From Proteromonas lacertae (lineage: Eukaryota): 64,000 nt of DNA. Below are positions 1 through 64,000 of the stretch, piece by piece. Within the stretch, counting starts at the first letter, position 1, and every line of letters starts with the position of its first letter. The position numbers and the translations under genes were made by a program. The notes below the pieces were generated by a model. The model was not told where the DNA came from. It was given only the letters and a program-made list of their open reading frames with translations, and searched no databases. The stretch is from contig NGBS01000595.1 of the NCBI GenBank assembly GCA_002245135.1, forward strand, positions 62,001 to 126,000, written 5' to 3'.

Positions 1-1937
1 TCAAATCAATTTCATTAATGAAATTGAAATATTTAGATCTTTATTGTATTTATAATCATATTGTTATTTTTTGAAATAGCTAATCGAATTGGTGTGAAAG
101 GATTTAAATTGTTACTTCCATATTTGAATTTATTAGTCAACAAAAACAATGAATTAAATCTTAGAGGAATGAAATTAAATGATGAATGTATGATGTTATT
201 ATCATCAGAATTATATAAATATTCAAATCTTAAGAACATCAATATTAGAGAAAACCAAAACATTCATTCATCTGGATTAAAAGCCTTATTCTCCAAATTT
301 CGAAATATATATTGTGATGTTAGTAAAGAATTACTGATTGATAAAGACATTCCTGAATTAGTCAAATATATAAGCCAATACAATGAATTAAATCTAGTTA
401 ATTCAGAAATAGATGATGATATTTTCAAATCATTCATTTCATTAAGATTAAATGAATTGAAAGAAATAAAGGGATTATATTTGAGTTGTATAATTTGATA
501 TTTTTATTATTATATAGATAATAAACTAACATATAGAAGTATAGAAATATTGATAAACAATTTATCTTCATTTCCAAATCTTAAACATCTTAGATTATAT
601 GGAAATGAGATAAGAGATGAAGGAATGAAATTATTATCTCCACATTTACATTTATTAAATAATATTGATGAGATTAATTGTTCAAGTATAAATACTATCT
701 TTTAATATTCAATAGAAATGGGATTATCTTCAATTGGATTGAAGTATTTAGTTGATGGTTTAAAGAGTATTAATGAAGACAAATACAGAAGAGAAGGTTA
801 TAGTAATTATTACTATGATGATGATGATGATGGAGATGAAGGATTTTATAATTTTATCTCACTTAATCTAAGTGATAATAATATACATTCATCAGGAATA
901 GAAATCTTGATGCATTATATGAAAGATGATGATATTATTAAAGAATTGAATATTCAAAGTATATTTATGGTAGTTTTTAATTTGTTTAATAGATAATCCA
1001 ATTGGTAACAGTGGATTTAAGATATTAATAAACAATTTAGACATGTTATTAGAAAAATATTTAAAGAAAATTGATCTAACCATCATCTCAATAGATGATG
1101 AAAGTGTGATATTATTAGCTGATAAGATAGATTCAATTTCTAATTGCAACACAATAAACTTAAATGGAAATAATATTCGAATGAATGGATTAAAATCAAT
1201 TTGTTCCAAAACATTAGAAAAAGAAGAATATCCATTTATAGAAATGAATAATATATCATGGAGAAAAGAAGAATGTGAATATTATTTAGATTACTGTATT
1301 AAAAAGAAAAGAAAAGACAATAAAGACTATGATTTTTCCGGTATATTATCTGTGTTTATAATGAAATAGATTTAAATCTGAATGATTCTCACATTTCATT
1401 AATAAAACAGATTGATTATAAATATCTTGATATATCCAATAACAAGATTAGTTGTAATGGATTGAAAGAATTAACATATTCTTTTCCAGAAAATGTTAAA
1501 TATATTTCAATAAATAATAATCGAATTGGAGATGAAGGAATAGAGATAATATGTAAATATTTAGATAAATTTATTTATTCTACATTATCATTAAACATCT
1601 CAAGTATTTAAAATTCTGTATTCTATTCTATATAGAAATTGGGATGAGTGAAAAAGGATTGATGATGTTAATAGAAAGATTAAAAGATAATAAACCATTA
1701 AAATATCTATATCTATCAGGAAATGAATTAGATGAAAGAGAATTGAGATTAATAAAAGAAAACGAAGAAGTGTTTAATTGTTTAGAAGATTTGTTTATAA
1801 CAGTAAAAGAAAATATAGATAAATCAGAATTAAAATCATTTTTAGACATATTTACATTCATAAAAGTAATAAAATTAGATGGGATAGAAGAGGAAGAAAA
1901 GGAAGAACTATCAAAAGAATATTTGAATGTTAAATAA
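1..1937 (+). CDS. Leucine-rich repeat (RNI-like) protein, 5' end outside window, multi-exon
   Basis: Repeated LxxLxLxxNxI-xxxG motifs (LNLSDNNIHSSG, INLNGNNIRMNG, LYLSGNEL) over several ORFs separated by ~30-nt GT..AG introns; stop at 1935-1937. Confidence 0.8.
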
Positions 1938-2213
1938 TTCAATTATTAGTTGTTTTACTCTATTATTCTTTTATTTGTTAATAATGAAAATATTTATCAT
2001 ACTATACATATTTCATTTGTTAGGTTTATAATAAACGCTTCCTATATTGATTTTATCAAATTATTCAAAATACATTATCAAACCATCATCAAGCCTATAT
2101 AATTTTCATTTGACTTTAAAATGTCAATGAAAAAGATTATCACCACCAAAACAAAAATTTCAATACAGGAATAAGGATAGAGAAAAATAAAACATAATTA
2201 AAATATTTCATAA

Positions 2214-4236
2214 TTACTTCTTTTCTTTAAATTCAGCATCTTTGGCATTATCATTTGGATTACTTCCTCCATTATTATTTGGTTGTTGTTGTTCATTACC
2301 AGTTTGATATATAATTTTACCTATTTCCATAGCAGCATTCTTTAAATCATTCAATTTAGCAGTAAATTCTTCTAAATTATCACTATTTTGAACATTCTTC
2401 AAATTATCAATAGAAGATTGTATTTTCTTCTTTTGTTCTTCATTCAATTTTGATGAATATTCTTTCATTTGTTTCTCAGTATTGTATATTAAATTATCAG
2501 ATTCGTTCTTAGCATCTTGCAATTGTCTTCTCTTCTTATCAGCTTCAGCATTTTCTTCAGCTTCTTTCATCATTCTTTGAATCTCATCTTCGGATAAACC
2601 TCCACTGCTTTGGATTACTATTGATTGTTGTTTACCTGTTCCTTTATCTTTTGCACTGACATTCACAATACCATTAGCATCAATATCAAAGGTAACTTCA
2701 ATTTGTGGAACTCCTCTTGGAGCTGGTGGAATTCCCATTAAATGGAAATCACCTAACATCTTATTATCTGCAGCCATTTGTCTTTCACCTTGTAATACTT
2801 TTACATCCACTTCACTTTGATTATCAGCAGCAGTACTGAATATTTGTGATTTCTTTGTAGGTATTGTTGTATTACGTGGAATCAATGTTGTAAATACTCC
2901 TCCTAAAGTCTCTATACCTAATGATAATGGTGTTACATCCAATAATACAATATCTTCTACCTCACCTTTTAATACACCACCTTGAATTGCAGCACCAGCA
3001 GCTACTACTTCATCAGGATTCACTCCTTTATTAGGTACTTTACCAAAGAATTTATGAACTAATTCCTGTACTCTTGGCATTCTAGACATACCACCGACTA
3101 ACAGTACTTCACTAATTTGATCTTTAGTTACACCAGCATCTTTTAAACATTTCTCACATGGTGCTAATGTTCTATCAACTAAATCTTGAGTCATATTTTC
3201 ATATTGAGTTCGAGTTATTTTCATAGCTAAATGCTTTGGTCCAGATGCATCTGCTGTAATGTATGGTAAATTTATATCAGTTTCTTTTAATCCATCTAAT
3301 TCTCTCTTTGCTTTCTCTGATGCATCTCTTAATCTTTCTACAGCCATTGGATCTTTCTTCAAATCAATTCCAGTCTGTTTCTTGAATGTTTCAACTAAAT
3401 GGTTTAATAATACCATATCAAAATCTTCACCACCTAATAGAGTATCACCATTGGTAGCTTTTACTTCAAATACACCTCCAGAGATTTCTAACAATGATAA
3501 ATCAAAAGTACCACCACCTAAATCGTAAATTGCTATGATTTTACCATCACCTTTATCTACTCCATAACCTAAAGATGCAGCAGTTGGTTCGTTAATGATT
3601 CTGTCAACTTCTAAACCTGCGATTTTACCAGCATCTTTAGTTGCTTGTCTTTGACTGTCATTAAAATAAGCTGGAACTGTAATAACTGCATGTTTTACTC
3701 CTCCAGTTAAGTGGTTTTCAGCTGTTTCCTTCATTTTTTCTAAGACCATTGAACCAATTTGGGATGGGGAGTATTTCTTACCATTGGTGGTTTGAACCCA
3801 AGCATCTCCATTATCTGCACGAATTATGTCATATGGAACTAATTTCTTGATTTTTGCTATTTCTGGATCGTCATATTTACGACCAATTAAACGTTTGCAT
3901 GCATAGAAGGTATTCTTTGGATTGGTTATTGCTTGTCTTCGTGCCAAACTACCTACAACACGTTCTCCATTAGCAAGAAAACCAACTACTGATGGTGTTG
4001 TTCTGTGACCTTCGGAATTTTCAAGAATCTTTGGAGCTTTTCCCTATAAAGCAATAAAATATTTAGGATTATACTTCCATAACTGCAACGCATGAGTTGG
4101 TAGTACCCAAATCGATACCTACTACATTACCTTGTATGTTACCAGCAAATCCTCTTACCAAGTTAAATAAAGGCTTCTTAACTTGTCTCATTGCTAGAGA
4201 CTTCAAAGATAATGAATTTCTAAGTAAAGAATTCAT
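2214..4236 (-). CDS. HSPA9: Mitochondrial Hsp70 (DnaK-type) with N-terminal targeting peptide; one 31-nt intron (4044-4074)
   Basis: [40 protein letters not shown] motifs; ATG at 4236 gives basic/Ser-rich leader [21 protein letters not shown]. Confidence 0.95.
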
Positions 4237-4803
4237 TGGGTTGACAGTTATTAGAAAGAATCAAAAAATGCAAATAGAAGAAGAAAACTTCTAGACTCTT
4301 CTTAGTTAATTAATACAATGTTAAGACATGTATTAGTATGTCTTAATAGAGTAAAACGAATATATTTTTGAAATAAATCTTAAAACTTGATTAAACATGA
4401 ATGAAATAATATCATCAATATTGGAAGGTGCTGTAGAGGTATATGAAAGTATTTCTATCGAATTGATAAAAGAGATAGTTGAAAAGAGTGAAAGAGAAGT
4501 AGATTTGGTTGTAAAGCAATTATATTATATGGAATTTCATATGAAATAAAAGAAGAAATGTCTAATATATTCTCAAATATAAGTAAAACAAATGATTAAT
4601 ACAATCGCTTTAGAATGTATTTCTATACTTATGTAAATTGTATGTTAGTTGTGTGAAATACAATCCATACACAATTCTGAAGTTTTTAAATACATTTTTT
4701 GATTTGGTTATATTTCTAATGAAAAAAATTTCGTTACACCAAGAATAACATTCGTTATCTTTTATTTTTATTCTTTTTTATCGTTTTACACACTCAAATA
4801 AAT

Positions 4804-5047
4804 ATGGACGCTGCATCTAAAGCTCAAAAAGAAGTAGAGAAGTTGAATGAAGAGAAGAAATTGTTAATGAGCGCTATTACTTCAAAAGAAGCTTCAGATA
4901 AGTATTTATAGAAATAATTTAATTTATATTTATACTAGGGTAATACAAGAAGTTCAAGCTATACCAGAACCATTTTGCAACGAATGTGATGGAGATAATC
5001 CCTGGTTAGCAGCACCAAAAGGAGATGGAGGTTGTGTTGTAGTATAA
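4804..5047 (+). CDS. Heterotrimeric G-protein gamma subunit (two exons; not in ORF track)
   Basis: Spliced translation MDAASKAQKEVEKLNEEKK...EPFCNECDGDNPWLAAPKGDGGCVVV*: N-terminal coiled coil, NPW motif, C-terminal CaaX. Confidence 0.8.
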
Positions 5048-5155
5048 GTTAAATAATTTTGGTTATATATTGTTTATTCTATTTCTGTGATTTACATTTT
5101 TGTGTTGAATAAAGAAATATGGAGTAGCACATCAAAGAAACACAAAATAACAAAT

Positions 5156-6109
5156 TTATATCATCATCTTAAGCAGTTCATTAATTAATTCAAATGATTC
5201 ATCATTTGTAACAACAATATCATATTTCCCCATAAAAGATTCCAATCTTTCATCAATCCTATACATATAAAAACCTTAATCAATATACATATCATTCAAA
5301 TACCCAATTTTAATTACACAATTATTACTATCAATTCCTTTTATCATATCACAATCACCAATATTATCTCCAACCACTAAATAACATTTTTTATTCTCAC
5401 ATACTTCTAAGCACATACTACCACCTATATTCTTGTTCATTGAGTTAATTTGAGGATCTTCAAACCCTACAACATACCCTTCATCGTTAAATATCATTTT
5501 ATTTGAAATTACTTTTATATTCTTACAGTTTGATACATCTACTGGACTTTTTACACGCAATACTTCTTCTATTATTTGAGTGATTCCTGCTGAAAAAATC
5601 AGTAAAGATATCTAATAACAAATATAAAAAATACATTTAAATACATTATTATTTTCACAAAGTGATAAAAATTCATTTACTCCCCTTCGAAGTTCTAATT
5701 TACTCTCTAAAATACTTTTATGTAATATTGTTGTTGAAAATTTATATTCTATTAAAGCTTGATTGGCTTGTTTCCACCATTCAACCATATAATTATACTT
5801 TTCGTCAAATGGGATTTTAGGATCTATTTCTAATGGATAATATTTCTGTTGTAAAGCTTTTACTTTATCATGATAGCTTCTGTCTAGTAAATCACACTCT
5901 TCTATTACCCTATAACATCCTGGACATTTTTCGCCATTCATCATTAACGGTGTCATTGTTCCATCAAAGTCAGAAATTATTTGAACTTCTTTTAACGAAT
6001 GATTAAGAAATTGGTTCAAAAGAACTTCAATCGATTCTTTATTCCTAATATGAATATGATCTGGAATAGTACTAATTTTAGATATTAATTTTTGAAGTAT
6101 TGGTATCAT
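5156..6109 (-). CDS. NT5C3: Cytosolic pyrimidine 5'-nucleotidase (UMPH-1/NT5C3 family, HAD)
   Basis: ISDFDGTMT, YYPLEIDP, MVEWW, VGDNIGDCDM motifs; short introns. Confidence 0.9.
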
Positions 6110-6230
6110 GATAATGAAAAACAAAGAAAAACTCAAAATTCCGTTTCAAAAATATATTAGTTTCATTTTGTTCAACTCATTTTTCTCATTAATCATAGCA
6201 ATTACAAACAAAAAAATATTATTTTTATTA

Positions 6231-7825
6231 TTATTTTAATCCATTTTGACCAATTTCAAGAGTACATTGATCATATAGCAATTTCAATTCTTTCACATCT
6301 TCATCTTCTTCTCCTTTCAACATTTTTAGATTCAAATATGAATATTCACAATCTATCAATGCTTCTCTTAAACGATTTGTATTGTACAATAGCTTACTAT
6401 AATATCCATGCTATTCATAATTAATTAACTTTAAATAAATATATACAGCTATATATGGTGATATTGAGCTAACAGGATATTGATAATCACTTCCATCTTT
6501 CCATATTCTACATGGTTCAAGAGCTAATTCATAATCTGGTAATTGGATTAATAACTTTACATATTCTTCACATATTTTTGTTAATTTTGGGTTATAACAA
6601 TGATACAGTATCTAAATAATAAAAATAAATTTACAATTATATATACTTTTGCACTATTATAAATACATTTCATATGTTTTATTTTATCATCCAAATTATC
6701 AGAATCTTTATATTTTTTATATTCACTATCAAAAATGGAAATATTTTTATTTATTATTTTAGTTGATGATTTATGACAATTTATACATTCATATCCATTT
6801 TCTAGGTTTGGAATACAATAACAATTTTTATTATTATTTTCACAATTACAACAAAATTGACATTTATAGTATTCCATCAATCCATCATCATAATTATTTT
6901 TAATACTTTTCATGCATCTCTCACATTCACATTTGAAATAATAATTATCTAATAAATACTTCTGTCTAGTTTTTGTTGATTTATTTAAATCAATATAACT
7001 AATCTAATTAAAAATAATAATCATAATAAAATATAATAAAAATACAAATAATTCTTCACTTTCTTTGATTTCTTTACTACATCTCAATATTTGATTTCTG
7101 CCATTATAATAGTGAAATATATTTGGATCACAACTATGATTTATTAATGATGGAATTGGATAACAACCATGAGCAATAGGCATATTATCATTATTATTGC
7201 ATAATGTAAAATCATTACATTTTATTTGACTAATTATTGTTTTTATTGTGATTAATTCTTTATTTTCGATATTTTTAATCCATTCTTCTTCTTCGTGTAT
7301 GAATTTGAGTGTTAACATGGCTAATTCAGCTATTTCTTCTTTTTCTTTTTCTTTAGTTTCAGATAAGTGATTTATCATATTTATTGCATATTCTTTTTTA
7401 TTGAATGAATTTTCTTCATTTTCTTTTATCCTAATATTTCCATATTCTAGTCTTAAGATTCTTGCTGTGAATAATACTAATGAAGCAGGAGTATATGGTT
7501 TTAATTTTTGAATTGATTTACATTCTATTCCATGTTCATTCCAATCACGTGCTTGACAGTCTCTTGAACAATATTTCACTAATTTGCATTTACTACAACG
7601 CTTCAAATTATCTGATTCTTTAAAACAATAAAAACACATCGAATTCCAATTTAATTGGTGTAATATAGCTGTAAATGGAGTTACATTCATTATGATTTCA
7701 CCTATTTACAAAATGTACTGTTAAATACCTTTATAAAGTGGAACCTTTGCTATTATTCCTTTTCCTTTACCATTTCCAAATTCTTTTATTTCACATTTCT
7801 CAAGAAATGAATTGAAATCACTCAT
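6231..7825 (-). CDS. SET and MYND domain lysine methyltransferase (SMYD family)
   Basis: MYND finger CFYC..CSKC..YCSRDCQARDWNEH, INHSCDPN, post-SET YFKCECERC. Confidence 0.9.
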
Positions 7826-7933
7826 TTTAGAAAAATGAAAACTTGAATGATGGTTTGAACGAAAAGAGTCATTTCATAGTCAAATAAACATGAATAATTA
7901 AAAATACAAATTATTTACTTTTATTTATTATAA

Positions 7934-8201
7934 CTAAGAATGTGGACTTTCTTCAATACCCAATTCATTTATATTCTTCTGAGATTTAATACATTTTCTA
8001 ACATAAAATGCGCATATAGTGCAGAAAAACAATAAAATAGATGAAATCAACGACAAGCTTTCTGTACTCACAGCATCAGAATTTAACAATGTAACAATCA
8101 CAATAAAATTCATTCCAATTCTATAAATATTCATCAACGTTGTTCTAATGTCATTTGTTATATATTTTGATCTTAGAGTTCCCTATTTAACATTATATAA
8201 C

Positions 8202-8243
<42 letters not shown>

Positions 8244-9465
8244 AGCTGGATAATATAAACCAACTGAAAATTCAAATAACAAATAACAAATCAATTTAAT
8301 CATATAAATATTCACAATATATGAAACAAATAAAGAAATTGTTGAGAATAAAAATATATATGGAAATCTATTCACTAGTACATAATTTGGTAATAAAAAT
8401 TCATGTAATAATGAACCAATCATTAATGACATCATTTCCAACGTAAATATTAATCCATGTGAAATTTCATTGGTTGAAACAGATTCTAAAATTGGTGTCC
8501 AAAAAAATACAAATATAAACATTGAAGATTCAAACAATGTTTGAATAATTCCAAGAAAAATTAATAATTTACGATGGAATAGTGTGTATAATGTATGAAA
8601 TAATAAACCGCAAGATGTTCGACTATTGCTTTTCCTTGAACCATAATTTTCATTCCATAAACTTAATACCAAAACTATAGAAAAGAGATAAAAATGTAAT
8701 AAAATAAAAAATAAATTAAAATATCATATATAAATATACTCGATGTAATAATAAATATAACAATCGAAAAATTAAATGGTGCAATATAACCCCATCTATT
8801 TGAAACATAAGTACATAATAAACCAATAAAAATAGCAATTATTGAATTAAAGAATGAACTCCATTCAAATATCGATTGTATATAATTAGCAGGACATTGT
8901 GTTTTAGTAAATTCACTGATTAACCATGATTCAAAGGTTGTAGTGTATATTGATGTGGCTATCCCTGTACATACTCTACCAAATATTAATATATAATAAT
9001 TAGTCATATTTTTGACTATACAACCTAACCCATATATTATTCCATAAAATAGACACATTTTCTTTCTTCCATATTTGTCTGCTAATAATCCGACTACTGG
9101 ACCTATGATGATTGGAATTATTATGAAAATTTATAATACCAAATAGTAAACTGGATAAATAGCCTATGACAAATAAGAATCCAATAGCTGCTCTTCTATA
9201 ACCATATGATTGATATCTAATTATTAATAAAGACAAATATACAAAGCATAAATGTGAGAGCCTTGACACCAATCACCTGCTGCAGCAAAAGCATATACTA
9301 CAAAATATTTCTTAACTAAAGATATTAGTAAATCACTTTCTAAATGAAATAGTAATGATTTTTAATCTTACTGAAAAACTGCACTTCTCTGGTGGTTATA
9401 TATTGATGAATAACAATGAAACAGAAAAATGCTAATATGACAGACAAAACTTCTGTTTCATCCAT
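7934..9465 (-). CDS. MFS transporter, MFSD5/molybdate-anion transporter family
   Basis: GDWCQG, GRVCTGIATS..TTFESW, LFESSMFIFVFFWTP motifs; multiple TM segments and introns. Confidence 0.85.
8205..8239. repeat. (TA)n microsatellite in intron
   Basis: Uninterrupted TA run seen directly. Confidence 0.9.
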
Positions 9466-9587
9466 TATTTTTCAATTACAAAAAATATACTCGTTTAACA
9501 AACAGTTATCAAACATATTTATTTGTTTTATTCATTTTTTCATTTACTAACAATACAAAAATAATAATAATAAACTAAAAAAAGAAA

Positions 9588-10637
9588 CTATACTAACGAT
9601 ATATTCTCTATATTTACATTATTATCTTGACACTTAAACTCAATCACTAAATTATCAAAATGTAACTTACACAATAAATGACTAGGTCTATTACTAACAT
9701 CAGAAGCTAAAACCTGATTAATAACAGCAAAAGCTTCATCATAATTCTCATAAAATTTCATTTTACTACAAACATTCTTCAAATCATCAATAGATTTATC
9801 ACTAAAAATTACATTTCTGTTTGGCGTGTCTGCAACAACCCAATCTGGTGTTTTCGCTATAGAAATTGATTCCAAATGAGGTAAATATGGTTTAATGTCA
9901 AAAACAGGACTTTCATTCACTAAATCCATATTGGAAATATATAAAACTTTTACATTTCCTTTAATAAATACTTTATCCAATTTAACAACAGATAATCCAA
10001 TAGGATTTGGTCTATGTGGAGAACGGGTTGAAAATAATCCAGTTTTATCACCTTGTAATCTTGGAGCTTTAACTTTGGCTGGAAATGTAAATCCTTTTTC
10101 ATTATTACTCTTTTTTAGTGTTAATGTATTTGAGTTTAAATGAAAATAGAAAATCACCCATATATGACTGTATTCTTCTAGACCTTCAAAAGCTGTTGGA
10201 CTGATTGTTGGATCAATTATAATTTTACCTCTTGAGAGTGGTACTAGACCAGGCTGACGAGGTGTTCCTTGACAATCTATATAACATGATTCAACATGAC
10301 CAATTACTTTGAGAGGGAATGATCCTGATTGATCTTCTTCTTTGATTATTGCTTGTCTATATTCCTATCAATGATAAATAAATATTTCTTTTGAGATTAC
10401 TTTTTCAAGTTTTATTCTTGCTTTTTGTTCACTCTCAATTTTTGCTTCTAAATCTTTGGCTTTTGCTTCATATCCTTCTTTCTCCTATTTTCATGTTATT
10501 TCAAAAGATACTTTTTGTATTTCTTCTTCCAATTCTATTTTTCTTTTCATATTTCGTTTCTTTTGTATGTATATAACAATAAACAACGTTGATATTACCA
10601 AAATTGATATTGTATTAACCAAAATTTCAATATTCAT
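9588..10637 (-). CDS. TRMO: tRNA (adenine(37)-N6)-methyltransferase TrmO/TsaA with N-terminal hydrophobic segment
   Basis: GTPRQPGL, EGLEEYSHIWVIF, GLFSTRSPHRPNPIGLS, DIKPY motifs. Confidence 0.9.
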
Positions 10638-10688
10638 TAATTAGGCTTGATTCACAGTTTGAATTAATTCTTTTTCAATCAAAATCTA

Positions 10689-10983
10689 ATGTCAGAAGGT
10701 ACATTTTCCGTTAGAAGATCCATTCAGTGGATTTGGCTTTTGTTTCTCATTATAGTTTGTTGCAGCTCAGATAATTATATAGCCTGGGTATATATTTCTG
10801 TTTTATATCATTTTATTTTAGATTACTATTACATTTATTTTCGGTACAATATTGATGGTCGATTATATGTTTTGTGATGATGAGAATTTCCGTTTTGATC
10901 CAGATTATCAGGTATTACATTCTTTTTCTTATATTTTATCAATGCAATAGAATTATGCAAGGTACAATGATCCTCATTATTAA
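10689..10983 (+). CDS. Small three-exon membrane protein of unknown function
   Basis: Two GT..AG introns give MSEGTFSVRRSIQWIWLLF...DENFRFDPDYQNYARYNDPHY*. Confidence 0.55.
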
Positions 10984-11626
10984 AAGTCTGTTAATAATCT
11001 AAGCTAATAGTTTTGGTTTTTGTTCATATTATGCTTATAAATGGTATTATTGTTATTATTGAAGTGTTTATAATTGTTTAAAATAATTAAAATATGTACA
11101 TAACATAATTCTTTCAAATTCACAATAATCCTCACAGGATGATCAGAAATCGAATTATTGCATTAAATTGGCATAAATAATTAATATGCATACCTTAAAA
11201 TCCAAATTCATACAAAAATGAAGATTAGGAATTTCTAATAAAGGTTTCGTAAGTTAAAAACTTGATTATCGTATACATAAAAATCAGATTAATGCAAAAT
11301 TATGAAAATTTTGGAAAAACAACAACTGTAATGCATCTAAAACTGGCATTAAACCTTCAACCATTCAAATTGTTTTTAAAGCCCGCGCAAAAAATAATCT
11401 TTCATCATTCCTTGTGAAATTATATTTAAAGTCCTAGTTTCTGGAATATAATAAACAGCTTCCTTACTGTTTTAACTTGCATAAAACAGATAAAAATAAT
11501 CAATATAACCCCAATTAATCAAAGTATGTATAACTGATCTATATTTTGTTTTACACCCATACACCTATTCTATATTTATTATACTATCATTGTCATAGTA
11601 AATAATCCAATACATAGCAAGAAATT

Positions 11627-12922
11627 ATGAATTGTGATGAATCTTTCGATCTTATATGTAATGAAACTATAGAATTAGATGTTCAGAGTCTGGCAGAGAT
11701 ATATTTTAAAGAATACTTATTGCCAAGAGAAGCAAACGGATTTTCATATTTATCTGAGCAAGCATACATTACAAATTATATGAGAGGTATTCTAGTAGAT
11801 TGGTTAATCGAAGTATCAGAAGATTTCAGACTGCAAAGAACAACGTTATATTTAGCAATATCATTTATCGATAATTACCTATCAAAAGTGAATAATACAG
11901 AAATCCATGAATTCCAATTATTAGGAATAACGGCTCTATTTATTGCACAGAAAATAGAAGAAGTAAGACTTAGAACAGTTCAAGATTTCATTCGATCAAC
12001 TCAAAATTCATATACAAAAATACAACTATTCGATATGGAGCTCAAACTCTGTCAAACCTTGAATTGGAATTTATTATTTGTAACACCCATTATGGTATAT
12101 GATTATTTTTTCGATCAATTATTATCATTGATTAATGGAAGTTCACATACAACTGAATTACTACAACATTCATCTGAATGGTTATATATCAGAGGATGTG
12201 ATTTGTTAGATAGAGTCGTCTTAGATGGTGAACATACAAAATTTAAACCATCTCATTTAGCCGCTTCAGTGTATTATGTTTTGTATGAAGATTTTGGATT
12301 ATCTGAAGAGCAGCTTGAAGAAATTACAGATTATCCAGTCAGAATATTGAATGATTGTTATTGTTATGTTTACACGATTTATAAAATGAGTTATCAACAA
12401 AACGCTCTATTAGATGATGATAATAACTGTCATTTTGAAAAACCATTATTTAATCAAATCTGGAATAATAAATCTTTACATAATTTTCAAGATTATGAAA
12501 AATTGTTATTACAGCGTAGAGTACATACATTAATACCACCATTAGTTCATGACCCTCTTGTAGAGGAGATTCCTATACTCAATCTCTCACCAGAACGAGA
12601 AGAAATTTCATTGGATGGTGAAAAAATGGTCAAACCAGAATCAAGCCATGACACTTCAATATGTTCGATGAATGATAGTAATATTGACCCTGATGTATCT
12701 ATGTGTTCAATTATTGAGACATTAAGTAATGAAAGTGATAAGATTAATAGTAATACAACTTCTCCTTTAAAAGATGGTGAAATTGAGAAAGTTCAGTGTA
12801 GCAAAAGTACTACAACATCTCCCTTAAAGAGAAATGCTGATAGTAGCAGTTGTGAAAGTAGTGAAATGTTTTGTGGTAATGGTAGTGAAATAAATAACAA
12901 GAGAAGGAAAACATTAAACTAA
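11627..12922 (+). CDS. Cyclin (A/E-like cyclin box)
   Basis: MRGILVDWLIEV, TLYLAISFIDNYL, QLLGITALFIAQKIEE. Confidence 0.92.
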   Translation: MNCDESFDLICNETIELDVQSLAEIYFKEYLLPREANGFSYLSEQAYITNYMRGILVDWLIEVSEDFRLQRTTLYLAISFIDNYLSKVNNTEIHEFQLLGITALFIAQKIEEVRLRTVQDFIRSTQNSYTKIQLFDMELKLCQTLNWNLLFVTPIMVYDYFFDQLLSLINGSSHTTELLQHSSEWLYIRGCDLLDRVVLDGEHTKFKPSHLAASVYYVLYEDFGLSEEQLEEITDYPVRILNDCYCYVYTIYKMSYQQNALLDDDNNCHFEKPLFNQIWNNKSLHNFQDYEKLLLQRRVHTLIPPLVHDPLVEEIPILNLSPEREEISLDGEKMVKPESSHDTSICSMNDSNIDPDVSMCSIIETLSNESDKINSNTTSPLKDGEIEKVQCSKSTTTSPLKRNADSSSCESSEMFCGNGSEINNKRRKTLN

Positions 12923-13089
12923 AACAATAATAGAAAATACATTTTGATAACAAGATTTTAAATTAAAAAAAACAAATAGAATATTCATTTATATTGTTGT
13001 TGTTTTTGTTATATTTTTAATTTCCAAAAGAAAATACAATAATATCTAATAATAATAATCATTAATTAAATTCTATATAATATCATTTT

Positions 13090-14286
13090 TTACTTAAATA
13101 TTTTCTTTCCAGTATTTACAACTCCAGTAATAGCTGAATTAATTCCTTTACCAATCATTCTTCCAGCTTTCTCTGCTTTTGATTCTTCTGGTTGTACTGA
13201 TGATGGTCCTGGTGGATATTGTTGTTGTTGTTGTTGTTGAGATGGTTGAGGTGGAGGAGGTGGTACTTGATATTGATATTGTGGTTGCTGTGGATATACT
13301 TGTTGTGGTTGTTGATATTGTACGGGTTGTGCTACTACTACTGGTGGTCCATATTGTATAGGTTGGTCATTGGGAGGTGGTTGAAATTGAACTTGTTGTT
13401 GTTGTTGTTGTTGGTTTATATTATTATTAACATAAACAGGTTGTGGAGGTTGTTGTTGATTGTTGACAGGCTGAGTTTTTATTACTACTGGTTCAATATT
13501 GACATTTGCTTCTGCTCTCTATTATATATGATATTAAATATAATAAATATTAAGTATATATTAATACAGCTTCTCTTATATAAGAATCACTAATAAAAAA
13601 TCCATACATTGTATCAAATGGTGAACAACAACAACATAAACTTGATAAAACAGCTATAAATACAATAATTAATCTATATATATATATATATATATATATA
13701 CAACAACAAGTTCCAAGAATTGCAAAAATAAACATTACCCATGTTACATTACAATTAATTAAATAAACTGTACTAAAACCATCAGCCATACAGCTCAAAT
13801 CACCTGCTTGAACATTTCCTACTATTGTCCATATAATCCACAAGAAATCGAAACAGAAATATATTGCCATTCCTGGATCTCTACAGAAGAATTCACTGAA
13901 TTCTGAATAACTTAATGAATTTTCTTTTATTCTTTTCTTTAAAGCATAGTTGATGTAAATAAACATTGAAAAATTGATAAAGTGACATACACTATTAATC
14001 TAATCAACAATATAAATAAATCAAAATACCAGTAAAAATATGCTTGCAAACATACTACAATCTGAATCAAAATCAATAGCTCCAAAAATAATTCCTAAAA
14101 CACCTGGTACAATATCCAAAATCACTGTTAGCACCATTGCACACGATACATGACGCATACATGCACTATGAAATTAATTACAGTCAGATACGAAAATGCT
14201 CTGCAACAATCAGTACAACATGCTTCACATAACATGCATGGAGCGCATATAATCGTTCCTATGGACTCACATAATAGCATAGCCAT
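13090..14286 (-). CDS. Multi-pass membrane protein with Cys-rich N-terminus and Q/P/Y-rich C-terminal tail
   Basis: Hydrophobic exons joined by short introns; low-complexity QQQYPP tail at 13190-13500. Confidence 0.65.
13675..13700. repeat. (TA)n microsatellite in intron
   Basis: TA run seen directly. Confidence 0.85.
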
Positions 14287-14342
14287 TTTGAAAATAAAAC
14301 TGATTTAAAAATCAAAATGAATTAACTTTTGTCAAAATAGTT

Positions 14343-15500
14343 TCATTTAAAACAAAAAACACAACTTGTCAAAAAGAAAAAATAATTTAATTTACCTTTT
14401 TACATATGCGAACAACTCTAACAACATAAAGAAATTGAATATTGTGACATATCCTGTCACAATCGACAAAGTACTTGATTTATTCAATGGATTGAGATTG
14501 AATGGATTTATATCCTATTTAGTTAAAAATATACAAAATATTAATACAATTTTAAGTGTATCTTTAACAAATCTTGGAATAGTGAATGACGCAATATGAA
14601 CAGCTTTTGTATAAAAAGTCAATAAATTACCAAAATTTCTATCTATTCTTCTTGGATACAAATAATATTTTTCTATAAAATAACAAAATAATTATAAAAA
14701 TCTATACTCTTTCTTGTATTAGATAGTAATAAAAATCCATATTGACCTAAAGGTGCTGTAGGTACACAAAAAGAATAATAATTTACTCTCGGAAATATCT
14801 GTTGCAATATTCTAATATCACTTGCATATTCACTCTTCATTTCCCATTCATTATGATATTGTACTGAAACCACTCCATTAATATTCAAATGTCTATTTAA
14901 AAATGAACCAAAATAACTCATTCTATGACAAGTTATATTATGAAATCCAACAATTATAACATCATATTTTAAATTTATATTTTCTTCATCGAATGCTTCA
15001 ATTCCTGAATAAAATTCATGTGTTAATGGATAATGTTTATCTCTGAAGAAGGGATAGTGTTTATAGAAAGATTCCTTCATCTCTGGCGATTCAATGATTA
15101 TATCTATTTTTTCTAAACTACTAGAATGTCTAAGTACTTCATGAATTAATCCAGTATAGTACATATCTATTACTAATATAGATTTGGGATTATAGTGTGA
15201 AAACATAGGTACATGCACAGCCATTTCTTGGTAAGCATATATATCTTTTTCTGATAATCTAACACATGAATCGATTGTTCTAACTCTTCCATATGTTTCA
15301 GTATATAAGTAAGATATTCTCTATTTTTTATAATTACTTATATTTTATACATGACCATTTATATCTTCAGTAATAGCATCAGATTTCAATTTCACAGCAA
15401 AATCATATCCTATTATTTTATTTTATAGCAATAAGTAAATACCATATTCATTTGCTAATTGTGTATCAAATCTAAACCATAATTTATTATAAGTTTGCAT
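14343..15500 (-). CDS. Divergent spermidine/spermine synthase-like protein
   Basis: YGRVRTIDS..SEKDIYAYQEMAVHVPMFSH..P, EVLRH, VPTAPLGQYGF motifs; 3' end uncertain. Confidence 0.75.
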
Positions 15501-15617
15501 TAATCAAGAAGATAATCAAGAAAATCCAAAATAGAATAAAAGATATTCGTTTCTTAAGAAAGCTTGATAAAATTTGGGTGAATTTTTGGCTCAACCCTTA
15601 CTTTTTATTTTTGTTTT

Positions 15618-16949
15618 ATGTCTTTATCAAAACTTCTTGTTGTCTTCTTTATAATAGAATTAGTTACTTCATGTAATAATCTCTGTAATAAACATGGTAT
15701 CTGCAGTACTAGAGATAAATGTGTCTGTTATCCTGGATGGGGTGGTGCAGATTGTTCATTAAGTATTTAACCTTATTTATTTATTTTAATAATAGGATCT
15801 TGTCCTTATTCTGAAGCTTATGTTGATGTAATTTTAGGTGATTTGAATCATGACGGAAGTATTTCAGATGATCAAGTAAAAACTGAATGGTATCCAGACT
15901 ATGGCCAAATAGAAAACTTAGGAGAATATGGTAGGAAGTACAAACATATGTACGCCGAATGTAGCAACGCTGGCATATGTAACAGACAAACTGGTGATTG
16001 TGAGTGTTTTGCAGGTTATGAAGGTAGTTCCTGTCAACGTAGATCCTGTCCTAAGACAGATGAAGGAATTTGCTCCTCTCATGGAGTGTGTGTACCAGGT
16101 TATAAAGATAAAGTAGAAAATAAGAATAAATGGGAATTACGTAAATATTATAAGTGTCGATGTGATAAAGGATATACTGGATATGATTGTAGTGAAAGGA
16201 CTTGTCAGAATGGAGTTGATCCATTACAAGTGAATAATATGTTTATGAATTATAAATTCTCATTGCCACATAATCATACTGATCCTACTAGAAAATTACA
16301 AGATAATCCACGTCCTGTACCTAATGCAATGGCTCCATTTTATTTTGATATTGAATTTAATGGTGTTAAATATGTATCTCCTTATATATCAGAAAGAGAA
16401 ATTACACAACTATGTAATGGCAAATTGACTACAATTTATAATAAAACTATTGGATTAAACTTCCAAGAGGAAATTAGAAGAGCTTTACAAACACTACCTC
16501 CTATTTCACAATCAAGTGTATTATTATCATGTAATCAAGAAAAATTACCAACAAGTGGTTCTACAAATCATTCAGAAGATAATATGAATAAAGTATTAGT
16601 GACAATTAGTGTAGAATATACTGATTTTGATGCATTTAAAAATTCAAAATTATATATCCATGAAATGTATAATAATGGAAATATTACTACTGATGGTAAA
16701 ATTGATAATGATCCTATAACTAATAATCCATATCATACAAATTCTGAGTTTGTTACAAGTACAGATGGTGATAGTAAAGCTTACCTTGAAGAAGTTATAT
16801 CTGAAGCAGTAAAGGAATATCCATCTGATGTAACAACTACTAAGGAATGTAGTGGAAGAGGTAAATGTAATAAAAATACAGGATTATGTGAATGTTTTTA
16901 CGGATTTTATGGATCAGCTTGTAATATGCAATTAAAATTAGCTGTGTAG
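15618..16949 (+). CDS. Secreted EGF-like repeat protein of the stramenopile tubular mastigoneme (Sig1/Ocm1/Mas) family
   Basis: Signal peptide, CNNLCNKHG EGF, GDLNHDG, HMYAECSNAGICNRQTGDCECFAGYEG, CQNGVDPL, terminal ECSGRGKC..LAV; one intron. Confidence 0.8.
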
Positions 16950-17053
16950 AAAAAAGATTGTTATTATAATTTATATATATTACTTTGTATTATTAAAAAG
17001 AAAAATGTGTGTTGGGGTTTGATTTCTGTTTGAATTTCTCAAAATTCATTTTA

Positions 17054-19412
17054 ATGTTTAACGGCGTAGATAAATATAGTGGCAAAGTTATTGAAGGAGA
17101 TGAAGCTAATTGTGATGATATATCGTATCATAAACGAATATAATCAAATAGAACTGTATTATCAACTTCATCAGCAACTGAGACAATTATAGCATCAAAT
17201 GAAGAAGGAACGTATTTTTATTGATTTAAATATTACAGTTTAATCGCATTCAAAGCAAAACTAGACACAGAAGAAGGAGGATTAATGTGGAATCCAAGTT
17301 ACGATGTTCAGAACGATTACAAAACAGCATTATCAACTTCACAAATGGTTTCAATGCTTCATGATACAAGAAGAAATGAATTATATAAAAAAGCAATTAA
17401 TCAAATAATCCAAGACTTTATCAAAGAAAATAATCGTCCACCAACAGTATTAGATATTGGTTCAGGTACTGGATTATTATCATTACTTGCAGCTGAAGCA
17501 GGAGCTGCAAAAGTCTTAGCATTTGAACAAATGAAAATTTTGGCAGATATCTCCACCCAAATAATAGAAGATAACGGATACAATTCAAAAATTACTGTCT
17601 TAAACTTAAAGTCCACTCAACTTAGTGAAGAAAATGAAGATTTAAAATGTGATGTAATGGTATCAGAAATCCTAGACAGTATTCTACTAGGGGAAGGAGT
17701 TATACCAGCAGTACGACATGCAAAGAAATATTTATTAAACAAAAATAATATAAAAAAAGAATATAAGATAATCCCACAAAATGCCAAAATATATGGAAGT
17801 TTAATATATTCAAAAACCATTGAGAATATGAGTAGTATAGAGAATATGTATATTCATTATAATGATAATGAAATTGAACATTTAAGTGGAAGTGAAGAAG
17901 AAGATAAGTGTATGAATGGAGTTAATTGTTTACCTGTAAAATTTACTTTTATTTTAATTTATTTATTTATTTATAGGTTCATACAGACAATTTAGATTAT
18001 ATTCAAATAAGTGATTATAATGTAATTCACAATATCGACTTAATAAATGTTCCAGAAGATAACAAAATTTTAAATGATATAGTGAAATATAAAATCAATC
18101 AAAATGGAAAGATAAATGGAATATTGATATATTGGGAATGTAATTTATATAATAATATCATTTATTCAACAAAACCAAACGAAGAAATATGTGATTCTTT
18201 GTGGCAAGATCATTGGATTCCAATAATATATCCGTTACAACCAACAAACGTGAGTTTGAATGATGAAATTGCGTTGAATTGTTATTATAATAATCGTAGA
18301 TTATGGTTTTCATTTTATAATCATGATGATGATATTAATTCTTCTTCTTCTTCTTCTATTTTAAAATGTAATTGTTTACATCATATTATTCATACACCAA
18401 TGAGAATATCGATGTTGAATAATCAATATAGAAATAAATATTTTGAAAATATAATAAATGAAGGATTTACTAGAAAAGGAAGTATATTTTGTTTATACAT
18501 ATATATATAGAAGAATCATTGTTATTAGATATATCAGATGGTAGTCTTTGTACATTTATCTCTTCAAAATTATATCCAAACAGTTATTCTATTGAAGATA
18601 AAACACTATCAATTGAATTATACTCGAAAGTATAAATTATATATATATATATGAATAGATAGCAAAACGTAATCACAACATCACTATTCTCAATGGAACT
18701 TGTAAATTATTGACGCCTGAAATAATCAACAATCAAATCATAGATATTCTAATAAGTGAAATATTCTACTATCAAATGGAAGATTTAGTAATTATGAGTG
18801 CATTTAATTATTGGTATCAAAAGGATTGTTTATTGAGAAATAATATTATTAATAAGGAGACAATATTATATCCTGCAAAGTGTAATATTGTTTGTGCTGT
18901 AGTAGAATTTAAAGTATTTATAATAATATTTTTCTAGATTTTTCTATAATTTTCTTATTCTAATTTATTTATAGGATTTATATAATGGATATGGTTTAGC
19001 AGGAAGTCCTTGTGGATTCAATCACAAATCATTCGACAATTTGCTGAACAACTGTTGGAATAATTACGAATTTCCATTTCCACTTTGGATGTATAAAACT
19101 AAACTCTTATCTAATCCATCAGTTTTAATTGAATTGAATTATACTGAAATTATTCATTCTTTATCTAATTCTATTAATATTAATATTAAACATAATGGAA
19201 TTGTTCATGGATTAGTTATTTGGACTGAATTTTTATATTCAAATAATTATCCACTTTTATCGACTGGTTTAAATGATAAAAAAGAATTTTCAAAAGAGTT
19301 TAAACAGATTGTCAAGTTTGTTAAGGTTCCAAAGAATGTTGAAATTGGTGATAATGTTAATGTGAAATTTGAATTTGATTCTACTGCCGCTGAGTGGAAG
19401 ATTGAGTTTTAA
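17054..19412 (+). CDS. PRMT7: Protein arginine methyltransferase 7 (tandem PRMT domains)
   Basis: MLHDTRRN, VLDIGSGTGLLS, SEILDSILLGEG, WQDHW, second degenerate PRMT module. Confidence 0.88.
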
Positions 19413-19572
19413 AAATGAGATTATGTTTTTGTTTTTAGTGTTCTATTTGTATTTAGGTTATATTTATATAAAAAATATTCAACAAACACAAAGAATGATA
19501 AAAATTAAAATTGAACTGACTATATAATATAGTCAGTAATGTTTTAAAAATTTTCTGTTATTTAATAATATA

Positions 19573-20439
19573 ATGAATTCTAAATTTTATTATTCTGTAT
19601 TTAATAGTAGTTCAACAATCAATTTCACTGATACACCTGTGTTAGACAAGATTGATAATATGGAATGTGGATTAAGCCAAAAGTTATTGCATCCTCTGCT
19701 TGTAAAGTAGATTCTAATTATTTATATTTTTATATATAGCCCAATTCAAACTAAAGCCGAATTCTATGTCAAAATAATAGATCGTTCCAAAGGCGAATTA
19801 GAATTGTCACATCCAGCAAGTAGGATGCATTTATACTCCCAAAAGTCAAAGAACGATGAATTTCTAATATATCAGAATACCTACAGTATCTATCAGAAAA
19901 ATACTGATAATTATTGTTGTTCACTCGTTAAGAAAGATAATGAGTTTGTATTATACAACAGATTCTGTCGATATTGTGATAATGACCTTCACAAATATAC
20001 ATGTAACATTAGTTATTCAAATGAACAGAACGAAGAAAATAAAAGAGAATGTTTAATGAAAATTCAAAAGAAAGATGTACAATTTAATTCAATTAAAACA
20101 ACACTCTCAAATATATTTATTCCTTCTTATGACAATACTACAAAGAAGAAATATGTATGGTGTAAAAGAACAAATCAAATAGAATCAACAACTACAGTTA
20201 TAACATCTAAATTGCCAAATTATGATAGAATTACAAAGATTCTATCACTTCATTTTGATAATAATGAGAGTGAGGTAAAATATTTACCTTCCAAAAGAAA
20301 TTTTATATTACAAAACCCTGATAATGAAGTTGTAGTTCAATTTTCAAAAACTGACAAAAAGCAATATAAATTGACTATATATTCAATGATGTCAATAATT
20401 GAAGCGTTTGGAGTAGTATTGTCTTATTTTTCTGATTAA
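19573..20439 (+). CDS. Tubby C-terminal-like domain protein
   Basis: TSKLPNYD...LHF...PSKRNFIL...VQFSK...SIIEAFGVVLSYF matches Tubby-domain C-terminus. Confidence 0.7.
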
Positions 20440-20525
20440 TAATTAAGTATTTTTCATTAGTGTTTGTGTTTAAAAAAAGAAATTTCATTTTACATATAAA
20501 ATAGCTTGAATTCTTGTTTGACAGA

Positions 20526-21596
20526 ATGAAATATTTATTTTGCTTTATTTTGATTATTTTGATAATAATGTTTTTTATAATATGTGCAATTTTAGTGTAT
20601 TTTCCCAACATATATAGCATGTATGATGAAAAAGTAAATATACCAAAAACGTTTACATTGATGGATAAACAGATAAATGACAGATTAGAACAGTTGTACA
20701 AAGCGTATGATAATTGCTCAGATAAATATCCAATGAAGTGTGGTTATATTTATGAAGGAAAACGTACTAGTCATCCTCGTTCTAAACATAAAACATATAT
20801 GGCTAAATTTCCCGTCAATTTTTCAGTTATATCACAATCAACAAAGAAATGTTTCAAAGCTTCTTTAATCATTTCAGTAGTTTCAGCAACAGATGCCTTT
20901 ATCAACAGATATTCATATAGAACATCATATTCAGTATATAAAGATAAATATCCTTTATATTTCTTCATCGGTTTATCAAGAAATGAGACAATTAATGGAT
21001 TAATATTTGAAGAAAATAAGAAATATGATGATATGATAATATTTGATTATTTAAGTAGTTATTATAACAATTCAATTCAATTTATTATGAGTATGAGATG
21101 GTTAAATGACAATTGTAAAGATTATAGATATATATTAAGTCAACAAAGTGATACATTCGTAAATATTCCATATTATCAACAACATTTTGAAAATTCCTCA
21201 GTAAATCATACAGTCATTTCTATTATAAGAAGATCATTTGGAGTAATAAGAGATGAAAATAATCCTTGGTACATGCCAAGATCAGCTTATAATGAAAGTA
21301 AAACTTGGCCTGATTTCCCTGTTATTCCTCACATTATGTTATTTAAAGATACAGTTAAAAAGATAGTAAATGCTTCAAATTATGTTAAGACAGTTGTATT
21401 TATGGATGATGTTTATTTAGGAATGTTATTGAAGTATTCAAATCTTACTAAAACATTAAAGAATTTAAGTCCTTTAATATTATTTTTTCGTTATTTTTAT
21501 ATACCGAATTTTACAGTATTTAAAGAAACGATGTTATTTATGCACAGTGTTCAACCAGGTGCAGTGTATTATTTATCTTCAAAAATTTATAATTGA
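20526..21596 (+). CDS. Beta-1,3-galactosyltransferase-like (GT31) type II membrane protein
   Basis: N-terminal TM, FFIG, EENKKYDDMI, DTFVNI, PWY, MDDVYLG. Confidence 0.8.
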   Translation: MKYLFCFILIILIIMFFIICAILVYFPNIYSMYDEKVNIPKTFTLMDKQINDRLEQLYKAYDNCSDKYPMKCGYIYEGKRTSHPRSKHKTYMAKFPVNFSVISQSTKKCFKASLIISVVSATDAFINRYSYRTSYSVYKDKYPLYFFIGLSRNETINGLIFEENKKYDDMIIFDYLSSYYNNSIQFIMSMRWLNDNCKDYRYILSQQSDTFVNIPYYQQHFENSSVNHTVISIIRRSFGVIRDENNPWYMPRSAYNESKTWPDFPVIPHIMLFKDTVKKIVNASNYVKTVVFMDDVYLGMLLKYSNLTKTLKNLSPLILFFRYFYIPNFTVFKETMLFMHSVQPGAVYYLSSKIYN

Positions 21597-21776
21597 AAGT
21601 TTATAGAGTTGTTTTAGTGTGTGAATGTGAGATATAGGAAATGTAAAATATGAAAGAAATGAAGTGGATTTATAATTTGTAATTAATACAACAAAAAATG
21701 AATAGCTAAACAACAATAGATGATTATTCATAATTTAAAATTTTCAGCGAAAGACTTATATTCATTTATCTATTCT

Positions 21777-22688
21777 TCATACAACTATTTGCGAGGTAGA
21801 AGTAAGTATTTTTTTACTACTATCGTTTATAATTTCACATTTTTTATTCCATTCTTTCCACATTGTTGAATAAAACACAACAAATCCAATAAATACACCT
21901 AATACACTTCCAGCTAATATATCACTAAAATGATGTTTATTATCTTTCTAATTACAATAAAATAAATAAACAAAATACAGGACGAGATCCAGCAATTAAA
22001 AAACCACCTAATAATGGGATTGAAGAAAATATTATCTTTAAAAATGTTTGTCGATTTTCATATATTTGATTTAATATCATAAATAGGAATAATGAAGTAA
22101 AACTCAATCCTGCACATGAATAAGATGAATGTCCTGATGGAAAACTCTTTCTTAATCCTGCTAATTCAGATTTCTATTGATATTTTATATTGAATTTATA
22201 ATTTTATACTGAACAATTGCATTTGGAATAATCTCCTCTCATTCCCATTGTTCCATATATTCCAGTTACATTGTCATATGGATAATGACATGCGTCAAAG
22301 AAATTTGGACGTAATCTACCACAATAGACTTTTAAATAATCAGTAACACATTTCGTAAGAAGAAATGCCTGTAATAACGATATTATTGACCTTTGTAAAC
22401 TCTACATTCATATCATAAAATACAACTATATACAGGCATCTTTATTCTGTCTGTTACTTTGGGAATTATTAAGGATAAACAAATAACAACCACCAGTGGT
22501 AAGGCAACAGAGTATATATACAGTTCTACAGTGCTGACAGTACTACTATGATAAGGTCTAGATATTGTTGGATCACCTTCAAAGAATTCTGGATGAAAAG
22601 GTTCAATGAAATAATAAATTACTTCAATTATAGCAAGCAATACAAGTAACAGAATTCCCCATATATCTATTTGATTTAAAACAGACAT
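21777..22688 (-). CDS. PAP2 lipid phosphate phosphatase
   Basis: K..CGRLRP, SFPSGHSS, SR..DNKHHFSDILAG motifs read on minus strand across introns. Confidence 0.9.
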
Positions 22689-22757
22689 GATATAAAGAGA
22701 TTTTCAAGATTCAAAAATTAGAAAAACGAATATATTTTTAGAAATTTAACAATATTA

Positions 22758-23404
22758 TCAACTATGATGTTTCTGAAGGTATGAAGATATTTCTTTACAA
22801 AAATGATTCAATGGAAAACCCATCACATTATAATAACAACCATTAATTCCTTCTATCAAACAACCACCTATTCCTTGAATACCATATGATCCTGCTTTAT
22901 CTAATGGTTCTTTTGTATTTACATATTCTTTTATCATTTCTTCACTCATCTCACAAAACTTAACTGAGGTTTTATCAGAGAATTCTATTGTTTCTTTTGT
23001 TTTGCATATATAAATAACAACACCACTATATACTTCATGACTTTTTCCATTCAATTCTTTGAGAGCATTCAAAGCATCTTCTTCATTTTTGGGTTTTCCT
23101 AATAATCTACCATTACTTGCAACAACTGTATCACATGCTATTATTATATCACATTTATCATTCATTTTATTGAATATATCAATGGCTTTACCTCTAGCTG
23201 TTTCAATTACAAATTTATCCTATTGTAAATATTACAAAATAATAATAATGGCAAAATTTTTGATGAATCGATGTTTTCTTCAAAAGAAGAAGGAACAACT
23301 TCGAATTTCAACCCAATTTTACTTAGAATCTCTGATCTTCTAGGAGATCGAGATGCTAATATGACTTTCATTTCATTCAATTGTTTAACAAATGGATACA
23401 ACAT
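22758..23404 (-). CDS. Maf-family nucleoside triphosphate pyrophosphatase
   Basis: ILASRSPRR, IACDTVV, GKP, DKAGSYGIQG, NVMGFP. Confidence 0.93.
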
Positions 23405-23491
23405 GAGATTTTTAGATAAAAAAATTAATGGTGAACCAAAATTTTGAATAACCAGAAAACAAAAAAAATAAAAAACTTATTAAACGCATTC

Positions 23492-23830
23492 TTATTCACA
23501 TTTTAATTTATTAGAATCAGCATATTCAATCATCAATCTAGCTAATACATCCATAGGATCTAAAATTGGTATATTTTTATAAAATTTATCTTTAACAGCT
23601 AAAGGAAGTTCAGTACATCCCAAAATTATCAATTCATCACCTTGTTCAATCAATGTATCCATCAAATTATACAAAATATCTTTAGCTTGTTTAAAATTGT
23701 ATATATTTTATAACATTCTGATAATTTAAGATAGTGTGAATAATTTCCATACACTCTTGTTACTGTTGTTGATAATATCCCAATTTTCGAAATTAGTGGA
23801 CATGTCTGCTGTATGTAATTAATTGTGTTT
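23492..23830 (-). pseudogene. Aspartate/glutamate racemase remnant
   Basis: IILGCTELPL...ILDPMDVLA C-terminus and upstream KIGILSTTVT in a broken frame; no intact N-terminal half found. Confidence 0.65.
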
Positions 23831-24045
23831 ATGTATTAAACTTAAATTAATACTGCATTTAGCTCGCTTTCATAGATATGTGGATTTAATCTAGATTTCA
23901 TTCTTTGGTGAATTTTTGTAGGGCATCAATTAAAATATGCTTTATAAAAGAATATTAGTTTGTTTACTGTTGATTTATTATTCATACACATTATATTTAA
24001 TAGTGTTTCTGTTTTTGTGTTTTTGCTTTTAGCTTGGAATTTAGA

Positions 24046-25714
24046 ATGAATAAAGAAGTTTTAATATCCCCCAAAAGTCCCAGGCCAACTAATACAAGAA
24101 GTTACACTTTTAGGATATTTCATTTGGCTTTATGTATGGGATTACTCTGTTTTGGATATCTTACTGTTATTGTATAGAGTAACAGTTATTTATTAATAGT
24201 CATTTCAAACACAGTTGAATAAAACTGTAGGTAGCATTGGTATGACTTCCAATTACGTAATCTTTGCTATATCGTGTAATTTTGCTCCAAAAGTAGTTAA
24301 TTGCTTAGGTCTTAAGTATATAAAATTCTTTTATATTATTTAGAAAATCAATGACAATTTTTTCACTTGGATATGTTTTATTAGCATTAGCAAATCTATA
24401 TCCAGCTGCATATATCTTTATCCCAGTAAATATATTAGTTGGCTTTACTGGCGCGATATTTTGGTGTGCTGAAGCTTCTTATTTAGGTAAATTAGCTTAT
24501 AATCAGTCAAGAGACAGTGGGTTATGTATATTTGAGTATCTATATATTTTAGTTTTTGAGTCTGTTACATCTTATTATAACGGAATAATGTTTTGTTTTG
24601 TGGAATTATTTAGTGCATCAGGAAATGCATCTGCAAGTTTTATTTTGACTTATTTGGATAGAAAAGTATAATTATTTTCTAATTGTCTATCTATTAATAG
24701 TATCTATATATAATATTAGCTTCAGTTTGTTTGTTAGCAGCAATTATAATATCTTTTTTGAATGAACCAAATCGAATTAAGCCAGAAATGAAAATAAGTA
24801 ATTTAGAAGATTTAGAACCAAGAGCTTCTGTATATAATAATGAAATATTTAATGTAATTATAGGAAACTCCTTCATTTTTACAAACAATACATCTTATCC
24901 AAAAATCAAAAGAAATGAAATTAATACTGTTTCCATGTTTTTATGCAGGTGTAACGTATTTTAAATCATTACAATTAATAGAAAATCATTTGTTTTAGCT
25001 GATTTCAGTAAATTCGTTGGTGGATATATAGTTGGAGTAGAAAAGAGTGGTTATATTATCTGTGGATATTTCATAATGGGAGCAATTGCTAATATTCTAG
25101 CTGGAAAATTAGCATCAACATTTGTAAAAAGACAAGGTTTATTTGTTGTTGATTTTGTTATGCATATGACATTATATGTTATGTTGTTAGTTATTAAAGT
25201 ATATTCTATTTTTAATAATACATTGTAGTTACCTCATAATAATACATCATTAGATAGTTTTATTAAAGCTTATCTTCTTACTGCATTATTAGCAAGTGGT
25301 AATGGAGTTTCTATCTCTCAAGTATATATTAAATATCGAAATATTATTATATAGCCAATATCAATAGTTCAATCATTTTATACAAATGATAAGGATAGGA
25401 ATTCTGGAGTTTCAAATGCATTAATGTCACAAACGTTAGGAATGAGTGTGGTATTTCTGATAAGTATATTTGTTAATGATCCAAAAATATTTTGGATTAA
25501 ATTGGTGTTTATGATTGTTTGTCAAATAATATCAACTACATGTGTGTATTATTGTAACTTTTGTGTTAAACCTATTGATGGAACAAAACCAAATAGAATT
25601 GAAACTGTTGATAGTGTTGGTGGATCTTTCTTTTCTTCATTATCAGCTGAACAAATTGGTGAATTTATGGTTCCAACAATTGCTGAAGAAGATTTACTTT
25701 ATTTACAAGATTAA
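24046..25714 (+). CDS. UNC-93-like MFS membrane protein (multi-exon)
   Basis: GFTGAIFWCAEASYL motif, multiple TM exons, short introns. Confidence 0.8.
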
Positions 25715-25789
25715 TTTTCTTTTTATAAATGTGTATTATTGTTTTTACAATATTAAACAATTTCATTTTAACGACTATTTGATCTATTT

Positions 25790-28003
25790 TAAGGTGTTTG
25801 GCGCCTACCCCCTAGGCAGGCATCCACCGCCAGCGCCGACCAGGCGAGCGCCTCCTGTACTTAGAGAAAATAAAAACATAATAAGTATACAATATTTAAT
25901 CAGTTATGTTATTTAATATATCAAACATTTCTTTTCTATTTCCTATTAAAAATAATGTATTTGAAACTGTTGTAGATTCTAATCTTGTTCTAAAATCTGA
26001 ATTTATCATACAACCATAATGAAAAAGACTTTCACAACTAAATTCTGTTGCTTCAATAGGTAGGTAATGTTGAATTAAAGGTTCAAAATATTTGAAATAT
26101 GTTTTATCTTGTATGGATTGCCAATAACTTAAGCAGTCAAATTTATCATACATTTCTATTTCAAATGTTTTATAATATTCTTCACAATATTTCTTACAAT
26201 CATTAATATAACTTGTAGATATTTCAAACGCTATATTTTTTAATGTGACATTATCGGAATGTAAATATTCTTCATCTTCTTCGCTTTCATCACTTTCATA
26301 TATGTTTTTTACAGCATTTGTTGTGTGTGTCAATGATATTACTGAACAGATTTCTTCATATAATAACTCTCTGTAATCATCTTTTACCATCAACTTATAA
26401 TTTAATGGATTCAACAATGATGCTATCTTTAATTCATTTACATCAGAAGGAAATTTTTCTATGCATATATAATTATATTTATCTGTATTACTAAATCTTT
26501 TAAGCAACTCTTCAATATATTCTAAACATAGACCACTTACGGCTGCATTAATTGATTTTTTCAATCTTAAACTATACATTTCTTTATAATTAATAAGTAT
26601 TCTATGAACTACTTTTAATCTTTTAATTATAATTGTTAATGAACATCAATTTCTTTGAATCAACCTTTTCTGTAATTCGATTAGGGGTTTAAGTATTTTT
26701 ACTATTTCTACAATTAAATCATAATCATTATTATTTGGGAACTCTTCTGTGTAATCTTTATCAATAACCTATAAATAATTACAAAATAATAAAATTGAAA
26801 ATAACATTTACTTGAATATAGGATCTTATATCATTAAAAGATTCAACAAAATGTTGAAGCATGTCGTAGCAAGAGAACCATCTAACATCTATAGCACTTG
26901 GTATTTTGGCAGTTATTGTATTTTACTTTTCTTGATTATATTTTAATATTAAAACTTTCCTTAGTTCTTATAGAAATTGTCCTTCCTGTTTAAATGATCA
27001 TGGAGTTCACTAAATTTATTCACAGATGTTTTAATTATAACTTCCGATCTTAATAATGCGTTATGTAAACGATGACTAAAACAATGTATATGTATAAAGG
27101 AGCACATCTTAATAGCTGCTACCATGTCACTGGCGCTATCGCTTGTTGCCGTTATTATTTAGTCATGTAATATAGTATTTTGTAAATTGTTTAGTATAAT
27201 TGATGTAGTTTCAGACTTTTTATTATCTACTTGTTTTGTATATATTAAATATGATGTAATATTCATATCTTTCATGAAGTCCACAAAAATAGCTAAGTAG
27301 TTTGTCCTTTACCATTCCAATGGTCCATTTGAATATTCACAAATTTAGTGTTTTCTATGTCGCATTCCATTTTCTTTTTTATTAACGATATTATTGAATC
27401 GGTTGTATCTGATATTTGCTTATATGTAGGTAATTTTATATGTAATGTATCAAAAAAACTACTAAACCCATATCCATCTCCAAATCGCAAAGGTCGACAA
27501 TCTATGTGTAACGCTGCCACGTATTGGTAAAGAATTTTTCTATTGATATTGCTGTATGTTGGTATTGTTGTCTGATTAAAGTGTTGGATTAAATTTTTGT
27601 TTTTAATGCACTCTTCACTAAATTTGTGTTTCTTCATTAGATGGCTTTTTAAGTGTGATGTGTTTGAATCCTTTTGTCTACCTAATTATATCTATTATAA
27701 AATAAATACCAATATTGACGTTAAAATTGCATAGGATGCATTTTCTTTTATATACAATACCATCTCTAAATTTTGGTCCAAAAAATATAGCAGATTGACA
27801 AAGAAAACTCATAAAAAAGAATAAAGATTATTTTTTGATAATTATTTTTTTATAGTTACATTATATAGCAATTTCAATACATTTTTATATTTTAAATCAC
27901 TCCCCCTTCACTTTTTATATTTTTATTTTTTATGAAACCCAGCGCCTGCCTGCACCACGGCAACGTAGAAATATCGTAGAACTAGCGCCTTTTTAGCACC
28001 TTA
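25790..28003 (-). mobile_element. Decayed hAT DNA transposon
   Basis: Termini TAAGGTG...CACCTTA with GC-rich subterminal GGCGC/GCGCC repeats; transposase pieces at 25896-27760 with BED finger (CILC..LKSHLMKKH), DHW, DSASDM, CFSHRLH, RWFS and hATC motif (YW..ATEFSCESLF..RTRL); several frameshifts; no TSD seen. Confidence 0.85.
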
Positions 28004-28058
28004 GTAATATTTTTCTAAAATGTCTATCATATCTTTCTATTAACTTTACCAAAATAAG

Positions 28059-29741
28059 ATGGCTTAGCAATTTCTAAAGTACTGGAAAGGGATCAAGAAC
28101 CTGTTGATACACCTCCTTCTCCTGATGATTTGGCGGAAATTACCTACAATGTTGATAATTCACCTACACCAGATTCAACTCAAATAGAATCTACATCAAT
28201 TAATCATCATAAGAGTCAGTACACTAAAATAAGTCAAAACCAGCTTGATATTCTGAAGATACTATTCAACAAACATGGTCCTTCATTCTCCATTACTAAA
28301 TATTCTGATAAAACAGGCATTAAGCCTTACAGAATAGAGCAATTAATTAAAAAGTTAAAGAAAGGTGTTAGTATAGACAAATCTTCTACAAAGAAAGGAA
28401 GAAAAAGAATATTAACCAAATCAGATTCAGATTTACTGATTAATCAAATCAGAGAAAACAATAGATGTATATTCAACGATATGAAAGAAACTATCAGCAT
28501 TCAAGCCAATAAAAATGTTTCTATTTCCACTATAAGTAGACACTTAAATCATCGAATGAAACCTACCATTACACTAAAAAGATTTACAATACGCCAAATT
28601 CCTGATGAAAGAACATCAGATTTAATAAACGATAGGAAACATGTCGTTTGCGATATGATAAACTTTATTAGATCTGGGAAAAGGCCAGTGTTCGTTGATG
28701 AAACGCACTGGCGTATGGGATTGGTGCATGGTCGTGCTCGTGCACAGTCTGGAATAACACCAATTGTTCATGGTCCATCAGGTTCTACTGAACTTACAGC
28801 AATCGCCTCTATGTCCGATACTGGAATGTTATATAATGTGGTTATATATGGTAATAATTCAAGTGAAATTTTTATGACAATGCTTCAATGGTAATATATT
28901 GTACTATAATACTGCGTACAGCCCCGAACTTAATCCCATAGAAATGATTTTTGATTTATGGAAAACAAGAGCTGTGTTTTTCCCCGTTGAGTACAACTCC
29001 CCGTTGAGCGATTAGAGACTTTAGAAACAAACTAAATGTATATTCTTACTTATTTTGATGAAATATTGTTACTTTTATACTTACTTTGTCATATAACCTA
29101 TGTCTGCAATATGCTTTTTTGATAACTTTAATATTGTATATATGAAACGCATTTATTTTAATTATTTATTTTAATGTTTTATTCATTACTAGAGACTAAA
29201 ATGAATTAACTGAAATGATTAAAATACTTAAATTCTAATTTGAAGACCTTAAAAACCAAAAAATAAAAATAAATTCAAGCCTCACTCAAGCCAACTTTTT
29301 ACATTTCTTTTTTAGACATGTATAAGTAAATGTTCATTACTTCTAATCATTTCAATTAATCAATTTTAGTCTCTAGTAATGAATAAAACATTAAAATAAA
29401 TAATTAAAATAAATGCGTTTCATATATACAATATTAAAGTTATCAAAAAAGCATATTGCAGACATAGGTTATATGACAAAGTAAGTATAAAAGTAACAAT
29501 TTTTCATCATAATAAGTAAGAATATGCATTTAGTTTGTTTCTAAAGTCTCTAATCGCTCAACGGGGAGTTGTACTCAACGGGGAACAACAAGCTGAAACT
29601 ACATCTTTTCTTAACCATGATCAAAAACTTCAAAGGATAACCGATGCTTTTTCTAATATATCAACTAGCGAGTGTTATAAAGATGTTCAACATGTAATCC
29701 ACGATGTCTACAGTATGGTTTTAAGAGATATTGATGTATGA
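28059..29741 (+). pseudogene. IS630/Tc1/mariner-type DDE transposase, internally deleted and interrupted
   Basis: GRKRIL HTH linker, VFVDET, YSPELNPIEMIFDLWKTRA; frame continues ETTSFLNHDQ after removing the 28975-29590 insert. Confidence 0.88.
28975..29590. mobile_element. Non-autonomous foldback element (MITE) with TGT...ACA ends, ~246-bp arms and 5-bp TSD AGCTG; Ginger-like
   Basis: Arms 28975-29220 and 29345-29590 are near-perfect reverse complements; AGCTG at 28970-28974 and 29591-29595. Confidence 0.92.
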
Positions 29742-30549
29742 TTTGTCAGTTTTACATCTTTCCTTTTCTTTTTTTCTTTTCTTTTCTTTTTTGTTTTATT
29801 CTTTTTTTGATTATATTTTGTATTTCTCTTTATTTTTTTTGTTGTACATCTGTCACTATAATAAACGTTCTGAATGTGTTTATGATAAAAGTCTCATTTA
29901 TTATAAGCAAATATTCTTATGAATCTTTGTATTTCTTATTTATAAAGAAAGTCTCAGCTTCGTATGTAAGCTATATGCTAATTCAATTAATTTGATTTCG
30001 AATTATTAATTAACTAAAAGCTTCAAAAAATTCTATGAATTATGTTTAGATGAAATCTCGGTTTAGTTTCTTTATATAGTAACTAATGAATGAGAAATCT
30101 TCAAAAAAGTGCAAACTTTGGCTTATAAATTTTACAACATACATTTAAAGATTTCTCATACAAAAAAGTGCAAATACATGGAATGAAGTAAAGATATTTA
30201 AAAAAATCTAGAGAAAAGAAGGCTTGAAGGCTCGAAATTGTTTTTAGCAAAAAATAAACTGTTTTTTGAGAGCAATCCAGTCCAAGATTAAAGGCTCGAA
30301 GAGCTCGTAGAATATTCTACAAAGCTAGTACATATCCAAAGTATAGATTATATAATAAAATATATGGAACTTTGTAAATGTTTATTTTCAGAGAATCTAA
30401 TGTTTTGCAGTGCAAATGCTTTATATTCTATTATAGAGATTATAAACAATGAAACTGATTCTTTTGGGTGATACTGGTACAATTAAATACTAATATTAAA
30501 GACAAATTCTATAGATAACAAATTTCAATGTAAATGTATTTTATTGGTT

Positions 30550-31863
30550 TAATATTATTATATTGATAAAAATATATATAACTCCGATTGATGTTGTTTT
30601 TAAACCCTAGCTTCATTAAATACATTCACAAATATTGGATGTAATGTTGTAGTTTCTACAATTATTAGATAATGAAATATCCTGAAAAAGAGATTTATTA
30701 ATCTCTTTCTATATCTACATATGTATATTACTATACAATGCCGTTCGAAATAGATTTAAGGGTATTATAAACTTCATAGTTTGTGATAAATCTATTTTGG
30801 TTTGAATGTAATAATTTGCATATACCTTTGTATTTATTACAAAAATTATGTGGAACAATGAAATTTAAAAAAGGTAATGATCTATCTATTTTTCCAAACT
30901 ATATGTTAATATATTATCAAATACTTTCGTAGTGAACCAAGGTCCATAATTCATTCCATGATCTCCAAGCATTATTAGAATTGTATTGTTAAGTATATTA
31001 TGAGTTAATAAGTAGTTCAAATGATTAGAAAAATCTTCATTTGTTCTAAGTAAAGATATTTGTCTTTCCTCATGTGGTTCCATAAAAGTTATATATGAAA
31101 TAAAAGGAATTGACTTGTTATTATAGTATTCTACTGCTTCTGTCAAATAATCTAAATATAATTGATGAAATTGTTTATTTCCCACACATCTAGGTTTGCT
31201 GGCATCCTAATATTATACTATGATTTGATCCTCTATATGATGTGTTACCATATAATTCTGATTTTTTATGACAATCTCCTAATAAATTAATAGAAACATA
31301 ATCACTTTCTTCAAAATCTTCGAAAATGTTTTTTTGTTTCTTTGAAATATCATTAGTTCCATAAAATAATGGTAAATAATTGTGTATCGATCTAGGTCCA
31401 ACAGAATGATATCTAAGCATTTCATAAATGTTACTTCTGGTTTTAAAACGCTTAAGAATATCTATTGTTCTTTTCATTTGTTTTCTAAAAACATATCTTG
31501 ATGCTGCATCAAATTGATATATAATGACAGAATATTTATTATTCTTATTAATTTTTTGCTTTATTGGAATGAAGTGTAAAATATAAAAATTAATACTTTC
31601 AGATATATTTTTTCGAAACTCTATAACTTCTGTTTCGATATATAATTTCTGCATTTTCTATTTTTCATACTATGAATAATTAAATATATACTTTTATCTT
31701 AGCAACTTTTTCTATAAAATTAGTTCTATTATTAAAATTTAAAAAATTAACATAACCACTCTTTTCAAAATATATATTGTTAGTATCTATTTTATAATTA
31801 ATAGCTAATCTGTTATTACATGTTCCATATGTCTTGTTTGGTAAATTCCTGTTTGATCCTATG
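30550..31863 (-). pseudogene. DUF229/alkaline-phosphatase-superfamily gene, 5'-truncated and frameshifted
   Basis: IYQFDAASR, YHSVG..NYLPL, EPHE, NTILIMLGDHG motifs; frameshift near 31190; cut at the TIR beginning 31864. Confidence 0.75.
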
Positions 31864-32010
31864 TGTTGTGCGCCGTTTGTCAGAGTTGGCCATTTGTCTA
31901 CCAGACACTTTCAAAACAAACTAAATACATATTCTTACTTGTCTTGATGAAAAATTGTTACTTTTATACTTACTTTGTCATATAACCTACATCTATGAGT
32001 AACTATTAAT
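31864..32010 (+). repeat. Left terminal inverted repeat of the TGT...ACA (Ginger-like) family
   Basis: TGTTGTGCGCCGTTTGTCAGAGTTGGCC...; inner part closely matches the MITE arm at 29020-29100; reverse complement found at 59520-59669. Confidence 0.88.
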
Positions 32011-32376
32011 TGTCATAATATTGAATAAAAACTATCAAAATATATTCTAGAAATTATGTATATTCCAAATTTTATGTTTTTATTGACATATAATGTCTAG
32101 ATGAGAAGTGTCAGTTACACAGGAATTAAGAATTATTCCCCTTCTGATGTCATTTTTAATTTAAAATTTCATTTTCTTCAACTTTTTTGTTTGTATGTTT
32201 TTTTGATTCAGTCAAAGAGAAAAAATGAATTTCAGCAGACACTTTGAAGAATGTTAAAATATTATATCAAGATATGAAGATATTTCAAAAAAGAAAAATC
32301 AAGCTTGTCATACTTGACAGTTTTTTTTATTTCAGAAAATCAAAATGTAAGTACTATATATTTATATATACATATA

Positions 32377-32409
<33 letters not shown>

Positions 32410-32459
32410 CAAAATACTTACTTTATATTATTTATAAACTGTATATAATACTATCATGT

Positions 32460-35400
32460 ACAGCGAAAGGTATAGAAGCATCATTATTTTATGAACATAA
32501 AATAGATGTAATTGATTTTGGTGATAAATTTATTAACAGATAAGCTGAAAGCGCATTTTAATAGAAAATCGAGGTTTAAGAAGTCAAAGATTAACTAGTC
32601 CCAATTATAGAGTAGAAAAAATAATATATCAAATATACAGCAGAATAGTGTTGATTTAGACTTTAGGAGAAAAAATGTATTAATTAGAAGAAAAAAAGCT
32701 CAAGCTCAAGATTTAGATATTGGTTGAAGCACTCAAATAATATCAATGGATCCTGCTTATTTATCATTAGATATTGGTTGAAGTATCACTTACCAATGAA
32801 GGATCAATTAAACCAAATGTAATATTTACTCCACCAAGGTGAATTAGATATAGAAGAAAGTGTAACAATCGAAGTATCTTATACAAGTTCAACTCTTGGT
32901 GAATTTAGTGATCATTTTGAATTTGCATTAAAAGGAGCAACTAATAATGTGATATTAACAATAAAAGGACATGTAGTTGGTCCAACATTCTTCTTTAATA
33001 AGAATAAACTAGATTTTGGTATTGTAAGTTATGCGTTTTTAAACTCAACTGATTTGATATTAAGAAATACTTCCTCTGTTCCATTTATATTCAATTTACG
33101 AGTTCCTCAAGATGGTAATTACTTAAACAAAGAATTCGAAATAATTCAAGCAGTAGCAACAGTATTACCAGAAGGAGAAGAGAAAATCAAAATCAATTTC
33201 ATATCTCAAACAATAAAAGTATATGATTATTGTTTAGCAATTGATATTGAAAGTGTAGGTGAAGCTTTATTAACAATTCCAATAAGTGCTGAATGTCGAG
33301 TAGCTGAAGTAGAATTATTAGAAGAATCATTGAAATATGGAGATTGTTATTTAAGATATACTTATTATCGAACTTTAACATTAAAGAATAAATCCAATTT
33401 ATATGCTCAATTTGAAAACAGAACAAGATGAAAGAAGTAAATCGATTAGTAGTTATTTCCCTGATCCAGCTAAAGGTGTAATTGGACCAATGGCAACTCA
33501 AATGATTAAAGTTTAATTAAATCCTGAGAAATTAGGTGATATGAGAATTCCATTATATATTCAAATAATTGGCAGTCAATATCCTCCTATTAGTATTAGA
33601 AGCAAATGGACTTGGACCAGTGATAAAGTCAAATTTAAATCATATAAAATTTGGTGATATAACTTGTTTAGATACTCATACAAAAGAATTTACAATAACT
33701 AATCCAACTTCAATTCCAGCTTTTTATAAATTAGATTTTGAACGAGGATTTTATTTTAATACTGATATAGTTGATGGTATATTACAAAGTAAAGAATCTC
33801 AAAAGATAGTAGTTAGTTGCATGTTGGAAGATGTATTAGCTTATAAAGATACAATATACATAGCAGCAACTGAAGGAGATAGTGCAATTCTTCCAGTTAC
33901 AGCTAAATGTATAATAACAACAATATTTTGAGAAGATCCAGTAGATGTAATTAATTTTGGTGATCAATTCACAAACAGAACAATCGAAAGAGTATTTTTA
34001 TTAGAAAATCGAGGTTTAAGAAGTCAAAGATTAACTTGGATAAATCAAACTGCAACAGAAAAAGAAAAATCTTTTAAAGCCAATAAATCAAATATGGAAA
34101 GTGAAATGAATTAAAACCTTATGAAGCTATATTTACAATAACTCACAATGCAATCGAATTAATACCCAATACTGCTTGAAATTTTGTAACATCTGGAAGT
34201 TGTGAAAAACCCTGTGAAGTGATGAAAATGTTTTCTTGTTTGAGGAAATTTGATGGAGAAATAAGAAATAATGAAGCAAAAGAAACCGAAGTAAAAGTGA
34301 AGTTTATGAATCCATTAATTCAATGCTTAGAAGAGAAAATCGAAGTTCAAAGTAAGACAGTTGTATTTAAGAATATATCAACATTGAGTTTAGATGTGAT
34401 AATAAGTATAGCAGCTCCATTATTATTGAGTATGAATGAATTCCATTTAGAACCAAATGAATTAATGAATGTGACAGTGAAATTTGATCCAAATTATAAA
34501 GATGATAAAATCTCATGTAAAATAAATGGAATATTGAATATAAGATATGAAGATCATCCTCAGAAAGATTCAATTCCATGTGTAGCTGATGTTGCCTTTC
34601 CCAATTTATGGTTATCTCAAAATGATTTTGATTTTGAACTGAAAATCGTCGAACAATTCCTTGTCCTTATCATTGGGAATTAGAAATAGATGAAACTGAA
34701 AATCAAACATCTCCAATCAATTAAGTATTTGAAATCACTCCAATTCAAGGTATTTTATAACTAGGTGAATGTGAAGAAATGGAATTGAGATATTCTGGAA
34801 TACCACATGTATTATCAAGAGCATTGGGTAAATGTTATGTAGATGGAGGACCAGTTTATAATATCAAAATGAAAGGTGAAAGTTCAGTCGTATCTTATAG
34901 ATTGGATAAACAGAATATTGATTTTAGTAGAATTCCTTATATGAAAGTAGAAGAAAGAGATTTTCATATATTTAATACAGGTTCAGTAGATTTTCCATTT
35001 AAAATCTCAACTGATAGTGTATCTCGACCTGGTTTAGTTGGTGTTTCACATGTAATGGATTAATTCCATCTCATGATCAACAAAGAATCTCTGTTAAAAT
35101 GAGAGTAGTAATTCCAGATTCAGTAATAGAGAAATTAGTAATAGAAATAGCTCATTATGTTCCAATAGATTTTCTACTTTATATAACAGGTATTTATGCA
35201 AATATCAAAGCGAATGGTGCTGAATACCAGATAATTGGGAATATTACTTAGAAGAAGCTGATAGATTGATTGAATTATCCAATACAGAACATCCATTATC
35301 ATTCCCAGCTTTACCATCACCAATCAAACAACAACCATCTTTACCTAAAGTAGTAGAATCTTCAATAAATGAAAGTAATAATAACACTATTATAAATACT

Positions 35401-37255
35401 GAAGGAGAAGAAGCAAGACAACAACAACAGCCAGAACAACCGGTTGAAGCTGAAAAGCCAATAATTGTAGATGGAGTTCCAGTTAATTCACCAACACATG
35501 GTTAAAAGAATTACCACCAGAACCAAAAATAGAAGGAGAATTAGCACCACCTAGTGAAGAACCAACAATAGCAAATACAAATGCAGAAGAAGAAAAATCT
35601 AAAGAAAAAGAAAAAGATGAAAACAAAAAACAGTATTCTGCAAGAGTAAATAGTCAAAAAACAGTTTCTGTCAGAAGTAAGAATTCGCAACAGAATGATA
35701 ATAAAATACCATCTCAACTTAAAATGATAACAAATACGAACAAATTACCTTCAGGAAAGAATACAACAGGATTACAAATCACAGTTGATAGAGAATTTGA
35801 AGCATTAAGATTATATTATATTAATTTATTATTAGATGAAATAAACAATCAAAATCCTGCTAATTTATGTTTAGCTTGAAAAGAGAAAGAATTAAATGGA
35901 ACATCAATAAATGGTTCAAAAAGTGAAGGAGTAGTTGATAAAACCACAAAAACACCTGAAACTGGTTTAACAAATATCAGTAATAAAACAGGCAAAACAA
36001 CAAAAATGGCGAATAAGAAAATATATAATTTACATTTAGGTGAGTTTCCATTAGCTGATTATGTAGTAGATTTTGGTAATGTAGTTCGAATTGATTGCAA
36101 GACGAAGACATTTACAATAACTAACATAGGTAATTTACCAGTGAATTTCGCAATAGAAAGAAGAACTTTAAAAGAGAGTGGATATACATTAACTCCAGAT
36201 GAAGTGAAAAGATTACCAGAAAGTTCAACAGTGACATTTACAGCTAGTATTACAGCGAAATCTGATTTACCTTATGGAAGATATGATTTAGCAATTCCAA
36301 TCGAAGTACAAGGAGTACCAACTTATTGTATAATATAAAGATTATAATGTAATTCAAACTGAAGTAAGAAATGTAGGTGATAAATTGGCAGTGAAATTAC
36401 CACCACCTGAAGAACCAGAACCAGTAGTAGAAGAAAGATCAGCTTTACCTGATCCAAAGAAAGGAGGAAAAAGAAGTAAATTAATTGATAAGAAAGGAGA
36501 TAAAAACTCATAGAAAGGTAAAAAAGAAAAACCACCACCACCTCCTCCTCCACCATTTGGAGTTGGTTTATTATGTGATATAATCAATAACAATGGTGAA
36601 AGTGATATTGATATAATAATTCAAGAAATCAAAGAAACAGTTCCATTGTTTAATACATATGGAGATTGGAAAGTTCCACCTCCAGTAGTATTCCAATTAG
36701 TTAAGAAGCAAATTCCAAGAAAACTCTTAATACCAACAAGTAATTATAAATTAATAGATGAAAATAATGCCACAAGATGGAAATTAGAACCTGATGAAGA
36801 ATTGCAATTGAAAGTGACATTTGAATAATTAGAAACTGGTAAATTTAACTATTGTTTCCACTTTGAGATAGTTAATAAAGATAAAACGTATGAAGTTCCA
36901 ATCAGTGGTATTTGTGATTATCCAAAAATTAATCAAAATCCGAAAGATATATTTATGAAATCAATAAAACAAAAGAATGAACAACAAATAATAAGTAAGA
37001 GATAAATAAAGAACAAAGGATATTATGAATTTGGTCAATTATTAATAGGCAAAAACATAAATATGAGAGAAAACAATCCATCTTTAAAAGCTAGTAATTG
37101 TGAAACAATTTAATTCAGTAATAATGGAATGTTTTCTGCAACAGTTGATTTGTCAATGAAAAATGATGATGGAATATTCACAATAGAACCAACCCAAATC
37201 GATATTGAAGCAGGTGAAACTCAAACAGTAGATACTGGGGCATCTCCAGTAGAAA
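32460..37255 (+). pseudogene. HYDIN: Hydin (central-pair axonemal protein) pseudogene, N-terminal/central region
   Basis: Successive ASH/PapD-like repeats (KGHVVGPTFFF..LDFGIVSYAF, FNLRVPQDG, EHPQ/DHPQKD, VDGGPVY, YVVDFGNV); many in-frame stops and frameshifts; no introns evident. Confidence 0.88.
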
Positions 37256-37465
37256 ATATTCAATAAACAAAAGTTGAATGAAAAGATAGAAGAATTTTTA
37301 AATACTGAGATGTTATTCAAACTACCCATTACTCCATATCCCATATTTATACAATTTATAAACGTATAAGAGACTTTGTTTATGAAAATTCTAGTATATT
37401 ATGAAGTGATTGATAATTTCAAAGAGAGTTTAATATTATTTCAAAACTTTAAAGATAATTGAAAT
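37256..37465 (+). pseudogene. Axonemal dynein heavy chain remnant (DHC_N2 region, DNAH10-like), left part
   Basis: Translates EEFLNTEMLFKLPITPYP and DNFKESLILFQNFK, resembling inner-arm dynein tail sequence as recalled. Confidence 0.7.
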
Positions 37466-37692
37466 ATAATAATGAAAGAAAGGTGGTTATGTATACCTAT
37501 ACATAACCCCCTATTGATTTTTGATCGTTACATTTTGTTACCCAAAAAAATATTCGTTACATTTTTTCTTTTTTAAATTTTTTATATTATTTAGTAACAA
37601 CCCAGAATACATAACTAATATTGATACATTTTATTACTCAACAAACACACAATCAAATAAAGCAGTTAACTTTTACTTTGAGTATAATTATT

Positions 37693-38247
37693 TTAATGAT
37701 TCTTCTTAACTTTTTTGATTGACTTAACTCCATCGATTTCCAACTTACTATATAATTGTATTCTTGGTGGTATAACTTCTGAAGGGAAGTTATAATATAT
37801 GTTTATAGCTTGCCCAACTGCTTCATCCCATTTGAATATATCATCAACAAGGAATGTATGGAGCTTACTTCTGACTGATGCTGTCTGGTCTCCATAAAAT
37901 TTCATCACATCATGCCATTTGCAACCATTATCTCTAATAAACTCCAATTCTCTCTGAAATGTTAATCTTCTGCAGTATAACAATATCTCTGAACTGAAGC
38001 TGAGAGTACCATATGCTGCCGTGTATATTGAATCTAATTTAATAATACATTCATCCAAATAGTTCTGAAATAACTCTTGTTGTTTAATAGCCATCGCCTT
38101 GTATACACCTCTGGATCCTTTAGCTGCAAATGGTTGGATAATACCTCTAATATCTCTAACTTTTTTAATTAAGCCAGGAACACCATCCACTATCATCTGA
38201 AAATCTCTATGATATAACTCATCATAGGATCTTTGATGTTTAGACAT
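37693..38247 (-). CDS. TIR-encoded 184-aa protein of unknown function (copy 1)
   Basis: Intact ATG-started ORF, identical translation to 57625-58179. Confidence 0.75.
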   Translation of the reverse strand: MSKHQRSYDELYHRDFQMIVDGVPGLIKKVRDIRGIIQPFAAKGSRGVYKAMAIKQQELFQNYLDECIIKLDSIYTAAYGTLSFSSEILLYCRRLTFQRELEFIRDNGCKWHDVMKFYGDQTASVRSKLHTFLVDDIFKWDEAVGQAINIYYNFPSEVIPPRIQLYSKLEIDGVKSIKKVKKNH

Positions 38248-38547
38248 GTTAATATTGAAAATTAATGATAGAGAGTGAAACGGATATATTTTTTATTTTC
38301 TTGAAACCTAATTGGATGACTCCTATACGTGTTCCAATATGATTGGTCAAAACATATATCTTTATCAACTAACCAATTAATTGATATAAAATAAAAAAAA
38401 TATTCGTTTCACAAGATATTATGATTACTCCTAAAACTTACGTATTAATGGATTTATTAGTGGTACAGATCACATCAAGTGCCTGTACTATACTCATAAT
38501 ACCTCCTGAGACAAATAAGAAGCTTTTAGAAGAAAATATCAAAAATC

Positions 38548-39243
38548 ATGTTGTGTGGTCCAGACTATACTATCAATGAACCTCATTTACAAGTCAATGA
38601 GGATAAGAAGGAATGGAAGGTAATATTTCCTCAGTGCTTTAGACCACATGTTAGAACAAGTCTAGGTGATCCTTGGGTACAGAAGTATGTCAGCTGGGAT
38701 GATTTTAGAGAAGATGTAGAGTATGAAGAATTCATGTGTAAGAAATATAAAATCAAAAAGGAGGATCATTTTGACATTCCGAAGATGGATCCAGGTATGG
38801 AAGAATTTGTATGCAATCCTATGGGAAACCATGTTGGAAATATAAAAGATGTGGTCTTTGACAGCAAAATTGGTTATATGGTCTACAAGTGTAAGAATGA
38901 TAATTCAGAACCTCTATACCAATTAACATATCCTGAAGATGATAAAATTGAAGGAATACAATGCTACCTGAAGATATGTCCTGAAAGTAATAATTTTTTA
39001 ATGGATAACAATGCAAGAATCACAATACTTGGACCTCAGTTTCATTTAAAGAATCCATTATTTCAGATATGCAAAGAGCACAGTTCTTATGAGATTATAC
39101 TTCCAAGAGCTCCAGTTGTCTTAGATACAACATTACCTTACAATTGGGTTCAACAGCATATCAAAATATGTTGGGAGCCTAGCAAAAGCCATTTGATTGA
39201 AGATTTAATTGCTAAAGGTATTATAGTGGATCCTTGTGCATAA
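38548..39243 (+). CDS. TIR-encoded 231-aa protein of unknown function with internal repeat (copy 1)
   Basis: Intact ORF, identical translation to 56629-57324. Confidence 0.75.
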   Translation: MLCGPDYTINEPHLQVNEDKKEWKVIFPQCFRPHVRTSLGDPWVQKYVSWDDFREDVEYEEFMCKKYKIKKEDHFDIPKMDPGMEEFVCNPMGNHVGNIKDVVFDSKIGYMVYKCKNDNSEPLYQLTYPEDDKIEGIQCYLKICPESNNFLMDNNARITILGPQFHLKNPLFQICKEHSSYEIILPRAPVVLDTTLPYNWVQQHIKICWEPSKSHLIEDLIAKGIIVDPCA

Positions 39244-39869
39244 ACATGAGAGAAGTAAAATTATATCCGTTTCAGGATCAAAATATTTTTTGGGTTTATA
39301 TATTTGAAATTTTGTCGTTATGCTTCTAATCTAATTTGCAAAAAATGCTCAATTACATTATTATCTATTGAAAACATCACCAATCTTTTCGTAATATTAT
39401 GATGGACTCATATCTAAATAGATTTCAAAATAAACTAAAAATATCGATACATATATCATGATTTCCATATGGTGTGATATAACACAATAGAGTTCAAGCC
39501 AAATCACTTTTGTAACGAATCTATTTTTTCAATTATTAAAATTTCTTATAAGACGTATATTGCTTATCTATATAATGCTAATTAATTATGTATATCATAA
39601 ACACAACACCCTACACAAACACAATCAATCATTTGAACCAATTAGGACCAGAGATTAATAATGGAAGCGGACAGTACTCATCATCATCTTCCTCTGTGCT
39701 CACATCTTCCATTTTTTTTGTTTGATTTCTTTCTTTGAATTGTTCTCTTCTTTTTGAATTTAGGAGTAGTTGAAGTAGTGCACTTTCTTTTTGTAGATAC
39801 TATTTTCAGCTAGGTTTTTAAACAATGATACTGAGATTCCTTCAAATATCTTTACCCATTGATTTAGGA

Positions 39870-40594
39870 ATTTACATGTCATACGTAACTGCACTATCTA
39901 AACCAGTACTAACTTTATCTAATAACAATACTCGACTTGGACCTAATAAAGATTCACCTAATGTAACTCTTTTCTTTTCACCTCCACTACTACTGTATTT
40001 TCACAGATATTCAATCCCAACTTTTCTATCAACAGTTTGGTTTTATTACTCACATCAAATTCTAATCTGTAATGGCCTGTTTTTAATAAATTACCTTTAC
40101 CATTCAAACAATGAACTGAAAAGTCTAATGTTTGTTTCACAGTCAAATTGCCTAATTGAATGTCATTTTGACCACAGAAACTACACAATTTCTTCCAGTT
40201 CAAACTCTCGATTGGCTTACCATCACATTTCACACTTCCTGTATGTTTACTGGATGGAATATAACCTGCCAATGCCTTTAAGAACGATGTAGTACCAGAA
40301 GAAGGAGTGATAAGTCACATCCTTAAGAACCACTTGATTTTTCTTACTTGATAAACCTAATCCATCCACTACTTGACTGTAAACTCCAGTAACAATGTTT
40401 GGAATATCATTATACTCTCTTTTCTTCTTCTTTACCTCATAGGTGTAGTTTTTAATAACAATATCAACTTTTGGTAAGTCTGATAAAAATATCTTTAACT
40501 CCCTTGCATATTTCACATACTCTGATTTTTCTATATTTTCGTCATCTGTTATACATACACTAACTGGTAGATGATTAACATTACTCATTATCAA
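39870..40594 (-). pseudogene. ABCG/PDR transporter N-terminal fragment (cargo)
   Basis: SGTTSFLKALAG, GQNDIQLGNLTVKQTLDF, LGLNICENTVV, SGGEKKRVTLGE, LLLDKVSTGLDS; frameshifted and truncated. Confidence 0.85.
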
Positions 40595-41235
40595 TTCAGT
40601 TAATGTATTGGGTGTTTTTTATTTTACTATCTCCTGTATAATATATAGTTTAACATACATATAATTAATCACATTATTACTTTCTATTATAATCACTTCA
40701 TCCTGAAAGAAAAAATAATAAAAATATTTTAGAGTTTTGTTGTAAAAATTATAATTCCCCTATATAATTCCAACATAAATGGCACAAACCAAATCCATTA
40801 GCAAAATCACTAAAACTAATTATACTCCAAAAATTATATTAGTAAACGTTTGAGAACTATGAATAAAGGTAATAAAGTACAAATATCCTGTAAATACACC
40901 AATATTCCATAACTACATTAGCTTATTGCACTTTTTTAGCTTAAATTTAAACAGATGTACTTCCAAATTACCAATCTCAACTATTTAATAGTCTAATAGT
41001 GTATTACAAAATAATTTAGATGTTCCAATTCTCTAGGTTATAACATTGTGAATTAAGAATTGATTTAACTGCTTAAAATACTTCATGTTATTTAAACGCT
41101 TTAAGGTTAAGTTTTTTTTCAATGTTAAATCTACTTTACCATTACTTCAATATTTCTTAATTTAAGAATTTTCTGAAAAATTCTCAAACTTATGTTAGGT
41201 TTGAGTTGTTATAATTAAGCCTATTATTAAAATTA

Positions 41236-43330
41236 TTGTATCTACCACCTTTAAAAAGTATAAAAATACTAATATATTTCACTCCATATGAAGAAATAGA
41301 ATATAATGAAAATGTAGTATTTGAAATAAGTGGAATAAGTACTCAAACAGTAGAAATAAGAGGAAGAGGATCTCAATTACATTTAGAATTAGTAGATTTG
41401 AGAAAACAAGTAATCAATTTTGGTAAAGTAGAAGTGAATAGTGAGAATAATAAGAGTATAGAAATAATCAATCGTAGTTTATATACTTACAATTTCGAAG
41501 TAGTAAATGAATCAAATGAAGGAATGTTTGGTGATATAAACTGTGTAAGTATAAGTCCAAAAGGTGAAATAACAATAAAACCAAAACAAATGATTAGTTT
41601 GGATATAAATTTCCATCCAAATCAGAGATTATTAGCATTTGAGAATCATTACAATGTAAAAATCAATGGTGGTGAAGCATTATCATTCTTTACAGTAAAA
41701 GGCGCTTGTCAAGGTGTAGATGTAGTGATAGAAATCTCTTTATTACAATTTGGAGCAGTGTGTTTAGGTTCATCAGTAACTCGAAAGATCTTATTAAGTA
41801 ATGAAGGTGATAAACGAACCAAATTCCGATGGAATTCAGGTCAATTTGCTCCAAATTTCTCTATAATTCCAGTGGAAGGTACTTTACTACCAAATATTCC
41901 AATGTCATTAAATATAACGTTTACTCCTCAGAATTTGAGTAATGATATTCGATGTGATAATTTGAGATTGACATTATCAGGTTCTTGTGTAGGTCAACCA
42001 GAAGCAGGTGATAAAGAATTGAGATTTGAATGTGAAGTTCGAAAAGAGAATAGTCAAATAATCAAATTAAGTAATCCAACAAATGATAGTTGGTTTTTAC
42101 ATCCAACAATTCAAAATGAAGTATTTAGTGGAAATCCTTCAGTAACAGTTCCAGCGAAAGGTACAGTAGATTATACTGTAATATTCAAACCAACAACTTA
42201 TAATGGTGATGGAACAAAATTAGATTTATCAGCCAATGCCAGTCGACCTCCATCTGAAGCAGGAAATCGAAAAGATGGTAAAGGAAAGAAAGGAAAGAAA
42301 GAGACAAATGCAGGATTTAATTGGAATAATCCTCATAAAGGAAGTTTATTTATATCTTTACCTGATGGAAATACAGTGAATTATAATTTATTAGGAGCTT
42401 GTTCTTTACCTCAACCAATGGAAATTCCTTCAAATATTGAATTAGAAACAACATGTAAGAAATCTTTTGTATCCTTACCAGTATATAATTGGATGAAAAC
42501 AGCTCAAAGATTCAAAGTAGAACTTGGTGATTTACCAAATAATTCAACATTTATAAAAGTTCCAAATGTAATAAACATTCCAGCTTTAGCTTCAAGAGAA
42601 TGTCAATTGAATTTCTTAGCTTATAAACCAGGTGCAACAGAAATAATGTTAAGATTTATCTGTGAAGAAAGTGGTGAATATTGTTTCTATCAATTCACTA
42701 TCAATGCAACAAATGCTGATATAATGAATAGTTATGAATTAGTAACTCATGTTCGATAAGTAGCAAAACAAACAATAACAATAAATAACCCATTACCTCC
42801 AATCCTTGTGTTCGATTATCAGTAAGTAAAGAATTAAGTGGTCATAAAGATGGAAGTTATTCAATCGAATATCGACCATTATTAGCAGGTGAAAGTGAAT
42901 GTGATGTGACAATAATAACAAACGAATTAGGTGAATTTAACTACAAATTGAAACTAAAAGCATTAGAAAGTGGTTATGAAAGAGGATATAATATGTCATG
43001 TGGTTTAGGTGGTAAGATAGTAGAAGAAATCAAATTTACGAGTTATTGTCCAGCAAATACTGAATATAAATGTACAATCGAAGGATGTAAAGATTTTACA
43101 GTAGAGAATGTAGTGAAAGTAAATGGTTCAACAACTTGGGATGGAATTGCATCAATCGCCAAAGTGAGTTATGAACCATGTCAAATAGGTGATGTAAAAG
43201 CGATATTAAAAATCGATTCTCCTCAAGGTGGTTTATATAAATATCAATTATTTGGAAAATGTTTATCACCTCAACCATTAGGTCCATATACAGTAGGAAA
43301 AGGCAAACAGATCAGTGTTCCATTTTATGA
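41236..43330 (+). pseudogene. HYDIN: Hydin C-terminal fragment inside the Polinton
   Basis: LQFGAVCLGS, LTLSGSC, HKGSLFISLPDG, LPVYNWMKTAQRF, GGLYKYQLFGKCLSPQPLGPY; 507 open codons then stop and deletion. Confidence 0.88.
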
Positions 43331-44933
43331 ATATATTTCCATTACCTATTCCAAAGTAACTCATAGCTTTACTGAGTTGTTTTGCTTGATCTAAATTACT
43401 CACTGCGCTACCAAAATTAGTGAGTGAACTTGGAATTGTTTGTTGTGAACGTTTTACGTAGTTATCCATTTTGATTGCATTCTTGTGTTGATATGGTGTT
43501 GGTTTTAACCAATTCAATAAACCACCTGCATCTAGCAAACCAAAACAAGCAGTCAATGCACTGAATACTGTTCCTATACCTGCAACAGTTTGTAATGTAC
43601 CTGTTGGATCAGCTGCAACAGCAGTTTTTGCCATTGATGGCATAGCTTTTGATAATTCACTAATACCTTTAACTGCTGCTGCAGCAGTTGTTGCATCACC
43701 TCCATTTGCAGCTGCAGCTACAGTTGCTGCTGTTTTTAATGTATCACCTACATTTTTTGCATCTATATTTCCTATATTAGAAAATTTGTAGAAGAATGGA
43801 ACTAATTGAAATAAGTATCGAACATATGGATGAGTATTGAACATAAATGACACACCAAAGTTATACAACAAGTCTACAGGTAGCCATGATTTTTGAATTG
43901 CTTCAGGTAACATTGACTTAACTTTTTCTGAATTACCATAATACAAGTCAGTGATAGCAGGTAATCTACCACCTGACAGCATACGAATTATCTCATAGTA
44001 GTCGAAAATGAAGTACCACATTACATACAAGAACCCTGATGTTGGTAGTTTGGATTTTTTCCATAACCAATAAGCTAAACATGTCATTACTATTGCACGT
44101 ACATATTTCATTGCATGATCTACTTCAAACATTTGAGGAGTAACTCCACCTACCAAATATGATTTCATTGTATAGTATATTTGTGGAAATATCCTAAATA
44201 CATTCTCTACACACAGGAACAAATTACCAGCAAAACCCATAAAATCAGATTCACATAATGAATCGAGTGCTTTTTGAAATTGTGAATTTTCAAATTGTGC
44301 CCATGAACTACAAGCAGTTTTCACTAAACCAATAGCTATTTCATATTTTTGTCTATTATCTGCATTCACCCACTCTTGAGGAAGTGAGTGACCTAACTTC
44401 TCTCTGTTATAATCAAAGTTAATGAAATCTCTACTATTCTGTGATGCTATTTCATTCAGTTCTCTATATTTATCTTCATTAATTAATGTACACTGTCCTT
44501 CACCCATATCTATAACACTATTCATCAGTTCTTGATTTTTTGGATCTAATGCCCATCTATAAAATTTTGATCTTTCTAATATCTCTTGATCATCCATATA
44601 TCTTTGTGCCTTTTGATTATTCAATGCAATATATTCTTTTACTTTTTCAGCTCGATTCGGATCAAAATTATATGGATCTGAATATTGATTGATCTTACTT
44701 ACTCCATCAACTAATTCATTTTGCAAATACTCCTGCTGTAGTAATAGTTTGTTATAATATTCTATTGCATCTTTATCATTACCTGTTAATTTATCACAAG
44801 TTGAGGTCAACCAATCTTGTCTATAATTTTTATAGGCTGCTAATTGAGGATTCTTTTCTATAATCTCTTGTAGTGATTTATAATTTTGTAATTTAGGAAA
44901 TTTTTGTAACAAAGGATCTGTTACTCTATTCAT
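43278..44933 (-). CDS. Polinton protein of unknown function (551 aa, hydrophobic central region); last ~15 codons read through antisense Hydin
   Basis: Long ORF; paralogous to 47737-48880; similarity ends at GNGN. Confidence 0.7.
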   Translation of the reverse strand: MNRVTDPLLQKFPKLQNYKSLQEIIEKNPQLAAYKNYRQDWLTSTCDKLTGNDKDAIEYYNKLLLQQEYLQNELVDGVSKINQYSDPYNFDPNRAEKVKEYIALNNQKAQRYMDDQEILERSKFYRWALDPKNQELMNSVIDMGEGQCTLINEDKYRELNEIASQNSRDFINFDYNREKLGHSLPQEWVNADNRQKYEIAIGLVKTACSSWAQFENSQFQKALDSLCESDFMGFAGNLFLCVENVFRIFPQIYYTMKSYLVGGVTPQMFEVDHAMKYVRAIVMTCLAYWLWKKSKLPTSGFLYVMWYFIFDYYEIIRMLSGGRLPAITDLYYGNSEKVKSMLPEAIQKSWLPVDLLYNFGVSFMFNTHPYVRYLFQLVPFFYKFSNIGNIDAKNVGDTLKTAATVAAAANGGDATTAAAAVKGISELSKAMPSMAKTAVAADPTGTLQTVAGIGTVFSALTACFGLLDAGGLLNWLKPTPYQHKNAIKMDNYVKRSQQTIPSSLTNFGSAVSNLDQAKQLSKAMSYFGIGNGNIFIKWNTDLFAFSYCIWT

Positions 44934-45782
44934 TCAATTATCATATGCCTGAACATCTGCTTCTGTAACATATTCAGGCCAGTTCAAAAGATAGCTTCTT
45001 GGATTAGATGTATCTAATTCTGCTAATGGGAATGTTCCTCTTAAATGTCCTTTTTTATGTTCACGATCTAGCATATCATAAAAATTAATATGATAATTGT
45101 TAGGTAACATTGAAGCATAATTATTAGTTAATGCATATTGAACTTCTTTTCGAGCTTGTCTATTCAAACCTGGACTAAATAATTTATCATAATTCCAATT
45201 ATAATCATATCCTACAGTTTCTTTTGGTATATATGGTTGAATATATTCTGGTATTTGACTTGGCTGTAATTGTGATGTTCCATTATAAGCAGCACTAGCA
45301 GCATCATACATTTGTTGTCTTGGATTAGTAATAATGACATGCTCATTAGGACCAACACTTTGACCCACTCTTAATGGTATAATACCACTATTACCACCTA
45401 ATTTCTTAGTAGCCAAGAGATGCCTCCGTGGGATACTCTCTAATTTTAGTTTATTTCTTCTGTGATGTTTCTTATGTTTGAAATGAACATGTTTTCTTCT
45501 ACCTGAACCTGTCTTTGGATATCCATCTAAAGACATACCAAATAAACCATAATTTACTTTAGGCCATAAATGATATTCACTACCCATACCATTAATTAAA
45601 TTACACACATCTGATCGTGCTTCTGGAACACTATGACCACATTGATATTTGAAATAATGTAAGTAATCTGTCAATTGATCTATTGTTCCTCCATAGCTGG
45701 AATACTTTGATATAATATCCAATGGCAATCCTACATTTTTACATACATTTTCTAAATCTTGTTTTGTATTATTCATAACCAT
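44934..45782 (-). CDS. Polinton protein with basic His/Lys/Arg tract (possible virion core protein)
   Basis: 282-aa ORF abutting next gene; TGSG-RRKHVHFKHKKHHRR; paralog at 47070-47444. Confidence 0.65.
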   Translation of the reverse strand: MVMNNTKQDLENVCKNVGLPLDIISKYSSYGGTIDQLTDYLHYFKYQCGHSVPEARSDVCNLINGMGSEYHLWPKVNYGLFGMSLDGYPKTGSGRRKHVHFKHKKHHRRNKLKLESIPRRHLLATKKLGGNSGIIPLRVGQSVGPNEHVIITNPRQQMYDAASAAYNGTSQLQPSQIPEYIQPYIPKETVGYDYNWNYDKLFSPGLNRQARKEVQYALTNNYASMLPNNYHINFYDMLDREHKKGHLRGTFPLAELDTSNPRSYLLNWPEYVTEADVQAYDN

Positions 45783-46279
45783 TTGCTTAACTGATTCATA
45801 ATAGCATCTACATTATATCTTTGTTGTTGTTGTATTGGTTGTGTGTTATTTTGGAATGTTGGCTGGGCTGTTGCCGCCGCGGCGGCAGCAGCACCTGCCA
45901 TCATTCCGGCGTAACTTGCAGCATTTGAACTTTGATTATTATAACCTGCACCAGTTGTAGGTATTGAAGTTGTATTATTATAACTGGGGGCAGTTGTAAC
46001 ATTCGATGCTTGAATATTTGAAGTGGCCGGCGCACTCGTCGAATTTGTTGTTGAAGGAGTAGCACCAAATATACCTCTGAACCAATTGTATATATTACTT
46101 AGTGATGTAGTAAAGAAACCCATTATACTATCTAACTTAGAATGAATCCATTGTGGCATATCCATTGGAGGAACTTTTCTCCAATGATTATATACCAAAC
46201 TGACAAAATTAGGAGTTAACATTGATACAAAAGATGCTGCATTAACCCATGCTGGGGATAAACCAAATATCCATTGCAT
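45773..46279 (-). CDS. Polinton protein, Ser/Thr/Ala/Gln-rich, probably 5'-disrupted
   Basis: 168-aa ORF overlapping start of next gene by 10 nt. Confidence 0.5.
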   Translation of the reverse strand: MQWIFGLSPAWVNAASFVSMLTPNFVSLVYNHWRKVPPMDMPQWIHSKLDSIMGFFTTSLSNIYNWFRGIFGATPSTTNSTSAPATSNIQASNVTTAPSYNNTTSIPTTGAGYNNQSSNAASYAGMMAGAAAAAAATAQPTFQNNTQPIQQQQRYNVDAIMNQLSKWL

Positions 46280-47069
46280 AACACCACTATATCCTATTCC
46301 TACATTTAAAATACTTTAATATTGCACCAACAGTACTATCAGGAAATAATATATCAAACACTTGTGAAATAGAACCTAATGTCATAGTGCATAAGCAGAA
46401 CTTCACACCAAATTTCAACCAATCGTATGTTGTATTACCTGAAAAATATCATCTTCATCTCCAATAGTATCATAAAATCTATTGAAACTGGATTTAGGAT
46501 CATAGATGTCTGATCCATATGTACCATTGCCTTTGTCAACAATAGCTGTTTGATTGGCAAGATGACTAAGGTCTAGTTTTATACGTGTGTTATCTTTCAC
46601 CTTGTTATAGATGATCTTTTTCAATTTACTCTTAAGTGCATTATGTTACACAGAGGAATTCTCAAAATCAATTGCTTCTTCTTATGGTGATGGTTGTTGC
46701 TTATGCTTTCGTTTAACACCCATAAAATATATAAAAACAATATAAAAAAATAGAGAAACAATACTATTAGAAATATAGCCGTTATTGATATTATAGATGA
46801 TATTATTTTTTCTTCTGTTCTACAGGCTGCCATCCATCATCATCAAAATCATCAGAATAAAAATCAGAATCAAATTCATCATCTTCTTGTTCTTGTTTTT
46901 GTTCTTGTTCTTCTTCATCAAAATCAGAATCAAATTCATCTTCTTCTTTAATATCATCTTTTTCAGTATTATTGGCTTCTCTCCAATACTATCTTATTTC
47001 TTTTTGTTCTTCTGGTGTTAGATATTGTATTATATTCTCAAGTTCATCATTTGTTAATTTTGTAATATC

Positions 47070-49430
47070 ATGTTTAACATCAGTAAACATGTTCATTTCA
47101 AAAAACATAGAAAACATAATAGGAAGAGTAAATTGAAATTAAAATCAATTCCACATAGGCATTGCTTGGCTACTAACGTTTTAGGAGGTGTTGTACAACT
47201 AAATATGGGAACAACAGTAAAACTTAATGAACACTTTGTTGTTCCCAATCCAAGACAAAGTGTAGATGAAGGTAAAATACCAATCTATATACCAACTCAA
47301 TTACCAACTAATGTACAACGATATATACCAGAACAGCCTGTTGGAAACAATTATAATTGGAATTATAATAAATTGTTTGGACCTGGTTTAAATAGACAAG
47401 CTAGAAGAGAGATTCAAAATCAAATCACAATTAACTATGATTAACAATTATCTAATAATTGTCACATTGATTTATATGATATGAGAGATCCACCACATAA
47501 GAAAGGTAATTTAGATTAAGTATACAAAAACTATAAAAATAATATATTATCTAAAGGATGGGACTATATTATGGGAAATAATAAGGAAATGGATGAATAT
47601 TATAATAAGCTATTATTGCACAAGAGTACTTGCAAAATGAATTAGCAGATGGTGTTAGTAAAATACATACTTATTCTGATCCATCTAATCTCGATGCTGA
47701 AAAAGTTAAATAATATATTGCATTAAATAATCAAAAATGGGTAGAGTAATGAACGATGATCAAATAAAATACCAAACACTCTTTTTTAAATTCGCTACAG
47801 AGAATCCAGACATTATGTCAAAAGTTCCAGATATAGGTCAAGGTGAATGTTCACCAATAAATGAAGATTATTATAGAATGCTTAATGAAGTAGCTTCACA
47901 AAATAGTAGAGATTTCATTAATTTTGATTATAATAGAGAGAAATTTGCTCATGAACTTCCTGAAGATTGGATGGCAGCTTCTAATCCAGAAAAAGTATCG
48001 ATAGCATTTGGTTTGCTGAAAACAGCATGTTCATCATGGGCAAAATTTGAAAATTCACAATTTCAGAAGGCATCGGACTCTTTGAAGGAAACTGATTAAC
48101 AGGTTTTGTAGGTAACTTATTGTTGTGTGTAGAAAATTTGTTTAGGATATTTCCTCAGATATATTATACATTCAAAGATTATTTAGTTGGTGGAGTGACT
48201 CCTCAAATGTTTGAAGTAGATCATGTAATGAAATATGTATGTACAATATTACTTTCATGTTTGGCTTTTTGGTTATGGAAGAAGGCAAAATTGCCAATGA
48301 CAGGCTTCCTGTATGTAATGTGGTACTTCGTGTATGATTATTACGAAATTATTCGTATGCTGTCAGGTGGTCGTTTACCTGCTATAACTGACTTATATTA
48401 TGGTAATTCAAAAGCATTACAAAACTGGTTACCGATAGATTTAATTTATAATTTTGGTACATCATTTTTGTTCAATAAACATCCCTATATCAGACATTTG
48501 TTTCAAGCAGTGCCATTTTTGTTTAGGTTTACTGGTATGTCACCTCCTAATTTAAGTAATGTTAGTTCAGGATCGATATTGAAAGCTGCTCCAGAAGTGT
48601 TAGCACAGGATCCAACAGGTACAGTACAGACAGTTGCTAGTGTAGCAACAGTGATGACAGCACTCACTGGAGTCATTGGTTTGTTGGATGCACGTGGTTT
48701 ATTAAACTTCCTGAAGCCAGAAGGACATAAACATAAGAATAGAATACAATTTGCTAACTACGTTCCAAAACAACAACAATCAATTCCAAGCTCATTCACT
48801 AATTTTGGTAGAGCAGTGAGTAATTTAGATCAATTAAAACAAGTTAATCAAGCTTTAAATTGGTTTCAAAGAGGTAATGGAAATAAAAAATTAATTTCAC
48901 GTAGGAAAGTTTTGTATAACAGTATCGCTTCAGATGCCTTATCGAACTTTGATATAGAGTTAATTGTGAAAAATGAGTTCAATAATTTTCATGGAAAGTT
49001 CATGGGAGTCTTTTGCTGGGACAAGCTTGTACTTCCTATACCCAAAAAGAAGAATCAATGGGGAATCATAATCAATACACTCACCACACAAGCTAGCCCT
49101 GATTCTATAGGTCATTGGGTGGTCTTAGTAGTTGACAATATCAAGAAACAATTCCTGTACTATGATTCATTTGGTGAAGATCCTCAACACTTGGAAGAAT
49201 TTAAAAAGAATTTGAAAAAATTAAAGAAGTATCATAATGAAAAGTATGAACTTAAAATCAATGGAGTACAGAATCAAAATTCAAATACTGCCAACTGTGG
49301 ATTTTTTGCTATTAATTTTTGAAAAATATTTTAAGAGATCAGTGTAGTTTCAAAAAGGCTACTGACTATAATACAATAGTGGGTGAAGCAAAAATTAAGT
49401 TAATGAAAAAAGCAATTTGGTTTAATATAA
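47070..49430 (+). pseudogene. Inverted paralogous gene pair ending in an adenain/Ulp1-like cysteine protease
   Basis: Paralogs of 282-aa and 551-aa ORFs with stops/frameshifts; C-terminal IINT..GHWV..YYDSFG..Q..NCG catalytic motifs. Confidence 0.85.
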
Positions 49431-49469
49431 AAAGAAATATTCGTTTATTTTTTTTGGTGTTATTCTATT

Positions 49470-50760
49470 GATTTATCATCTTTTCTAATTCTGGGTCTTT
49501 GTAATATTCTTCTGAACCAAGTATCTCGTGCTTCATCTTTTTTCACTAACTGCAACTCATAGTGCTTAAAATGAATAAGTGAAAAATCTGGTATCTCTCT
49601 ACCATCTTGATCTCCTAAACAATACGAATATCTATTTATTTTAATTATTTTGTATACATGATCTGATCAGTATATATTCTTATCCAATTTACGTCCTCGT
49701 TCCTTAAATCTCACTAAGTCACCAACTTCGAAATTTTGATCACTTTTTTCAAGTTTTTCAAAATTTTTCAAATTATAGTTTAATGATTTCTGTAATATTT
49801 GCTTTTGCAATTCAGGACTATGAAATACCTCATTTGGTGTATATCCTTTGATTCCTGGTAATGGTTTATTGTTATAGTCATTTACCACTTCTTGTATTAT
49901 TTGATTAAATTATATTATATAATTTGGATCTTTAGGTACATGTATATCTCCATGGTCAATATCAGCTACATATTCAGGTGCTTCAAAACCAATATCTACC
50001 AAGTGTTTGTACAATAATTTTTTTATCACACTGACTGACCTATCCAATAGAGACTCTACCTTATGCTCACTGGTCTCTTTCATATAGTATTGTATACCTT
50101 CTTGACAAAATTTAAAAACATTATAAAAACCACTTTCTTGATCTGACAAAATACTTACCACATTTTTATGTGTTTTGTTACCATAATTATCATACTCATA
50201 GTACCAATTTAAAAATGCAGGCATTATATCATATTCACCTCTTTTACCAGCAACTGGTGTAACCCATACTTTTCTAGAGTTTAATTCAATTAAATACAAG
50301 TGAGGTAAATTAGGCTAGAAAAATACCAAGTCCATTTGGAAATACCCTGGCTTTTTGATAGTAGCGAACGGATTATTTTTTTGTACTTGAAATCAACTAC
50401 TTGCTTCCCAACTTGTCTCCTTAGATATTCCCTAACAACATCTGGTGGTGGTGGTGTATCATTGAGGTTTTTTACTTGTTGGGTCATTTTCACAAATTCA
50501 TCATCTTTTAAATAATATTATTTTTTATAAAGTTCATCTAGTTGTTCTCTATATTGAGCAATTTGTCCTGCCATTTGGTCATCATACGAAGCTTCTCTTG
50601 GTGCAATCTGTATATTCGGTGCTCCATTGTTAATATATGCTGCAAGTGATAAGTTCCCGTTTGTAGGAGCCTGTTTAATTGGATAAGGAGTTTGGATGTT
50701 ATAGCTGCTATATAAATGTGGATCATAAGTATTAGTGCTAGACATATAGACCAAAAACAC
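49470..50760 (-). pseudogene. Retroviral-like (rve) integrase, frameshifted
   Basis: FQMDLVF, IELNSRKVW, ILSDQESGF, DRSVSVIK, YNNKP..GYTPNEV, FEVGDLVR across three or more frames. Confidence 0.85.
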
Positions 50761-51175
50761 AAAACAAGAATAATGATGAAATTCATTAATATCATTAGTA
50801 TTAAGCTACTTTAAGAAATTATAGGTGATAGTAATAAGATTTTCGTTATTTATTTTAAAACACCATCTAATTGAATCATTATATGTTTTATGCAGATATT
50901 CATTGATTTCTTTGAAACATGGACCCAACTTGATTTGTATTGGTTTTTTGGGTGCTGGTGCTGGTGCAGATTGAATCGAATGATGAATGTTGCTTCTGCG
51001 ATGTTTAGGATGAAATCTATAGACTTAGAAAAAATCAAATTTACCCACCAACGCGATATGTGGTCTTAGTACGTGCCATAGGATGAGTTAAGAAAAACAT
51101 TAAGAATTGGAATAATTTTAATAATTTATCCGTTTCAAAAATAAACACAATTAATATGAAATGAGTTATTTATTT

Positions 51176-54100
51176 TTATATGGGAACTACATCATCATCA
51201 TCCTTCTTCTCTTCTTCAATATTTTTTATAACATCATTATATGGCTCTGAGTGATAAACATCAATATATTTTCTTTTCACATAGAAAATCGTAAATGCTA
51301 ACTTATTCATGCGGACTGTATAAATGCATTGACTTGCTGTTCTAAATGAGAATTGCTCTACATATACTTTTTTAGACTCAGTGAGAATATCATAATAATA
51401 TTTGAAATCACACGTTTGTAATCGAAATCCTTTAGTCACACCTTTGGCTCTAGAATCACTTAACAACAATGAATTTGTTCCATCGATCCTTTGTTTTTCA
51501 TATGCATACATTTTTGCTTTCAAACCACAAAATTTTGTAATTGTATACAAACCATTCTTATTTTCTTCTAATTTCATCAAATTCAATTCTGAAGTTCTGT
51601 GTGAGTTTGTATATCTAATACCTTTGGATTTTAAAAAATCACAATTAATATTACCAGTATCCATTCTACCTTCAAATGATGGGTCTTTCATAATATCTTC
51701 ATAGATATCCTTTGTAAATACCTTGAATATGAAGCTATCTGTATCAGTCATTAAAAGCTTGAGGCTTGACCCATATTTTCTATACAAAGTACCATACCAA
51801 AATTTACTCATTAAATGCTTGCTTTCAAATAATATACACATTCCTATATAACTTGGTTTGTTAACCTGACATTTATATTTTTTAAATTTGCATATTCTTA
51901 AATCACAACCATCTATACTAACAAACCCACTAAAATAAGGATTGCTAGAACACTTTAAGAAATCTTCTTCATTATTGACTAATTTTGATCGACATCGATT
52001 TTCTGTATTTTCACACATTTTTCCATAGGCTGAATTGAGTAACAATTTGAATGTATCTGCTTCTGCTTCTCTCTTGTGTTGTTTGGCTTCTCTACGTAAC
52101 AAGTGACACTTCATCACAAAATCAAAACAGAAGTGATATTCTTTAAAGGATATGATACGATGTATTTTTGTGATCTTATAACCTAAGGATACACAGAAAT
52201 TCAAATATTGATAGTGTACAACATATTTTGGTTTTCTTGATAAATCCAATATAATTCTAGGTGTGTTGCTTTTAAGTTGTTTTTTCTTATTCACCAATCC
52301 TAGCTCCATAGCCCAACTTTGTTGTAACTGTGATAAGTTTTCGTACTTTATACACTTCTTTTCAGGTAATAATGGATATTCATCGAATTTGTGAGTGTTT
52401 GAGGGAGGCTCGATATTCACCTCTAATATATAACCTCTGGAGTCTTTATTATCCCATTCATCATTTACATGCTCTTCTTTGTCACTAATCATTTCTTCAT
52501 ATGTTTTGATGTTATATATTTGACTGTAATACATATCCATCAATTCCTGCTCATTTCCTTCTTCCCACTTGAAATCAGCATATGGTAGTTTCATTGTAGC
52601 CATTGTACTTGGATATAGTGAATTGTAATCTACATAGCAAATATATGATTCTATCTGAGGAGGATGTTCTGCTATATAGGGTGGGTCCATATAGTGATTA
52701 TGTGCTTCTTCTAAACGACTCGATCCAACCATAGATATGCCACCTATTAAACCACTGTGAATAAAATCGTATTTATCTTGGTCGCTAAGCAACTCTATCT
52801 CCACTGGACAATATTTCAAAAACACACTCCATGACAAACCAGGTGATGATAAGTGCCAACAAGGGTCTAAATCAAAGTTTTTAAAAACAACTTTTCTGAA
52901 GTGATCAAATACTGAGGATAAAGTGAGAACATCCATGGCTAAATAAAATTTATTATAATCCATTAAATCTTTACACTGAATGACATCCCACAACTCACAG
53001 CATGATGCATACTCTATATCTGTTATATTATCACTCTGTTTTAATTTTGAAGCAAAATCTTCTTTTTTAGGTAAACGGCTAGTTTTATAATATTTGTCCA
53101 AACTATCACAATATTCATATGGGAAGTGTCCCTTCTCTAACCCCCACTTATCTATGAAATCTTCCACTGACCATCCACTACTGGTCAATTTTTGATAGAT
53201 GAATTGTTCTCTGTCAGTAACAAAGTCATATACTGGTTTGAATAAATATTTTTTATTTGAGTGTTCATTTGCTTCTACTTTTAATGACTTTACTAAACTA
53301 TCCAATGATGCTGGCATGAACTGACAACTGTCTATGAATCTTAACTTCTTGAATTTGATCATCAAAAATTTATTATCTGTTTTCATTAAAACGGATAGTT
53401 TTGTTCGATATCTCTTTTTCTTAGGTTTAGGTCTTGGTTCAGGTTGCTGAGGTAATATAGGTGGTGATACAGATGATCTATCATTTAATGGTGACAATGT
53501 CGGTGATACATTTACAACATTATCTCTATGTATCATTTCATGTAACATATGGAATGCTTCTTCATCATTGTTTTCTAGTGGGATCAATATTTATTATTGT
53601 CACAATGGGATCCATGCTTCTTGGAGTATCACATTCTTCAATGTCACTATCTTCTTCAGTATCAGCATTATAGTTGGCTATCAACGCTTGTTCCTCTTCC
53701 ATCTTTTTTTCTTCTTCTATGCTATCATTATAGTTAGATATTAAATCAGGAATTGGAATATTGATTTGATTCTGGTTTGATTCTTGAATTTCAATTTCTG
53801 GCAGATCTGCATCCTGTATAGTGTTCATGTTCTCCAAAACCCATTGTGCTTCATATTCTTTGTCTTTCTTAGCTAATGCTCTGATAATAAAATTATTATC
53901 GTAATTTTTGCTATTATGTGCCAACACTGGAATATACATATTTCTTAAATCACAATGCCAGTTACACTTATTACATAGAGTTGCTATGTATTGACCAGTG
54001 AAGTGGTCATGGTGCTTAACAGGTCTCAAATCTTTATCTTTACTGATAAATTGCTTATGACAATATGCACATTCTTTATTCGCATCATCTGATTCAATAT

Positions 54101-56060
54101 ATCCCCACATCTTTTGTGGGTGTGCTATCTTGTCTTCATATATTTTCATTATATTATTTTGAATCTCTAAGAATTTGTTAACTAATCTTGTTTCTAACAC
54201 TGATGGATCTTCACCTGGTTTTAATTCATCAAAGTATGTTTTTTCTGGAATTGTACCAGGATACTGAGAACTGATGTGTATGCACCAGGTGCTCATGACA
54301 TGTTTCTTGTATGCTCCTTTTGCATTTTTGATAACTGTATTTGATGGCAAATCTTCTTGGTATGTCTCAGTGTCCCAGTATAGTACCACAGGCATCATTT
54401 GCATAAATTTATAATTTTTGAATGATATCATAGTTCCTGGATCTGGGAACTCTCTGATAATACCTCTGTTGTTGGATACTTGACAATTTATTTTTGATGA
54501 TATTGGAATGATTTATCGCTGAATAATCTACAGAAGCAATATGGACATCTTTCTACATAATTACTACATTTTTGTTTTAATGGTAATAAAAATGCATTGA
54601 GGTTGATAATTGGGTAAAAATGATTTCCATAGAACAATACATTGGCATGAGGCCAAATTTTGAATTTATCTATCTGAGTGACATATAATGGTATAGCTTC
54701 ATCAAAATCCACTGTAAATATGTTAAGAGTGATTTTGTTATTTTTCTCAAACTGACGTATACCATTTTGATGATTTATAGGATCTAATGGAAATTCTAAG
54801 TAATCTGTGTTATAAGATTGCACATAATGTTTGTAAAAGCTTGCATGATTTCTATTCTTAGGAAATTCCATATAATGAATTGATGCAGCTACTGCATACA
54901 GAAAACATATATTTTGTCTACCAACTGCTTTACTGAATTTCAATTGTATAATGCATCTTTTCTTACTTATGTCATTAGGTAACTCTACTTTTTCGATTTC
55001 ACTATCATTGGTAGCAGAACCAGCTGTGACAATAGAACGAGCCAAATTAATTACTACTTCATTAATCCATCTAAATCTTAAATCTGATTTTTGAGTATTG
55101 AATATCTCACCCATATTGTCATATAAGTGGTTATATAATTTTTCTGGTTAAACACCACCTAAATCACCTTTAGTGCAAATTACAATATCAGTGTCAAAAC
55201 TCTTCCAGTTTGTCATAGTTTCTTCAGATTCTGCAGTTTCTATTACATCTGCTGAGATATAAGCTACTTTGAAAGTAAAATAAATTTTTGCATATCCAAA
55301 GTAATCTATGAAATTTCTAATTTTTACCATACACTCTGGAATTGACTGTTGTTGTTCTTCTTCTTGCTGTTGTTGCTTATTTCTATCTCTTGTATATCCA
55401 GTTAACTCTTCAAACACTCTTTCTGGTGATTTTGCGATTTCAAATTTTGGATGATCTTTCTACATTCTCCATTAATTCTCTTCTCTGTGGTATAGGTAAT
55501 CTTCTTATTTGTTGTGGATGATTTTCTAACACATCTAATGCCTCCAATGTATCTTTCATTTCTTCTTTGGTTTCATTACTCACATTTGGTGCTTGAGGAT
55601 GTGTCTCTGGTATATCTGACACAGGTGGTGCAATTTGATGTGGAGACTCTGGAATTTCATCATCTTCTAAATATCGTTGAAATTGTTCAGCGCTCACTCT
55701 ACGAACTTTGGGTGATGGAGGTGGCTCAGCTTGGATGGTTGGTCTTCTCAGTGGTGTTTGGTACTGCGGGTTCTGCACTATCTGCACAGGTGGTCTAGGC
55801 AGTATAGGCCTAAATGAACTTTGACTCAAAGTGTTGACTGGGTTTTGCAATGGAGGTGGTTGTTGCTGTACTGATTGTTGCTGGGTATACAATGGTGGTG
55901 GAGGTGCATACATGGGCATAGGCGGTGGTGCCATCATAGGTTGAGGTGCATAGTAGTACATGGGCTGCATAGGAGGCATGCCAGGGTTGTATGAACCTGT
56001 AGTACCTGCTCCATACATAGGATGAAACATATTATAAGGATAAGGGTATCCTGGGTACAT
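51176..56060 (-). pseudogene. Protein-primed DNA polymerase B with endonuclease-VII-like insert and Pro/Gln-rich N-terminus; four disablements
   Basis: WDTET, HHDHFTG..CNKCN, HNSKNYD, FIDS, KGHFPYEY, DYNSLYP, KLLLNSAYGK, TDTDS; frameshifts near 55443, 54490, 53580 and in-frame TAA at 55148-55150. Confidence 0.93.
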
Positions 56061-56628
56061 CTTTGACTTCAAGAATCTTGAATCTTGAATGTTTAATCTG
56101 AGTGGCTAGTTTGGTACTCTAAACCAATAGAAATCGATTGCAATATGATTGGACCACGTATCTGCATTAGCCAATGAAATATAATTAAAAATCTAAAAAT
56201 GCAAAAATATATCCGTTTCAAAATTTTTATAATTTTTTTAAATTATGAACATAGACAATGCTAGAAAAAATTTTGATATGTGGGAACAGTATATACATAA
56301 CATTGTGAATAGTTTACCGAGTGATGAAGAAATTTTAAAAGCATCGCCAGAAGAGATATCCAGATATGCTAAGAAGGCAGCAAAATTAATACCATTGCTT
56401 TAAAAAAATTAATGATGAGTGTGATGATGAATTTAGTGAGAAAATTCAAAAATTAAAAAATGAAATGTTAGCTAAAAAAGAAGCATCTGCTTTATTACTT
56501 ATTGAGTTAATGGATCAGCTTAATTTTTAATTATTTTCTTATGTTATTATGACTATAGTTATATATAAATATATAAACCCAAAAAATATTTTGATCCTGA
56601 AACGGATATAATTTTACTTCTCTCATGT

Positions 56629-57324
56629 TTATGCACAAGGATCCACTATAATACCTTTAGCAATTAAATCTTCAATCAAATGGCTTTTGCTAGGCTCCCA
56701 ACATATTTTGATATGCTGTTGAACCCAATTGTAAGGTAATGTTGTATCTAAGACAACTGGAGCTCTTGGAAGTATAATCTCATAAGAACTGTGCTCTTTG
56801 CATATCTGAAATAATGGATTCTTTAAATGAAACTGAGGTCCAAGTATTGTGATTCTTGCATTGTTATCCATTAAAAAATTATTACTTTCAGGACATATCT
56901 TCAGGTAGCATTGTATTCCTTCAATTTTATCATCTTCAGGATATGTTAATTGGTATAGAGGTTCTGAATTATCATTCTTACACTTGTAGACCATATAACC
57001 AATTTTGCTGTCAAAGACCACATCTTTTATATTTCCAACATGGTTTCCCATAGGATTGCATACAAATTCTTCCATACCTGGATCCATCTTCGGAATGTCA
57101 AAATGATCCTCCTTTTTGATTTTATATTTCTTACACATGAATTCTTCATACTCTACATCTTCTCTAAAATCATCCCAGCTGACATACTTCTGTACCCAAG
57201 GATCACCTAGACTTGTTCTAACATGTGGTCTAAAGCACTGAGGAAATATTACCTTCCATTCCTTCTTATCCTCATTGACTTGTAAATGAGGTTCATTGAT
57301 AGTATAGTCTGGACCACACAACAT
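56629..57324 (-). CDS. TIR-encoded 231-aa protein (copy 2)
   Basis: Identical translation to 38548-39243. Confidence 0.75.
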   Translation of the reverse strand: MLCGPDYTINEPHLQVNEDKKEWKVIFPQCFRPHVRTSLGDPWVQKYVSWDDFREDVEYEEFMCKKYKIKKEDHFDIPKMDPGMEEFVCNPMGNHVGNIKDVVFDSKIGYMVYKCKNDNSEPLYQLTYPEDDKIEGIQCYLKICPESNNFLMDNNARITILGPQFHLKNPLFQICKEHSSYEIILPRAPVVLDTTLPYNWVQQHIKICWEPSKSHLIEDLIAKGIIVDPCA

Positions 57325-57624
57325 GATTTTTGATATTTTCTTCTAAAAGCTTCTTATTTGTCTCAGGAGGTATTATGAGTATAGTACAGGCACTTGATGT
57401 GATCTGTACCACTAATAAATCCATTAATACGTAAGTTTTAGGAGTAATCATAATATCTTGTGAAACGAATATTTTTTTTATTTTATATCAATTAATTGGT
57501 TAGTTGATAAAGATATATGTTTTGACCAATCATATTGGAACACGTATAGGAGTCATCCAATTAGGTTTCAAGAAAATAAAAAATATATCCGTTTCACTCT
57601 CTATCATTAATTTTCAATATTAAC

Positions 57625-58179
57625 ATGTCTAAACATCAAAGATCCTATGATGAGTTATATCATAGAGATTTTCAGATGATAGTGGATGGTGTTCCTGGCT
57701 TAATTAAAAAAGTTAGAGATATTAGAGGTATTATCCAACCATTTGCAGCTAAAGGATCCAGAGGTGTATACAAGGCGATGGCTATTAAACAACAAGAGTT
57801 ATTTCAGAACTATTTGGATGAATGTATTATTAAATTAGATTCAATATACACGGCAGCATATGGTACTCTCAGCTTCAGTTCAGAGATATTGTTATACTGC
57901 AGAAGATTAACATTTCAGAGAGAATTGGAGTTTATTAGAGATAATGGTTGCAAATGGCATGATGTGATGAAATTTTATGGAGACCAGACAGCATCAGTCA
58001 GAAGTAAGCTCCATACATTCCTTGTTGATGATATATTCAAATGGGATGAAGCAGTTGGGCAAGCTATAAACATATATTATAACTTCCCTTCAGAAGTTAT
58101 ACCACCAAGAATACAATTATATAGTAAGTTGGAAATCGATGGAGTTAAGTCAATCAAAAAAGTTAAGAAGAATCATTAA
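57625..58179 (+). CDS. TIR-encoded 184-aa protein (copy 2)
   Basis: Identical translation to 37693-38247. Confidence 0.75.
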   Translation: MSKHQRSYDELYHRDFQMIVDGVPGLIKKVRDIRGIIQPFAAKGSRGVYKAMAIKQQELFQNYLDECIIKLDSIYTAAYGTLSFSSEILLYCRRLTFQRELEFIRDNGCKWHDVMKFYGDQTASVRSKLHTFLVDDIFKWDEAVGQAINIYYNFPSEVIPPRIQLYSKLEIDGVKSIKKVKKNH

Positions 58180-58406
58180 AATAATTATACTCAAAGTAAA
58201 AGTTAACTGCTTTATTTGATTGTGTGTTTGTTGAGTAATAAAATGTATCAATATTAGTTATGTATTCTGGGTTGTTACTAAATAATATAAAAAATTTAAA
58301 AAAGAAAAAATGTAACGAATATTTTTTTGGGTAACAAAATGTAACGATCAAAAATCAATAGGGGGTTATGTATAGGTATACATAACCACCTTTCTTTCAT
58401 TATTAT

Positions 58407-58700
58407 TGAAATAACCAAGACATTTACATTAGATAATATCTTTATAATGAATTTAGCAAGATTTGAAGATCAATATGATGAGATAGTAGTTGGTGCCCAA
58501 GATAAAGCAAAGATTGAAAATATGATATGAGAAAGAAAAGAAATTAAATGAAAAATACAAATAAAAAAATGAAAGTGGAATAGTGTTGATAATGGTTTTA
58601 GAAGAATTATAGTAGAATAAGATGATAATTATTCTTTCTTCTTCTAGAAATATTATTACCAAATTGATGAAAAATACATTTTCAATAATCAGAATTTATA
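58407..58700 (+). pseudogene. Axonemal dynein heavy chain remnant, right part
   Basis: EITKTFTLDNIFIMNLARFEDQYDEIVVGAQDKAKIENMI continues the left flank once the element is removed. Confidence 0.72.
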
Positions 58701-59519
58701 TAAATAAAAAGAATTATTGGTAAATTGTATTGAATGATTACTATAATAATACAACACATATAACAATTGTAATGAATGATTGGTAAATTATTACATTGGT
58801 ATAATTTAAAATAGTCAAAAGAAAAGAAAAAAGAAGATATATTTTTATAAATATTGTTACACTTACGTCTTAAATAATGAATTATTTTTTTTGGGGGGGT
58901 AAGAGTATTATAAAATAACACAGTAAAATATCTATAAAAGCTATTCTACTACTATAATTTCTATAAATATATATCATTCTATCTATTCCTATTATAATCT
59001 CTATCATAGGTTTGTCTAGGAGACATTTTTCACTTCTCAATTTTCTTCTGTAACTTATGTGTATCATTTCATAATCATTGATACTATTATATAAAACAAA
59101 AATCAACACATAAATTATAATTTTGTAAATTATACAAAAGAAGCTAAGTGTTAAAAATATACTGAAATTAGCTACACACTGAAATGAATGATTTTTATAG
59201 AAGGTATTGAAATATGAAATACATTAATTTGTTGTAGCTTTGAGATTCAAGTCGATTAAAGATTGTATTTCTGTTTATATTGTAGATATTAACTTTGTAA
59301 CTAAAATTATAGATTTAGGTGAAAAACATGTGCATATAAAACAAGTGTTTATATCAAAATATTGATTTTAGTACAAATAAGGGGGTAAGAAAATTCAAGA
59401 TTTTAGTTACATTTTTTTATTTATATCAACAACAGAAGTGAGTTATAAGCTAATATTTTATATTATTCATGTACTTAATATGTATTAATAGATTATGTAA
59501 AAATATTTGTTACATAGAC

Positions 59520-59669
59520 TAATTAAGTTATATCTTGACGTGTCTATCATATACAAAATGTTAATATAAAAGTAACAATTTTTCATTAAAAGAAGTGTAA
59601 TTGTGTATTTAGTTTGTTTTGAAAGTTTCTGGTAGACAAACGGCCAACTCTGACAAACGGCGCACAACA
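59520..59669 (-). repeat. Right terminal inverted repeat of the TGT...ACA (Ginger-like) family
   Basis: ...GGCCAACTCTGACAAACGGCGCACAACA, reverse complement of 31864 onward. Confidence 0.88.
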
Positions 59670-60340
59670 AATAATATTTTAAGAGTAATGACTATTTCAA
59701 CTTCAGATTCTTCTCCTTCACATGATTCACTCTCTTCATTGTTATTGTTATAAACCTTATGTTTCTTAAAACAAAATAATTCATCTGCTAAATTAATATC
59801 GCTAATCCCACTAAAATTATTTAATATATATTTTATAATAGTATTACTTTTTTCTTCACCAAGACTGTTTTGTATTTGTAGAAACTATAAAATATATAGT
59901 AATGGCTACAGACCATTAGGCTCGAATGTTGTGCCACCAAGCTAGACCACGAGTAACGCATCTTTTTTTATAACTTGTTTGATCAAACCTCAATTCTATT
60001 TTTCACAATCTTTATTTATTCAATAACGGTTGGACGTAACGCAATTATAACCGTTGCAAACGGTTACACTATCGGTTACGCGTCGGTTACACTACTCAGA
60101 TGTAACCGTTGACCAACCGTTACACATTTACTCAATTATACTCATTCTTTCACATATACACCTAGACTCGTTTTAGCTTTCCCTGTTGTTTATGATTTTG
60201 AATTCGATTAAGCTTTCCCTTTATATATATATATATTATAATAAACTCAAAACAACACAATTCAATGATAGAATGATTTAAGGAATTATAATCTATATTC
60301 AATTCTAAGTCATCTGGAAGATTCAACATTCTTCTTACTC

Positions 60341-61980
60341 TTGGATCCACTATCTTGGATCCAAAAATTTAATAGAATAATGGGCAGAGATTTCAATAAT
60401 ATATTCAATACAGAGAGAAGTGATTTGAAGTATAAACATATAGCTTTAGTTGAGATGATAATGATAAGAACATCATTAAGTACTGAATCAGCAACAGACA
60501 ATGTGAATATACTATTACCTGAAAGTTTAGTAAGAAGAAAGTGTTTAATTAACTTAACCAATTATAGCAAAGAAGCTGAGAGTATGTGTTTTATATACAG
60601 TGTTGCAGCAGGACTACATCATATGGAGTTTATAGATCATCGCAATAGAGCTATGAAGTATAAAGAGTATGTTTATAGAATGAATTTAACATCTTTAAAG
60701 TTTCCAGTAGATCCTGTCAATGATAGTGATAGAATTGAAGTGTTTGAAGAAATGAATCATATAACTATCAATATATTTACTATAGTAGATAAAGAGCCAA
60801 TACCTCTGTATGGAACTTAAATAGATAAAATGTTACATTATCCACATGTCAACATATTGTTTTACAAAGAACATTTTATGACAATTATCGTTGTCACAAT
60901 TACTACACTAGGTGTCCATACAGTTTTTATGCTTTATCAACAGATCAAGCATTCAAACTCCACAATACAACTAGTTGTCAATTACAAAGAGGATTCATTC
61001 GTCAATTCCCACCACCAGATACTTTCTTGGAATTCCATAACTATAAGTTTATACAAGTGATTCCTGTTGTGTTATACTGGGATACAGATGTAATACAAGT
61101 ACCAATAGATTATTCAAAAGCATGTATTAAGTAGTTGGTGTATACATATAAGTTCAAGGTATCCTGATATTATCAGTGAAGAAACTTTCTTTGGTAAGTT
61201 AGGTCTACAACAAGATCCAGAAGACTTAGAGATGGAGTTGGTCAGAAAGTTTGTAGAAATAGAAGGGTATGTATTATCCAAAAATGAAGACTATAAAAGT
61301 GGAGAGCTAAAGCCTTTGGATGAAACTACTTATATACCTTTGCATTGAAAAATAACAAAGTGTATGTGGTGCAACACTCCATTTGATGAAAATGATAAGA
61401 ATAGAAGTCGCACAAGACATCATGACCATTTTACAGGTAAGTATATTGCAACCTTATGTTCAAACTGTAATTGGCACTGTAGCTTACAACATCTTCCAAT
61501 ACCTTGTGTTGCACATAATAGTTAGAACTATGATAATAACTTTATAATACGTGGATTATCAAAGTTAGATAAAGAAATGGAAGCAGAGTGGAATGCATCA
61601 TTAGAGCAACAACAACAACCAGTTCAACCACCAATACCAATACCAGATACAACTGTTGATGAAAGATTAGCTGAATATAATAGATGTATTGAAGAAGAAA
61701 AGAAACAAGAAGAGGAAGAAGAAGATAGATTAGTAGATATATCAACTCAAGAAGATTATGAAGATGAAGAAGATATACCATTACCAATAGAACCACCAAA
61801 TACAATTGAAATAGTAGATGAAAATGATCCCAACAACGAAGAAGCTTTTAATGAGTTATATTATATGTTACATAGTAGAGAAGAATAAATATCACCAAGA
61901 ACAGCTGAAGATCATGGTTTAGAAGAAGAAATGGGAAATAGAGTTACATCTCAACCAATAACAACTCCGCCAAAGAATAA
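60341..61980 (+). pseudogene. Second Polinton pPolB N-terminal fragment
   Basis: Collinear with 53565-55114: CFIYSVAAGLH, FPVDP, IPVVLYWDTD, HHDHFTGKYIATLCSNCNWHC, AHNS*NYD; many stops. Confidence 0.9.
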
Positions 61981-62366
61981 TAACAATTATATCAGCTACA
62001 GAGTAATAACATTCTCTAACCATAACATATAAATCACCATCATCTTAACCAAAACTAGGATAACCAATCACATCATAAACATGTTTAATCATCTCATATT
62101 AATTTCTTTCATTTGACTCTAACCATGCTTTACCAATCACATTATTGAATTCATTTCTATTAATCACTACGTCTTCAACAATATCTTTAATCATTTCTCT
62201 AATTGTTTTATCATCATCAGCTTTCTTACCTAAATTGTTTGTTATCGTTGTAATAGACTTAGTTATAGCACCTGTATCTATTGAAACAGCTTGTTTTTTT
62301 AAGGGACCACCAAACATAAAATATAATAAAAGAATGATAAAAATTAAGTTACTAGCATTATGAGGA

Positions 62367-63215
62367 TTATTCTGAATCATCATCAGTATCGGACGAATCA
62401 TAGGAAGAAGAGGAGGAGGAACTAATGCTGGTATTTTCATTATCACTTTTATAACCATTACTATCGTTTTTAATTTTCATATTAAAGTTTACACGAAATT
62501 CATGATTGCACAAATCGATGTAGAGGAATGAATGATTACTGTAATTAGTTGCATACTTGTAATATCCTCTAAACTTACTAAAATCTACCCACAAATCTAA
62601 ACTATTATGAACATTGTGTAGATTAGCTAAACTTAGATTTCTAAATACTAAGCAATAATCTAATTGTAGACGAACAGATGGTGTTAAATCTGTAACATAT
62701 TGACTTGATATAATTACTTTTGACTTGTAATGACGGTTTGATTTGAGTAGTTTTGAAAAGGCCTTAGTTGATAAATCGAATGATATATCATCGAATATAA
62801 AGATATTTTCTGGGTAATTGTAGTTTTCTTTATCTACTTCTTTGATATTTTCTAATACTGCTTCTAATACATTCACTTTATCTTCATTTACTATAGAATC
62901 GTAACAATGGTACTCTAGTAAATTGTACTTCAACATATCAGTGATCTTTTCATAAATAATATCCTTTGAAATTGTTCCTACAAAGAATTATACAGTTTGA
63001 TCATAATTCTTCTTTAACAAGTGTTGTATCATGTTAAATATAAGCGTTGTCTTTCCACTGTTCTTCTTAGCTAATATAAATATATTGCAAAAAGGCTCTT
63101 CAAAATAATCATAGCCTAGAACATTATCTCTTGATCTCTATTTAGTACCTTTGACTACTGATTCTACTGGCGTTATGACAACGTCATTACATTTCTCTAG
63201 TTTTATTTTACTCAT
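62367..63215 (-). pseudogene. Polinton A32/FtsK-like packaging ATPase with in-frame stops
   Basis: Walker A AKKNSGKTT, Walker B FIFDD, NRHY..SSQ motifs; two stops upstream of the 189-aa ORF. Confidence 0.88.
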
Positions 63216-63277
63216 TTAAAGAAAAAAATAAAAAACAATTATAAGGAATATAGTCATTATGTTAGTTATTAGTTAGT

Positions 63278-64000
63278 TTAAATAACACTTACAATTCCCC
63301 TTCCATTAATTGTACACATTCTTCCTGTAACTATATAAAAACGATGAGTGATATTGTAGTTAGTGAAATCATTTGTACCAGGAGCAGACAACTAAAAAGT
63401 GATCTTTAAGTCACTAGCTAATGGTCTTCCTGATTGATTCTTAATATTATCCAAGTCTTTAGATCCAAAATTCAAAATTTCAAAGAACTTCTTTTCAAAA
63501 GGAATATGTCTTTTGAATATATCAAACCATGAATCTTTGATATAATCTTGTACAGTCATGTAACTATCATAATACTGCATTAATGAATAGTCTGGTTGAT
63601 ACACAAAATCGTTAATCATCCATCTGAATTGTGCATTTTCAGGAATTACTGCATATCTATTTGTTGCTGTTCCACTCTTACCATCGTGTGCTGTTTGAGT
63701 TCCTTCGATCCATGGTCTACAGATAATGTAACGTAAGAATGGTCCATTTGAACTGTTCAATGTAAAGGAATAGTTAAATTGTCCACATCCACCTTGATTT
63801 ACTGTTAATGTATGGCACTTTACATCATTGAACTGGATTGGTTTAGATAAACAATAACTTCTTGTATTGTTATTACATTGAGTATCCTTATTCAAATAAG
63901 CATAGAAATAAAAGTTCTTGAATTTAATTGAATCTGGTCTTATTCCAGCTGCAGGCCAGTTCATTGTTGTTTCATTACCTTTATCATTATTAAAACCCAT
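63278..64000 (-). pseudogene. Probable Polinton major capsid protein C-terminal part (runs off window)
   Basis: Beta-rich 202-aa ORF directly upstream of ATPase, continuing past one TAG for ~37 codons; call rests on context and composition only. Confidence 0.5.

Follow-up and report, generated by a model that had tools for sequence, protein, structure and literature searches.

The window analysed here is a stretch of 64,000 nucleotides from contig NGBS01000595.1, deposited as Proteromonas lacertae. Within it, an element of 20,941 bp (37466-58406), bounded by inverted ends, is flanked on both sides by short coding remnants which are confirmed, as judged from profile alignment, to be an axonemal dynein heavy-chain fossil of the DNAH10/I1 f-alpha type.

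An inverted-repeat-bounded element and its contents

The two terminal inverted repeats (TIRs), 37466-39305 and 56567-58406, are 100% complementary over 1840 nt (1840/1840), and a hexamer target-site duplication (TSD) adjoins them, the chance of a TGAAAT match at both ends being ~0.0008-0.0014. The base-precise ends of the element rest on the TIRs together with the TSD. The length of the element and its TSD fall within the ranges quoted for Polintons in the available text of PMC10748475 (13-25 kb in total, TSD of 5-8 bp, TIR of 100-1500 nt), and its 1840-nt TIR lies above the quoted range. The features of the element and of the adjoining Hydin pseudogene are as follows.

32459-37250, plus strand: Hydin N-terminal pseudogene, outside the element, ending at mouse residue 2938
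37460-37465, plus strand: left copy of the TSD, TGAAAT (6 bp), adjoining the left TIR
37466-39305: left TIR, 1840 nt, starting ATAATAAT, with ORFs of 199 and 237 aa in divergent orientation, neither of which gives a Pfam or PHROG family match
39830-40618, minus strand: cargo fragment of a broken host gene that resembles an ABC transporter by eye, with no Pfam or PHROG match
41242-43325, plus strand: C-terminal part of Hydin (cargo), from about mouse residue 4401 (PDB E 8.5e-79; tblastn)
43334-46315, minus strand: inverted, truncated paralogue of the element genes at 47058-48885, 68-84% identity
48096-49322, plus strand: ORF with a terminal Ulp1/adenain-type (C48-type) cysteine protease domain (PF02902, E 2.4e-6)
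49500-50390 (ends approximate), minus strand: integrase-like gene interrupted by in-frame stops, resembling rve by eye
51176-55147, minus strand: protein-primed DNA polymerase B (pPolB) region of three overlapping ORFs (PF03175, E 2.1e-20 on 51179-53590)
56567-58406: right TIR, 1840 nt
58407-58412, plus strand: right copy of the TSD, TGAAAT, within which dynein island 4 starts

The name Polinton, given to the element in an earlier sequence-only reading, is borne out by the TIRs, the TSD, pPolB and the protease, but the element is not a plain Polinton, as it carries C-terminal Hydin DNA. The integrase-like gene yielded no integrase family match in Pfam or PHROG; the motif layout visible in it by eye is presumably that of rve. 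A search of the scanned ORFs between the TIRs against Pfam and PHROG returned no packaging ATPase, and no capsid protein was recognised by these libraries in the element ORFs. The best Atlas score of a 551-aa element ORF was 0.80. The frame of the protease ORF stops shortly past the PF02902 match. Outside the element, an ATPase-like ORF lies at 62370-62987, without a blastn match inside the element, and a third Polinton remnant is present at 60270-63000. Scans of viral contigs gave no match to pPolB, to the end of the TIR or to the ATPase outside the element, and none of 8 element-region proteins has an exact-sequence match in the protein collection searched. Polinton-like viruses have already been reported in P. 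lacertae, according to the accessible part of 10.64898/2026.07.28.741278.

Dynein heavy-chain islands on the two flanks

The earlier reading had placed the insertion in a decayed dynein gene on the basis of three peptides, all of which were recovered at their reported places. The empty site (element and one TSD copy removed) was aligned to a DNAH10 profile built from 7 sequences, using a purpose-written, frameshift-aware chaining script with an untuned 8-bit jump penalty. The islands are listed below.

37268-37342, plus strand: dynein island 1, DNAH10 profile nodes 216-240, 24.7 bits in the chained alignment, with hmmsearch as further evidence
37345-37401, plus strand: dynein island 2, nodes 255-273, 16.1 bits, in a different frame, preceded by a 14-codon deletion
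37403-37459, plus strand: dynein island 3, nodes 311-329, 20.1 bits, preceded by a 37-codon deletion and a frameshift
58408-58527 (58414-58527 in the chained alignment), plus strand: dynein island 4, nodes 352-389, 39 bits; human DNAH10 1478-1515; DHC_N2 113-148
58573-58617, plus strand: dynein island 5, nodes 496-510, 14.8 bits, preceded by a gap of ~106 nodes
58616-58884, plus strand: probable further short dynein islands toward the motor domain, weak, 9-20 bits each

The fossil comprises at least five islands, separated by gaps of 14, 37, 22 and ~106 nodes, which retain ~116 of 295 profile positions (~40% of the span, nodes 216-510); island 2, lying in a different frame, had been overlooked. 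Stops, frameshifts and large deletions accompany the islands, and an intact frame with an AAA motor is absent.

With frameshifts allowed, the left flank scores 44.9 bits on the DNAH10 profile, a value reached by none of 588 control tiles, and the right flank 47.6 bits (0 of 430 tiles), each flank being significant by itself against such tiles. When the flanks were joined, a score of 84.6 bits was recorded, which no control tile reaches (0/248, maximum 43.5) and which exceeds all 120 decoy joins (maximum 65.5). Swapping the order of the flanks lowers it to 50.5, in keeping with the collinearity of the islands and with the earlier claim that the order of the gene is preserved, with deletions. 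When 300-nt tiles were scanned blind with the long profile, the left tile came out on top of 426, though by a narrow margin (46.7 vs 43.6). Two downstream intervals were scored as well: for 58528-58800, 6 of 465 tiles and none of 150 shuffles attained the score, and for 58528-58900, an interval picked post hoc, none of 340 tiles and none of 150 shuffles did so. Weaker islands probably extend to ~58880, reaching the motor domain.

Profile and library searches gave lower scores. The right piece, 58408-58527, matches positions 113-148 of Pfam DHC_N2 (PF08393), as had been predicted, with E 5.6e-4 and 19.3 bits, which is below the curated cut-off of 31.9. With plain HMMER, joining the flanks brought no gain (18.2 vs 18.0 bits), and taken singly every dynein island stays short of the library thresholds (Pfam 19.3 bits against a cut-off of 31.9; PDB E 0.054). 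The left peptides alone have no dynein match in Pfam or PDB, a homolog search with island 4 returned 0 matches among 1.84 billion representative proteins, as did a second protein search, and viral contigs scanned for the dynein motif contained none.

The class of the dynein was assigned from structural matches and from class-wise scoring. In PDB, island 4 matches DNAH10 best (human residues 1478-1515, E 0.054), followed by outer-arm beta (E 2.2); all 7 of its matches at E<=10 are to chains of axonemal dynein size, including one under a mismatched molecule name, and no cytoplasmic chain is found among the seven. The joined score is 84.6 for DNAH10, as compared to 61.0 for outer-arm gamma, 51.8 and 50.1 for single-headed inner arm, 51.7 for DNAH2-like and 28.5 for outer-arm alpha/beta, with null maxima of 32-39 in 60 shuffles, in a test confined to axonemal classes (DNAH10 and 5 others). 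Reference dynein loci were gathered by motif (119 from metagenomes, 10 from genome contigs), and trees of 39 and then 52 rows were built from those with enough stop-free sequence. The DNAH10/f-alpha, outer-arm gamma and outer-arm alpha/beta clades were labelled by the PDB match of one member each, and the remaining clades are taken, from their motifs, to be DNAH2-like and single-headed inner arm. Both flanks separately favour the same class, and among 52 references scored singly the best five all belong to the DNAH10 clade, of which 2 of 7 references score low (32.5 and 27). The assignment of the flanks to an axonemal inner-arm dynein of DNAH10 type, proposed from the letters alone, is upheld by the best PDB matches, the class scores and the top references.

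The shortness of the islands, their sub-threshold library scores and the deletion at the junction would also be expected if the flanks came from different dynein copies, or were chance matches in AT-rich DNA with a coincidental hexamer. We consider this very improbable, as no control tile attains the score of either flank, the joined score surpasses every decoy join as well as the swapped order, the same class is preferred by both flanks and the chance of the hexamer is ~0.001.

The junction and the two halves of Hydin

It had been suggested that an open frame runs across the junction and gives independent proof of the element boundaries. This frame is ascribed to chance: its seven left codons total about −3.5 bits on the adjoining profile columns, a run of 9 codons without a stop is expected by chance in ~50% of cases in this DNA, and the left frame turns out to be an out-of-frame reading of island 3, the homologous frame of which ends at a TGA inside the TSD. 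A deletion of ~22 codons and a frameshift lie within ~6 nt of the insertion point, and the flanks neighbour each other only to within ~22 codons (nodes 329 to 352). Since the left codons are not dynein-like and the junction carries a deletion and a frameshift, the boundaries are confirmed by the fossil only coarsely. A single insertion is nevertheless supported, both flanks being neighbouring stretches of the same gene.

As had been claimed, the fossil adds another decayed flagellar gene to that of Hydin, the N-terminal part of which (Hydin-N) ends ~20 nt upstream of dynein island 1. The part carried in the element (Hydin-C) is ~2.1 kb long (~690 codons), with 1 stop, 1 frameshift and its 3' end cut off. 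Stops number 1 in 692 codons of Hydin-C as against 6 in 501 of Hydin-N (p 0.025), a count for which 3 of the 6 stops given by the script in block N2 were used, those of the block tail being dropped. The lesser decay of Hydin-C suggests different ages for the two parts, and further suggests that a working Hydin outlived the dead N-half. Reading TAA/TAG as Gln was considered and rejected, as the mtHsp70 gene in the window is stop-free over 609 codons with a normal end and the stops in Hydin stand opposite S, Y and L. The two parts keep their native order and strand, and 4.0 kb separates them, with ~4.4 kb of coding sequence missing; a search for the middle part between them with a frog reference, which also missed the known Hydin-N, found none. 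This native order may go back to gap repair or hopping at the locus, or to an assembly mis-join.

It may accordingly be asked whether the TIR-bounded unit was produced after insertion, by local rearrangement (gap repair or recombination between Polinton copies) or by an assembly mis-join, the fossil being real in either case. Such an origin would agree with the ordered adjacency of Hydin-C and Hydin-N, with the presence in the unit of two gene sets, diverged and inverted, and with the remnant at 60270-63000, and repeat collapse during assembly could also give 100% TIR identity. The TSD, intact on the outside of either TIR, and a length inside the range of 13-25 kb given in the consulted portion of PMC10748475 speak against it, as do the mobile cargo Polintons reported in the accessible text of 10.1101/2025.02.07.637071, and we regard it as somewhat unlikely.

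The probable explanation, in our view, is a dead, island-broken DNAH10-type fragment into which a cargo-carrying Polinton derivative inserted at a later time. It starts from direct observations, namely the order and class of the islands, the deletions and frameshifts of the flanks, the TSD, the identical TIRs, the broken genes inside the element and its Hydin cargo. Heavy erosion of both flanks, with 38-41% identity on island 4, as against identical TIRs (1840/1840) indicates that the dynein gene had probably died by the time the element inserted. A spare copy of the gene would have decayed through repeated deletion and become joined to the dead Hydin N-half, after which a 6-nt staggered cut by an integrase, followed by gap filling, would have generated the TSD. 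As the integrase-like gene of the element contains stops while its ends are identical, the movement was presumably non-autonomous, with integrase likely supplied in trans. Host fragments of ~4 kb would have taken the place of some of the element DNA, whether prior to its movement or through later gap repair. Among the points that count against this explanation, Hydin-C lies 4 kb from Hydin-N in the correct order and strand, a deletion junction falls within ~6 nt of the insertion point, and neither DNAH10 nor Hydin was encountered as an intact copy.

Host lineage and relation to known systems

The mtHsp70 encoded in the window has Blastocystis as its best named relatives (70-71%), and in a FastTree phylogeny of 46 rows, lacking a named Proteromonas row, it is sister to all 18 Blastocystis-clade rows with a support of 99. 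The GC content of the window is 28.2% (26.3% in 1-28000). The available portion of PMC12129017 gives P. lacertae a GC content of 27.0%, 172 pPolB proteins and 85 dynein-heavy-chain annotations vs ~27 with core domains, and gives tortoise Blastocystis 21.5-23.1% GC, 0 pPolB and 1-3 dyneins; it also describes the sequenced Blastocystis, tortoise strains included, as lacking nearly all cilia genes. GC, Polinton load and surplus dynein annotations fit a Proteromonas-like flagellate better than a tortoise Blastocystis. The host is probably a flagellated gut protist in which the remains are dead duplicates, the working copies likely being elsewhere in the genome, and their value as a record of flagellum loss is doubtful for this reason.

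The position of mtHsp70, the presence of two flagellar pseudogenes side by side and the native arrangement of the Hydin parts (4.0 kb apart for ~4.4 kb of missing coding sequence) could instead indicate an aflagellate host of the Blastocystis lineage, with Hydin and DNAH10 as sole copies decaying after loss of the flagellum. This is rather improbable, considering that the sequenced Blastocystis lack nearly all cilia genes and the tortoise strains lack pPolB (PMC12129017, in the part available), that the GC content is closer to Proteromonas, and that the unequal decay of Hydin argues against one death, albeit with p only 0.025. A deep aflagellate member of that lineage, with a late and independent loss of the flagellum, Hydin and DNAH10 in mid-decay and a Polinton shuffling the debris, is quite improbable. 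In an aflagellate host, the fossils would put a date on the loss of the flagellum in the Blastocystis lineage and raise the number of such losses, and a late independent loss, if true, would contradict a single loss in the common ancestor of Blastocystis.

With the flagellated host, the locus most likely represents a worked example of a Polinton in an already dead gene, otherwise ordinary genome debris. Insertion of a Polinton in a pseudogene is a known kind of event, and Polinton cargo has already been reported (10.1101/2025.02.07.637071, as far as its accessible text goes). Among the literature matches listed, none dealt with Hydin or dynein fossils in Opalinata. Deletion-heavy decay of this type escapes ORF- and Pfam-based annotation. 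The Hydin cargo suggests that Polinton derivatives may acquire host gene fragments in Opalinata, and such capture could help explain the excess of fragmentary dyneins in Proteromonas (85 vs ~27 in the available part of PMC12129017).

When compared with the DHC_N2 linker of DNAH10/I1 (f) alpha, the fossil resembles it in its collinear islands over nodes 216-510, and differs from DNAH10 in being non-coding, with ~116 of 295 positions left, no N-terminal tail seen and only weak traces of the motor. As compared to the Polinton/Maverick elements described in the consulted portions of PMC10748475 and PMC6431247, the element is alike in its long TIRs, 6-bp TSD, length of 20.9 kb, pPolB, cysteine protease and integrase-like gene, whereas its TIR is oversized and ORF-bearing, its genes are broken without a recognised ATPase or capsid, and host fragments and an inverted paralogous block lie inside. 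Mobile Polintons with cargo (10.1101/2025.02.07.637071) and Pack-type capture, as in Pack-MULEs (PMC6431247), are known from the accessible text of these sources. The element shares with both the foreign DNA between TIRs and the loss or breakage of core genes, with mobilisation in trans presumed; it differs in carrying a mosaic of host genes (Hydin, ABC-like) in a protist, the mobility of this cargo being putative.

Hydin pieces and the inner structure of the Polinton derivative

A C-terminal part of Hydin (41242-43325, +) lies within the TIR-bounded element, while the N-terminal part (32459-37250, +) lies outside it and is the more decayed of the two; both are on a common strand and in native order, with 4 kb between them. 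A Hydin piece has also been duplicated locally (32459-32596 vs 33898-34036, 81%), an older copy event upstream of the Hydin pseudogene. Within the element, a paralogous gene block is found in inverted arrangement (43334-46315 (-) vs 47058-48885 (+), 68-84% identity), its minus-strand copy being truncated at the exact end of the C-terminal Hydin part. A short motif common to 38276, 39257, 56203, 56598 and 57461 occurs near element ORF starts or ends, and repeat comparison of the window placed its copies in families D11, D14, D20 and I22; it may be an element promoter.

Outer TIR pair and other mobile-element sequences

The partial ends at 31864-31989 and 59549-59669 belong to one TIR family (87% inverted identity) and enclose the N-terminal Hydin part, the dynein fossil and the Polinton, a unit of ~27.8 kb that is possibly an older Pack-type element; no matching target duplication was seen at this pair. 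The window holds further mobile-element sequences:

25896-27685 (-), broken hAT transposase (PF05699, E 2.3e-4)
28058 to ~29730, Tc1/IS630-like transposase gene (family by eye), host of the MITE insertion
28970-29590, MITE of ~620 nt, 250-nt TIRs (97%), ends TGT...ACA, apparent 5-bp duplication
60270-63000, remnant of a further Polinton, with protein-primed PolB pieces 65-79% to the main element
62370-62987, packaging-ATPase-like ORF, part of that remnant

Dynein motifs in prokaryotic genome records

Dynein heavy-chain motifs are present on ten contigs from prokaryotic genome records, and these contigs are likely eukaryotic contamination; PDB comparison confirmed outer-arm dynein identity for two of the ten.

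What the first reader, a model, noticed from the sequence alone, without database searches (positions are those of the whole stretch)
37466..58406. Gene-capturing non-autonomous Polinton: pristine 1.84-kb TIRs and TSD around a dead core plus host cargo
Seen: exact TSD TGAAAT, TIRs with no difference I could find, but pPolB with four disablements, a frameshifted integrase, no recognisable capsid or ATPase, and ~4 kb of non-Polinton DNA (ABCG and Hydin fragments) next to the left TIR. Established: Polintons make 6-bp TSDs and are thought to replicate by protein priming, and in adenoviruses panhandle intermediates homogenise ITRs. Inference: this is a defective element mobilised in trans after its core decayed and after it captured host sequence, a Pack-type or satellite Polinton.
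Basis: partly seen in the sequence, partly recalled or inferred. Interest (0 to 1): 0.9.

Follow-up and report, generated by a model that had tools for sequence, protein, structure and literature searches.

The report
Broken Polinton holding neighbouring host DNA
A broken virus-like transposon in a gut protist has identical ends and holds 4 kb of host DNA that continues a dead gene lying right beside it, so the DNA was likely patched in on the spot by repair rather than carried in from elsewhere.

Summary
The anatomy is real: 1,840-nt TIRs with 0 mismatches, TSD TGAAAT, broken pPolB, integrase and protease, no packaging ATPase, and about 4 kb of ABCG and Hydin fragments. The flanks are two pieces of one decayed axonemal dynein gene (weak matches), so this looks like one true insertion.

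First, the Hydin piece inside (about aa 4060-4760) is the collinear, same-strand continuation of a Hydin pseudogene (about aa 450-2600) that ends 200 nt left of the element. Second, the cargo has no transposon ends. It sits at the inner edge of the left TIR between two copies of an 8-nt word that is both element and Hydin sequence. Without it the element is 16.9 kb.

That fits single-copy Pack-TIRs made by local repair, and nothing shows the cargo-bearing form ever moved. Identical TIRs around a broken core need end-copying, mobilisation in trans, or assembly error; the first and last are published for virophages of a related protist. No genome or reads were available, so copy number is untested.

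The parts
37460..37465 (+). left target-site duplication TGAAAT
58407..58412 (+). right target-site duplication TGAAAT
37466..39305 (+). left TIR, 1,840 nt; terminus ATAATAATG; 10-bp hairpin at 37485-37508; holds ORFs A and B
56567..58406 (-). right TIR, identical
37693..38247 (-). TIR ORF A, 184 aa, unbroken, no known family (second copy in the right TIR)
   Evidence: one weak NCBIfam match far below cut-off
38548..39243 (+). TIR ORF B, 231 aa, unbroken, no known family (second copy in the right TIR)
39298..39305 (+). left copy of the 8-nt junction word ATATATTT
39306..43330 (.). host-derived insert, 4,025 nt (4,033 with one copy of the junction word); no transposon ends seen
39780..40618 (-). 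decayed 5' fragment of an ABCG transporter gene; the low-coordinate end is approximate
41242..43338 (+). Hydin 3' part (aa about 4062-4763 of P0107); 1 stop, 1-2 frameshifts
43331..43338 (+). right copy of ATATATTT; reads as Hydin N-I-F and as the 3' end of element gene X1b
43334..44933 (-). gene X1b, about 530 aa, unknown; its last codons are interrupted by the insert
44934..45812 (-). gene X1a, about 280 aa, unknown, unbroken
45773..46720 (-). gene X1c, broken (2 stops, 2 frameshifts)
47082..48885 (+). X2, decayed inverted paralogue of X1a/X1b (68-75% nucleotide identity)
48886..49420 (+). cysteine protease of Ulp1/adenain type, in frame with X2, frameshifted at its 3' end
   Evidence: Pfam C48 E 2.4e-6
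49480..50490 (-). rve-type integrase, 3 stops and 2 frameshifts
51176..56105 (-). protein-primed DNA polymerase B in pieces, with a proline-rich ORF at its 5' end
56243..56530 (+). small ORF Y, frameshifted
32835..37258 (+). flank: Hydin pseudogene 5' part (aa about 452-2602 of P0107)
37259..37459 (+). flank: decayed axonemal dynein heavy chain 10 fragment, left of the target site (weak match)
58408..58570 (+). flank: later part of the same dynein, right of the target site

Best explanation
This is a defective Polinton-type element of 16.9 kb, bounded by identical TIRs and a TSD, into which 4 kb of neighbouring host DNA was likely inserted in place by microhomology-guided repair, and it likely never moved with that cargo. 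Step 1 (shown in outline): an element with pPolB, rve integrase and protease integrated into a decayed dynein fragment just behind a Hydin pseudogene. Step 2 (junctions shown, mechanism inferred): a break or stalled fork at the inner edge of the left TIR was repaired by switching to a local template carrying an ABCG fragment and the 3' part of Hydin, then returned through the 8-nt word shared by Hydin and the element. This happened at or after integration. Step 3 (inferred): the TIRs are identical because one end was recently copied onto the other, either during helper-supplied replication before integration or by conversion in place.
For: The Hydin parts outside and inside are on the same strand, in order and non-overlapping: monotonic in 100 of the 100 homologs with hits at all four required probes (of 120 tested), no minus-strand hit above 45 bits. 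The 8-nt repeat marks both junctions; 0.45% of window positions lie within 5 nt of an end of that word. The right copy lines up with the FKN[VI]F motif of Hydin homologs after a one-base slip. With the insert left out, X1b ends in a stop inside the TIR and TIR identity runs 6 nt further (that hexamer covers 0.3% of positions). Both flanks independently best-match dynein heavy chain 10, in order. Cargo-free size is 16.9 kb against 16,862 +/- 1,678 bp for intact vertebrate Mavericks (PMC8097293). Single-copy Pack-TIRs arise mostly by transposition-independent gap filling with cis bias and microhomology (PMC8277862).
Against: The donor site was not seen: the middle of Hydin (about 1,440 aa) is not in the regions scanned, and no genome is held. 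The inside Hydin part looks less decayed than the outside part (2-3 breaks in 2.1 kb against about 17 in 4.4 kb; p 0.03-0.08), which could mean two different gene copies. The dynein matches are weak (left E 3, right E 0.02; Pfam 21 bits against a cut-off of 32) and about 70 residues between them are missing. A third TGAAAT at 39305-39310 is unexplained. Insertion exactly at the TIR edge would also suit capture on a panhandle intermediate. The model of PMC8277862 in which capture is followed at once by transposition also starts from a nearby template.
Confidence: 0.55

Rival explanations
1. The element is young and largely intact. Many of its stops and frameshifts, and possibly the perfect TIR identity, come from assembly or polishing of a multi-copy repeat. 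The cargo would still be a local insertion.
For: Sanger re-sequencing confirmed none of the fragmented conserved virophage genes tested in EMALEs (PMC8547959 section 10); false consensus in protist viral inserts is described (PMC10120064 section 7). 10 of 13 approximate frameshift sites have a run of 4 or more identical bases within 10 nt, against 34% of background windows. Only two pPolB breaks, both frameshifts, fall inside the homology-checked part.
Against: Nine in-frame stops were tallied in the core, three in the integrase. X2 also has deletions against X1. No ATPase is present, which base errors would not cause. Real slippage also favours base runs (own knowledge).
Confidence: 0.18
2. 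One reading: a helper-dependent element captured the host DNA and was then replicated and re-integrated in trans with its cargo (a Pack-type or satellite Polinton), landing near the donor by local hopping.
For: Identical TIRs with a broken core (10-42 differences expected under decay in place). The insert sits at the stem-loop boundary of a would-be panhandle. A related but also decayed element with an ATPase lies 2 kb away. Capture followed by transposition is described for multicopy Pack-TIRs (PMC8277862).
Against: It needs re-integration 200 nt from the other part of the same gene. Multicopy Pack-TIRs lay distal to their parents in that paper. The element would be 124% of its cargo-free size. 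No second copy was seen, though only unrelated public collections could be scanned.
Confidence: 0.17
3. The cargo junctions are an assembly or amplification chimera that joined nearby segments through short shared words.
For: The neighbourhood is scrambled (Hydin fused to dynein, ABCG beside Hydin) and no reads could be checked. Amplification chimeras join nearby DNA at microhomologies (own knowledge).
Against: The insert falls cleanly inside the TIR end with nothing visibly lost from the element, and the TSD and target gene are coherent.
Confidence: 0.05
4. Two separate insertions form a composite: the left TIR is a remnant flanked by its own TGAAAT pair (37460 and 39305), and the core with the right TIR belongs to another copy.
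For: TGAAAT occurs exactly at 39305-39310, and the host DNA on both sides of the left TIR is collinear Hydin.
Against: The dynein fragment continues to the right of 58412; the start of the cargo gave no dynein match in Pfam. The TIR and X1b join seamlessly when the cargo is left out.
Confidence: 0.05

Closest known systems
Polintons/Mavericks (PMC8097293, passages; PMC6431247, passages)
   Same: pPolB, rve integrase, cysteine protease, TIRs, 6-bp TSD, short repeated end motif, about 17 kb without cargo.
   Different: No packaging ATPase; no capsid recognised; end motif ATA-ATA instead of AG or AGT repeats; TIRs longer than the 46-1,447 bp of intact vertebrate elements and carrying two ORFs.
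MELD viruses of Blastocystis (PMC8502044, section 10)
   Same: Host of the same wider lineage; PolB plus integrase; virion genes of those viruses are not recognisable by primary sequence.
   Different: Host here branches outside the named Blastocystis in an HSP70 tree. No sequence comparison with those viruses was made.
EMALE endogenous virophages of Cafeteria (PMC8547959, passages and section 10)
   Same: TIRs 0.2-2.3 kb, TSDs of variable length, truncated elements whose TIRs regenerated, one type lacking the virion module.
   Different: No Pfam virophage capsid match here. The foreign inserts described there are retrotransposons, not host gene fragments (supplements not seen).
Single-copy Pack-TIRs and repair-mediated duplications (PMC8277862, passages; PMC2671141, abstract)
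   Same: Host fragment inside a TIR element, nearby source, microhomology at a junction, little or nothing lost from the element.
   Different: Described for cut-and-paste TIR elements and genomic repeats in animals. Here the carrier is a Polinton, the insert is 4 kb (up to 619 bp in PMC2671141), and the parent copy has not been seen.

Membership tests
Polinton/Maverick | protein-primed family B polymerase | tested here: met
   Pfam PF03175 E 2e-20; 41% to a 1,293-aa relative; broken
Polinton/Maverick | retrovirus-like (rve) integrase | tested here: met
   profile E 3e-22; cluster representative is Pfam rve; direct Pfam, NCBIfam, PDB and plasmid searches missed it; broken
Polinton/Maverick | TIRs and 5-6 bp TSD | tested here: met
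   an 8-bp reading is also possible
Polinton/Maverick | adenain-type cysteine protease | tested here: met
   Pfam C48 E 2.4e-6; two profiles from related loci hit the same stretch
Polinton/Maverick (autonomous) | A32-type packaging ATPase | tested here: not met
   profile from 21 loci hits only the neighbouring remnant, E 1e-21; no Walker A motif in six frames
Polinton/Maverick (autonomous) | [quoted passage not shown] | tested here: inconclusive
   none of 19 profiles from 32 related loci, one of them a virophage capsid, hit a new gene; no positive control; single-sequence folds failed
single-copy Pack-TIR (gap filling) | microhomology at a breakpoint | tested here: met
   8 nt at the right junction; left donor unknown
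single-copy Pack-TIR (gap filling) | parent sequence nearby in cis | tested here: inconclusive
   the other part of the same gene is adjacent, but the donor copy itself was not seen
single-copy Pack-TIR (gap filling) | single copy; cargo-free element at the orthologous site | not testable with these tools
   no genome held
mobilised Pack element (Pack-MULE type, multicopy Pack-TIR) | same cargo-bearing structure at several loci with different TSDs | not testable with these tools
   no genome held; one copy in the window

The most novel reading that the evidence does not exclude
A helper-dependent satellite Polinton family with no ATPase or capsid, whose gene-bearing TIRs are kept identical by panhandle replication, which keeps four unknown genes (A, B, X1a, X1b) intact, and which picks up host DNA at the panhandle junction and re-integrates with it.
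Probability: 0.15. Interest if true: 0.7.

Novelty: new member of a known kind. Interest (0 to 1): 0.36.

Why it matters
If the best explanation holds, it extends repair-driven capture of neighbouring DNA from cut-and-paste transposons to Polintons and warns that cargo between TIRs does not prove transduction. That is a modest result. If the cargo-bearing form proves multicopy, Polintons would become shown carriers of host gene fragments; I found no such report in four literature searches. The locus also adds a Polinton lineage with unknown genes from a little-sampled gut stramenopile.

Tried and rejected
No genome was held. No sequencing run was listed, which is no evidence either way.

No close relative was found in public contigs with single-sequence queries: TIR end in metagenomes, pPolB, ORF B, X1b, integrase. 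Only the pPolB alignment reached 32 distant loci.

Folds of ORF B and of the 63395-64000 ORF failed (mean pLDDT 33.5 and 31.5), so no fold search was run. Atlas look-alikes stayed under 0.9. Rfam found nothing in 31-64 kb. Four look-ups of earlier findings returned nothing.

My first guess that the right flank continues Hydin was rejected; it matches dynein. My first guess that the host is Blastocystis proper was not supported by the tree. An outer Pack element bounded by the ends near 31865 and 59673 lacks a TSD. Strand skew did not decide which side continues the left flank.

The '113 of 113 collinear' count was built with a position filter and is not used; one search replaces it. ORF A was queried in the wrong frame, so that row is void. 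The p-values for uneven decay are post hoc because intact genes were picked for being intact; on stops alone they are 0.05-0.18.
Full report
OBSERVATION. The two arms at 37466-39305 and 56567-58406 are 1,840 nt long with 0 mismatches. TGAAAT lies directly outside both; shortening the TIR by one base gives an equally exact 8-bp duplication. The termini read ATAATAATG, a short repeat of the kind that allows jumping-back in protein-primed replication (PMC8097293 passages; the match is my inference). Each TIR holds two unbroken ORFs of unknown family, A and B. Their third-position GC (0.28-0.29) resembles pPolB (0.27) rather than three host genes (0.16-0.19).

CORE GENES. pPolB matches Pfam DNA_pol_B_2, and its pieces map in order onto single relatives of 1,200-1,300 aa. 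That confirms two frameshifts; the stop at 55148 and the frameshift near 55450 lie upstream of the aligned part and are inferred. An alignment of 15 pPolBs fetched 32 related viral loci. Profiles built from their ORFs find the integrase (E 3e-22; the cluster representative is Pfam rve) and the protease region. The A32 ATPase profile finds the ATPase of a neighbouring remnant (E 1e-21) but nothing in the element. No capsid was found, but no capsid-type profile hit the remnant either, so that test is inconclusive. Capsids of Blastocystis MELD viruses are not recognisable by sequence (PMC8502044 section 10). The integrase has three stops and two frameshifts. The rest of the core is an unknown gene block X1 and a decayed inverted paralogue X2, in frame with the protease.

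HOST. The named best hits of the mitochondrial HSP70, apart from one fused protein from a bird assembly, are Blastocystis proteins at 70-71%. In a 29-row tree the window and two unnamed proteins form a long branch sister to the eight rows that hold the named Blastocystis (support 100/99). The host is therefore a Blastocystis relative outside those sampled; I cannot name it.

TARGET SITE. Searched separately against all PDB sequences, the 200 nt left of the TSD and the 160 nt right of it both best-match axonemal dynein heavy chain 10, in order: residues 1286-1327 and 1415-1465 of 9fqr_K2 (Pfam DHC_N2 E 1.5e-4). Each match is weak (E 3 and 0.02-0.03) and about 70 residues are missing between them, but their agreement supports one real insertion into a decayed gene.

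THE CARGO IS LIKELY LOCAL. Against P0107, 32835-37254 covers aa 452-2602 and the inside piece at 41242-43325 covers aa 4062-4763, on the same strand. Of 120 Hydin homologs, 100 had hits at all four required probes and all 100 were in monotonic order with no filter on query position; no minus-strand hit exceeded 45 bits. The missing middle was not found in the regions scanned. An element that replicated and re-integrated freely would rarely land 200 nt from the other part of the gene it carries (inference). Against this, the inside part looks less decayed (p 0.03-0.08), so two Hydin copies are possible.

THE JUNCTIONS LOOK LIKE REPAIR. ATATATTT stands at 39298-39305 and 43331-43338; 0.45% of positions lie within 5 nt of an end of that word. 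The right copy reads as Hydin N-I-F after a one-base slip, matching FKN[VI]F in the homologs, and is also where X1-X2 similarity ends. With the insert left out, X1b closes on a stop inside the TIR, and TIR identity runs six bases further. The cargo ends show no inverted repeat. The cargo-free element is 16.9 kb and the cargo makes it 124% of that; intact vertebrate Mavericks measure 16,862 +/- 1,678 bp. One caution: X2 runs on into a protease, so X1b may once have done so too, in which case something was lost at this junction. Local source, microhomology and little loss are the signature of single-copy Pack-TIRs made by gap filling without transposition (PMC8277862 passages) and of repair-mediated duplications (PMC2671141 abstract).

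IDENTICAL TIRS AROUND A BROKEN CORE. Simulation gives 6-8% stops per substitution. One to four stops in pPolB and integrase then predict 10-42 TIR differences under decay in place; the low figure rests on the unverified pPolB stop. So either the ends were copied after decay, or the dead core was replicated in trans, or the breaks are partly false. Truncated EMALEs carry TIRs that 'must have regenerated', EMALE TIRs reach 2.3 kb, and Sanger sequencing confirmed none of the fragmented conserved genes tested (PMC8547959; supplements not seen). False consensus in protist viral inserts is also described (PMC10120064 section 7). Ten of 13 approximate frameshift sites lie by base runs, against 34% background, which fits error and real slippage alike. 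The nine tallied in-frame stops and the deletions in X2 argue that much of the decay is real. A 2026 preprint suggests replication modules can move without the virion module (10.64898/2026.10.13.758929 passages), and the panhandle model for such elements is summarised in PMC4046053 (passages).

VERDICT. Shown: TIRs, TSD, broken pPolB, integrase and protease, absent ATPase, the cargo, its junction word, and Hydin collinearity with the flank. Inferred: capture in place by repair (0.55), end-copying of TIRs, and the order of events. It works like a single-copy Pack-TIR and is a defective member of the Polinton group. I found no report of host cargo carried by a Polinton in four searches (listings, plus passages of PMC6431247), which cover only openly licensed papers. 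Interest 0.36.

Noticed in passing
window 59900-64000: Second, decayed Polinton remnant: pPolB 5' half (34-62% aa to the main element across segments), A32-type ATPase at 62367-63137 (-) with one stop, and an open ORF at 63392-64000 (-) that may be a capsid protein but matched nothing.
   Followed up: partly
window 32200-37459 and 58408-58600: Intronless-looking axonemal pseudogenes (Hydin, dynein heavy chain 10) fused together in a host that is sister to sampled Blastocystis, a genus reported to have lost nearly all flagellar genes (PMC12129017 passages). Either the host is flagellated with intact copies elsewhere, or these are relics of flagellum loss.
   Followed up: partly
window 28970-29594: MITE with 250-nt TIRs (97%) and a 5-bp TSD AGCTG, inserted in a transposase-like gene at 28058 onward; its TGT...ACA ends recall Ginger elements (recalled, not tested).
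   Followed up: partly
window 31865-31983 and 59549-59673: Two ends of the same MITE family, 87-88% alike, face each other around the whole Hydin-dynein-Polinton block; no TSD. They may have taken part in scrambling the region.
   Followed up: partly
window 39305-39310: A third TGAAAT starts on the last base of the left TIR; unexplained.
   Followed up: partly
window 38277, 39264, 51127, 56210, 56599, 57586: The word TATCCGTTTC occurs six times, all between genes of the element and nowhere else in the window; a likely promoter or terminator signal.
   Followed up: no
window 37466-39305 and 43334-45812: Decay is uneven: A, B, X1a and X1b show no break in 3.7 kb, against 22 hand-counted breaks in 9.5 kb of the other genes (post hoc). 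The left arm may be younger or still selected.
   Followed up: partly
window 25896-27685: Fragments that look like a hAT transposase on the minus strand (motif recalled, not searched).
   Followed up: no
window 32459-32596 and 33898-34036: A 139-nt internal duplication (81%) in the Hydin pseudogene region.
   Followed up: no
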